Shown: positions 1 through 64,000 of the stretch, one piece after another | How the letters are laid out: each line of letters starts with the position of its first letter | Numbering within the stretch: the first letter of the stretch is position 1 | NCBI GenBank assembly: GCA_026770705.1 | Contig: JANJGN010000017.1 | Span: 43,090,001 to 43,154,000 of the forward strand | DNA: 64,000 nucleotides | Source: Isurus oxyrinchus | Taxonomy: Eukaryota | Direction: 5' to 3' | Made by a program: the position numbers and the translations under genes | The notes under the pieces: generated by a model | Seen by the model: the letters and a program-made list of their open reading frames with translations, nothing else | Databases searched by the model: none | Told to the model about the DNA's origin: nothing

Positions 1-514
1 TGTCAATCGCCCGCTGCCTGGACCTGTTAATGGCCAACTTGGCCAGGCCAAGGAGCAGGTTCACGAGGAGGTCCTCCTCCTACCCGACCCCCTTCCACAC
101 CGGGTGGTTAAGAAGATGTAACTCTTGTGAGTTAAAACAATTAAACTAAATTAACAAAATGAAGGACAAATCAAGCACAGCCCCTAATTCAGGTCAGCTG
201 TAAAACTAAGGACAAAGTTTAAAGGAAACTTACAAACTTTAAACCAAAATGTGATTAAGGGGGTCAATAAAGCACCCCAGTCCCTGTGGTGCCCACCGAG
301 CACGGAAGACCTCGAGAGTGCCGGCAGACACCGCGTGCTCCCTCTCCAGGGACACCCGGCCGCGAACGTAGCCGCAGAAGAGGGACAAACAATCAGGCGG
401 GACTCCCCTGTTGATCGCCCACTGCCTGGACCTGTTAATGGCCAACTTGGCCAGGCCCAGGAGCAGGTTCACAAGGAGGTCCTCCTCCTTCCCACACCAG
501 GTGGTTAAGAAGAT
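1..514 (-). mobile_element. Two tandem 3' fragments of a Tx1-clade non-LTR retrotransposon (ORF2 C-terminus + 3' UTR); units 118-514 and <1-117
   Basis: Minus ORF 239-472 (LLLGLAKLAINRSRQ...CLSLFCGYVRGRVSLEREHA...RWAPQG) resembles the vertebrate Tx1 ORF2 C-terminus. Bases 1-117 repeat 409-514 with an 11-bp indel. Both units start at ATCTTCTTAACCAC. Confidence 0.8.
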
Positions 515-835
515 GTAACTCTTTTGAGTACAAACACGTTTCCATCTGTTCCTATTCAGATGAAGTTACATTGTTTCATAGTTTGCCATTGTGAGATTTG
601 AACTCTTGATGTAACTCTTTCGAGTACAAACCCATTTCCATCTGTTTCAGATGACGTTACATTGTTTCATAGTTTTGCCATTGTGAGATTTGAACTCTTG
701 ATACTCTTTCGAGCACAAACCCGTTTCCATCTGTCTCAGATGAAGTTACATTGTTTCATAGTTTGCCATTGTGAGATTTGAACTCTTAATCTTGGGGTTA
801 CAAGCCCAGTACCATAACCACTTGGCTATTTAGGC
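515..835 (-). mobile_element. tRNA-derived SINE: one full unit (703-835) plus two 5'-truncated tandem units (611-702, 515-610)
   Basis: Minus 835-764 is a 72-nt tRNA-like head with A box TAGCCAAGTGG, anticodon loop CT-TGT-AA and B box GAGTTCAAATCTC. The ~90-bp body is present three times. Confidence 0.8.
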
Positions 836-3505
836 ACTATGTGGGCACAGGTGTTAATCATTTGTAGATAATGTTCACTATTGTAAATAAACTCCCAAGA
901 ATGTCTCCCTGCCTATGGCTCCTTGTTATGATGAGCAGTGTTCGTGCCAGTCAGATGTGAAACCTTGGCCTCTGCACAAGATAAATGCAATTGTCTCAGT
1001 CCAGGGCCTCTTACTTGTGCAGTGTGTAACCTTCAGAGCAATGTGATGGTCCAGCTTAACACTCACTGGACACATTAGTGATGCCTGCACCTCAATGGTG
1101 CTTGCCATTGCTACCAGAATGTTGTGGGCAGACATCACAGAGTTCCGTCATTCTCTCTGTGTGCTCTCTGCACCTTTAAGGTGGGGCTGGCCCCCATCTC
1201 TTCAGCATCTGTGACTAGTGACATGGTGCTCCTGAAGGGGTCAGGTGCTGAAGGCTGCTAAAGGATCAGGTGCATCTAAAGTTTCACGGCTGTGTCTCCA
1301 TGACATGACCCTGATTACAGAGTGCATGTGAGCTGCACTCAGCCAGAGAGGAGTGAGACATTCACAGAGGCTATGTAAAAGTATATGGCGTGTACTCACT
1401 GCATGTCGTCATCATCCTCCTGGAATATTGTGACTATTAAGGCCTCCGCTGCATCTCCATGATGAGTCTGAGCATTGAGTGCACTGCCATCAGCCACAGA
1501 GGAGTCAAACGTTTACAGATGCAAGGTGAGAATGTCAAGACTGTCTCACTGTATCTTGTCATCGTCCTTCATGAATCTTGCAGCTGAGGGCCTCATGAGC
1601 GTGCCTAACATCTCTGGCCAGTGCGATGGCCTCATCACCAGCATCCTCGCCTCCGAGGACCTCATCACCCTCATCCACTTTGATGTCCTCCTTATTGGAG
1701 GAGATGTACAGCTCTTCCATCTCCTCCTCAGCCATGTCCTCCCCCCGTTGCTGATCCAGGTTGTGTAGCGCACAGCAAGCTACGATGATGCACGACACAC
1801 TCTGAGGACTGTATTATAGTGCTCTGCCGGACCTGTCGAAGCATCGGAACCTCATTTTCAATATGCTATTGTTTGCTCCACCCAAGTCCAGGCTACAACA
1901 TGAGTCTCGTTGAACCGTCATTCTGCTGCAGTCTGAGGTCGCTGTATGGGTGTCATGAGCCAAGCCTTCAGTGGACAATTCTCATCTCCGAGGAGCCAAC
2001 CCTGCTCCCTCTGTGGACCCTGGAAGATGTCATCGATCTGAGACCTGCTAAGGATGGAGGAGTCATGGATGCTCCCTGGGAATCATGCGCAGACATGTTG
2101 CAGACCAGCTGAACATTCAACAAATGGAAGCCCTTGTGGTTGATGCGGTTGACTGCTTGTTGCCACGGAGATCTAAATGCCACCTGACTGTAGCCAATGG
2201 CACCCTGCACCTGTGGAAGACCAGAGATCAGTGCAAATCCCAATGCTTTTGCACCAAGGCTTGCCTGATCCCAGTCAAAATGCACAAAGTTGCATGTCAT
2301 CATGAAGATGGCATCTATGACCTCCTGGATGCAGTTATGAGTGGAGGCTTGTGAGATCCCACACAGGTCACCTGTGGAGCCTGGAAGAAACCACTGGCGT
2401 AAAAATTGAGCGCCACAGTCACTTTCACAGCCACTGGCAGTGGATGCCCTCCATGTGCCCCTGGCACCAAACCCTGTAGCAGTTGGCATTCGTGACCAAC
2501 CAGTTCCCTAGACATACACAATCTTCAACGACACTGGTTCTCAGTCATCTGCAAGAATGACAAGCACCATCTATAGACCCTAGGTCTAGCAAGGAGCCTA
2601 CAAGTAACGGTTCGCTGTGGATCTTCTGCTACGTGCACAGGAAGCCCAGCTGCACCTTCCTCTTGAGGGAGGTGCTCCTCCCATTGGCGAACCAGGTGCC
2701 ACTGGTGCACTTTTCTCCTTCTCTGCTCCCTGTAAGCCATGAAGCAGACCACCAGATCACAAGGCTCCATGATCCTGATGATCTCTTCCTGCAGGGTCAA
2801 CGAGAGAAACACTTGGTTTAGCATATGTGTGCTAAGGACCTCTCTTGTTTAAGCCTGTAGGCCCCTTCATGCATACCGGAGAGTGCTGGCCACCACTTGG
2901 ATGGCCAATGTGTAGTGTGCTCAATGGCTGACCAAACCCCACCCACCTCCATCCCACTCCACTTGACTGATTGGCAGCAGCTTTGCCCACTGGACTGCAT
3001 GCTGTGCTCTCAGCTCAGGCGTAGGCATTCTCCTAACCTGCACTGTAAGGCTGCGCTGTTAGCTTGAACCATGAGAGATACTGGTCCAAACCTTAATAAT
3101 AAAGACATTGTACAGGGCTGTAAGCGCCTCCACCAGTGACTGCACCATGGCCACCTTTCGCAATTGTTCTCCTGCTCCCTAAAATGCACATTAATTTGCA
3201 GTCTGCACCTGAGGGGTAAAAGTTCTGGAGCATTTGGTGGCACCTTCATACATTCATGCTTTTGTGTTGCTTAATTGAGTAGAAATGTTTCAGAGGCCTG
3301 ACTTTAAACTTGCCAATGGAGCTGCTGCCAAACGTCCCAGCTGCGGAAGAATGCTCACTTTTGACAAGCTTATCCAAGTGCCTAGCCGCTTCCATCACCA
3401 TCCCCTCCCCCACCTTCCCCCACCCCAGCATGTGCTTATGTGCTTCCTTCAGTCTGTGTTGTCTTCCCCACCACCCCATCTGCACACACTCAAAAAATTA
3501 GCCCC
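836..3505 (-). mobile_element. PIF/Harbinger DNA transposon copy 1 (partial; same family as 31892-36890)
   Basis: Colinear with ~33860-36430. Ends in TIR-like AAAATTAGCCCC (3494-3505). The left part is interrupted by the SINE/Tx1 array and runs off the window. Confidence 0.85.
1546..2770 (-). pseudogene. Harbinger DDE transposase, frameshifted
   Basis: Motifs spread over several frames: LPVAVKVTVALNFYASGFFQ, GDLCGISQASTH, PQVQGAIG, NHKGFHLLNVQLVC, IIVACCALHNL. Confidence 0.9.
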
Positions 3506-3922
3506 AATGTAAAGAAATTATTTCATGATCAACTATGAATTATGAATTATATTTACAGTCATAAACCTGATGACAGCTCAAAGACAATAAAAATCCCTAT
3601 AAGGTTCCAGTGAACATCTCTTGTGGACATATAGATCTTTTTTCATGACCATGTGTAGTATATGGGCATTAATATTATTTTCACAGCCTGTTGTATTGAT
3701 ATTCAACATCATTAAAAAATAAAACTGGATGAAAATATCAACTAACCATGCCAACAGGGTTTTGATGACCTCACAGGAACATCTGATAACCATTCCTTCA
3801 TGTTCAGGGCAGGATTAGTATCAGTTCTTGAAATGTAGGCATTTTATATGGGACTATACCTAATGGAATATTCCAGCCAATAATATAAAACATAATTTTT
3901 TTCAGACTTGGAGATTTAGGAC

Positions 3923-4270
3923 GATGCTCTGGGGACAGGGGTTCAAACCTCACCACAGGAGCTGGTGGAATTTAAATTCAATTTAAAAATCTGAAATTGA
4001 AAGATAGTCTCAATAATAGTGACCATGAATCTATCAGTAATTGTCATAAAGCCCCAACTGGTTCACTAATGTCCTTTAGGGAAGGAAATCTGCCGTCCTT
4101 ACCTGGTCTAGCCTACACGTGACTCCAGACCCGCAGCAATGTGCTTGACTCTTAACTGCCCTCTGAAATGGCCTAACAAGCCACTCAGTTCAAGGGCAAT
4201 TAGGGATGGACAACAAATGCTGGCTTTGCGAACAACACAAACATCCCATGAATGAATAAAGAAAAAAAAT
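3923..4270 (+). mobile_element. HE1-type shark SINE, 5'-truncated
   Basis: B box GGTTCAAACC, core CTGGTTCACTAATGTCCTTTAGGGAAGGAAATCTGCC, HER1-like tail AAGGGCAATTAGGGATGG...CATCCCATGAATGAATAAA. Homologous to 30904-31272. Confidence 0.85.
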
Positions 4271-7200
4271 CTCCTATAATGCAGGCATATTTCTAACATA
4301 TGATGTATGTGTTTTTCAGGTACGTGCTTCCATACACAGTGTACAATATATACCTTTTGTCAATAATATGCAAATCTTTACTGTACCTGCATAATCTCTA
4401 ACAGACCTCCTCACCTAACCAGGCTATGCAAATACCAGCCCCATGAGTGCACAGAATCGACCGGAGCTTACCATTTCTGGTGCACCATCCAAATATACAT
4501 TTTTCAACTGTCTCTTAGTACTTGCAGGAAGCCATGAGATATAAGGCATTTCTAACCAACCTCATGAAATAATGCAATAGACTGCTTTTAAAACTACAAT
4601 ATAAATGTTGCAGTTATACAACTCGTTCAGTGTCATAAAAACAGCATGATTCTGCTATCACCCATCATATTTTGCCCATCTGTTTGGCCACTTTGTTTAC
4701 ATAGAAATTTCTGTTTTATGAAACAAAACTATAATAACACAGAGCCTTTAACAAATACATTTTTGGCTACCTCATTAATTCTTAAAATACTACTTTTTAA
4801 TCAATGATTACTTTTTAAAATAATGCCATTCCAGCGATTAATGAGTTATGGGATTAAGCAGGTACTGTGGCTAATTATCATCCTACTTCACCTCTACTTT
4901 CCATTGATCAGTGTTTTGATAACAGCACAGTGGATCAACAGATGTCAGTTAGTGAAAGCAAGACTTGTGAATTAAAACGATGTTTTTTTTCCATAATGTA
5001 AATGACATTACAACCGTCTGAGGTTTTTGATGCGAGATTAATGACAGCAAAACCATGATGCTCCAGTAGAATTTGTTTTACGAACAGTCAGTGAAGTAAT
5101 TACTGAGCTGTAAACATGATTAAATGCAAAGTGAATCAGTTAATAATGTAATGTGATATTCAAATAATATCTGCATTAGGGGAAAAAAGGGCTTTTAAAC
5201 ATTGTAGACCTTGGACTTTCTCACATCCCATGTGGCACACAATTCTTCTCTTGGTGGCCCCCATTATCCCCAGGGAAGTTCTTCTTCCTGAGATTGGTTT
5301 GACCATTTGTACCTGAATTGGAAAGTAGCAGATTCTATCTGTAAAATTAAATGGTACTGGAAATAAACCTTTTTGTACATTATGATAATTTGACTTATTT
5401 ATTCTTTAGTCAGCCAATTTCAGGAATCAAACTGTTATCATAATAAGTCTTGACATTATTCAACTCCACAGTTTAATGTACCTTTTGATTAAAGATATAA
5501 TGAAACACAATGGACTAAATTACCAGGAAGACCTGTTCATGAAATCAGGTTTTTCAATTAGCAGGGCTGCAGAGCTTTTTGATATAGCAAGTCATTATTA
5601 TTCTCTAGCTTCACACAAAACATCTGAAAAGCAATTACATTTACACAAGAACCTCAAAAGTACTTCAGCTTTTTAAAGGTAAATACATCCCAAAGTCACC
5701 TTTGAAACATGTCCAACTTGTATTATTTGTAGGGTTTTGTCACTATTTGGATGATCTGGCTCAGTGTGCTGGGCAGCCTGTGGCCTCTTGAAACCTGTTA
5801 ATGTTTGAGACACTGAGATGGCAGATGCTCCCTGAATAGGAAGGAAATGATAATCATGTGAAACCTTAGCCATATTGTTTTAGGGAATGGCTTTAAGTAT
5901 TAGAGTTTGAATAGAGCAGGTGGAATACTGTAGCTTCACACAGAATGGAGATAAACCAGAATTTGGCAGTATACAGAGTAACAGAGTGAACATGCTAACC
6001 TACTCATTAATTTCACTGGACATTGCAAGGCACATTAGCATTGGCCTAATGCACACTCAGAGGAAGGTGCTAATTAACATAGACAAGTGTTATCTGCAAG
6101 TAAACATAAAACTTACAAGCTGAAGCTATCATAATGCTATTGTGTTAGAATTTAGAACATGCTGTTGTTTAAATTTATTATAAATATATTGGTTTTGACT
6201 TAACAGTTAATGATAAATTGCTCACATCATAATTTTACATGGCTTCGCTACCTATATGGGTTAGTAGCTCTTGCGCATCTTAAACTAACCTTTGACTCTC
6301 ATCTTTAATTGATATTTTAACTAAGCTGTTACCAATGGACAGGTTTGAATGCATTTCAGTTAAACTCAAGAGTAGGGTGCTCTGCAGCAGATGAGAGAAA
6401 GATTTCCTTGGAGGCCTCTCCTGCCCTTTATAGGGAACTTCCTACCAACCCTGTTTTTGTTTGCAGGTACACAGCCACTTCTGCATTGATTCAGTTGATG
6501 TGATTTCAGGCACAAGTTGACGTGAAAGCATTCATATAATTTGGCTGTTAAATTCTAATCTAAAACTGCTTTTTTAGTTCAGATTCTGGGGGATTAACGT
6601 TTGTAAATCAGTTCCTGGTGTTAATTCCAGCTCCTTTTAATTCAGTGGATGACTCCCAGTTTTCCATGGATTTATGCTGCTGGAATAAGGCACTCAGATT
6701 AATGAGTGAAAATGCAGGAGCTGCCTTATGCTGCTGAGCCCCTGGAGTTGGAAATAAAACAGGACTTCTATTTCAATTGTTCAATTGTTCCAGTGTGGTA
6801 GACTTAAATATGAAAGGGGCTAAAGCCAAACAGTGTGCACTAATCAATACATTGATCTGAGTTTACAAAGCAACAGTGCAACTCCAACATAATGTAAAGC
6901 CACATTTTATTAGCTTAAAATTTTATATATTAGAAGTTTTTAATGTTAGGGGAGAACAGACTACTGGCCACCTGTTCCTAACATTAAAAGTTAGTAACTC
7001 AGGGAGTAGAGTTCTCCAAATCTCTTCAAACCCTTGTGTAGAGCTTTACTAGATGTAAATGAAAGCATAAATGAACTCACAGTTAACAGTATAAATCTCA
7101 TCTATGATCTCAAGTAAGTGCGTATACAAGGCAATCTTTAATTTCTAGTTTTCACAATTATCCTTACTGTGGACACATTGAATGCAAAGGTACTATATTA

Positions 7201-8353
7201 AAATAAGGGACATAGAGATAATTAAGGCATGTGTTATTTTGAAAATTTGAATGAGCTCAAGATCTGCTACTCTTGTTTTGTGTGTGCCTGCACTATAAGT
7301 GAGCCATTAATGCAGAGTTTGAGATGACGACACTACAGCATTGTAGCCCTGATTCTTGATCGATGCTCATGGCTTCCCTGGAAAAGTAGCCTTACAATTT
7401 ATGTCTTGTGAAACTAAAATGATACATTTTTTAATGTATTCAGTTTTGAAAATTACTTCAGTACAGTAAACTAGGTGATTGTTGAAGCGTTGACATGAAC
7501 ATCAAATTATCAGAAACTTATAGTTACTGCAACATGTAACAATTCAATACAGATCTTAAATTATTACAATATTATTTGTACAATCATCATTTATAGGTTA
7601 TGGACATCCGCAGACAGAATTATTTATAATATATGCTGATTATATACTTTTTATTATAATGGTTTGTCTGTGGCATTTTGCACTGTGAGCTGAAGGATGC
7701 CTTGTTTAATAATATGGGCTCATTAAGTCCCAATAACAAACTGACTCCCAGCAGAGCAAGGATGTACCCATCCTTCTGTACAGTTTCTTTTCCTCTTTAT
7801 CTGTACAGTCTATATTTAATAAGGATTCCCTCTCCCCTCACCACCCTCAGTGCAATACCTCCTTTCAACAAGGTCTTTTCCTCTCAGTCGGTTCTGTCTG
7901 TTATCCACATTACAAGATACTTCTGGGTCTCTCTTCTCACTTTCTACTTTCTCTCCCTCCATCACAATAAAAGGTCTTCGCACATCTCTTTTAATGCCTC
8001 CAAGAAATTTTTCTCTCCTTTCTCCCCTGCAGTGTCAGCCCCTTGTTCTTTTGTGTGTTTCACTATCCCCTTCCTATTTGTAGGTCTACAGCACTGCAAC
8101 AATAACCCAATAAATAAAATCCGAGTGAGAACTCGTTCCTATCCTCTCTCCCATTTGTGGACTCAAAGCGCAACATACCCATCGAGATGTTAGTGGGCTT
8201 TGCTTTTAAAAAAATCTTGTCTGCTCTATTCTTAGAATTCTTATCAGCAGAAAACAAAATTAACTAATTGTCTTGTGATTGCACTGCTCTTTAGGATTAT
8301 TATTTGGATATTCAGATTTTGTTCTACAGAAACTTGATGATAGGCCATTGTGA

Positions 8354-8646
8354 TTAGGACAAGGGCAGCAGATTGATGGGAACACCACCACCTGAAAGTT
8401 CCCCTCCAAGTCACTCACCATCCTGACTTGGAAATATATCACCATTCCTTTACTGCCAATGAGTCAAAATCCTGGAACTCCCTTCGTAACAGCACTCTGT
8501 GTATACCTACACCACATGGACTGCAGCGATTCAAGAAGGCAGCTCACCACCACCTTCTCAAGGGCAATTAGGGATGGGCAATAAATGCTGGCCCAGCCAG
8601 TGAAGCTCACATCCCATGAATGAATAAAAATAATAATAATAATAAT
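8354..8646 (+). mobile_element. HER1 (CR1-group) LINE 3' end with (TAA)n tail
   Basis: AAAATCCTGGAACTCCCT...TTCAAGAAGGCAGCTCACCACCACCTTCTCAAGGGCAATTAGGGATGGGCAATAAATGCTGG; the tail is shared with the HE1 SINEs. Confidence 0.85.
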
Positions 8647-9757
8647 TGATTTGTGAATTTACTGTTTAATTTATTGTCTTAACAATTAAGATAATTTTTT
8701 TACTTGCATATATTATAATGAAACATAGGTCCTGACATGATTTGATTAACTGTGTGTTTGCAATCTTCAACACAAACCTGAGGAGAACTGGAAGCAAAAC
8801 AAGACAGATAACTGCCTAATGCTTAAATTGCTTCATGCATCAGGTGTTTAACCTTGGACTCCTGAAAAATGAGAAGGAGAATACAAAAGTGCTCTGCAGT
8901 TTTCAGTCATTTCTGTCATTGGTGTTGTCTCTGTAGCAATGTCAGCAGTCACTCTGCAACAGTTGGTCAGTGCTGTAGCTCTGCCTCTCTGAAGGAAACA
9001 AGTTCAGGGACATGGGTTTAGACTGGATGGTGAACCTAGTTTTCACAGAGATTTACCTAGAGTGGTTCGAAGCAGGTCTGCAGCTGCTGCTTCTGGTGTT
9101 GTTGTCTATAGGATCTGCTGCCATTCTGATCAGCAATATAACAGTAGCTCCCTCTTCTCCAAGGACAAGTCTTTAACTAACCATAATAGCAGCAGCTCTT
9201 GGAAATTGTGTTCTCATATGAAGTTGCGCATAGGAATTTGGCACGAGGTAAACCAGGTAGTTAGGAGACTTTTGAATGTGGGGAGTCAGCTGGTGGGAAA
9301 GGGTTGCAAACTTTAGGGAGGTGCGCATACTCAGAGCCCAGGATGCCCAGAGGACCAAGGTGGGCCATATTATTTGTTTGCAGGATGCAAGTAGTTGGAG
9401 ACAAATTTATGATTAAGTTTGAGATTTTTGCATATTTATTATTCTCATTTAATTTTAAAGAGTTTATAATGAGGAACCTTCATGATGACTGCAAATTTCA
9501 CAGTCCCAATATAGAGAGTATGCAAAATTATGATATTGGACAGGCTTAAGAAACTTTACTGTATACTGACCACACTACTTCCCAGCAATCATCTGTTGAA
9601 CACTACTCAGTAAATCTACATTGATAACATCACAATTGATCACTTTACAGTGAGACATTATTATGCATTGATAAAGCAGATCGCAGTCAGCCTTTAACAA
9701 GGCACCTGCATGAACATAATAGGTCCAAAACTATTAAAACACCCAATGAACGGCGCT

Positions 9758-9812
9758 TGTGTGAGTGTGTGTGTGTATGTGTATGTGTGTGTGCGTGTGT
9801 GTTTGTGTGTGT
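9758..9812. repeat. Imperfect (TG)n microsatellite
   Basis: Directly visible in the sequence. Confidence 0.9.
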
Positions 9813-10105
9813 CAAGACTGTTTCATGTTCAGGAATGACTGCTCAAACTAGGCAATTGTGGTTTCTGATGTAATTTGAACCTCTCGATCTAATTACTACA
9901 TTGTAATAACCCGTTGGTAAATCTTATTCTTTATATACGCTATTTGAACCTTTTGATCAGATTAATGTCTTCTAATTGCTCCCAGTCATCCAATATTGTC
10001 AAAATAGCAACTAGAAGAATGTTAAGAGGAATTGTGATGATTTGACTTTGAAGACTTTGCAAACAATTTTTACCCTAGCCCCCAGCAGACCAAGATAAAG
10101 ACAGG

Positions 10106-10764
10106 GGCCTGAATTTTTTGGCGGGCCCGGGAGCAGACAGGAAATAGGCCGCCAGCCACGATCGGCCCCCGACCTCATTTTCACACCAGCTGGCCAATTA
10201 CCGGCCAGCCAGCATGAAACACGTGCTGAAATGCTCAGGGATGCCGGGTGGTTGCTGGAAGAGGGTGGGCGCCGACGTAACCGAGGGTGTATGTGAGAGC
10301 TTCGAGAGAGCTCCCTGAAGGCAGACAGCTGCCCCAGGGAGCTCTAGACCTCCACAGGCTAAAGGACATGACAAAAATGCTGCAAAGTATGTCCATGCAG
10401 CACAATCAAGCACCTGAAAACATAAAAACACAGTACCCAGATATCTCTTTTTATTTTATTTCCCCACAGAGATTTCATCCTGCCCTGGATCGAGGTTTGA
10501 GCAAAAATATGAATGCTGCTTGGGAAAATGGCCCATCCGTCAACCATAAATGTGGATGGGCCATGAAAAATTGCTGTTGATTTCATCATTAATGGGCTTA
10601 ATTGACCACTTAATTGTTGGTAGGCGTGCTTCCGACTGCCGCACACACACCCGCCGAGTGAAATATCACAATAACGACGGGACGCTGTACCAATGTCATC
10701 TCATGCTATTTCACGTCCATTCAGGTCGGGCACTCGCCCACCCATGGGACGTAAAATTCTGACC
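10106..10764. mobile_element. Harbinger MITE (subfamily A-like)
   Basis: TIRs GGCCTGAATTTT / AAAATTCTGACC; flanks AGG/ATG (1-mismatch TSD); internal hairpins shared with the other MITEs. Confidence 0.8.
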
Positions 10765-10769
10765 ATGGT

Positions 10770-11673
10770 TTTCATCCTTGAGGTGGGTAGTGAGAGTTGG
10801 GAAAATTACTGGCTTGCCACACCTCCCCCCAACCCACATCAGGAGAAAGTGTCTGCAAAGGCGGAATCTTCATTGCCAGGAGGGGTAGGGGTTGCAGGAG
10901 CAGGAGTGGACTGGAGTCAGGTCAGCTGACACATGATGAAGTTTGGAGCCAGTCACTGGGGCTGTTAGGTGCTGTCGGTGTGGATGATAGACACTTTTAT
11001 TAGCTTGCAGGGAAATGTAGGGACTTTTTTCAACACAGGTGAAAGTTGTGAATGAATTACTTTTTTGAAAGCCTTTTTCTTTACATATCCCACTGTTTAC
11101 AGGGTTCATTGGCTCATTGTGGGTCAATGGACATGGCATGCCATTGCTTGGCATAGGGGGGCAAGAGGGACCATGGGGTTGAAGGGCAAAGCTTGGCATG
11201 GGGATATGAGGGGCCATGCAGGTGAGTTGAAGGGCAGAGCTTCGGATAGGGGCATGAGGGGTGAGAGGGGTGGGTGTGAGGGCAGAACTTGGCATAGGGG
11301 GCTTGAGGGGCTTTGGGATGGGTTGTGGGGGGGGGGGGGGGGGGGGGGGCATGAGAAGGACCTTTTCAACTTACCTTTTAAAAGGCCCCCTCATGCAGAC
11401 TAGGGTTCACAACTACTCTGAGGGGCTATGCACAACAGCTGTTTGAAAACCAGGCCCAACTCCATGAAAGTTGCGGAGGACGTGCTGATTTCTACAATGA
11501 AGCCAGACAGGTCGGGAGTGCCAGATGTGGGCTTTTGACAGGAACCAGCCCACACCCTTTAAAGACACTTCCAAAAATCAGACAGCCTGGGAATGGGGTT
11601 GGGAATCCTGGATTCAGGACACAGCCATTTTTAAAGGGCCCCAAGGTATCCCGATTTGGTGAAAATTTAGGCC
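10770..11673. mobile_element. Probable non-autonomous Harbinger-type element with purine-rich GGCATG-type degenerate repeats and a poly-G run
   Basis: Ends in TIR-like AAAATTTAGGCC (11662-11673). Left boundary not resolved. Confidence 0.4.
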
Positions 11674-12608
11674 ATGGTGCCCATTTTTGTCTAACACGTG
11701 ATGTCTCACTTCGATCAACAGGAAACGACCACATCTCAGTATGAACGTTAAAAAGATAGACTTGGGTAAAGGGCTAGTTAATGTAACTGGATCCATTTTA
11801 TGAAGTACCTATCGGGGTAACCTTTAGATTGGAAGAGGGTACAAAGTTTGAAGTTTGCGAGTCCTTTTTTAGAACTACTTATTATTCTACTTTGCTTATT
11901 TTTTTCTGTGGCCACAAAGATGAAATGGCCTGAGAAAAATCTGGAAATAGTAATTGCTGTATCTAAATGGGGCTTGTGACCTGCAAGTGTCAATTCTGAA
12001 ATGTTTTCCTTACACTGAAAGTGACTGGTGGGTTGGAGTCTGGTTATATCTCTACAAATTTGATTGTCCATTTTTACACAATCTGCAAATCCCACTTTAA
12101 AGTCACCAGCTCCTTAGGACAGAATTTTCCCGTTGTTGTGCAGTGGGGGGGGGGGGGGAGGGGTGCGGGCCCCACCATGTCCACGTGTAAAATGACACAC
12201 GGTGCTGTGGGGCGAGCGTCCCGACATCACTACATGCCATCGCAATATTTAGTTGGATGATATTAATTAATTAATCATTAATTAACGGGCCACTCAAGGC
12301 CGTTGACTCACCAATCACCGCTGATTCTGCGGTGCCTGTGCAATCATCGGGTCGGTGCACAGGCGCAACGGGCAGGCAGATAGGACACACTTGTATAAAC
12401 CTCATCCACGGGTGGGATAAGAGGGCTCACTGGGGTCGCAAGTGTGCTCTGTCAAATATTGATTTGTCAAAGTTATTGAAACTTGCCTGTGTGATCTGCA
12501 ATACTTCAAAACGCATACCAGCTGCTTGGTCTGGACTCTTAACCTTCAGGTCAGCACTCTGCAGTGAGGAATCTTGCAGGTTTCAGGAAGCCTTCCCATA
12601 GCCTGGGA

Positions 12609-13836
12609 ATGGGAGCTGAACTCTCCACTGGAGGCACCTCCTCTGAGGAGGAAGGGAGGGCTAGAATGGGGAGGAGGCCAGGAGTGCACATTCAGCCTCC
12701 AGGTGAGCCACCTTTGAGAGGATAGGGGTAGGCACAAGGGGTGCAGGGCCAAGAGGTAGACCAAGTCAGAAGGGGCCACAGAAGACACCACTATCCTGCT
12801 GCCAGGGTATACAGGCAATGAAGCAGTTACCTCAATATGACTGAGGTGCAGTGCCCAAGGAGGCTCCAGCTCTCAAGGGAAACAGTCAACTATATCTTGT
12901 CAGATGATTGGGCCTGAGATCTCCTCTAGCTGTGTGGGTGGACACTCCATGCCAGTGGCTCTAAACGTCATAGCTGCCCTCAACTTCTATACCTCTGGCT
13001 CCTTCCAGGGGTCAATGTGTGATCTTTGCAGTGTCTCCCAATCAGCTGTCCACACTTGTGTCAAGCAGGTTACGGACGCTCTGTTTAGGCAATCATTGAC
13101 CTTCATCCACTCCCGTTGGAACAAGGCAAGCCAGACACAGTGAGCCAAAGGCTTCGCAATGATTGCTGGCTTCCCCCACATCCAGGGTGCAATAGGCTGC
13201 ACATATGTCATCAAGGCGCCAGCAGGTGAGCCCGCTGCCTTGGTCAACAGGAAGGGCTTCCACTCCCATGAACGTGCAGATAGTGTGTGATCACAGGATG
13301 CAGTTTCTACAAGTCTGTGCAAAGTACCTAGGCAGCTCCCACAATGCCTACATCCTCAGACACTCCTAGATGCTAGGGTTACTCAGTGCTCCAGCCCGAC
13401 TTGCTGGATGGCTGCTGGGTGACAAGGGCTATCCCGTCAGAAGGTGGCTCATGACACCTCTCCACCATCCAAGAACAGAAGCTGAGCAGCGGAACGATAG
13501 GAGCCACTCCTCCACAAGGGCTGTGGTAGAAAGAACCATCGGTCTCCTCTAGATGCGCTTCCGATACCTGGACCACTCAGGGGGTGCACTCCAGTACCCC
13601 CCAGATCATGTGTCAGTGATAGTGGTTGCGTGCTGCACTCTCCACAATCTTGCGCTGGAAAGGGGGAACGCAGTGGACAATGAAGACATTGTCAGCGGCT
13701 GTACATGATGAGTCCAGCAGTGAGTCCGAGGATGAGTAGGCACAGGGAAATGCTGAGGGGGGTAAATGCTGACCTGGGCATACTGCAGGGAGGCAGGGAT
13801 ACCCGAGAGGCTTTAATCCAATGAACATTCAGCTAG
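12609..13836 (+). pseudogene. Harbinger DDE transposase with stops and frameshifts
   Basis: MPVALNVIAALNFYTSGSFQ, IQGAIGCT, NRKGFHS, WLLGDKGYP, RAVVERTIGLL, ACCTLHNL. Confidence 0.92.
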
Positions 13837-14160
13837 CACGCCACAGATGGACTTCCAGGACAAGCCTGGGCTGCAGGCTCCATACTCGATACCTAAGTGC
13901 CAAGTCTGCCAGATTAGGAACAGTAACTTAGAGCCTTGGTAATAAAGCTGAATGTCCCACAAAGCACACCTAATATTTTTGAAAACCATATACATGCAGA
14001 AGAAAAGAGGCACCCTCAGCCATGGTTACGTCTAAATTTAATAGCACAAGCAAAGAAACTTAAGCCAAAAAAAATGACAATAGTGTTCCAATTCAAAGCA
14101 AATCATAAAGACCTCATTTTGGGCCAACACAAAAGCACCAGTGATAAACACATGGTGTGC

Positions 14161-16427
14161 CTAAGGCACTTTACGTTTCCGTTTCCGGGTGCTGTGTCTT
14201 GGTGCTGCCCCATCACTGGGAGTGGCATCTGAGGCATACTTCTGGCTCTGCTGTCCTGTTGACCTCGATGATCTTGGCGGTCATGCTCTGGCCCATGGAG
14301 TCTGTGCTGGCCCCGCCTGGAAGGGATCTGCCAGTTCCACAGCTGGCATCTTCCCAGTCATCGCAGACTCACCGGATACTATGGTGACTGGGAGAGGGGC
14401 AGAGGAGCTGCCGCCCTCATCTGGAGTGCCCTGAGAAGTGCCTGCAGAGAAGACAGGCAGCTGCTGTGCCGGCATGAGATCGCTTCGGATCTCCCTGTTC
14501 ACTGTGGATGGATGGGCACTGAGCTGGGAAACTTGGTGCCAAGACCATCTCCCACACTGGCACTGACCAGCTGAGGTCAATGCCAATGTGAGGGTTTGCT
14601 GGTCAGAGCACATCCCCAGGAAGCTCTGATGGGTCTCCTGGAGGAGCCTCTCCACGAGAGTTGCCACTCTCTCCATGGAGGATGCATGGCGCTCAGGCAT
14701 GTGGCTCATTGCTTTGGTGATCGTCCGTGTGGACTCCTGCACTACGGAGACCAAGCCAAGCATAGCCTCATGTAACTCCCCCAGATGCTCCTGCATTTGG
14801 CCGCATTTCATGACCTTGCTGCATCGCAGATGACTCCTCAGCACATCATCAGGCACCGACTGAGCATGTGCCTGGTCCCCTGCAGTCCTCCGACTGCTAG
14901 CGCCATGGGTACTCTCTGTCTCTGCCAGCTCCTCCAGCGATTGTGAAGTGCCCTCACCAATGTGCCCCAGGACACTAGCCAATGTTTTAACTCCCACCAA
15001 GGTGCTAGTATCTGCGCTGGTGCCTGCCTGGCAGAGATTGTGTGACGCTGGTAAGACTTCAGAGCCCTCAGGTGTGAGAGGGGACCTCTGCTGTTCCTCC
15101 TCCCGGCCCTGCTCCACTGATGCTGAAAGGTAGGACAAGGACAGTGGATCAGTTAACGTGGAGACAATGACAAAGTGCATCCCAGTACCCTGGATCATTA
15201 TGCGCTCATCCTTCTATAAGCAATGGTCAAGCCATGTTGCAAAATTAAATCACTTAACATTCAGCAGTGCTATGGCTGTTGGGAGAACAATTCTGACCTC
15301 ACTGCAGGGCATACATACCTGGCCGTGGCACCCCAGCCTCACCGACACCAGTAGACCTGGGCGCATGGCACCTCTCCAAATCCAGGGCCTCCTGCTCAAA
15401 CGGGCTGAGAATGGCGATCTGCGCCTGGCCACCGTCAGTCCTCACACAGTCTGCTGCATTATAAGCATTCTTCTCCTGAAAATGAGAGAAGAGCATTGAT
15501 TTGTGCAAATTGTACATGGACTCTCTTCACGCACAGGCCACACCAACCGGAGTGGGACATATCAGGGCTACAGTGTCTCCTCACCCCACTACTGCCGAAC
15601 ACTCACACAAAGATGCTAGGCCTGCTCCACACCCACCACCCCCCCACCCGCCCCGCCGCTTGGCCACATGCTGCCTACATCACATTAGGCACCACATGGT
15701 ATATGCTTCCATAGCAAGGAGGCACAAGCACATGGAGCGCATGGTTTGTTGCCATGCCACCTTAAAGCTCCCCTCCCACCATGTCATCACCCTGACTTGG
15801 ACATGTCCTGCAGTTCAAGCACAGTGTCTTGGTGCAGCTCCTCCAGGTTGCCCCCAAACCAGTCCAGTCATGTGGGTCTCAGTGTACCACATGCTGCGGG
15901 CACAGAACCCATCTGTTCACCACCCTCTCAGGCTGACCTCAGCGTGGGCAATATCTGCTGGCCCACCCAGCAAAGGACACATGCCGTCAATGATTCAATG
16001 CAGTCACTACTCTCAGACTTGTGGGGGGAGAGCAACAGGGGAGAAAGCTGACCTGCTGGATTAAGTGACCAATGCTAACGTTGTCCTCACCCTTCCAGAG
16101 CACAACAAGTTGGTGAAGCGCTTGTGACACTTGATCCAGGTGTGCTGCACCACGTTGCAGGAGCTCACCACCTCAGCCACCTCCTCCCAGACACGTTTTG
16201 TCATTTGAGGGAGCCTCCTTCTCCCATCCTGGGGAACCAGCACCTCACACCATGCTGCCACCTCCACGAGGAGGGCAGCAAGGCAGTTATTCTAAAAACG
16301 AGGGGCACACTGCACCATCCCCCCCCCCAACCCCCACCCTACCCTCCTGCCTGGCCTGCCCTAATAGCCTACCTTCCGGACTTGCATAACCTCCACTGCC
16401 CCTCTGCAGAGCCCTTCGCCCAGCCAT
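14161..16427 (-). pseudogene. Harbinger Myb/SANT-like DNA-binding protein, 3 exons (16427-16091, 15475-15319, 15122-14161)
   Basis: KRVWEEVAEVVSSCNVVQHTWIKCHKRFTNLL trihelix/Myb motif. Canonical splice sites AGG/gtgagg, ttttcag/GAG, CAG/gtatgt and ctttcag/CA. The 305-aa ORF corresponds to exon 3. Confidence 0.85.
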
Positions 16428-17494
16428 TGCGAGTAGCCTTTTCAAGGCTGCTAGGTCTTCCTTTATACAGGCCTCTGGGTCGCCATTGGACCTGATGGGC
16501 TGAGCACGCCCGCCGCCGCCCACCCACTCCCGCTATGCATGGGAGTCGTGAAGTACGCTGGGCAGGCCTTAATTGGCCCACCCATGTAAAATGGCTGCGC
16601 AGACCCAATCGCGAGCGGCGATTGGGTCTACGCTCGGTCCCGCTCTGCACCCCCCACCCCCCCGCCATCCAGAAAATTCTTCCCTTAATGCATTATTAAT
16701 AGAGCAGCAGCTCTCGCGCCCATATCTTTGTACATCACCATCTTACTTTACTTCCTCAAAAATGTACACAGGTAGGTTTTCTCATAAGCATTGGATTGCT
16801 GTCATTGGGATATATTAGCATAAAAACTGTAGGCTAACAGTACTGATACTGTCAGGAACAGATAAAAGCATCCCTGAGGCTGGAATGCTCACTAAGGTGT
16901 GTGCAGTAAGCATCTGATGGACAGGGACCAGGATCGGATTACCAGTCTGCCTGACATGATGCATGGTCAGTGGGCTGTAAAGGCACCAGGCTAACTTACT
17001 CCAGCCATGATTCTGCTACAGGGTATTAGCACTGCTACAAGGGGTGAAAATGCACTTCATCTTGAAACCAGAAACCAATCTAATGGTTATAAATGTGTTT
17101 CAGAGATAAAAGAGTCTTCACAAATGTACTTTTCTTGTTCTGTAATCTTACATCAGCTTTTGGTACCTTGGAAGTGATGTCGCATTACTTTTCCTTGGCA
17201 AAGAATAGTTGCATTTTATGTGAAAATATGCCAATGATTGTTTCAAATCCATTGGAATTTTAATCTGAAATAGCGGGCAACTAGTTGTAACCTGGGATTC
17301 ATTTTATGTTGTAACCGATGCATGCAATCTCTAATGGACATCACAGAATTCTGAGATTAAATTAGATTGTTTAATCCTTCACATTTTTGGACTTCCTACC
17401 TCAGGTCTATTTTTTTTTACAATGTAGAGTATTTTTTAGTATCTACAGTTAAAAATAAAACTAAAACAATTTTTGCAAGTGGCCTGTAAGTTAA

Positions 17495-17730
17495 TGATGG
17501 TAGCATAGTGGTAATGTCACTGGACTAGCAATCCCCAGGCTAATGCTTTGGAGGTATAGATTCAAATCCCACCATGGCAGCTGGTGGAATTTAATTAATA
17601 AATCTGGAATATAAAACTAGTCTCAGTAATTGTGACCATGACAGCTGTCATTAATTGTTATAAAAATCAAGGGTCGCTAATGTCCTTCCTCACCTGATCT
17701 GGCCTACATGTGACTCCAGTCCCATAGAAA
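17495..17730 (+). mobile_element. HE1-type SINE, 3'-truncated and degenerate
   Basis: A box TAGCATAGTGG, B box GATTCAAATCCC, core homologous to the other HE1 copies. Confidence 0.75.
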
Positions 17731-18321
17731 TATATTAATGAGCGAGATTGGCTGGTTAGCCATCAACAATGCCCTGCATGGCAATGTTATCTCCAAGAGA
17801 ATGAGTTCTGTGAATCATTCAGCTGCAATTAAACTAATCTTGAAGTACGTATCCAGGATAACCTTCAAGATTTAGTCACGTTCTCTCATAAATTCCATCT
17901 TCTGTGCAAAGTTGAAATCTGGACAAAAATTCTTGAAAAGAAAGCAAATGGAAATGGTATTCCCATGAGTCTTGTGAAGTTCTATAAGGTATAAAAGAGT
18001 AAAGTCCATCTTATTCACTTTACAGGCTTCCAAAACTTTCAATATGCATGATGCATCAACCAGAAGAAGGACCTTAAAACCCATTGATATCTGCAAGATA
18101 TGTCTATTGTTTTTATTCTTACTGTAACCTTTTTGTTTGTACATTGGAGTCACAGAGGTGATTCCACAATCCTTTGCTCCAAGCTGGAAAGCAGTAATTA
18201 GAAGAGTGAAGATTGTGGATTGGGTTACAATATTCTTTGACTACATCCTCCACTAATCTCTGTGAACACAGCATTCTGCTGGAAGACAGGAGCACAGAAT
18301 ACTCCTCATACGCAAGGACTT

Positions 18322-18425
18322 AGGAGGTGTTGTGGTGTAGTGGGTAGCATTACTGTCTCTGTGTTAGAAACTTCAGGTTCAAGTCCCCTTCCAGGATTTG
18401 ATGGTCAAGGAAGGTGTGTTCATAA
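18322..18425 (+). mobile_element. tRNA-derived SINE head of a different family
   Basis: A box TGGTGTAGTGG and B box GGTTCAAGTCC at tRNA-like spacing; no complete cloverleaf. Confidence 0.55.
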
Positions 18426-20004
18426 TGATAAATTCATAAAGATCTTAAGGAGCTATTCCTTAGTCTCCAAAGGTCTCTATTATTCCTGGTACTAATCTCT
18501 AAGGCCATTTCTGCCTCCTTTATTACTAACAACATTGTTTAGGAATTTGGCATGACTACTATCTCTGCCAGACACCTTACCATTAGATAGATGAAGCAGT
18601 TCAGAATCCACCTCTTTCCTGCAAACTGGTCCATTAAGGCTTTCTAATTGTGCAGCACATACAATGAGTTTTTCAACTTTCTTTGCGAATGTTCCCTTAC
18701 TACAACATCAATATAATAATAACGCTTGATCTAAGAATGCCTTTCTGAGTTTGTTGTTGCAGTTTGAGCCTTGGTTATTCAAAGCCGTTACGTTGAATCT
18801 TCACTCTAATCTTGACCAGGATTGCTTAATGTCTGTAAGCAGAAACCAGTTTTCCTGGAAGGCTCCATTACATTTCTGAATGGCAGTGTATTTGTTTCAA
18901 TCAGTTTAATCACAATGCCTAATTAGTCTTTAACTGATAATCTGCTGTCCGACTATGAGCTGGCTTATAGCTGGTGGGAATATGTTTGCCCGGCAGTTTT
19001 AGTTAAAAAGGTAAGTACTGGTCAGACTCTTTTTAATTCATTCGTCCATGACAGAAATGGAAGGAGATCCTTCCCATTGAAGACGGATTTTCTGATGGCC
19101 TGAAGCAACAATGTGATCAAAAAGAAAGCAATTGTGTTTCCTTTGCATTTAACTTCAGTGTTCAGCTCAGAAAAGGTTTGTTGATGCACTATCAGCCACG
19201 AAAAGCTTAACATCAATTATTGTTTACTGCCTCCACAAGTATTAGAAATTAATTACCTGAGGTCGCCAAATACAGGATATTTTTGGACAAAGGACCATTT
19301 TATGAAAGTGGCAAGCTAATTTCTGTATTTTCTTTGGTTCTATAAGTGCTGTGATACACAATGCGATTAATTTCAATTACAATAATTCTGAGTGTTATGT
19401 CATATAACACTAATATAATTTCAACAAAAGGCATAAAACAAAGTAAGCCATTTGTGTTTATTAATTATTATGTTAAAATTTAAAATAATTGGATATGAGT
19501 AACAGTGCAACTGAATATCTGCTGATTAATTAGTAATTGGACAGCTTTGAACTCAACTCTGACCTCACTCGTGATAAAATAGGCTCGGAAGAAGAACAAC
19601 CACATCAAGGAGGTGCAGGAGGGCTGCTGGCACATGTGCCACTTACTGCAGCAACAATTGGTACTTTCAGGAGAAGAATGGAGAAAATTCCAAGGGGGTG
19701 AAGAATAAATACAATAGTTGCCACATAATTTCTGATCTGACTAAAAGAAAATTACATTATCCTCAATAACACCTTTTCCTTGCATTAAAGGCATAGTCCT
19801 CAGCAAGAAAGCATATTCAAATTAGCTCAAAGTTTTTATCAAAATGTTGAAAATCAAGACCAGATTTCCAGCTGTAGCTTAGTTGGAACTTCAGAATAAC
19901 CTTGATGGAGTCTGCACAAAATTCTTCTGGAACCACTCCAACTACTTCTCACATGTCCCTACCATTTCCAATACATTCGACTGGAAGTGATGATATTATT
20001 TTAA

Positions 20005-23000
20005 TTAGCTATCCCTCACTAGCGAGGATGATTGTCTTCCATGGCCAGGATTTTCATGTGGTCGGGCGGGCTCAGCGGGCAGGCCAAGGAGTTGTCGGGA
20101 AACCGACCACTGCCTGCAATCGGGCTCCGACCTGGATTTCACGCTGGCTGGCCAATTAACGCTGCCGGGGTGGGGGGGGGCGGGAGTAGCGCGAGTGCTG
20201 AAGTTCGCGGATGTGCGTAGTAAAAGCTCCCTGAGGCACAAGATTTTTTAAATTAAAAAACTTAAGCAATGTTAAAAACATGTCCCCTCATGTGACTCTG
20301 TCACATGAACAGAGACATGTTATGAATTAAATTTAAAAATTTTAATTTAATTTTTATTTGCTGTTGGAAACCTCATCCCGTCCATGGATGAGGTTTCCTA
20401 AAGAATCCAAAAGCCGCTTGGCCTTTTCGCCTGCCCACCAACCATAAGGTTGGATGGGCGGTGAAAGTTTCATTTAATCATTACATTAATGGCCTTAATA
20501 GACCTGTTAATTGTCAGCGACTTCTGTGCTCACCCGCCGACCAAAGTATCGCGGGACTGAGTGATGATGTCGGAACACTTGCCCAATGTCATCGCGCGTC
20601 ATTTTACGCTCATTCTGGTTGGGCGTACACCCGCCCGATGAGCGCAATATTCTGCCTATGCGTCCAAAGATGATTGATGAGGCCAATTTGGGATCTGCAG
20701 ACTTTAAGGCATGTAGGACATTTGTTGTAACTTGGATGTCTGGTTGTGTGTTATCAGCTGGGGTGATGGCGTGTTCTTATCACCACTTTTGTTTTCCCTG
20801 TTCATTTTCTCACCTTTGGGTCTCAAAATGCTGGAATCCTTCCCACAGACACTGCTGCCATCTGGTACAATTGAAGGCAATGATCTTCCAGGAGTTGATG
20901 TCAATGTTGTATTTCTTCATGTTAGTTTTCAGCAAATCCTGAAGCCCTTCTGTCCTGATTGAGCTGGGAGAAAAAGACCTACTTTGGGAACCTGGTATCT
21001 GAGATCTGAATTATATGACCAACCCAACAAAGCTGATGGCGGATGCTTATTGTGTCTGCTTGTGGGAGGACACTGATGTTGGTATGCCTGCCCTACTACT
21101 TAATATGTAAGATCTTCCACAGGCAGCATTAATGGTATGACTCCAGCGCTTTGAGGTGCCTCCTATACATTATCCATATTTCAGCCCCATACAGTAAGGT
21201 AGGGACCTCGACCACAGGGTAGACCATGAGCTTGGTTTTAGTTTTGATGTCGCAATCTTCAAATGCTCACTTCCTCAGGTGGCCTAAGGCTGCACCAGCA
21301 TATTTCAGGTGATACTTAATTTCTTCATCAATGTCAGCCTTTTGTGAAAGATAACTTCCAAGGTACTGGAAGTGTTCCACATTTCCTAGGCAATCATCAT
21401 GAATTCTAATCAATGGGGTTGAGGCGTGTGCATTTGGAGCTTGCTGATGGAGGATTTTTGTTGCGTGTAGGTCCCATCTTCTCATATGCTTCAGTAAATC
21501 TGTTGACAATTCTGTGGAGATCCGTTTCTGACACAGCACTTACTGCAGCACATCAGCATATTGAAGCTTAATGAGGTCGGGGTTTTTGACTGGAGCCATC
21601 TGAGATTAAATTGTTGACTCTCCATTCAATGAGTAAGCTGCACTTGAGCAGAAAGCCTGTCTCTAATCAGATGGAACGTGGCAACAAGGAAGATCAAAAA
21701 AAGAGTTGATGCGATTACACAACCTTGTTTTACTCCTGTCTTAACCTCAGATGTGGCTGTAATGGATCTGTTGTTGAGGATCACCACTCAAATCATCATG
21801 ACGCAGACAAAAGATGGTAACAAATTTTGGAGGACATCCATATTTCAGCAGAATCTTCCAGAATGCCTCACGATTTCTAGAGTCGAAGGCTTTTGTCAAG
21901 TCAAAGAACATTATGTGGAGAAGTTGATTTTGTTCGCAACATTTTCCTTGTAGCTGGCAAAATGTAAAAATCATGTTGGCCATGCCTCTTGATAGCTTAA
22001 ATCCACACCGTGATTCAGGGAGTAATTCTCCAGGAAGTGTAATAAGTTGATTCAGAGGGTTCTTTAATGATCTATCCTGCAATGGGAAGCAGGGAGCTGC
22101 CTCTATAATTTCCACTGTTGGATTTTCCCCCCTTACTGAAGATTGGCCCAATCAATGGGTGTCCTTCAGGTCATTCAGGACTTCTTCTTCATTCCCAACC
22201 TGTAGGGTAAGGACATGGAGCAGTCATGTTAGTTCCTCACCTCCGTGATTAAATATTTCAGCAGGGATTCCACCACCTCACGTTGCTTTGTCATTCTTCA
22301 ATTGTGTGATGGCTTTCATCACCTTCATAGGCATTGGAAGAGTTCCAAGCCCATCTCTAATTGGGTGTTGCAGAATCAACAATTGATTCTTGATTGAAAA
22401 GGTCTTCAAAATGCTCCCTCCAATGGGCATTGACAGCTTTCCTTTCCTTGATAAGATCTTCCCCATTCTTAGGCCTCAGAAAAGCTGGTTCTTAAGTACT
22501 TGGGCTATAAATGGTCTTTGTGGCAGTGAAGAAGCCACGGATATCATTCATATCAGCAAGATGTTGAATTTCCTTTGCCTTGTCTGCCCACCATATGTTC
22601 TTCATGTTGTGAGTGCACCTTTGTACGTCAGCATTTGCTTGTTGGTAAGCCAGTTTCTTTTGCTTTGAATTTAGATCATTCCACCAGGTGCAGAAAGTCT
22701 TGCACTTGCGATCAATCAGTTCATTGATATCCTGATCATTTTCATCAAATCAATCCTAATGTTTCCAGACAGAAAATCCAAGTGTCACTTTACAGGCATT
22801 GATGATATCGGCCTTAAGAACATCCCAAGCACTCTTCTTCTGTTCTTGATGGAAGTTTGAAAGTTTTTCCAAAAGACATTGTTGAAATCGGTCTCTTTTC
22901 ACTGGATCCTCAGAGCTTCGATGTTGATCTTTCATGGATATTTCTTCTGTTGCACCCATCATGTGGGAGCCAGTTTGATGGACATAATTGAATGGATAAG

Positions 23001-24470
23001 TTGGTGATCGGTCCAGCAGTCAACAGCTGCTGCCATTGCTCTAGTGGTGTGGACATCTTTGCGATTCTGGGCACAGTCAATGATGTAATCGATCAGGTGC
23101 CAGTGCTTGGACCTTGGGTGTTGCCATGACATTTTCTATTTGTTCTTCTGGTGGAACATGGTATTAGTGATGATAAACCCAAGCTTTGCACATTTGGTAA
23201 GGACATTTTCAACTCCTTCCCAATTGTTCCATTCCAGAAATTGGAATCTCTTCCAACTCTGGCAATGAAGTCTCCTGAGAAGAATAAGCCTGTCCCCTTT
23301 CAGAACCCCACAGAGAATTTGGTCAAGTTTGGCATAGAAATCTTCCTTGGTTTCATTGTCGGCGTCCAATGTTGGGGCATATACACTGACCATGGTGGCA
23401 AATTAGCTCCTTGCCAGTTTGCGATGAAGAGTCATGAGGTGGTAATTTCTGGCAAGAGGGAACTCATGAAGCTGGTTCACAAGTTCATTCTTGATGGCAA
23501 ATCCAAATGCATGAAATCTGCATTCTTTTTCTGATTTCCATTTCCAGAAGAAAGCTTAGCCACCTTGGAGTTCCTTAAGTTTCCCCTCTCCAGCTCGCTG
23601 GGTCTTATTCAGAGTGGTGATGTTGATGTCATATTGCTGGAGGTCTCGGGCAATAAACACAGTGTGACACTCTGGGCGTTCACTAATGGGTGTGTCCATG
23701 ATGTTCCAGGTCTCAAACTTGACTACTTGTGGCTTTTATGTGTTTCTAATGCAGAAGGTAATCCCTCTGGATGCAGCTATCCAATCGAGAAAGCTGGGAC
23801 AGACTATGTTTACAGCACCTTTTTTAGCCCCCTCCCCAATAAGAGGTGAGCAGAGTGAATCCTAAAGAAGTCTACTCAGTCGCAGTTACAGCTGCGAAAA
23901 GATATCTCTACCTCATCCAAGTGCTAACTGACCATCTTGTAACCGCCTCTTCTTTGTCAGATCATGACTAGAAGCTTCCAGACAACATAATCCGGCTCCC
24001 ATCGCCATTTGCTGGTTGTTGAAGGGCTTGGGAGATGTGTTCAGAAAGAATGATGCCTGTGCATGACATCTTTTAGCATGTAGTAAACATTGCACAATAG
24101 CTTCCATACATGTCTTGACAAAACAAAACCTTGATTCAATGACAAGGAAACTAAGATGAATGGAAGTTCCATTCTGCTGCAGCCTTCACCTGTCAAAACA
24201 GCCATTGAGATTTTCGAGACGGTCGCTCTTCCTGCATCAGTTGTTGAGGACTTGTTTGCCGGAACCACATCAGCTGAGTATTTCTAGGGTTCCTAAACTG
24301 GCCTTCATGGTAACCGAAGTGGTCCAGGACATAAGGAGTCCCACGTACTTCACCCTTTTCTCATCAACCCTTTCTTACTCATTGCCCAGGTTCCACAGCA
24401 AGGATGAGGGGGGTCAACTTTGGAACGCGGGTGATGCTAGGTGTACATATCAAATGGCCAACCAAATAAG
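20005..24470 (-). mobile_element. Near full-length decayed RTE-clade LINE (APE + RT), 3' end interrupted by a MITE
   Basis: APE motifs VSVYAPTLDADNETKEDFY and SKHWHLIDY. RT motifs LPESRCGF..RGMANMIF..QLQGKC.EQNQ..FFDLTKAFD, GVKQGCVIA, LQYAD and FQYLGSYLS. Many stops and frameshifts. Confidence 0.88.
20043..20657. mobile_element. Harbinger MITE (subfamily A) inserted in the RTE 3' end
   Basis: TIRs GGCCAGGATTTT / AATATTCTGCC; CAT/TAT-like flanks; internal palindromes GGAAACCTCATCC..GGATGAGGTTTCC and CATGTGAC..GTCACATG. Confidence 0.85.
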
Positions 24471-24471
24471 T

Positions 24472-26325
24472 TGAAATGAAGTTTTTAGGAACAGAAACAG
24501 ATCAGAGACATTCAGAATTAAAATTGCATGAACTGTTAAACATGGATCCTTTTTTGCATTATTTTTCTTCCTAGCAGGCTCGCTATGCTGATACATGTGT
24601 GTATGGTAGCCTCAAGTGGACAAAACATACAATACAATTTTCAATACACTTCATCCCTCCCCTTCTTAGTAAATGTGAGACATAGAATGTTTCAATGGTT
24701 TGTTTCCAAAGTGTAAACAATAAACTTAAACATTCTACTTATTACATATTGTAACTTTTCTATTAATTTAACAATGCACTTAGTCATATACAATTAGATG
24801 AAAGATCTGTTCACCAGGTGAAAATAATTCACTTTGTAACATTATCACTTAAGTATGGTGAACATTTTCTCTCGTGAGTAGAATATCATCTAAAATCAGG
24901 TGTAGTTTCTTTTTAGTTTTTTTTAATTCATGTTCTTCACCTGAAATGCCGATGCCAGAATAGGATTCAATGCTTATGAATTGTGTTTTCAGTGTTTTGA
25001 AGAATGATGCATTTCATGCAATGACTTGCAAACCATGCCTAGCAGTGATCATTGATCCTTTTGCGTTGGTCACAACAAATGGTCGGGTGTCAAATGTTTG
25101 CTTTTCAACATGACCATCACGTTTCACAAGTACTTTATCTGCTGGCTTCAACGGTGCAGCTCTAAATTTCTTCACTCTGCATTTACTTTCATTCAATCCT
25201 TCTTCTCGATCATGTTCATATTTGTGTTGATCATTAGCTTCAAAATAAACTCAGGAAGACGTGTGCATGGGATGTGCAAGAAGAGTGTAGTTGGAAGTTT
25301 TCCAGTAGTCGAGTGAGGAGTCTTTCTGTAAATGAGAAGAAAGTAATACAATTCATTTTTCCACAACTTGCCCTCAGCTATAGCTGTACATATCACTTTT
25401 TTCAAGGTATGCATAAATCTCTCAACTTCTCCATTAACTCTTGGCCAACAGGGTGTGATTTTTTTGATGAATGGAACCTAGGTAGTTCGCAAATTTACTG
25501 AACTCATCACTGTTGAATGGGGCTCATTGTCACTTCTCACCATTTGGGGAACTTCAAACAAGTGAAAATCTAGTCAAGCTGTGGGATGGCTGCTTTTGTT
25601 GAAATTGATGTAACTATTTCCACAATTGGGAACTTGATTCTGCTTTCATTGAACAAAAACTTGTCTTTGTTACATTCTTTAAGATGTTGTAGGCATATAC
25701 GAAGGCATGTTTCAGTACATAGATGAGAATGTCATCACTGATGTTCAGCATACCTTCAAGTCCTTGAAGTGCAGAATAAATCACATGCTCAAATACCCCT
25801 GCTGCTGAATTGATTCCAAAGTTGAGCCTCTTGTATTGAAAAGTTCTGGTGTGAGTGGAGAATGCTGTGAGGCACCTTGATTCTTTTTGCAAGCTTGATT
25901 AGATGGTAACTTGCATTGATGTCAAAGTTTAATGAAGTGTTTAGCACCATTCACTTTCTCTATGATATATTGTTGGCATCAACTGTCTTTCTCAAGGTAT
26001 GACTTGGTTTGGTGACCGCATATCAAGGCAGATTCTAATCTGGTTCTCACTCTTCGGCTTCTTGATGACTTGTATTGGGTGAAACCTCCAAACGTTTCAT
26101 ACCTGAAAGCCATGTTTATTTCTCACCATCCTGTCGCCATTGTGAAGTTCTTAAGAAAGAAACAATTAGATATTCAGCCAGAGACATTCAGAATTAGAAG
26201 TACATGAGCTGTTAAATATTGATTTTTAAAAATTATTTCTTCCTAGCAGACTCCCTATCCCGGTACATGTCTGTATGGTAGCCTCAAGTGGACAAAATGC
26301 ACAATGCCATTTTCAATATACTACA
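24472..26325 (-). mobile_element. Internally deleted Gypsy LTR retrotransposon with both ~185-bp LTRs (26141-26325 and ~24472-24653)
   Basis: Direct repeats, PBS TGGCGACAGGATGG next to the 5' LTR, PPT AAGAAGGGGAGGGA. RT fragment TAFSTH..FQYKRLNFGINSA..NISDDILIY and IN fragment YRKTPHSTTGK. Confidence 0.88.
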
Positions 26326-28410
26326 GTACAGATATATTATCATTACATGCCAATAACAGGAACACACCATGGAACACATTTTCCTGCTACAGTACCTTAG
26401 TGACACTCAGTGCAAGGAACATCAAAAGAGGATGATAAAAATCATAAGCTGGGCCAGTTTATTTTAAAGAATTCAAACAAATTTTAGCTGAGGGTGGCCA
26501 TAGCCATTCTCCAGCTGTTACCAAGCTGATTTATAGTTGGAGTCCAAGGAACCCACAAAACAACTTCAATTATCCTGACTCTTAGAAATTGACCATGTCA
26601 GAGTGTATCTTTGCAGTGGCTGAACTCGAGCCTCACTGGACTTCCATTAATGTAAAGGACAAGTTGTAAACCTTGTTTCAAAAGTTCAACGTTTTCTGTT
26701 GCTATGTAATGTTTAAAGAAACTTCTTGGCCACAAAAAGCCTGAATTAATTGTGATGCTAATCTCTGTAATGATATAGCAGCTGCCTTTGGAAGCTTTTG
26801 CATAGAGAAATGGGGTTTAAAATGCTGCTGCAGCTATCTAAAGAACTACCATAGCACCACCCAAATGTAGTAACCAGTGGCAGCGACCTACGATACTGGA
26901 TGATAGATCACCTCAGGACATGAATCTCTCAATACTCGCTCTCTCTGTGCTGGACAAGGTACTTGAATCAAAAGGAGTCATATCTGGAAAAGTGGTGGAT
27001 ACATCTTTCTGCCTCAAGCCTTGTTGAAGAGGCCATTTTCTAAATCCTGGGATTGATATGTAGACAAAATGGGGCAGGATGTTCAGATGCTTTGCAAAGC
27101 TAAAGGAAAATACCATGATGCCTGTTCCTGCCTCCCACCAGCTCTAGAAAGATTGCCAATGCAGATGATCTGGACCTTGCTACCATACCTTATAAAAACA
27201 CCCATGGTGCAGTGTCTGATGGCCAATGTCCCAGTTTCCATTGCAACACAAGCAGAAGCCACTCAACCTCTGAGTACTTCAGTGGAAGCTCAGACTGAAG
27301 TCATTGCAAGCTTAGGTTGGTGCCACACAATCTCAGACAGCTCTCATGCAAGCTCAGCCTGATGCCATCATAGTTGTGGATACCAGTTTTCAAAGGGACT
27401 TGCAAGGTGTCAGAGCAGTCCAGCAATCCATCCTCCAGCAAATTACTTGGATAGCTGAGCCCCAGGGAGTGACAAACCTGCTGTTCCCTCTCAGGATGAC
27501 AATATTCATCCTCGCAGCACTGCCACTTTACCAGTGCCATTGTTGTTATCTATCAGCCAGCCAGCCCAGACCGCTGCTGCCCATGCTGCACTGGTGCACT
27601 CTGAAGCTGGGACTTTTAGGACAAGGGCTGCTCAAGCTCATCCTGCGATCTTCAGTCTTCCCTACAGAAAATCAGTAACTTTCCACCAGCCAAGCTGCAC
27701 CCACCGAGGTAACATTGCATACCAGCACTCAAGACAGGGACTAAGGCAATACTACAGGGTGATCAATTGACATACATATGCACTATGTCATGGTTTGCTT
27801 GTCAATGACAGAAGGAAGGTAAGGTGTGAAACTGTTGGTAAATAGTGAATCAGAGTTGTATTTACTGGTATTGCAATCAGATGAATTGATCATGGACCGC
27901 CCAGCCAGCTGTGTCCTTCCTTCTCCTTTTGCTCCTCCTCAGCTAGTTGCTGTATAGTTAGTGGTAAGGGTTGTGTTCTCATGATGAGGAGATTGTGCAG
28001 CATATAGAAGACCATCACAAATACTGACACACATTCAGGATTCCTCCAGGGATATCAGACAGTGGAAGCATTATTTAAGAACACCAGTCTGCTCAATCAT
28101 ATTTCATATGGCATCATAGCTTTCATGATATGCATGTTGCTCTCATGTATGTGGGTTGCACACCAGAATCTGGAGCTATGTGGTCAGCAGATATCCCTGT
28201 TAACCAGTCACTACAACCAGTGTTGAAGTGGCTCAAATCCAGATGGCACAATGGACTGCAACAGACTAAAGTCATCATGACTGCTGCCAGGATCCGGGCA
28301 TTGACCTGCATGATACACTTTATATGGTTGCATAAAAGCTGGGGGTTCAGGGAGTGGAATCCCTTCAGTCGTAGTATATCTCAGAGTTGACATGATGCAT
28401 CTGCAGTGTG

Positions 28411-29947
28411 TGTCAGGAAGATATAATAATGTTACTGGAATTTATTGTAACATAGTGGTATCTGTGACTATGTATGTCTGTGTGTGCATGAGAGAGAGAC
28501 TTAATTGGGTTAAAGGCAGCTGGTCCGCAGGCTTTGATGTATTAGAAGATAAGCTAGTTTGAAATGTTATGTAGGTAAACATGGGAGATGTTTAGAACAT
28601 AAGGTGTAAAAGGACAATTGCATTTTTAAATAAACTAGACTAGCTTGAATTCAAAAGAGGGAAATATTACATCTAACCAGTAGAAGTTAAGAAACAGTGG
28701 GCAGAATCTTGCCCTTGGATGGTGGGCGGGCCCCACCGGCTTGGTGGCAGGCAGGCAGCCGACCCCCGCCACTGAAACTGGGCCCGCTGCCATTTTAAGT
28801 GGTATCCACTTCCTGTGCAGGGGGGGAGGGATTCCCCAACTGTCAAAGTGCGCTGTTTCGCGCATGCGCATGAAAGAGCACACTCCTCCCTGAGGCAAAG
28901 TCCTGTTTCAGGAGAATACTGACAGTGTCAAAAACATTAAAAATAGAAACATTGAAAAATTATTAACATGTCCCCGTCATGTGACAATGTCACACGAGAT
29001 GGGACATGTTAACAAAGACCACACAAACTTTATTTTTTTACAATATGGGCATGAAACTTCATCCCGCCAGTGGATGAAGTTTCATCAATAATCTGGAGCC
29101 CGCTGGGGCTCCTGGCCTGCCTGCCAGCCTTAAGGTTGGACGGGCAGGTCTTTACTTTAAATAGTCTGTCAATGGCCTAAATTGGCCATTGACAGGTCAG
29201 CGGGTGGACAGCTGATTTCACTGTCCGCCCACCTTCCTACAAATTTAAATGTACCTGGATGACGGCAGGGATTCCTCCCAATGTCATCCTGCATCATTTT
29301 CCCCTCAGCGACCAGGCCCCGCCCCCAAATCACCGAGGGAAAAATCCTGGCCAGTGTGTTTATTTTTTCTCAAAGTTTACTGGTAAAATTGGTACTTTGG
29401 TATATTTTATGATCAGGGAGGTAAAGTTCAAAGACATAGTGCAACAATGAGAATTTACATTCAAAGGGGAAATCATGTATAAAGGAGAGAAGGCTGTGTG
29501 TAAAGGCAGGCATTTTGAGATCTAACAAGTGTGAAAAACGTTCAGCATCTATGCCTCAAGATGCACTCTACAATGAACTGGAGTTAAGAAAACTCATTTT
29601 GAATTTTATTGTTCAGAGTGTCATGTTTCTTTGCCTGGATCTTTTAAAACTAATGTGTCTTATTGTTATCTTAACAGAGGTGTAAAAGGAAGTCAGATTA
29701 ATTAGAGGATTTAGAAGTTATTATCGGAATAATTTGTAGACATATGTATGTGCTTAAAATTATTTCTCTTATTAATAACTGTTTAATCTAGTTTTGTAAA
29801 AAGTAATAAGGCTCTATAGTCTTATTATTACTGAATTCAAAGCCCACATCTCGAAACATACAAATTGCAAAAATAGTTGTGGTAGTTGTCTGAAGTTTCC
29901 CTCTGGATTGGAACAACTCAGCATTTACCATTAGCTGTGCCATAACA
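28411..29947 (+). mobile_element. Solo LTR (~880 bp without its MITE) of the Gypsy family at 59570-64000
   Basis: TG...CA ends (TGTCAGG...CATAACA), flanks GTGTG/GAGTG, colinear with 59570-62833. Confidence 0.88.
28699..29352. mobile_element. Harbinger MITE (subfamily B) inside the solo LTR
   Basis: TIRs GGGCAGAATCTT / AAAATCCTGGCC; perfect AGT TSD. Confidence 0.92.
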
Positions 29948-30903
29948 GAGTGGCATGCATGCAGTCAATTGGCAACCTGCGCTAGAGGGAAGCCTGCAAT
30001 CCTCACAAAGCCATGTGCTCATATTACCTGCTTCTCTGGCAAGTGAAATGTCAATGTATTCAGCTCTCTTAGACTACAGAGCTTGAGTGGCCCCTCAAAC
30101 TGGGAGATGTTGCAAATATCCTCTATATCAACCTGGAAGAAAGCAGACATATGAAAGTTCATTGCTATCAGTACCTTTATTGCCACTGGCAATGCCATCC
30201 TAGCCTGTTCTGAGGCTGTAGTTTTGGCTGTAGCATGTGGCAGATTTCAGTGAGGACCTCCTTAGTGAAGTGGAGATCTCTGGCACAATGTTCCTCACTA
30301 AGGTTCAGGTAGTAGGATTATTCCATGAGCATCTTGGGAGGGATATGGCTTTCTGCTGAGGGCCCTTCTCTACTTTGTCCTCTTCCCTCTTCCAGCAGCT
30401 TTTCCTGCTCTGTGTCACTTCTGCTTATTCCCCCTGTCATGCTGTTGAGGAACACAAACCACTGCGTATGCATCTGGGAGCAACTGGTTTGTGCAGAATT
30501 CTTGAAGCCAGGTCAAAGTCCTTTAGCATGTGCCACACTACTCCTTGTAGACTTCAGCAACTTTAAAGCACTCTGGAAGTCACCAATACTTCTACAATCA
30601 CAACAAGAGCCAATAGAAATTAACCATCAACTCATCTGAAGATAGCCGATGATGCGTTTAAATAATCCTAAAGCATTTCAGCTGTGCAACGTTAAGAGAG
30701 AGAGTTAGTTGTAGCATTGAGCTCCAAAGTGACACGTATGTATGCACCTGGAGGCACATGCCAAGAAGCTTTAGAGCCGAATTTTGCAACTTACAACTAC
30801 CAACAACTCTAAATTTTCTTTGTTATGTGCAGCCTGTTTCAATGCATGTAGATTTATTTTTTGTGTGCCATCATGCACACATGGTATCTTTGGGACAGAC
30901 AAA

Positions 30904-31272
30904 GGGGAGGTGGTGGCATATGTATTGTCACAGACTAGTATTCCAGAGACCCAGGGTAATGCTCTGGGGACCTGGGTTCAAATCCCACCATGACAGGTGG
31001 TGAAATTTGAATTTTATGAAAATCTGGAATGAAAAGTCTGATAATGACCATGAAACCATTGCCGATTGTCGTAAAAATGCACCTGGTTCACTAATATCCT
31101 TTAGGGAAGGAAATCTGTTGTCCTTACCTGGTCTGGCCTACACGTGACTCCAGACCTACAGCAATGTGGTTGAATCTTAAATGCCCTCTGAACAAGGGCA
31201 ATTAGGGATGGGCAATAAATGCTGGCCTAGCCAGCGATGCTCACATCCTATGAACGAATAAAGAACGAATAA
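30904..31272 (+). mobile_element. Full-length HE1-type SINE
   Basis: tRNA-like head with B box GGGTTCAAATCCC, conserved core and HER1 tail. Confidence 0.9.
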
Positions 31273-32159
31273 AGGCTGTGAGCAGCCTTTGTGATACCTT
31301 CATGGTTGCTGCATCACCACTTCCATGTGCAACTGAGAGGGGACCCTGCTTACCACTTCAAATAAAAATACGTGTCCATAAAAATGATTATGAATTGAAG
31401 GCCTCGTTTAATGCGATACCAAAAAATTAAGACAAATCTTCAATAAGTAAGTATAATTATATTGAAAGAAGCTTATTCACTCACTTCTTTTATTTTGCAG
31501 TTGATTCTGCTCTACATTTATCAACTTCCTTCTGGTCTTAAGCTCTTCGTACACATAACCTCCATTCATCTCTCAGTGCAAAAGTTGAATCACTATGTAT
31601 CATTCTCCATGTTTTTTGATAGAATCATGAAAGCCTTGTTTCATTCAATTTTTTGAAGGCACAGCTTCTTCATGTCTCTCATAAGTCCAAACAACACTTA
31701 ATATCTTTTTTTACCATCTGACATTGTTGGTCTTACTATCTGCTGTCATCTCAAGTGGAACTTTTACATCTGCTACATCATTTTAATTTCCTGAATAATT
31801 CTTGATTCTATAAAGCACATTCTGGCCAAAACTGTTCACAGACACGAGGAAGCTTTTCAAGTACTGCTTTCACTCCTGGGTAGTGTGGATTGGGCGGAAT
31901 CATCCCAGATTTGCATTAATTGCAGTGGGGCGTGGAAAATTACGTTTTACCCATTGGTTGCAATGGTGGCTTTTCACGCCATATTATCCCCTTCCCATCG
32001 TGTCCCACCTCATAAATTATTCCCGGGAAACAAGCCGGCAGGGCAGCCTCTAATTTGATCATCCCGCTGTCACCTCAGGCCTTCAGCAAACCAAACACAT
32101 TAAAGGCCTCCCCTGCAAAGAGTTAGTCTCTTCAAGGGATAGGAAGCTGTTGGGAACTG

Positions 32160-33855
32160 ATGGCTGCCAAAGGGAGGAAATATGCTGCCCCCAAATTTAG
32201 TGATGCCTCCCTTGAGCGTCAACTAGATGCAGTGGCGGCCCGCCACAAAGTCCTCTACCCCCACTCTGGGCGAAGGCCAGCAAGCAAGGTCACCAATCCA
32301 GCAAGTGAGGCAGTGGCAACAGTGGTCAGTGCCAAAGTCCTGCAAAACGGAACAGCCACCCAGTGCTGCTGAAAGGGGATGAATGATCTCTCCTCTGTTC
32401 TGCCAGGGTAAGGTATTCTTCTCATCACTCTCAACTCACACACTCACAAGCCCATCACACATCGACAGGGATCTCACTCACTGCCAGTTCAAGGGACATC
32501 ACCATTCATTGTCTCACATATACCTTCATCTGCCCTGTGGATTGTATCCTTATCCCCCGTCTATGGCACTAATCACCACCCACACAGCCCAAGCATCTTT
32601 ATCATCTGGCTTGGCAGGCATCCTGCTTACAATCTCCCCATCTGTATTCATAAAGGACAAGCTGGCACATAACAAAAGAGAGAGGTCGCAGACTGGTGGA
32701 GGAATGCCTGACATGAAGGTCCTCACAAACTTTGAAAATAGAGCCATCCAGCTGGCTGGCGATGATCTGCACCATTCCTGTGCTGACGGTGAGGTCAGCA
32801 GTGCTCAACCAAGTGAGGATCCAACAGTGCAACATCCATCAGACAACCATGCTGTGAGTCAGTTTCCCTGTTCTGCCATCCTGTGCCATGTACTAATTAT
32901 CTCTCCTTACTTTCGCAGGCACATCTGGAAAACAGCTGAGGGGTCCATGACCCAGGTGCTCGACTCAAGCCCCAAAGACACCTCAGAAGAAGAATCTGAT
33001 GAAAACATCACTGAAGACCCATCATAGCGCTCACCCACACCCTCCAACAAAGCAGAGACAAACAACTCGGTGGGACCTAGTTCTCCAGTAGCCTCGGGGT
33101 CACAGTCTGGTGAGCATATCACACTGAATGATTTACAGCAGGCGGCGGCAGGGACGTCTCAGGTTTCCAGTACTGGAGGACTGCTAGAGGCCAGAAATCT
33201 GCTGAGTCTGTGTCAGATGAGGAACCTCTGGACTCAGTCATACCTCAGTTGCTGGAATTGTAAAAGCAAGCTCAGGACAACAGGAAAGGATGTCTGGTGC
33301 ACTCCTAAGACTGCAGGACACACTGGAGGAGTCCATCCACCTTCAGCCTGATGTGATAACACCGGCATGCCAACGCACTGAAGTCAACACTGGTAGGATG
33401 ATGACGCCATTGGAGACCTTAGTCCAGGACACCAGTCCTGCACTGCTGCATGGGCTGATGCCATAGCTTGCCTCCGACAGCTTCAGTGCGAGAGGGGTGC
33501 AGGGTGCAGGGCAGATCGATTTCAGTCCAAGGAGTCAGCTAGGGGTCCTTGGGGAACCTTAGAGAGGAGGATGAGCAGGTGCGGGTGCAAGTGACTCCAG
33601 GAGTGTCTGGCCCATCTGAATCCCCTCTTCCTGTGACTTCAGCAGCTCCAGCCCCAAAGGCCAAGGAGGGTGCCACTGCCACACAGAGGCACCCTGAAAG
33701 CAGGCTGGGGCACCTAGGACTTGGCCCTCCAGAGGACACCCGTCAAGGTCATCACAGACAGGGTGTAGCAGTCAGCAGGCTGCCTCCACTTCCACCTTGG
33801 ATGTTGGGGAGTACCAAGATGTAGCAGCAGGGTTAGGAAGGTTAAGAAAATGTAG
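32160..33855 (+). pseudogene. Harbinger Myb/SANT-like protein, 3 exons (32160-32407, 32656-32812, 32919-33855)
   Basis: MAAKGRKYAAPKFSDASLERQLDAV..VLYP..TATQC and DKLAHNKRERSQTGGG. Splice sites AGG/gtaagg, taaag/GAC, CAA/gtgagg and tactaat..ttcgcag/GC. Confidence 0.85.
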
Positions 33856-34555
33856 TTTCATTGCATGGGCACTGACGTTAATCACTTATACATAATGTTG
33901 ACTACTGTAAATAAACTCCCAACAACGTCGCCCTTTCTATGGCTCCTTGCTAAGATGAGCAGTGTTCGTGTCAGTCTAAAGTGAAATCTTGATTCCTGCG
34001 CAAGATAAAGGCATGTGTCTCAGTCCAGGGCCTGTTCCTTGTGCTTTGTGCAACCTTCCCAGCACAGTGATGGACTGCCTTCACTGTCACTGAACACATC
34101 AGTCATGCCTGCACCTCGATGGGGCTTATCGTTGCTGCCTGAATGTCCTGGGCCGGCAGCACAGAATTCTGTCATTCTCTCTCTGTGCTCTCAGCACCTA
34201 TGAGGTGTGGCTGGGCCCCCCATCCCATCAGCATCTGTGTCCAGCAACAGTGTGGTCCTGAAGCTCACAAAGGATGCCATAGGATCAGGAGAAGTTAAAG
34301 TTCCCCAATTGCATCTCCATGATATGACCCTGTTCAAGGAGCGCAAGTGATCAGCTATCAGCCAGACAGGAATCAGATATTCACATAACTATATGATGAT
34401 CTATGGAGTATCCCCACTGTATGTCATCATCATCCTCGTGGAATATAGGGACTATGGGCATCTGTTGTGTCTCCATAACAGGAGCCTTATCACAGGATAT
34501 GTGCGCTGCCATCAGCCAGACAGGATGCAATGTGAGGATCTATGGTGTCCGCTCA

Positions 34556-35774
34556 CTACATGTTGTCATCATCTTCCATGAATCTAGCAGCTATCAGGGC
34601 CTCCCAAGCGCCCCTGCCTCGTCTGAACAATGCAATGGCCTCATTGCTGTCATCCTCGCCTTCAAGGACCTCTTCACCTTCACCCCATCGATGTCCTCCT
34701 AATCGGAGGAGATATGCAGCTCCTCCTCTTGTTGCAGCACCAAGTTGTAAAGGGTGCAGCAGACAATGACGATGCGTGACACCTTCTGTGGACTGTATTG
34801 CAGGGCTCCACCAGGCCAATCCAAGCACTAGAGCCTTATCTTCAATATCCCAATGGTTTGCTCCACCAAAGTGCAAGTTGCTGTATGAGCCTCATTATAC
34901 CTTTGCTCTGCATTCTGAGGCCGCCGCACAGGCATCATCAGCCACGCCCCCTCTGGGTAGTCCTTGTTCCTGAGAAGCCAACCCTGCAGCCTCTGTGGAC
35001 CCTGGAAAACATCTGGGATCTGAGACCTACTGAGAATGTAGGAATCGTGGTCACTCCCAGGAGCTCGTGCACAGACCTGCAGGTTGCGTTTGCTGTGGTC
35101 TCACACAAGCTGAACATTCAGCGGGCAGTAGCTCTTGCAGTTGATGTAGTTGACTGTTTGCTGCCATGGAGATCTGAGCGCCACATGAGCTCAGTCGATG
35201 GTACCTGGCACCTGTGGAAAACCATAGATCTACACAAATTCCAGCACTTTCGTGCTTCCTGGCTTTCCTGATCATGGGTGAAATGCACAAAGTTTGGTGC
35301 CTTTGCGAATATGGTGTCCATGACATCTGGGTTGCACTTGTGTGTGGAGGCTTCCGAGATCCTGCAATGGTCACCTGTGGAGCCCCGGAAGGAGAAACTG
35401 GCATAAAAATTGATTGCTGAAAGCGATTACTTTCACGGCCACTTGAGGTGTCCATGTCCCCGTGGTGTCAAATCCTGCAGCATGTAGCAGATGTGACCGA
35501 CCAGTTCCCTGGACATGCACAATCTTTGGTGACATTGGTTCTCGGCCATCTGCAGGAATGACAAGCGCTGTCTGTAGACTCTGGGTCCAGCCAGGCACCA
35601 ACCCGTGACAGCTCGCTGTGACTCTTCAGCAGTGTGTGCAGGAGCCCCAGCCGCCCCTCCTACTTGAGGGTACTGCTCCTTCCTCTGCTTAGCCAGGCGC
35701 CTCCATTGTTCTCTTCTCCTTCGTCTTCCCTCTCTGTAAATTATGAGGCATAAAGCTAGGTCACCAGGCTCTAT
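34556..35774 (-). pseudogene. Harbinger DDE transposase, frameshifted
   Basis: RVYRQRLSFLQMAENQCHQRLCMSRE, QVAVKV, DTIFAKAPNFVHF and LIAARFMEDDD; homologous to 1546-2770. Confidence 0.88.
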
Positions 35775-37325
35775 GCCCCTGATGTACTCCTCCTGCAGGA
35801 TGAAAGAAAGAGACACATGAGTTAACGTGGGTGTACTAAGAATGTCTCTTGATTAAGTCTGAAGGCCCCTAAACACATGCCAGAAAGTGTTGGCCACTAC
35901 CTGGTTGCTCAGAGTTTACTGCGCTGTGTGGCTGCCCAAAACCCCATCCATATCTGCCCCACTCCACCTGACCGATTGGCAGCAGCTTTGTCCACTGGAC
36001 TTCATGCTGTGCTCTTGGCTCAGGCATTCTCCTAATCCATACTGCAAGGTTGCACTGTTAGCTTGAAACGTAGGGGAGACTGGTCCAAACCGTAATGAAG
36101 ACATTGCAAGGGGCTGTGGGCACCATCGCCAGAGACTACTCCATGGCCAGCTTTAGCAAGGAGATTGTACAACTTGCCCAGTCGTTGAATTGTTCTGCCG
36201 CCCCCTAAACAGTCATTAATTTGCAGTCTGCGCCCAAGGGGTGAAATGTTCAGGAGCATTTGGTGGCACTTTCATGCCTCTGCGTTGCTTGAGTGGACAG
36301 ATAAGCTGGAGGTCCAACTCCAAGGATGTAGCTGCACTTGAACTGTCTCAGCTGCGGGAGAATGCTCACTTAATACACAGTTTCCCTATTACGTGTCCAT
36401 TTCCCTCCACCGCCCCCATCCATGTGCTTGTGTTGTACCATCAGATCGTGCTGCCTCACCCCTCACCCTAACCGCAATGCAGCCCTTGCCCCGGCATTAG
36501 ACTGTCTGCCAGCCAGGAAAAAGCGACTTGCCTGTGCTCTCACCTGAATACACGGTGCCTCTGCCTTGAAGGTGAGCAGGCGACCCTCGCAAGCGCTGCG
36601 CAATTTTAATGTGCACTCACATCTGAGTTACCCACGAAGTTCAGCTCGCCAGGTGCAGGTCTTTTAAATGCTGTTGTGAAACACATCAGCGTGTGCCCGG
36701 ATGATCCAGTGTGTGGGGAGGTTTCCAGCTAGCAGGCAAGATGATTAAAGGCAAATGCATTGAAACGAGGTTCCTGACGTTGGACAGTGGGAAAGGCGGC
36801 CCACCATTGACAATTTTTAGCCACCTCACCATATTGTCTGCTCAAGCCCACCATGACGCCCGGCGCCAATGGAGTCAGAAAATTCCAGCCATTGGAACAG
36901 AAGTGAGGGATAATTTCTTCCCTCAGATGGTCATTAGTCTTTAGAATTCTCTTCCACAGAGAGGAGTGGAGACTGGGTCATTGTATATATTCAAGGCTGA
37001 GTGAGACAGTTTTTTGATCTACAAGGGAATCAGTCAAAGGTTGCTGGGGAGCAGAGATGAATGTTGGGCGGAGTTTTCCATTTATGAGACATTGTGCGGG
37101 GGCGAGCAATTTCGACAGCGCACACCCTGCTGGCCAGAATGGTGATAACTCACGCCTGATTCCGCGCTTGGAGGGTCATTAATTTTGCACAGGTGAGGAT
37201 CAGGCTGAATCACCTGGCGGATCGGGAGCTGATTCGTCCGCCTGCAGTCAGCTGGCAGGGTCGAAGGTATAGGCGCCATATTTAAAGGCTAGTTCACCAC
37301 ATAATCTCTCCAACCACATGCAGAG

Positions 37326-38830
37326 ATGATTTGCAGCCAGAAGGAGAAGAGCGAGAGCCTCAAGAGGAAGGCAGCGTCCAGCTTCACCCACCAGGCCTTG
37401 ATCAGAGGAGCATGGGCACACAGGGAAGGCCTATATCCCAGGGATGCCTGCAGGAAGTGCAGCAGCCTCACCTCTCTGGCCTGGGAGCCCATAGCAGAGC
37501 AGGTCAAGTCTGCTGGCAACCACACCTGAAAGTGCAGGAAGGCTGCCAGGGTAAGTCATCTTTCAACTCCCTCTAATATCAAACTCTCATCATAACATCA
37601 TGCACTCAAGCAGCTACTTTCTTCAGGGATCTCACACAACCATAAGCAAGGGACACAAATCAACACTCATTCTCTCACCGAGACTTACACATGACTACCA
37701 TCCCATTTACCATGTTACTCACACTCCATCCTCTAGCCCTTCTAGGAACAGCTCACCACACAAAAGGGATATGTATCTCACCCAACCTCTGTTCTATCCC
37801 TTCTCATCACATGCCTTTCTTTCTTCATCACACAGGCCAAGCTGGCACACAACAGGCACAGGAGATCACAGACCAGGGGAGGGACGGCCGACATCATTGC
37901 CCTGACTGGGCTTGAGGAAGTTGCAGCTGAGCTGGCTGGGGAGGACAGGGATCACTCCTGTGGGGTAGGGGAAATCGGCCTCTCCCAGCAACCTATTACG
38001 GATCACAGCTCCATCACTTCATCAAATCCTGACATTCACAGTGAGTCACATACAGTCTTATCAAGCTCGTGCTCATTAACTGAAAATCTATTTTCTATTT
38101 TCTGGGCACCAGCAGATCAAGGCCCACAAACCAATTGATCACCACTGCGAGCCCCCAGACCATGTCCAAAGAAGAAGCTCTGGAAGAACTGAACTGGCAA
38201 TCACATGCACCCTACACCAGCTCAGAGACACACACGTCGGTGGGGCACAGCAGTAGATTAGGCTCAGGCTCATTTTCTGGAGAACACCTCACTGACACAT
38301 CCCACAGCAGTTGGAGGCAGGGACAGCCCAAGTCTCTGGCACTTGGATGACTGCTGGGGACCAGCCACCCATTCAGTCCGAGTCAGATGATAAGCCTCTG
38401 GAAGTGGCCGCCAACTCAATGCTGGCGATACAACGACAGGCAGTGAAACATCAGGCCGAGATTCGACAGCCACTCAGCAAACTAGAGTGAATGGATGAGT
38501 CCATCCTTGTTCTGTCTGGTGTCGTGGCTCCGACATGCGAACACCTCGAGGTCACCAGGAGGAGGTTGGCAACCACCATGGAGAACTTGGTCCAGCAGGT
38601 CTTGCCATATTTTCACCATGCCCTGCACTCCATGGCCACACACTCCGGTGGGCACCATCAGGATATAGGTGACATGGGAACCTCCCACTAGGTACACCAT
38701 CTGCTTCTGGAGTCAGGATGGGGCCCTTGGGCACCCACAGAGAGGATGATCGTCAGCTGGACACCCTGGGGCCTCCTCTCAGGACACTCCAAGGGTGTGC
38801 AGCCACTCACAAGCCTGTCATTGTGACCCC
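37326..38830 (+). pseudogene. Harbinger Myb/SANT-like protein (spliced, truncated)
   Basis: KRKAASSFTHQAL..GLYP..LAWEPIAEQV; donor AGG/gtaagt at 37550; exon 2 AKLAHNRHRRSQTRGG from 37836. Confidence 0.8.
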
Positions 38831-38859
38831 TGTTGGGAGTGTATTGGAGTGAGCCACCT

Positions 38860-39821
38860 CAGCAGTCCAAGCATCAGAAACACATTTTCAGAAGCCCTTT
38901 AGTCTGCTGTATAAGGGAGCATGTGAAGCTGTGAACAGCATTGTACTTCTCCTCGGAATGACTCTCAGGATGGTGCACAGGTATCATCAGCCAGTGTTTC
39001 ATTGGGTACCCTTTATCCCCAAGGAGCCATCCCTGCAGACGTAATGGCCCCTTGAGAATCTCAGGCACCTGGGAGTAACTCAGGATGTAAGAGTCATGGC
39101 AACTCCCAGGGTACCATGCACAAATGCGCAGTATGTGCTTCCAGTAATCACACGTCCGTTGCACATTGATAGAATTATACCCCTTGCGGTTTATAAACAT
39201 TAGGATCTGCTGCCATGGAGCCCGTATAGCCACATGGGTGCAGTCTATTGCACCCTGCACTCTTGGGAAGCCAGAGATGGTAGCGAAGCCAGTGAATCTC
39301 GCAGCCTAGTTATCTTCGTCCAGAGCAAACCTGACATAATGATGTGCCTTCCTGTCAAGGGTATCTGTGACCTCCTTTATGCATCGATATGTTGTGGACT
39401 GAGATCTGCACAGGTTCCCTGTTGATCCTTATAAAGAACCAGAGGCAAATAAATTTAGTGCTGCAGTCACCTTCAAAGCTACTGATAGGGGATACCCTCC
39501 AACTCCACATGGCATCAGGTCTTCACGAAGAGTGTGACATATGTGATGTACTAGAGCTTGGAACAAGTGCAGACATGCATGGCATTGCCTCTCACTCACT
39601 TGTAAATAAAAGACTCTTCTACGATAAGCCCTAGGTCTGGTGATTTCCCTTTGTTGTCTGGGCCTCTCCTCTTGACCCTCCTGTTCATGCTCTGGCTCCG
39701 CTTGACCATGTCCCTCGGGTGTGGCACCCTGCTGGAACTGCGCACAGAGTCGCCTTTCCCTCCTTTGCCTCCTCCATTTCATTAGGACCCTAACAAAGGC
39801 AGCACTGAGCCCTGGATCCAT
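38860..39821 (-). pseudogene. Harbinger DDE transposase, disrupted and 3'-truncated
   Basis: QGAIDCTHVAI, NRKGYNSINVQ, YPGSCHDSYIL and LLGDKGYP; N-terminal LSVALKVTAALNLFASGS is in another frame. Confidence 0.92.
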
Positions 39822-40133
39822 ATGTGCTTTTGCCTTCTCTCTGAAAGGAAACATTAAAGACATTAATGATTCAAGAGGCAAGAAAGTGAAGCTCAGAAGA
39901 TGGCATGTTTGGAAACTATAAGGGTTCATAGTTTTTCCTGCCCTGCTCACATGGTGGCTGATTCTGCCTTGTCCCTGAGACACTGGCACACACATCAAGG
40001 TGACCAAGATGGCATCACAGATATTAAACATCTTGAGCCCTGCGTGGGATGCTAAAGTTTGATTGAGATGAGTGACCCAATCTAGCTCTTTGCTCCAATC
40101 TCTGATGTGGCATATTAATGACCAATCAGTTTT

Positions 40134-40400
40134 CTTTTATTCATTTACAGGACGTGGGCATCGCTGGCTAGGCCAGCATTTATTGCCCATCCCTAATTGC
40201 CCTTGAGAAGGTGGTGGTGAGCTGCTTTCTTGAACTGCCGCAGTTCCTGCGGTGTAGGTACACCCACAGTGCTGTTTGGGAGGGAATTCCAGGATTTTGA
40301 CCCAGCAACAGTGAAGGAACTGTGATATATTTCCATCCAAGTCAGGATGGTGAGTAGCTTGGAGATGAACTTCCACGTGGTGGTGTTCCCATGAGGCTGC
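40134..40400 (-). mobile_element. HER1 LINE 3' end nested in Harbinger copy 4
   Basis: Reverse complement of 8354-8646; SKSWNSLPNSTVGVPTPQELRQFKKAAHHHLLKGN. Confidence 0.88.
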
Positions 40401-41537
40401 TGTGAGTGGATGCCTGTTAGGAGTGTCACTTCTGGTGAACATGTGACAAGCATTCATTGATGGAATGCCATATATGGTACAGCTGTGCCTCCCTCACTAT
40501 TGCCTGCATTCCCAAATTCTACATTCCTATGTGTTACTCTTGAGATGCAGCAACTGTGATATGAAGCCATTGAGTTCTGAGTAGCCCTTTAACAGTGCTA
40601 ACTAAGCCATTGGCTTTCAGTGACTTTCATCGCAAGGAGGTCTTCCTCCTTTCTAAGCAGATGCCTGTTCGGTCATACATAATAATAAGTTAGAGGGTGA
40701 CACCAGAAAGGCCCCCTCATGTTCATCCTGCCCCCTCACTGCCACTCCACAGCCTTGCTTCCTCATTGCCCGCCTTGTGTTCATCAACCCCACCCGTGCC
40801 TCACAGCCCACCCCCAGTTGATGTGCTAGTTATTGAAAGCGGAGGCCTGCATCACTACCACATCACAGTGGTGTTCTTCAGGGCAATATAGGCAAAGAGC
40901 AAGAGCAGAACGACCCTACAGCCCCAGTAGTGTGGTGTTCATCACAACAAGGCCGCGCACACTATGGCAGGCAGGTATGTTGCACTCACCTCAAAGTTAC
41001 AAGCGCACTGAAGTCTGACTTATGTATGCTATCCCTTTTCAAATGGGTTTGAGGTTGATGTAATTTCCTGCTGGCGTGACACGAGATTGGAAGGCATGAC
41101 AAGATTCCAGCAAGCTGCTGTTTTAATGAGCATTCATGAGATGTTAACAAATGCAAATGGTGTTCATGCCACCAGATAACCGACCCTCCATAAACCCACC
41201 ATCAGAAGAATTGCAACCTGTTTTTACACCAGGATTTCTGACTTTTTGCCTGTTGTTGGATTTTCTGCTCTCGCCCACCACAAAACCCACCACGGGCAGG
41301 ATGGGAAAATTCTGCCCATGGAGTTAAGGCCACAATCAGATCAGCCACGATCTTATTGAATACTGAAGCAGGCTCAAAGGACCAAATGGCCTCCTGCTGC
41401 TCCTACTTCTTATAATCTTATGAATATGGTTGAAGTTGCTGTAATCTGGAACCTGCTTGATCATCAGTAATTCTTATGTCTTGAGTCTATGAGTTCAGTA
41501 GTCAAGTAAACTCGAATTGCGCACCTTCATATACACT

Positions 41538-44500
41538 TGTTAGTTGATGCTCGCTATCAATAACGGAGAGAGGCTGACATAAGAACAAACTGTGATTGTT
41601 TATTGCAACAGAGGGCAGAGTATTAAATCCTTGCATGCTCCCACAACCACCTCCAGCTCTAGACTTACAGTTAACCAGTATCCCGCGCTGTACAGTGATT
41701 GGTCAGTACTGTCACATGGTTAGCCCACTTGCATTCTCTTAAAGGTACATGGTACTCCACTTTACCACATCCCTCCCCCTTTACTTAAAAATACAGTTGA
41801 CAAACTTAATAACATGTGAACTATTTACAGTAATAACTATTTACAAATCAAGTCTCTCTGGAGACTTTCTCGGATATGTTGAACGTCACAGTTCAACAAC
41901 CTTTGCTAGTTTTTCTGAGACCTCCTTTTCAGGGGACGTTGTCCACTAGGTTCCTCAGTGGAAATTGGCAGGTTTGTCGCCCTGACCCCTCTGGTCCCAC
42001 AAGCCTCACTGTTTCTTCTAAATCATGTGATCTGTCCTCTACATGCGGAACAGACTCAAGTGTAGATGAAGACTGCATTTCTTCTTGAGGGACTGGCGTT
42101 CTTTTGTAGAGATGATCTATGTGTTGTCTAATTATTCGGTCATTTACCGATACATTATAGGAGAGGGGTCCAGTTACTGCACTCACCTTGCTGAACAGCC
42201 GATTGGGCCCATCTCCAAAGTTCTTCACGAGGACCGCATCTCTCACCATGAAAGTTATTTCGTGACCATGACCATCATGCCTGGCCTTCTGTGCCTCTTG
42301 GCTTTGCTCCATCCTCCCCTCTAAATGTGGCTGGATAAGGGTCAGGCAAGTGCGGAGACATCTCTTAATTAATTCTGCAGGGGCAATGCCAGTTGTTGTG
42401 TGTGGCGTGGTCCTGAATGCGAACAAGAACCGGGACAATCTCGTGCTGATGGAATCCTTTTCCATCTTTTTAATCCTGGATTTAAAGGTTTGGATTGCCC
42501 GCTCAGCCATGCTGTTCGATGCTGTGTGGTAGGGTGTGATATGGGTAATGCCATTAAGGGTCATGAACCTGTGGAATCTTCCGCTGGTAAAAGCAGTCCA
42601 GTTGTTGGACACGACAACCTCCGGCAACCCACGCACTGCAAAGCTCTGCAAAACAGTCTATGGTGGCAAAACGTGGGCGACCAAACCTCATAGATGTCCA
42701 TCCATTTGGAGTGGGAGTCAATCAGTAAAAGGAACATTGTGTTCAAGGAGGGTCCCACATAATTGATTGGAGGCACACCCATGGATGCCCTGGCCATTCC
42801 CATTGGTGCAATGGAGCTAAGTGGGGGGAGCTTTTCCATCTGCTGGCATTGAGGACAGCTTTTGACCAGGGTTTCTATATCCAGGTCCATGCCTGGCCAC
42901 CACAACTAGTTGCATGCGAGTATCTTCATTCTGTTAATGTCTGGGTGAGCGCAGTGTAGCTCGGCTAATAATGGCCTTCGCCCCCTCGGGACCACGATAA
43001 CCTTTGCTCCCCAGAGTGACATGTTGTCCTGGCAGGAGAGTTCATATTTGCGATCAGAATAGGGCTTCATCTCCTCAGACTTAGATCCAACTGACCAACC
43101 ATTCAAGACCTGCTCCTGGACGTTAGACAATAGTGGGTCCCAGCTTGACCACGCACGGATTTGTCTGATCTGAACAGGGGAGGAATCCAGGAAATTTAGC
43201 ACCGAGACCAGTTCCTGGAGAATCGGAGCCCCTCCGTTATTAGCTGACAGGGGAAGGCGGCTTAGTGCAAGTGCATGTGCAACTTGACTCCCTAAATGGT
43301 ACCCAATAGTACCCATCTCTGGTGCGAACCAATGTGATAGGGGGTATCACTTTATCTTCTCCAAATAATCCCAGTAGAGGCTGGTGGTCGGTTATAATCA
43401 GGAAATGGTGACTGTGGAGATATTGATGAAAGTTCCGGATGCCAAACACAACAGATAACCCCGCTCTTTTTCAATTTGGGAATATTTGTCGCTCTGCAAC
43501 ACTGAGTGTGCAAGATGTATAACCAATGGGTCGTTCTGAGCCATCCGCCATCTGATGTGAAAGGACAGTCCCTATTCCATAAGGGGATGCATCACATGTT
43601 AAAATTAATTCCTACTTGGGGTCAAAGTGGACCAGTAAGGCCAACGATCTTAACAATCGCTTCACTTTCAGGAAGGCTTCCTGGTGCGGGGCTTGCCAAC
43701 TCCATTTCTGGTTCTTCTTAAGCAGGCTGTACTATGGGGCCAGCACAGTCGAGAGATTTAGGAGGAATCGGCTGTAGTAGTCACGATGCCTAAGGCGGCC
43801 TTAAGATCTGTGGTATTTCTCGGGGCAGGTGCCTTGCGAATGGCCTGGACTTTGTTCCACAGGATGCAAGCCCTGCGCGTCAACATTGTGGCCCAAGTAA
43901 ACTACCTCCTTAGCTTGGAACAGACTCTTCTCATTTTAACCATGTGTGAAGCATTTGAGCACCTCTTCTAGATTTGCTAAGTGATCATCATCAGTCAGTC
44001 CCATGACCAATACATCATCCGAGTAAACAATAACATGGGACAATCCTTGGAGCAAGTTTTCTATCGTTCTTTGGAAAATAACACACGCTGAGGAGACCCC
44101 AAAGGGTAGACACGTGTATTGATATAATCCTCGGTGTGTATTAATGGTGACGAATTCCCTAGAGTCCTTTTCCAACTCTACCTGCTGGTAAGCATGAGTC
44201 ATGTCTAATTTTGAATATGTGATGCCCCTTTCCAACTTCGAATACAATTCCTCAATCTTGGGCATTGGTTGTTTATCTAGTTTGGCCACCTTATTGACAG
44301 TTAGCTTAAAGTCACTGCATAAATGCACGCTTTGGTCCGGCTTCAGTACAGGTGCGATGGGTGCCGCCCACTAAGGAAATTGCATTGATTGTAGGATGCC
44401 CAATTTTTCCAGTCTGTTCAGTTCGATTTCAACGTTGTCCCATAGAGCATAAGGGACTGGTCTGGCTGTTATAAATCTTTGGGCCTATATGGATTCTGGC

Positions 44501-45784
44501 CTGTAGCCCTCGAATCCTTCCTAACTCATTGTTGAAAACAGAAGCATACCTTTGCAACAATTCCTGTAAGCCTATCATTGTAATTTGAAAAATTTCGGCC
44601 CATTTCAGTTTAATCCTTTTGAGCCAGTTGTAGCCTATTAAGCTGTGGCCCTCTCCACTTGCCATTATCATGGACAATCTTTCAGATTAATCTCCATATG
44701 TCACCGAGACTTGACATAACCCTTTCTGTCTTATTTCTTCACCACTGTATGTTCTCAGTTTAGTGTCCGAAACTTCCAATCTTAAAGGATGGGTTCCTAT
44801 ATTCAAGTATCTGAATGTATGTTCTCTAATGACGGACATAAACGCTCCAGTATCAACTTCCATCTTAATGGGTTGTCCATTGACTATAATGACTCCTTGG
44901 ATTGGCTTGGTTCTACCCACTTTCAGTTTATATAGTGAATGGATGTCTGATTCTATTTCTTCTGGTTCGTCCATGAGACATATTTCACAATTTCTCCCTT
45001 TGTCTTTAAAATGCTGTCTCAGCCAATCTCTGCAGTGCCACATTATGTGACCATGGCAGTGGCAGAAAAAGCATTCAACTTGTTTGAATTGTCAATTGCC
45101 CACTGGATGTCTGGATGCATTTCTCTCATTCAGTTTGTGGGTTTTCACTATGGTACTGCTGTTTTTTATTGATATGTACATAGGGGGCGTTTCCCGCCTT
45201 TCTGTGGGGTCTGATGTTTTCACGCCTTTTGTTGTCGGTCTGTTCCGCCCTACCAAATAGATGGCACCATTTTGTGTATCTCTTACAGCTTCCAAATTTC
45301 TAACAGCACTCTCCATGACTGTGGCTAAATCTAATACCTTACTGAAGTCTAGATTAGCTTCGGCTGGCAGTCGCCTTTGAATAGTATCATCTCCAATTCC
45401 GCATATCAGTCAGTTTCTCAGCATATCGCTAATGGATGTTCCAAATTCACAATGTTCAATTAATGCGCTTAAAATGGCAACATAGTCAGCTATTATCTCC
45501 CTGGAAGCATATTCCTTGTATTGAACTTGAAGCACTGCACAGTAACTGGGGGCTTTGGTCTCAGGTGGTTTTGCACAATTTTTATTAACACGTCGAAAGT
45601 CTTTGAGTCGGGGGTGTTAGGTGACGTGACAGAAGGCAGAAATCCTTGCATGCTCCCACAACCACCTCCAGCTCTAGACCTACAGTTAACCAGTAGACCG
45701 TGCTGTACAGTGATTTGTCAGTACTGTCACATGGTTAGTCCACTTGCATTCTTTTAAAGGTACACGGTACTCCAATTTACCACA
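41538..45784 (-). mobile_element. Decayed Gypsy LTR retrotransposon (gag-PR-RT-RH-IN); 3' LTR 41538-41769, partial 5' LTR 45640-45784
   Basis: PR motif MEVDTGA; RT motifs KLDMTHAYQQ, LPFGVSSA and YSDD; RH motif TDHQPLLGLF; IN motifs LHCAH..CPQC and AERAIQTFK. PPT lies next to 41769. I counted 9 mismatches between LTRs over 145 bp. PBS and gag start are deleted. Confidence 0.93.
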
Positions 45785-46539
45785 GTAATACTTTCACACT
45801 GGTTCAAAACAGCTAGAGGTCAAGTTTCACCCACATTAGTTGAGATGGAGTGTGATAAGTCAGTTATCCTTGTGCCAAAAAAAAATCTTACTTGCATGGA
45901 TCTGATTAATGAGCTTTATAAAGATGTGTATTTCCTTATCCAAAGTAAACTTTGTTGTTATGCAACTACTGTTGTGAAATTTTTAAAAATCAGCTTTTTC
46001 TAACTGCAATAGAAATGTTTCTCCCTATTAATGCTACTATTCAACCTTACCTTCAATATCATCAAATGAACATCTTATTTGGAATCATCCCATTGAAATT
46101 CCTAACTGTGTGAGGAAAATACTCTGTATGTCAAATAGCTCCACTATTTCCCTTCTAGGATTGGTGGTCTCAGCAGCTAATTGAATGAGTGCATGCACAG
46201 CCCGTTAGGTCACAAACAGACACCTTGTAAAAACTTTGAAGGTTAAAACTGGATTGAAAAGATATTTATTGCTTAGATAGTGCAGGTTCTCCACCCTAAT
46301 GTTAGAATGCTAGATGTTTTCAGATAACATCTTAGCTGATCAAATGAAAGTGCATGAATCCTAATGTATAGACAAAGTATAGTAGCAGAATGATTACATT
46401 AATTATTGAACTCTGAAGCTAGAGATGCTGAGAATGCAAAAGGAACAAAGTCTTATTCACAGTCTCTAATGCTTAGAAATGTAATAAAACAACCATCTCT
46501 GTTATTAACCTGTTAAATTTAAAGAACCAAACAAGATGA

Positions 46540-46800
46540 TAGGCAACAGAGCCAGAGTTGCCATAAGGAAAAACATTTTCATGCAACAAGTGGTTAGGAT
46601 TTGGAATGCACTGACTGATAGGGTGGTAGAAACAAATTCAATAACTTTCAAAAGGAAATTAGATATAAAAAAAAAAAAACAATTGCAGGGATATAAGCAT
46701 CAGGTAGTGGGATTAGTGGAAATGCTCTTTGAAAGAGCCAGCATAGACTTGATGGGTGGAATGGTGTCTTTCTGTGCTGTACTATTCTATGATTCAGTGA
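46540..46800 (+). mobile_element. CR1 LINE 3' fragment
   Basis: RKNIFMQQVVRIWNALTDRVVE motif; ends in (ATTCT)-like repeats ATTCTATGATTC..GATTCT. Confidence 0.8.
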
Positions 46801-46983
46801 TTCTAAAGCAAACAATGATAAAAAGTCCTTACACAGTATAAAATGGATCCTTGAGACAAAGTGGGCCCTTTTGTATTCCTAGCTTAGCTCTGGAATATTC
46901 TATTTCCAATTGGATAGACGTAAATTAATTTTCAACTCTAGGAACTATGCAAACAGTGTGGAAGGGGAAGAGGTACACAACAG

Positions 46984-47067
46984 GAAACGTCAACTCTTTT
47001 CTTCTCCGCCGATGCTGCCAGACCTGCTGAGTTTTCCAGGTAATTCTGTTTTTGTTTAGGATATTTC
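46984..47067 (+). repeat. Single-arm fragment of the Penelope-derived palindromic repeat
   Basis: Near identical to 55922-55995, with three differences. Confidence 0.85.
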
Positions 47068-47759
47068 TTTTAATTCCCGATTCACTTGGTGCAGGTGGGC
47101 ACAATATAATGTCTGCTACTTTCACTAGATAAATTTAAACTCAGCTGCTTGAATATATTCCTTAAATTTACTCATCAAATTTAGACAGACTTTTCAGATC
47201 AAAGACACATCTCGTAATTCCACAAATGCACTGAGTATCTACTAGTGGATGATGGTGCCAACATGGGTATAATTCTATAAGAAAACGTTTTGATCCTATT
47301 TGTGATTCAAATGCATTTCAGGTTATTTTAGAGTCCTTTATATCTGTTGGTCCATTGTTGTGGCCATGAAAAAAGCATAGCAACCATGAGGAGTTACCGA
47401 TTGTAACCATGGTGCTCTCACAGCTATTACTACCACAGTTCTATCAGAACATATTTAATGGAATATGTAATAGAAATAAAACATAGGGAAGTTATATTTA
47501 AATTGCTTTTCACTTACATGGTGGGCCCTGTCCCATTTACGTGATTATTAATATTTTAAGGCCCATTGTAACATTTTTGTAACAAATTAAAAAATGCAAC
47601 AAGTTTATTGTTCTATTTTTGAAAGTAAAAAATTATTTCAGTCACAAAATATCTCCACAATTGTATTTAGTAATACTCTGGAACAGAAATTTTACTAAAA
47701 ATACATCTTAGGAGATTTGATTTTACGTTTTGTTGATTCCATAAATGTTGATTATTAAA

Positions 47760-47940
47760 GTATACACAATGGGAAAAACTTAAAGAAAGTGGTGAAAATG
47801 CAGGACTTCCTTTCACATGGAGTGGTTAAAGCAGATAACATTGTCATGATTAAGGAGCTTGATGCATACATGAGAGAGGAGGAGTGGAGGAATTTGATGG
47901 GGTCAGGGTGGAAAGAGATATATAAGAGAGTATAAGACAA
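47760..47940 (+). mobile_element. Highly degenerate CR1 3' fragment
   Basis: GGAGTGGTTAAAGCAGATAACATT..TTAAGGAGCTTGATGCATACATGAGAGAG resembles the CR1 ORF2 end. Confidence 0.5.
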
Positions 47941-49944
47941 TAGCCTATGAATTTGGAAGTATTATTGCCCATGGGAAGGTGGGGCACAGTGGATCAGCTT
48001 GTCACTTTGACTTACTGCTGAGCTTAACAGACAACATAGGAAAAGCAGTTAAATAAACTTCATATAAAATAGAAAGCAAGTATGCTGAATGAATGATCAA
48101 TCAATAAAAAAAGTGAACCAATTCTAATTTTAGAAAGATTTATCTATTTGTCCTACTAATTATGCAGTTATCACATAAAATTTATAATGCAAAAATCAAA
48201 ATTGTGTATAATTTGTAAAAATAGATATTTGAATTTATCGACTCATGCTGGAAATATATCTGTTAAACTTTGCTTTCTGAAGCCTAAATTCTGTCAATTA
48301 CCTGGGCTTGATCACCCATTGAGGTTACTCTCTGTGTTGATGCAGCCCTGTGCAGCATAATGAGAAATCTGCTATTTTCCTTCTTTTAAATCCTATTCCC
48401 TTCTGTTTCTCTAACCAGCTTAGTCTTTCCCAGGGCAGGCTCATCTACCCAACACCCCATTCTCTGTTGCTATCCAGAAGCCTACTTACTCTGCTATTTC
48501 CAACTCTTCTACAGAATTTTCTAACCGTAAAGAGAACCAGTCAACAAATACAGTACAGGAGTCTAACGCAGTGGAGAAAATAGCTATGCAATATAAGCAG
48601 ACTTGGTAGGTCAGGAAAAGCAGGGAACAGGCTGAAGATGGGCCAAATGGGCAAAATAAACAATAATTCTCAAACCATCAGCCTGCCCCAATTCCCCATT
48701 GTTTCCTGGTGAGTCCTGTGCTCAAGTACTCAGTGTCTTCCCAATCCAAGTGCCTCTGAGTTCCTGTGGTGTAAGCCTGCTCTGGGTGCTTCCTTATCTG
48801 CATATCTGATTGATGTTATTGCCCCTCACACCTTGTGTAGCATCGGAAAATGTTTCCAGCTGGTTACAGTAGCAGGCAGCACACTCACCCAGGATTCAGT
48901 TTACTGGTGCTGATTAAATGAGAGTTTGGATTAAACTGGCAGTTAGTGAGGTGCATGCCAAGTGCCTATTTCAGTAACTAGCTGTAAAGTTCCTTCATTC
49001 TGACATAAATTGAGAGAGGTCAAGCATCAACACTGTAAAACACACCACTGATTAAAATTAAAGCTTCCCTTTTAACATGCCTTAAACAGGATATTATTAA
49101 ACAGGATATTCAAATTTGGAGTAATGACAAAGGAGATTTGAAATTCTTTAGAAGTCACTTATTCTATATAAAAGAAATCACAAATTTCAATACATTTCTT
49201 TTCAAACTTTATGAACTTAACTTTCAAAGATATCTAACAAATTGGGAGAGAACTGCCATTTTTTGAACACTATAAATGCCCTTAGAGCTCCATAAAGGCA
49301 TCTGCAACACACTCGCACACTTGTGGGGTGAATTGCGACATATCTCAGAGTGGTGGGGGCACCAGTATGGACACAGTGAACATCTACCAGAGAAATGCAG
49401 AGTAGACAGATCAGTACGTCAATCAGTGTTCAATGATGATTTGATGCCAGCACCTCCATTTTGGAGGGCAACTCTCCAGCTAATGCCTCTCTGAAACTTT
49501 GCAAAGTTGAACATACATTCAGCATCAGGAAGGATCCTGACCAGAACTATTTAAACAATCATCAATTACATACAGGTTAGCTGCTGGTTTATTTCTTCTG
49601 GTTGTTATTATAATTCTATGAGAATTGGGGCTTTCTCTCATTGCTTCAAATTGCTGAGTGCTGAGGTAGGTGCTGAGGGAGTTGCTGACTTCAAAGCTTT
49701 TGCGCAAACTGATAGCTCCCAAACATGGGTGCAGTCATAGGCAGCCCCCTTGGAATTCTGCATGAGTTAGAGAATGAACAGAGGTTACACAGAGCATGTG
49801 AACATGCTAATTGAAGATGGAGAAGGAGGAGGCAGGAGAAAAGATTTCAGCAGGAGGCCATCTGCCAACCTTATTCTCAGTGAAGAACAGTATGTTAGAT
49901 ATCTCTGCTTCACGGAGGAGGTCTTCACTTAAATAGGCCACCAA

Positions 49945-50055
49945 CAATGCATTTTTCCTTACAACAGTGATTACACTTGAAAAATGCTTCATTGGCTGTA
50001 AAGTGCTTAGGGGCATTCTGGAATCAAGAAAGGAGTTATAAGATATAAGTCATAT
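49945..50055 (+). mobile_element. Old SINE/L2-type 3' tail (DeuSINE-like)
   Basis: TTACAACAGTGATTACACTTGAAAA..TTCATTGGCTGTAAAGTGCTT resembles a recalled DeuSINE/L2 tail. Confidence 0.55.
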
Positions 50056-50454
50056 TTTTATTTATTTTAGCTGAAGCCACAACCTACCTCAGGGCAAGGG
50101 CCACATTGTCAGTAGCTGTGAAGGTGACTGTGACAATGAATTCACGTGCGCTTGGCTTCTTTCAGGTTGTAGCTGAAGATATTTGCAACATCTCACAGTG
50201 TGTAGTATGTACATACTGTGAGAAATGGGTGTGAGGCTTGCAGCAGTGCTACGTGTCAGGACGAGGTGAAGCTAGGAATGTTATATATGAGTCTTGACTG
50301 ATAGAGGTTGTTTGTATGTGAGTGATGAGGCATGGTGATTTGTGTGGTGATTGAGGCAGGTAGTGCGGTTGTACAGTGTTGTCATTTGAAGATGTGTTCA
50401 CTGACATTAACCGCTCATGCGTGATCATTGAACTTCTTGTGGCACTGTTTCCTG

Positions 50455-51101
50455 GAGCAGAATTTTACGTCCCGTGCGCCTGATCCGATTGGGCATAAAA
50501 TTAGCGCACGATGACGTCAAGTGAACGTTCTGACGTCATCGCACACTCATGCAATATTTGGTTGGCAGGTGTGCACCCCCACCAACAATTAAGAGGCCTA
50601 TGAAGGCCATTAAAGAATTAATTAACAGCGATTTTTTTCACTGCCCATCCAACCTTACAGTAGGCGGGTGGGCGAAACGGTCAGGTGGCCTTTGCATTTT
50701 TCAGGAAATCTCATCCAAGGGTGGGATGAGCTTTCCAGAATTAAATTTTAAAAATTAAAAATGTTTGGGCAGAATTTTTATAATGCATATGTTTAGATGA
50801 GTGAGTCTGATGTGCGGACATTTTTTTCTGCATCTATAAATCTTTATTTGATGGATTAATGTTCTTCTGCTCCCTGAGATGGCTCTCTGTTCAGGGAGCT
50901 TTCACTGTGCACTCCCCTGTGCCTGCGCTGACTTCAGCGCTTGCCCTCCTCCCACCCCCACCCCGGCAGCACTGAGCTTCTCAGCACATGTTTCACGCTG
51001 GTTGGCCGTTAATTGGCCAGCCAGCGTGAAATCGTGGTCAGGGGCCGATCACGGGCAGCAGGCCCGCCCTGTGCCCGCCCAATGACCTGAAAATCCTGCC
51101 C
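50455..51101. mobile_element. Harbinger MITE inserted in the Myb gene of copy 6
   Basis: TIRs GAGCAGAATTTT / AAAATCCTGCCC; perfect CTG TSD. Confidence 0.9.
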
Positions 51102-52421
51102 CTGGTCTTTTGGGCTTGACTCCTAGCATTGACCTCCATGACTATCTGCTCCACTGCCTCTTTTTCATGTATTTAAAGGGCCTCCTGGCCCACTACAGAT
51201 GCAGGGCAAGTCTTCTAGTTCCCATCTACTCTGCCAAGGCTTCCAGTTCAGCGTCCGAAAACCTTCGAGCCTGCTCTCATATTGTGTTATTTTTGACTGT
51301 TTCTCTGGTAAGAGGTGCAGACTAGCTTTCAATGGTGCCTGCTGGTTATGATTTTGGGCCCTCAGCTGAGACAAACAGCCAATGAACAGCATAGTTAGCT
51401 CTGGCTGTATGCAGCAATCATTAAAATGACCAGATTGCACAAAGGAAGATGCTGCCTGCAATACATTGAGCGAATGCGGATTAATCACACATTAGGATTC
51501 AGGCACCAGTTTTCGGGGGCTGTCCAATTTAGAATTCATTGTATTTAAATACATTGATTAGTTAGAAGGTCATTTGTGCATGTGCTGCAAACACTAAACC
51601 ACTTTGTGGTTTTACTAAATGTGCATAGCAATTCCTTGGAGAATCTTTTCCACCTTTTTAATTGTCATGTCATTGCATCTTGTAGAGCCAAACTGTCTGC
51701 AGCAGTTCAGTGCCCAGACTGAACTGTCTGAAGTAATGAGCGGCCAGTCACTGTTATTACTGTTTGAGCAAAAAAATGAAACTATGATCAAAATTATGAA
51801 TGAAGAAATGATTACGTTTGTGTTCTTAACCCTTAATTCTTTTAACTCTTAAAATATTCATAGACTTTATTATCCAAACTGAAAAGTACAGTACTCTTTT
51901 TCTAATTTGTTCTTCCTCCTTTTTCCCAGCAACTTTTTCCATCTCTTCCTCTCTGAATGCCATTGATTTCTTTTGGGATACAGTTCAATGCATGCTGGTA
52001 AATTTGCACTAGGTCAAACAAAAAAAAGCCCCTAATCTTGATAAATTCCTGACAGGGCATTAGGACCAGTGTTACATTTACAGGTTACCAATAGTGCTGC
52101 ACCTCTTGATGGAAGCCCTGGCAATTCCAGAACAAATTATTGGGGAAGGAGAAACAATGTAATGAGTATCCATTCCCTTTCCTTCTCCAAACCATCTAGG
52201 AAAGGAGCATTCCACAGACGCGATGGAGAATTATATCATTGCCTAAAATGCCTCACATTTACAGGAGCCTGAAGGTGTTGTTCTGGATTCCAGAAAGTAA
52301 TAAATTGTGGACAAATGAAGATGTTTTTATATTTGCTAAGGGGTTCCCAACAGTGGCCTTTGAAATTGAACTGGTGCTGCTGCTCCTAATGAATGTGATG
52401 ATTGCACAGCATTCAGTTCCC

Positions 52422-53150
52422 TTCGCAACTCCTCAGATAATAAAGCAGTCCATGACTTACCAGACATGCAGCAAGACCTAGACAACTTTCAGGCTAGGGC
52501 TGATAAATGACAAGAAATATTTGGGCCATACACATGTCAGGTAATGATCATCTCCAATAAGAGAGAGATTAATCACTTCCCCTTGACGTTCAACAGTATT
52601 ACCATCACTGAAAGCCCCATGAATCAATATCTTCTGACCAGACACTTAACTGAACCAACCACATCAATACTGTGGCTACAGGAGCAGGTCAGAAGCTCGG
52701 AATTCCATGATGAGTGACTCACATCCTGAATACCCAAAGTCGTTCCAACATCTAAGGCACAAGTCAGAAGTGTGATGGAATACTCTCCACCTACCTGAAT
52801 GGGTAAAACTCCATCAATGCTCAAGAAGGTCAACACCATCCAACCACTTGATTGGCACCCCATCTACAGCATTACACATTCACTCCCTCTGCCATCAGCA
52901 CACCATGGTTGCAGTATGTATCATGTACAAAATGCGCTGCAGTAACTCACCAAGGTTCCTTCGACAGCACCTTCCAAATCCGTAATTTTTACCATTGAAA
53001 GGACAAAAGCAGTAGACACATGGGAGCACCACCACCTGCAAGTTCCTTTCCAAGTCTAGAACCATCCTGGCATGGAAACGTATTGCAGTTGCTTCATTGT
53101 TGCTAGGTCAAAATCCTGAAACACACTACCTAATATCATTGCCAGTGTAC
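52422..53150 (+). mobile_element. HER1 LINE ORF2 3' fragment, degenerate
   Basis: Continues into the same GGGAGCACCACCACCTGCAAGTT..CAAAATCCTG block seen at 8354; KAQVRSVMEYSP motif. Confidence 0.8.
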
Positions 53151-53151
53151 C

Positions 53152-55410
53152 TTGTGGGAGTAACATGAGGATGTTATGATAAACTTCTATAAAACACTAG
53201 CTTAGCCTCAACTCGGGTATTGTGTCCAGTCTGGGCACTAACCTACCTGGGAGTTGGGGCGGACCTGCAGATGACAGTCGGGAGCAGTGGAGCACCTTTA
53301 AATAAAGCCTGGGGATTGGAAAGCGACCTAATCTACCTGAAAGTTGGAGCGGGCCTGCAAGAGACAGTTCAGGAGCAGTGCAACACACCACTTCAGCTGC
53401 TGTGAGTCAGCTTGTGCTCAGTTTGAAAAACTGAGTGAAAAAAATTGTGACATCACAGGAAACTAGTAAATTGATTGGCCAGTAAGTTCTTGGTGTAAGG
53501 AATAGCATGTTAATACCCAGCTTAGGACACCACACTTAGGGTAGATCTATAAATAAAAACAACTAAAAATTTAAAGTAAAATAAACAAAAAAAATAATTA
53601 AGGTAAAAAACATACCTGTGTAATTAAGAAACGTATAACTTTTAGTTGTTGGTTGTACTAGCATTTGATAAGCACAGTAAATTATAGTGTACATAGGAAT
53701 TATTATAAGTTAAATAAGAAAGTAATTAAATTAAATTAACTAAAACATAAGTAATAATGGCAGGACAGATGTTATGTTGCAACTGTGGAATGTGGGAGAT
53801 TTTTGACACCAAGGCGACCCGGACAAACACGTCTGCAGAAAGTACAAGCAGCAAGCGGAATTCTGAATCAGGATTATTGATCTGGAAGCTGAATTTCAGA
53901 CACTGGGCAGCATAAGAGAGGGGGAGAAGTACCTGGCCACTTTGTTCTAGAAGACAGTCACACCTCTTAGAATAGGGTGGTCTGTTTATGTCAGCAGTGA
54001 AGGACAGAAGGATGAGTGAGGCAGGTAAAGGGACTGAGCAGACAGTAGTGGAGGAGCCTCAGACTTTGCAATTATCAAACAGGTTTGTGGTGCGCGCAAC
54101 CTCTGTGGATGAACATGAGGTCTGGAAAGTGGATGAGTTGACTGGCCATGGCACCATGGTACAGAAAGCCATTCAAGCAGGGTAAGCAAAAAGGAATGTA
54201 GTTGTAGTCAGGGATAATATAGCGAGGTGGATTGACACTGTTTTCTGCAGCAAAGAGCGAGAGTCCAGAAGGCTATGTTGCCTGCCTGGTGCCAGGGTTT
54301 GGAATATCTGCCCAGGGCTGGACAAGAACTTACAGATGGAGGGGGAGGATCCAGTTGTCATGGTCTATGTACGTACCAATGACACAGGCAGGACAAGGAA
54401 AGAGATTCTGCATAGCCAATATGAGGAGCTGGGCATCAAATTAAGAAGCAGAACGTCCAAGGTAATAATCTCTGGATTATTACCTGAGCCATGGGCAAAT
54501 TGGCATAGGGAAAATAAGATTAGAAAAATGAATGCGTGGCTCAAAGACTTGTGTGAAAGAAGTGGGTTCTGGTTCGTAGGATGCTGGCAAAAGCTGAGAA
54601 AAGTGTGGGCTGTACCGTTGGTACAGTCTACGCTGAATCTTGCTGGGACAATTGTTCTTGCCAGCCAGATGACTAGCTGATGAAGCAGAAAGGGTTTTAA
54701 ACTAAATAGTGGGGGCAAGGGATCAAATTTGGTAAGATGTGATAAATCAGAGTACAGACTAATCAAGAGAGGGAGGTGTTAATATGGGAATTTATAAACA
54801 GACTATGACATGAAAGGACAGAGAGTGCAAATCTAAGATTAATCAGCAGATAAGGATAGAGGTTACAAAAATAATAAAAAGACAAAACTTAAAGCTCTGT
54901 ATGTGAATGCACGAAGCATTCAAAACAAAACAGATGAATTGATAGTGCAAATAGAAAGTAAGTATAATCTAATAGTCATTACACAGACATGACTGCAGGA
55001 TGATATAGACTGGGGCCTGAAAATTGAAGGGTATGTGACATTTATGAAAGACAGGAAGCTAGGAAAAGGCAGAGGGGTGGCTCTGTTAATTACATATGAT
55101 ATTAACACAACGTGGAAGGAAGTTCAGGAAACCAGGATGTAGAAGCAGTTTGGGTAGAGATGAGGAATGATAAAGGCAAAAAGTCACTTGTGGGAGTGGT
55201 GTACAGGCCCTCAAACTGTAACTACATAGTAGTCAGGGGTATGAATGAAGAAATAATCGGAGCTTGTCAGAAAGGTATGGCAATTAACATGGGTGATTTT
55301 AATCTACATGTAGACTGGAAAAAATCAGATGGGCAAAGCTGGCCTAGATGAGGAATTCATAGAATGTTTTTGGAATAGTTCCTTAGAACAGCACGTTCTG
55401 GAGCCAAACA
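53152..55410 (+). mobile_element. CR1 LINE 5' half: 5' UTR, ORF1 (zinc finger + SGNH esterase, ~53757-54710) and ORF2 endonuclease start (~54890-55410), preceded by a short CR1 RT-region piece
   Basis: ORF1 motifs MAGQMLCCNCGMWE, CCLPGARV, VYVRTNDTG and KVIISGLLP. APE motifs LYVNARSIQNK, VGVVYRPSN and MGDFN. Confidence 0.87.
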
Positions 55411-55792
55411 GCAAAGGAAATATGATATTCAAAGTTTCAGGAAATTTAAGTTTTGTTTGATTTACCTGACCTTTTTATTAAAGAACTAGTAGATTTCTCA
55501 TGGCAGGGCTTACAAGTCAAAAGATATGCTGCTCTAGAAGGATGAAAACACTGTACTGTGTAACACAGAATTTATTATTTCTGCTGTCAAGGTGCAGAGT
55601 GCATAATCTAGTCTTTTTATTTAAGGTCACATGGTCTAATTGCTGTGTCCTTTTGGTTAATCAGAGGCCAATCCATTTTAAGCATGTCCCAAGGTCAATT
55701 AGAGTTCATTATTTCGCTAGAGTTTGGCTTTGCTTCACTGTTTACATTTTTGTAAAAGATGGATTTTGCTTCTCAAACAACATGTAATATGT

Positions 55793-56031
55793 AACACAAA
55801 AACAGAATTACCTGGAAAAACTCAGTAGGTCTGGCAGCATCGGCGGAGGAGAAAAGAGTTGACGTTTCGAGTCCTCATGACCCTTCGACAGAACAGTTCT
55901 GTCGAAGGGTCATGAGGACTCGAAACGTCAACTCTTTTCTCCTCCGCCGATGCTGCCAGACCTACTGAGTTTTTCCAGGTAATTCTGTTTTTGTTTTAGA
56001 TTTCCAGCATCCGCAGTTTTCTTTGTTTTCA
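55793..56031. mobile_element. Penelope-derived non-autonomous palindromic insertion
   Basis: Perfect 99-bp inverted arms 55796-55894 / 55896-55994; 14-bp TSD AACATGTAATATGT (55779-55792 and 56032-56045). Confidence 0.85.
55895..55933 (+). ncRNA. Minimal type I hammerhead ribozyme-like motif (mirror copy on the - strand)
   Basis: AGUU-CUGUCGA-A-GGGUC(AUGAG)GACUC-GAAA-CG-UC-AACU. Stems I and II pair, but the core is CUGUCGA rather than CUGANGA. Confidence 0.55.
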
Positions 56032-56807
56032 AACATGTAATATGTGTAAGTTTGGCATCTGGACTGTGACATTCAAAATTTTTCGGTATAATGATGGAGG
56101 GAAACAGAATCCCAGGCTTCCGGTTAAACGTGTTTTGAGACCTTTATTGTCATGGTGTGGTAACATTATTAATGAAAATAGCTACAGTTATAAATCAAGC
56201 AAAATGTACATTTATTCAGTTGGAACATTTTTTAATACTCTGAGTACTTACCATTCACCACAACATAATACAGTTACTGCTTTCTCTACAGATCTGACTA
56301 GAACATAATAATGTGTAGAATAAAACAAGGCCATTCAAACAAGGCCATTCAGTCTAAATAGTGTGTTCTTTTGAACAATCTCCTTTGTTGTGTATTCTCA
56401 CCAATGAGTTTAATCTACTGAGAGATATAAGTAACCACAGTCAGAACTAACCCTCAAAATAACTAAAAGAAAAATTCTACAGTGCTTTTATAATCTACAT
56501 TATTCAATTCTCACCACTTCTATTGTCCTGAATGTATTCTTGATTATTCCAGCTTAATCATGTAACATTCAATTCTACTTTTAATCAGGTGGACATTCAG
56601 TTCTCTTCTAGAACCAAGTTATTTGTTTGCCCTGGTTAAAAAATGGTATTGATTGAGAATATAGATCAAATTTACTGGGCCCACATTACTCTAAGGTGCA
56701 TTTACATTGTATCTGATACTAGTAATGCAATCCAAGCCAGGCAGAATCCTGTAACTTTGCTTGGTTGTTGCCTGTGACAATAGGAGAATATTCTGAAAAT
56801 ACCTGTG

Positions 56808-56885
56808 TTTTTAATTCATTCTTGGTACATGGGCATCACTAGCAAGGCTAGCATTTATTGCACACCATTAGTTGGCTTTGAGAAC
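56808..56885 (-). mobile_element. Short HE1/HER1 tail remnant
   Basis: ATTCATTCTTGG..ATGGGCATCACTAGCAAGGCTAGCATTTATTG, homologous to 40140-40190. Confidence 0.6.
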
Positions 56886-58089
56886 CACATAAACATATGC
56901 ACACATATCAATACATAAATCTGTTATCCAACTTAAATGTTTAGACAGTGAAAAGAGAGAATCCCAGCTTGCCTATTGTAGGTTTAACGGAAACACCTGG
57001 GCACTTTATAAACCAGGCTTGACACCACACTGGTCTTGTAGTCCATATCATACAAGTGTAAAACTATTACTTCCAAGCACATCAGACAATCTTAAAGGAT
57101 TTTACTTTTCCCATTTACCAAATCATGTGTTTAATCCAATGAGTCATCTATAATTGTTCTATTATCTATTATCAGAGTTGTCAGGCTTTAGGAATGAATT
57201 TGAGTGAGAATTTTGAACAATGTTGGCCAAACCCCAATATTCTCAACTTTAACCCATATTTCTGCTTGGGAACTTCTGCTTAACTACAAGAGTTGCTTGT
57301 GTGTTTCATTTAATAAGGTCTCCCATGAATTTGTTGAATTTTATACAACTGCAATTTAAGAATGAAGTGGTGCATAATTTAGAAATTTTGTACATGTGAA
57401 ATTTAGGATAATGTCAATGACTCAGCAAAAATTAAATATGGACTTGCCAAAGCTGTATTAAACTTTAATTTCATGAGTTACTTGGAACCTCTCCAACCAG
57501 AAAAAAAATCATATTTAAAATAGCCAACATTTAAATAATGTTCTTTCCAGTTCTTGAAGTTAAAAATAGGAAGCAAAAACAAAATAAATATTGCCAATCA
57601 AGTAAACGTGAATGAACTTTTGTCTGCTGAAGTGCCTTCTCTGGGCTTGTATTTAAAACAAACAAAGTGCTGAAGACCATAGTCAACCACACTCAAACAT
57701 ATTTCATATTAATAACTGTAACCCAAATCTCTTTCCACCATAAACCTTTAATTCCCTTCCACGAAGATGATATACTGTCTCCACATCTTGCACCAAACAT
57801 TTTAAGGCTGCAGTGATGCCATTTATCCCCTGATTTTTATCAAGGTAGTGCAGCTGAACCTAGAAGCATATTTCTAAAGGCTACTTTTTAAAGTTGATAT
57901 CAAAATTACTGAGGTGTTTCAATAATAAATAAATGTTGAAATGTTAATGAGCCTTTAAATTACTATGGCATCATTAGGAGCATTATTACAGTATATCATT
58001 ATTGTATTAGTCCACATTCAGCATTTACCACCTTTTCCCCAAGTTTAAATAAAACAATTTTCCCCACATATAATTTTCCTCTGCTGGGT

Positions 58090-58965
58090 GTGGTGACCTT
58101 GAAAGTGGATGCCAAGGGAACCATCCTACACCACCCACCTCCTCCTAGTTTTGCCATCAGAGACAGTTGAGGGTACATGGTGTTTGCAGAACAATCCCGG
58201 ATGGGTTGCACCTGTGGCAAATCTAGGCACATGGTGATCAACTGCAGTGCAACCATCCATAAGAATTGTAAGCAGGAAGGTCACCAAGGAATTGCAAGGA
58301 GAATAAGTATTGCAACCTGTGGGGTGAAGTTGGCCATCTTTAAAGGGCCTTTCCAAAATGAAGATTCAGCTGTGCATAGGTGGCAAGGCCAAAGCATTTC
58401 ACAAGGAAGGAGCAACACACAAAGCCACCTCAAAGAAGCCATAAACCCTCCACCTACTAAGAGCCGCTGTGGAAATACAATGAGAAAGGAGGATACAGAG
58501 AGCAAGAAGAAGCAGGAAAAGGGCTTGGCAGCAAGCCTTGAGTCTCACCCCCAGCAGACAGCCTATGGAAGAGGAGCAAGTACAGGGACAACTGGGAGAA
58601 GGCAGGTGCTGAAGAGGAAAATTGGCAAGAGGAAACCATGGAGAAATGTAAGCATCTGCTGCTCACTGATGATGAATGATGAGGGAAAATAAATCACTAT
58701 TGTCATCAAAATAAACAGCATAATGCCAGGGACAACAATGCAAGGAACATTAGGAACAGTGATGTGTCCAGGGCACCCCAGACCAGGAACACCGGTGCAG
58801 CAACACAGACCATGAATACCAGTTCCAAGAAATCAGGAGCAGGATGATCTCAGACAGGGAACAGCTTAAGAAATGAGAAAAGTCAGCACAGATGGAAATC
58901 GCCTGAATTCTTCCCTTCCACAATGCCACCCCGATGATACAGCCTCCCCCTGAGAGGCAACACTT
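58090..58965 (+). pseudogene. Tx1/L1-clade ORF1 fragment with degenerate CCHC zinc knuckles
   Basis: HPPPPSFAI...GYMVFAEQSRMGCTCGKSRHMVINC..KNCKQEGH, followed by a basic low-complexity tail; contains stops and frameshifts. Confidence 0.7.
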
Positions 58966-58968
58966 TGT

Positions 58969-59569
58969 ACATCATCCTGCCCCATTTAAATATTCAGGAA
59001 GGCTGGGGGACAGTGAAATCAGCTGTCTGCCCGCCGACCTGTCAATGGCCAATTGAGGCCATTGACAGGGTAGTTAACCCAATTAAAGGCCCTGCCCGTC
59101 CAACCTTAAGGTTGGTGGGCAGGCCAGGAGCCCCAGCGGCTTCTCAAAAAACATGAAACCTCAGCCACTGGCGGGTTGAGGTTTCATGTCTGTTTTTAAA
59201 AAGTTTAATAAAGTTTTAATCATACTTATTAACATGTCCAATCTTGTGTGACATTGTCACGAGGAGGACATTTTAATAATTTTTTTATTTTTCTATTTTT
59301 GATGTTTATAAAGCTTTCACCGATCTTCCTGAGACAGCACTTAGTCTCAGGGAGATGTGCTCTTTCGCATGCATGCCCGAAAGAGTGCACTTTGACAGTT
59401 GGGGAATCCCTCCCCCCCAGCACAAGAAGTGCATAGCGCTTCCCGGCAGGCCTTAATTGGCCTGCCCACTCAAAATGGCGGCGGGGCCTGTTTCGGCGGC
59501 AGCGATCGGCTGTCTGCCCACTGCCGAGCTGGTCAGGCCCACCCACCCATCAACAGCAAGATTCTGCCC
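58969..59569. mobile_element. Harbinger MITE (subfamily B, inverted relative to 28699), left end deleted
   Basis: Right TIR AAGATTCTGCCC followed by ATA of the LTR; reverse-complement homology to 28699-29265. Confidence 0.88.
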
Positions 59570-59851
59570 ATAATAATTTTCATAATTTTATTGGAATTTA
59601 TTGTAGAGTAATAGTGGGGTCTGTGTCTATGTGTGCGGGTGTGACTTAATTGAATTAAAGGCAGCTGGTCTGAAGGCGTTGATGTATCAGAAGATAAACT
59701 AGGTTTGAAATGTTAAGTAGGTAAACATGGGGGAAGTTTTAGAATGTGAGGTGTAAAGGGAAAATTTGCATTTTTAAATAAACCAGATGATCTTGAATTA
59801 AAAAGAGGGGGGGTGAAATGTTAACATAGCCAGGAGAAGTTAAGAAACAGT

Positions 59852-60610
59852 GGTCAGAATTTTGCCCTTGGCGAGCAGGCAGTTAAGGCCCACCCAGCAT
59901 GAAACATGAGTAGCAGTGCTAAACACTGCCTGTGTGGAAGGAGAAGGAGGAGGTTGAGCGAGCCAAGTGCGAACTTCGTGCATGCGTGCAAGAGAGCGCT
60001 CCATAATCTCCCTGAGGCAGATCTGTGCCTCAGGGAGATGAAGAGATGTGAAAAAAATAATAAAAATTTAATGAAACATGACCCGTCATGTGACTCTGTC
60101 TCATGAGCAGGGACATTTTATTAATGAAAAATTAAAATTTTTATTTTATTTTTATATGCTTTTGGAAACCTCATCCTACCCATGGATGAGGTTTCCAAAA
60201 AGTTGCAAAGGCTAGTTAGCTTTTTCACCTGCCCGCCAACCATTAGGTTGGAAGGGCAGCAAAAATATTTAAGTTAATTAATTACATAATGGTCTTAACA
60301 AGCCTTTTAATTGTCGGCGACTGCGCTGCCAGCTCTGGTGCCACCCACCGACCGAACTATCACGCAACTGTGCTTTGACATCGGCACACTCAGCCTACTG
60401 CCTACTGCTTCATAACTTCTACTGGCTATGTGTAACATTTCACTCCCCTCTTTTTAATTCAAGCTAGTCTGGCTTATTTAAAAATACAAATATTCCATTT
60501 ACACCTCACATTCTAAAACTTCCCTCATGTTTACCTACTTAACATTTCAAACCTAGCTTATCTTCTGGTACATCAAAGCCTTCAGACCAGCTGCCTTTAA
60601 TTCAATTAAG

Positions 60611-60691
<81 letters not shown>

Positions 60692-60865
60692 GGCACAGAC
60701 ACCACTATAACTCTACAATAAATTCCAATAAAATTGTGAAAGTTATTATATCTTCCTGACAATGACTTCATTATTTGCTTGCATCTTGGAAAGTTCTACA
60801 GCCTTTTCTTTTCATGCTAGTGTGGCTGGGGCACGTGCCCACCCACCGAGTGGAAATTTCTGCCC
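59852..60865. mobile_element. Harbinger MITE (subfamily A-like) containing an inverted LTR fragment (60404-60760)
   Basis: TIRs GGTCAGAATTTT / GAAATTTCTGCCC; perfect AGT TSD. Confidence 0.88.
60612..60688. repeat. (CA)n microsatellite inside the inverted LTR fragment
   Basis: Directly visible in the sequence. Confidence 0.95.
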
Positions 60866-60952
60866 AGTGTGTTTATTCTTCCCAAATATTACTAGTAAAA
60901 TTAGTATTATGATAGATTTTATTATTAGAGAGGTAAAGTCCAAAGACATGGT

Positions 60953-61652
60953 GGGCAAAATCTTCTGGTCGGCATGAGGAGGGCAGGCTCCACACTTCGA
61001 CACGTAAGATGATGCGTGGTGACATCAGGTGTGTGTCCTGACGTCACCATGTGCCGTTCTGATCTTCATTTCAGCGGACGCACACCAGAGTTGGCTGCGC
61101 GCCCGCTGAACTGTCAAACCCCATTAATCATCTCATTAAAGTCATTGTCAGGGCTGCCAGTCCAACCTTAAGGCTGACAGGCATGCGAAGAGCCCAGGCG
61201 GCCTTCACATTTTTAATGGAACCTCATCCACAGGTGGGATGAGATTTCATGAAGGGTTAAAATGTTTAATAAAATTTTTTAATTAAAATTCATTGACATG
61301 TCCCTATTCATGTGACACTGTCACATGAGGGGACGTGTCTGAATAATTTTTTTCGTTTTTTTTTCAATGTTTTCATAATCAAAGTAATCTCCCTGAGGCA
61401 GCTCCGTGTCTCAGGAAGATTTCTGCACTCTTGCGCGTGCATGCGCGAAAGAGTGTAAGCCCTGACTCTCCCTCCTCCCCCCGCCCGCACAGGCAGCACT
61501 GAGCGCTTCCAGGTGCACGTCATGCTGGGTGGGCCTTACTTCGCCCGTCCACATAAAATGGCAGTGCACAGCCAATCGTGGGCAGCGATCAGCTGTGCAG
61601 CCACCCGTGCCCGCTCCCACCTAGCCCACACAACAGTGAGAAAATTTTCCCC
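60953..61652. mobile_element. Harbinger MITE
   Basis: TIRs GGGCAAAATCTT / AAAATTTTCCCC; TSD GGT/AGT (the empty site in the solo LTR reads AGT). Confidence 0.9.
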
Positions 61653-61859
61653 AGTGAAACAATGGGAATTTGCATTCAAAGGGGACTATATATAAAGCAG
61701 AGAAGGCTGTGTGTAAGGACAGGCATTCTCACATTTAACGCAAGTGTGAAAAGCCTCCAGCATCTCAGCCTCAAGCTGGTGCCCACAAGGAACTGAAGTT
61801 GAGAAAAATTCACTTTGATAGTATTGTGTGCTACTTTTCCTAGATCTTTTAAAATGTAT

Positions 61860-62558
61860 GGCCAGAATTTTTAGCTCGTCGGATGGGTATGCGCCTGACC
61901 CGACGGAGTGTAAAATGACACGCAATAACGTAAGTGAGCATCCTAATATCATCGCGCACTCGCGAGATATTTCAGTCAGCGGACACATGTTGGAGTTGGC
62001 AGCGTGCCCGCCTACAGTTAAAAGATCTGTTAAGGCCATTAAAGTTATAATTGGAAGAAATTTTTCGCTGCCCGTCCAGCCTTACAGTTGGTAGGCAGGC
62101 GAAAAGGCCCTACGGCCTTTGTATTTTTTAGAAAACCTCATCCATGGGCAGGATATGTTTTCCAACAGCAAATAAAAATATTAACATTCCATTTGTAACA
62201 TGTCCCTGCTTGTGTGACAGAGTCACATGTGGGAGCACATTTTATAACATTTTTAAAATTTTTTTTTTAATGTTTTAAACTGTTCATCTCCATGAGGCAG
62301 CTCTGTGCCTTCGGGAGCTTTTCCAGAGCACACCCTCGTGCATGCGCAAAATTTGCACTCGCCCTCCTCCTCCTCCTCCTCCCCTCCACCACCACCCCCT
62401 CCCCCCCCCCCCCCCCAACCCCCCCCCCCCAAACCCCCGACCTACCCCCACACAGACAGCACTGAGCACTGCTTCTCGTGTTTCAGACTGGGCAGGCCTT
62501 AATTGGCCTGCCAGTGTGAAACTGCGGTCCGGCCCTGATTGCAGGAAAAATCCTCCCC
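61860..62558. mobile_element. Harbinger MITE with an expanded poly-C/CCT tract
   Basis: TIRs GGCCAGAATTTT / AAAATCCTCCCC; perfect TAT TSD. Confidence 0.9.
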
Positions 62559-62838
62559 TATGTATCTCATTGTTGCCTTAATGGAGGTGTAACTGGGTTT
62601 AGATTAATTAGGGGATTTAGAAGTTATCATAGTAGTACTTTGTAGATCTATGTATGTGCTTAAAATCATTTCTTCTATTAATAAATGTTTAATTTAGTTT
62701 TGTAAGAAGCCTATAAGACTTAGTGGCCTTCTTTTCACTGAATTCAAAGCCCGCATCTCAACATAAATACAAATTGCAAAGTTTCCCTCTGGGATTTGAG
62801 CAGCTTGGCATTTAACATCGGCCTGCCATAACAGATAT

Positions 62839-62857
62839 TAGGGGCTCTTTGCAGGAT
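62839..62857 (+). other. Degenerate tRNA-Pro primer binding site
   Basis: TAGGGGCTCTTTGCAGGAT versus TGGGGGCTCGTCCGGGAT, a few bases after the LTR CA. Confidence 0.6.
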
Positions 62858-62971
62858 ATATTTGAGATTCCTTGATTGGCTTAGAGTTGGTGAATCTTAA
62901 AGTTATGAGTATGAGAAGCACTTTGAATTCAGGAGTTGGTGTGAGTTTATTTTTAGTAGTGAGACTGCAAT

Positions 62972-64000
62972 ATGACTTTGGCAGTTGCTAAGACTTGTCT
63001 GGGAGCTGAAGTTATAACTTTGGCTGGTTTACAAAAGGTAAATAAAGTTAAGTTAATGGAGTTGGCAGATAAGTTACAATTGGGATTATGTGCAGGAGCA
63101 AAGAAAGCATACATAATTGAAGGTATAGCACAGCATTTAAAGTTGGGAGTGATACCTGACACTAGTGAGTCACAGCTGGAGGTAGTGAGACTTCAGGTAC
63201 AAATGAAGTTTGAACTTGAATAAGCGAAGGAACTTAAAAAACTTGAAATAGAGGCAGCAGAAAAAGAGAAGGAAAGAGCAGAAAAAGAAAAAGAAAGTGC
63301 ATTTCAAAGGGAACAAGCAGAAAGATAGGAGCGAGAAAGAAAACAGGAAAGGGAATTAGAAATGGCAAGATTAGAAAAGGAGGAAAGAGAAAAAAAGAGG
63401 GAGAGAGAATTCCAGCTTAAAATGCTGGTAGTTTAAAAAGAGAAGTAGGTGAGGGAGGACTTATTTCCAGATCAGAACCCATTGGGGAGATGTTTAAATT
63501 TGTACAAGCTCTTCCAAAGTTTGAGGAAAGAGATGTTGAAGTATTCTTTATTTCATTTGAGAAGGTTGCTAAACCGATGAAATGGCCACAGGAAAACTGA
63601 ACATTGTTGTTACAATCCAGGTAGGTGGGTAGAGCACATGAGGTTTATGCTTCATTGTCAGAAGAAATGTAGGTTAACTATAATGTGTAAAAAAAGGCTA
63701 TTTTGATTGCGTATGAATTGGTTCCTGAGGCATACAGGCAGAAATTTAGGAATATGAGAAAACAGCTTGGGCAAACTTTTTTGAATTTGAAAGAATAAAA
63801 CAAAGTAATTTTGACCGGTGGACATGGGCATTAAAGATAGAGACAACATATGCAGTTCTTAAGAAGTTTTTTTTTGGAAGAATTTAAAGATTCAAATCCT
63901 TCATGTGGAGGAACAGAGGGTTGAAATGGTAAGACAAGCAGCAGAGTTAGCTGATGATTATTAGTTCATAGAGCTAAACCATTGTCTCATCACCCTTTTA
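62972..64000 (+). pseudogene. Gypsy (Gmr1-like) gag with coiled-coil and SCAN-like capsid region, disrupted; continues beyond the window
   Basis: An E/R/K-rich coil followed by LPKFEERDVEVFFISFEKVA..WP, GRAHEVYASLS and KAILIAYELVPEAYRQKFRN; contains in-frame stops. Confidence 0.85.

Follow-up and report, generated by a model that had tools for sequence, protein, structure and literature searches.

The locus considered here raises a specific question: when a tRNA-derived SINE and a LINE lie side by side and finish in nearly the same short sequence, has the LINE been mobilizing the SINE, and if so, by reading what? A preliminary description of this DNA had proposed that a ~133-nt SINE is mobilized by a Tx1 element through a specific tetraloop hairpin found at the 3' ends of both. 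We examined the proposal in the whole 64,000-nt stretch of Isurus oxyrinchus DNA that was analyzed (here called the window). The locus is a nested insertion array inside an older Harbinger transposon, and the order of its parts on the minus strand could be resolved from the window sequence: host, unit 1 (830/835-703), unit 2 (702-614) with TAC, unit 3 (610-518), target (503-517), LINE fragment A (502-121), target (106-120), and fragment B (from 105 to beyond the window). All inserts sit stacked at a single nick, which coincides with the stop codon of a reading frame of Harbinger, and the SINE 3' end and the LINE 3' end both adjoin the same target base. The features are as follows.

831-3360, decayed Harbinger-like DNA transposon, the host; 71% to 33866-36371 (aligned flank, 842-3360)
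1921-2082, minus strand, DDE_Tnp_4 remnant (Pfam E 2e-5, just short of the cut-off)
764-835, minus strand, tRNA-like head with UGU (Thr) at the anticodon position; A box 828-818, B box 783-775
703-830, minus strand, unit 1 of the SINE-like element, almost complete, with the tRNA-like head and a body of ~60 nt; begins at 830-835
728-742, minus strand, main hairpin, within the SINE body (CATCTG, loop of 3-8 nt, CAGATG)
614-702, minus strand, SINE unit 2, a tandem copy lacking the head; it begins just upstream of the B box and is followed by 3 target-like bases (613-611)
518-610, minus strand, SINE unit 3, a tandem copy lacking the head, its inner hairpin loop longer by an inserted 5 nt
518-529, minus strand, SINE terminal 12-mer with a 4-bp stem and 4-nt loop; also at 625-614 and 714-703 (loop GAAA there)
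503-517, target copy 1, a 15-bp piece of the Harbinger host separating the SINE from LINE fragment A
121-502, minus strand, L1-group (putatively Tx1-type) 3' fragment A; ORF2 C terminus 502-242, stop 241-239, 118-nt 3' UTR
121-132, minus strand, sole visible LINE terminal 12-mer; 11/12 identical to unit 3, 16/19 with upstream bases
106-120, target copy 2, identical to copy 1 (15/15)
1-105, minus strand, LINE fragment B, with its 5' truncation point as in A; extends past the window edge
33840-33950, plus strand, paralogue of the site with no insert; the target runs into the stop codon (33853-33855) of the frame that converges on the transposase
14157-14175, minus strand, second, more distant empty Harbinger site; its stop codon plus the 4 nt that follow agree with the SINE 5' flank (831-837)

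Four decayed Harbinger-like copies, connected by tblastn within the window, lie in these 64 kb (~13150-16300, ~32100-36400, ~37300-39700, and 831-3360), and their transposase and Myb-like genes are convergent. The third copy has a DDE_Tnp_4 match at 38874-39305 (Pfam E 6e-23), and a Myb_DNA-bind_5 match was obtained in one of the three other copies tried (16064-16291, in the 14-kb copy, upstream of the stop); the combination of DDE_Tnp_4 transposase and Myb/SANT gene by which PIF/Harbinger elements are recognized is therefore present. The insertion site (33840-33855 and 14161-14175) is at the stop codon of the second Harbinger frame, after a basic C-terminal stretch; going by the general layout of Harbinger elements, this frame is presumably the last exon of the Myb/SANT gene. 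In the 14-kb copy the stop codon lies within an inverted repeat (14169-14157).

When the array is excised in silico, 503-517 becomes joined to the sequence past 833, and the product is collinear with 33840-33950. The first 15 nt match 33840-33854 at 14 positions, where ~0.008 such matches would be expected in the window. Given this collinear match to an empty paralogue, the 15 bp that follow both junctions, including the TAC of GAGTTAC, are host target. GAGTTAC can thus be rejected as a proven element terminus: the TAC is present in the empty site, and either the elements end at GAGT or the TAC is microhomology. Of the three Harbinger sites that could be assessed in the window, one is filled and two are empty; the fourth copy seems to lack the region.

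The 15-bp host repeat flanks fragment A on both sides and represents a target site duplication (TSD), whose true length could be 27 to 34 bp. Around the SINE end plus target there is an unbroken direct repeat, identical at 26 of 27 bp or, when extended, at 31 of 34. The 5' side of the SINE has just 2 nt of target, against 15 here. The SINE units differ from one another by 4.5 to 5.7% and fragments A and B by 7.4% (5 of the 7 differences are at CpG), well below the 21.8% that separates the Harbinger host from its paralogue; the inserts are accordingly of similar age and far younger than the host-paralogue split.

Fragment A, which has no poly(A), encodes 87 C-terminal residues that are 63 to 73% identical to six protein relatives; protein searches with the LINE fragment gave 2 and 4 relatives in the sense frame and 9 and 7 matches in the antisense frame. 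The longest relative, P0006, has a C terminus to which fragment A is 67% identical. P0006 matches RVT_1 and zf-RVT (both below the cut-offs), and its five PDB matches are four LINE-1 ORF2p entries and one "RNA-directed DNA polymerase." Because P0006 carries reverse transcriptase and zf-RVT regions and matches LINE-1 ORF2p, the LINE fragment belongs to the L1 group. This identity is established at the locus, as are the anatomy of the array, its empty paralogues, and the target duplication. The LINE is probably of the Tx1 clade; we take the Tx1 rather than the L1 label to be appropriate from the likeness of the C terminus and from the insertion pattern. No Pfam family matched the LINE fragment itself, and the best score in the Atlas comparison, 0.77, is uninformative. 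In prokaryotic genome contigs none of 44 pattern matches to the LINE profile was confirmed, and plasmids and phages gave no match, results that have no bearing on novelty. Fragment B, whose reading frame was checked against P0006, retains 11 nt that are missing from A (87 matches, 7 mismatches, and one 11-nt gap in the alignment). Both fragments start at the same codon, with an overlap of 1 to 2 nt with the target, and so are not independent.

The SINE-like unit has a tRNA-like head, A and B boxes, and a length well under 1 kb, the features by which SINEBase recognizes a SINE; the simple-repeat tail that SINEBase also lists was not seen, as none of the three SINE ends has a poly(A) or microsatellite. 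The length given in the preliminary description, ~133 nt, holds in part: the tRNA-Thr(UGU)-like head is there, but the 5' bases 835-831 fit the tRNA model and the host sequence alike, so that unit 1 measures 128 to 133 nt. The head aligns with positions 1 to 71 of the Rfam tRNA model at 24.5 bits, short of the gathering threshold of 29 (E 0.025), and ARAGORN found no tRNA in it; together these exclude a working tRNA gene. An snRNA or other Rfam family in 1-1500 was likewise ruled out, the remaining matches having E values of 4.7 or worse. TRF gives the tandem a period of 89 with 3.0 copies. Units 2 and 3 have no A box and are truncated tandem copies; the three SINE ends are consequently not independent. 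Moreover, both units begin at ATC, the same three letters that come after TAC in the target, and they look like microhomology-led copies for that reason. The inner hairpin of the body forms with a pair probability of 0.96 to 1.0 in all three units; the LINE UTR lacks it and folds differently. Downstream of the head the first T4 runs are at 249, 205, 159, and 137 (minus strand), all of them within the LINE fragment; pol III transcription that starts in unit 1 could therefore continue into the LINE tail and yield a chimera of SINE and LINE tail. All SINE copies in the window are in tandem at this one locus, and the remaining 63 kb hold no further copy of the SINE or the LINE (best other nhmmer match, E 0.38). 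The SINE motif was found at 0 loci in prokaryotic genome contigs, and these prokaryotic collections have no bearing on novelty.

The four hairpin strings of the preliminary description are on the minus strand where it had placed them, and it was correct that neither SINE nor LINE ends in poly(A) (no A run longer than 4 within 100-835). It was also correct that the elements are unrelated upstream of the shared end: the local score there is 13, which 724 of 1,000 shuffles reach, and since shuffled sequences score as well, SINE-LINE homology beyond the last 19 nt is rejected. The shared hairpin survives in reduced form, with 11 of 12 nt in common, but the final TAC of GAGTTAC and the next 12 nt are host DNA. 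ACTC-N4-GAGT is present three times in the 64 kb, each time within the array (unit 1 has GCTC instead). The chance of an 11/12-nt match at a fixed position is ~9e-7; it is therefore beyond chance and needs a shared origin, whether family-level homology or a local copy. Just upstream of the 12-mer 5 of 7 bases match, and because chance gives such agreement at 7 of 95 UTR positions, these do not decide between the two. The single LINE 3' end sits in a local direct repeat, so that the LINE 12-mer may have been copied from the SINE. Some light comes from P0016, an antisense-frame relative with a related 3' UTR that aligns with 143-330 and that alone reaches the 3' UTR among the antisense matches examined (P0010 left out). 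Its ungapped extension places an 8-nt purine run opposite 124-131, and 121-132 may on this account lie within the natural length of the LINE. Its codons cannot encode the hairpin motif at the equivalent place; across residues 60 to 135, the sole compatible position (≤1 mismatch) is residue 69. P0016 thus mildly favors, as regards length, a LINE that itself ends in the 12-mer, and it speaks against a conserved stem; it is one distant, codon-degenerate record, whose purine run may be poly(A).

We lean toward an explanation in which a target-preferring Tx1 moved both SINE and LINE into one site, as with SINEU-3 and Tx1-Mar in crocodilians. A site-preferring Tx1 endonuclease would nick Harbinger where its second gene, of Myb/SANT type, has its stop codon, and target-primed reverse transcription would begin from that nick on a short, purine-rich, poly(A)-less RNA end, possibly assisted by up to 3 nt of RNA-primer pairing. 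Tx1 would leave 5'-truncated 3' fragments flanked by the 15-bp duplication, their 5' ends joined at microhomologies, and the same machinery most likely put the pol III, tRNA-Thr-derived element into the same nick in trans. Each insertion would regenerate the target at its 5' junction, to be reused or duplicated, and for this reason inserts would stack head to tail, presumably arriving in the order B, A, unit 3, unit 2, unit 1. Since A and B share a 5' end, as do units 2 and 3, local duplication or microhomology repriming is to be envisaged rather than five independent events. It was probably from the LINE that the SINE acquired its purine-rich end of 12 to 19 nt, which has no poly(A) and at which reverse transcription would start. 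In favor of this explanation, the empty paralogue links both array flanks collinearly, the second empty site backs the SINE 5' flank, the two 15-bp copies are identical, the inserts are of similar age, and the TSD is close in length to the 16 bp of SINEU-3. Against it, there is one locus with one LINE 3' end, the SINE 5' side has 2 nt of target, two of the three assessable Harbinger sites are empty, so that the target preference is putative, and the 12-mer lies inside the 27- to 34-bp direct repeat.

That repeat is the starting point for the main competing account, possible although in our estimation unlikely, in which there was no partnership and the LINE hairpin is a copy of the unit 3 end. 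The SINE would have inserted first, with a 2-nt duplication; the Tx1 fragment would then have landed 12 to 19 nt inside the SINE 3' end, with 27 to 34 bp, made up of the SINE end and 15 bp of host, copied behind it, and the unit would later have been duplicated in tandem. This explains the continuous direct repeat with fewer events than the preferred explanation and covers all junctions, including the short SINE 5' TSD of 2 target bases. In addition, the loop begins with A in the LINE and in unit 3 but with G in units 1 and 2, although such a shared A is CpG decay and can occur twice. A plus-strand T4 run at the unit 3 end could have primed an A-rich LINE end; however, the LINE would then be left without any A-rich end of its own, the landing beside the SINE end would be fortuitous, and 27 to 34 bp exceeds the ~10 to 16 bp described for SINEU (PMC4494074). 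It is quite improbable that the locus is instead a one-off chimera, in which the tRNA-derived piece belongs to no SINE family but is a pol III transcript picked up through template switching as a single Tx1 inserted, or else part of a fused unit of SINE and Tx1 tail. The window has no second copy, all units are near-equally diverged, the lack of a T4 run between the head and 249 would permit read-through, and 5' addition of small-RNA pieces is reported for Tx1 and SINEU (PMC4494074). On the other hand, a simple template switch would not be expected to leave host target DNA between SINE and LINE, and the head has diverged from a working tRNA and has a structured body of its own.

The preferred explanation has a narrower form, akin to the preliminary proposal, in which the Tx1 ORF2 protein is stringent: it would bind a tetraloop hairpin at the 3' terminus, and the SINE would carry an imitation of that hairpin. 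We regard this form as doubtful. A 4-bp stem is possible at all four ends, the sole stem change (in unit 1) is G-U compatible, and two SINE units have a C-GAAA-G loop, of the stable GNRA type; the LINE loop is ACAA, which is not GNRA. A flush hairpin with 4-bp stem and 4-nt loop ends 0.5% of 20,000 random 30-mers from the window, but under loose criteria the figure is 11% (33% with G-U). Without host bases the stem is marginal, at 4 bp and -2.1 to -3.2 kcal/mol (LINE, -2.1). The LINE stem then has a pairing probability of 0.15 to 0.19 in the full UTR and 0.42 to 0.53 in the last 60 nt, compared with 0.92 in the UTR for the 6-bp stem (-4.8 kcal/mol) that includes host TAC. The SINE stem pairs at 0.18 to 0.22 in unit 1, 0.07 to 0.09 in unit 2, and 0.61 to 0.80 in unit 3, and 61-nt folds at two junctions gave z values of -0.40 and -0.75. 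The stem has no two-sided (compensatory) change, in copies that are few and not independent. The strong inner SINE hairpin is absent from the LINE, and P0016 cannot hold the motif at the matching place. Poly(A) is absent, and stringent L1-group lineages are known from maize/sorghum and from Chlamydomonas; the described L1-group pairs share ~45 to 80 nt, and the present stretch is far shorter, 11/12 nt and at most 16/19. The claim of specific hairpin recognition is thus not supported, its stem being partly host and the rest a marginal 4 bp at one LINE end. A SINE/Tx1 link does stand as plausible, although on evidence other than the hairpin: the better argument is the same Harbinger nick with a 15-bp target duplication between the two inserts. 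The full proposition, a putative tRNA-Thr SINE family moved by a poly(A)-less, stringent Tx1 that reads a 12-nt tetraloop hairpin and targets the Harbinger Myb/SANT stop codon, appears to us unlikely.

The window contains several other elements, and its repeats appear chondrichthyan in character. A second, dispersed tRNA-box SINE family (3924-4263, 17498-17731, and 30911-31265) has ~70 to 80 nt of 3' end in common with presumed LINE tails (8366-8629, 40135-40402, 53000-53152, and 56809-56884), an ordinary pair that provides an internal control; 31193-31272 and 8559-8639 have 72 of 81 3' columns in common, the LINE identity being presumed. A decayed LTR retrotransposon at 41625-45784 has 145-bp direct repeats that are 94% alike and protease, reverse transcriptase, and integrase Pfam matches on the minus strand. 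There is also a near-perfect 200-bp palindrome at 55796-55996, with two head-to-head arms, part of one of which recurs at 46984-47057. Old, mutually related repeats at 20110-20654, 28411-29871, 50474-51058, and 59092-62780 are probably LINE ORF2 fragments. A reverse transcriptase match lies at 21747-22151. A weak Lipase_GDSL_2 match at 54186-54680 (E 2.5e-4) may come from a LINE whose ORF1 is of the esterase type.

Tx1 elements belong to the L1 group and insert with site preference; their choice of RNA has been little studied. Were a pol III SINE to share both target and 3' end with one of them, it would test whether stringent recognition has persisted in a vertebrate L1-group lineage, and it would define a very short signal by which a site-specific inserter takes up its cargo, a minimum for trans-insertion directed to one site. 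If the long duplication is correct, this is an ordinary nested insertion. In open-licence PMC and bioRxiv texts we found no tRNA-SINE/Tx1 pair with a shared 3' end, and the 20-nt SINE motif occurs in 0 of the papers in that collection; such a pair may already be catalogued in Repbase Reports, Dfam, or subscription papers. The Tx1 mentions in PMC4176376 are peptide names, not the element. No Tx1 partner appears among the SINE/LINE pairs listed in 2012, and Tx1 is absent from Table S1 of PMC3472496. The sole Tx1-linked SINE group that we found in print, SINEU, is tied to Tx1 by a shared target alone, as described in PMC4494074.

Among known systems, tRNA-derived SINEs with LINE-derived tails are familiar from chondrichthyans (HE1/HER1, SacSINE1, and CmiSINE with L2-2_CM). 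Compared by their descriptions, however, these have non-Tx1 partners and longer bodies with V, Deu, or CORE domains, and CmiSINE heads are tRNA-Ala. Tx1L of Xenopus, like the present LINE, sits at a fixed site in a DNA transposon, but its host, Tx1D, is piggyBac-type, and no SINE partner is mentioned in the account consulted. ZmSINE2/3 with LINE1-1_ZM and SINEX-3_CR with L1-1_CR are tRNA SINEs whose 3' end is common with an L1-group LINE. Those pairs share the longer stretch noted above, ~45 to 80 nt against 12 to 19 here; the monocot stem has compensatory changes and the algal pair has poly(A), and our locus has neither covariation nor poly(A) (PMC3472496 and PMC3747384). Closer parallels come from crocodilians, as described in PMC4494074. 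One Tx1 family there, Tx1-9_AMi, prefers Harbinger transposons, so that both cases involve a Tx1-type insert in Harbinger; Tx1-9_AMi inserts ~300 bp from the Harbinger 5' end, however, whereas the present insertion is internal, at a gene stop codon, and the main text names no SINE partner for it. SINEU-3 and Tx1-Mar come nearest. Their tandem copies sandwich a 16-bp TSD, and SINE and Tx1 share a target in a DNA transposon, Mariner-N4_AMi, just as a short element and a Tx1 occupy one DNA-transposon site here with a TSD of 15 bp. The heads and hosts differ (U1/U2 and Mariner there; a tRNA-Thr-like head with A and B boxes and Harbinger here), SINEU has poly(A), no common 3' end was found for SINEU-1, and the crocodilian preference was measured over hundreds of copies against our one locus (PMC4494074). 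What the shark DNA holds, then, is a real nested insertion, well resolved and resembling SINEU/Tx1-Mar in the way it works, whose head is a tRNA and whose target is Harbinger, and in which a stringent SINE/Tx1 pair is no more than a candidate.
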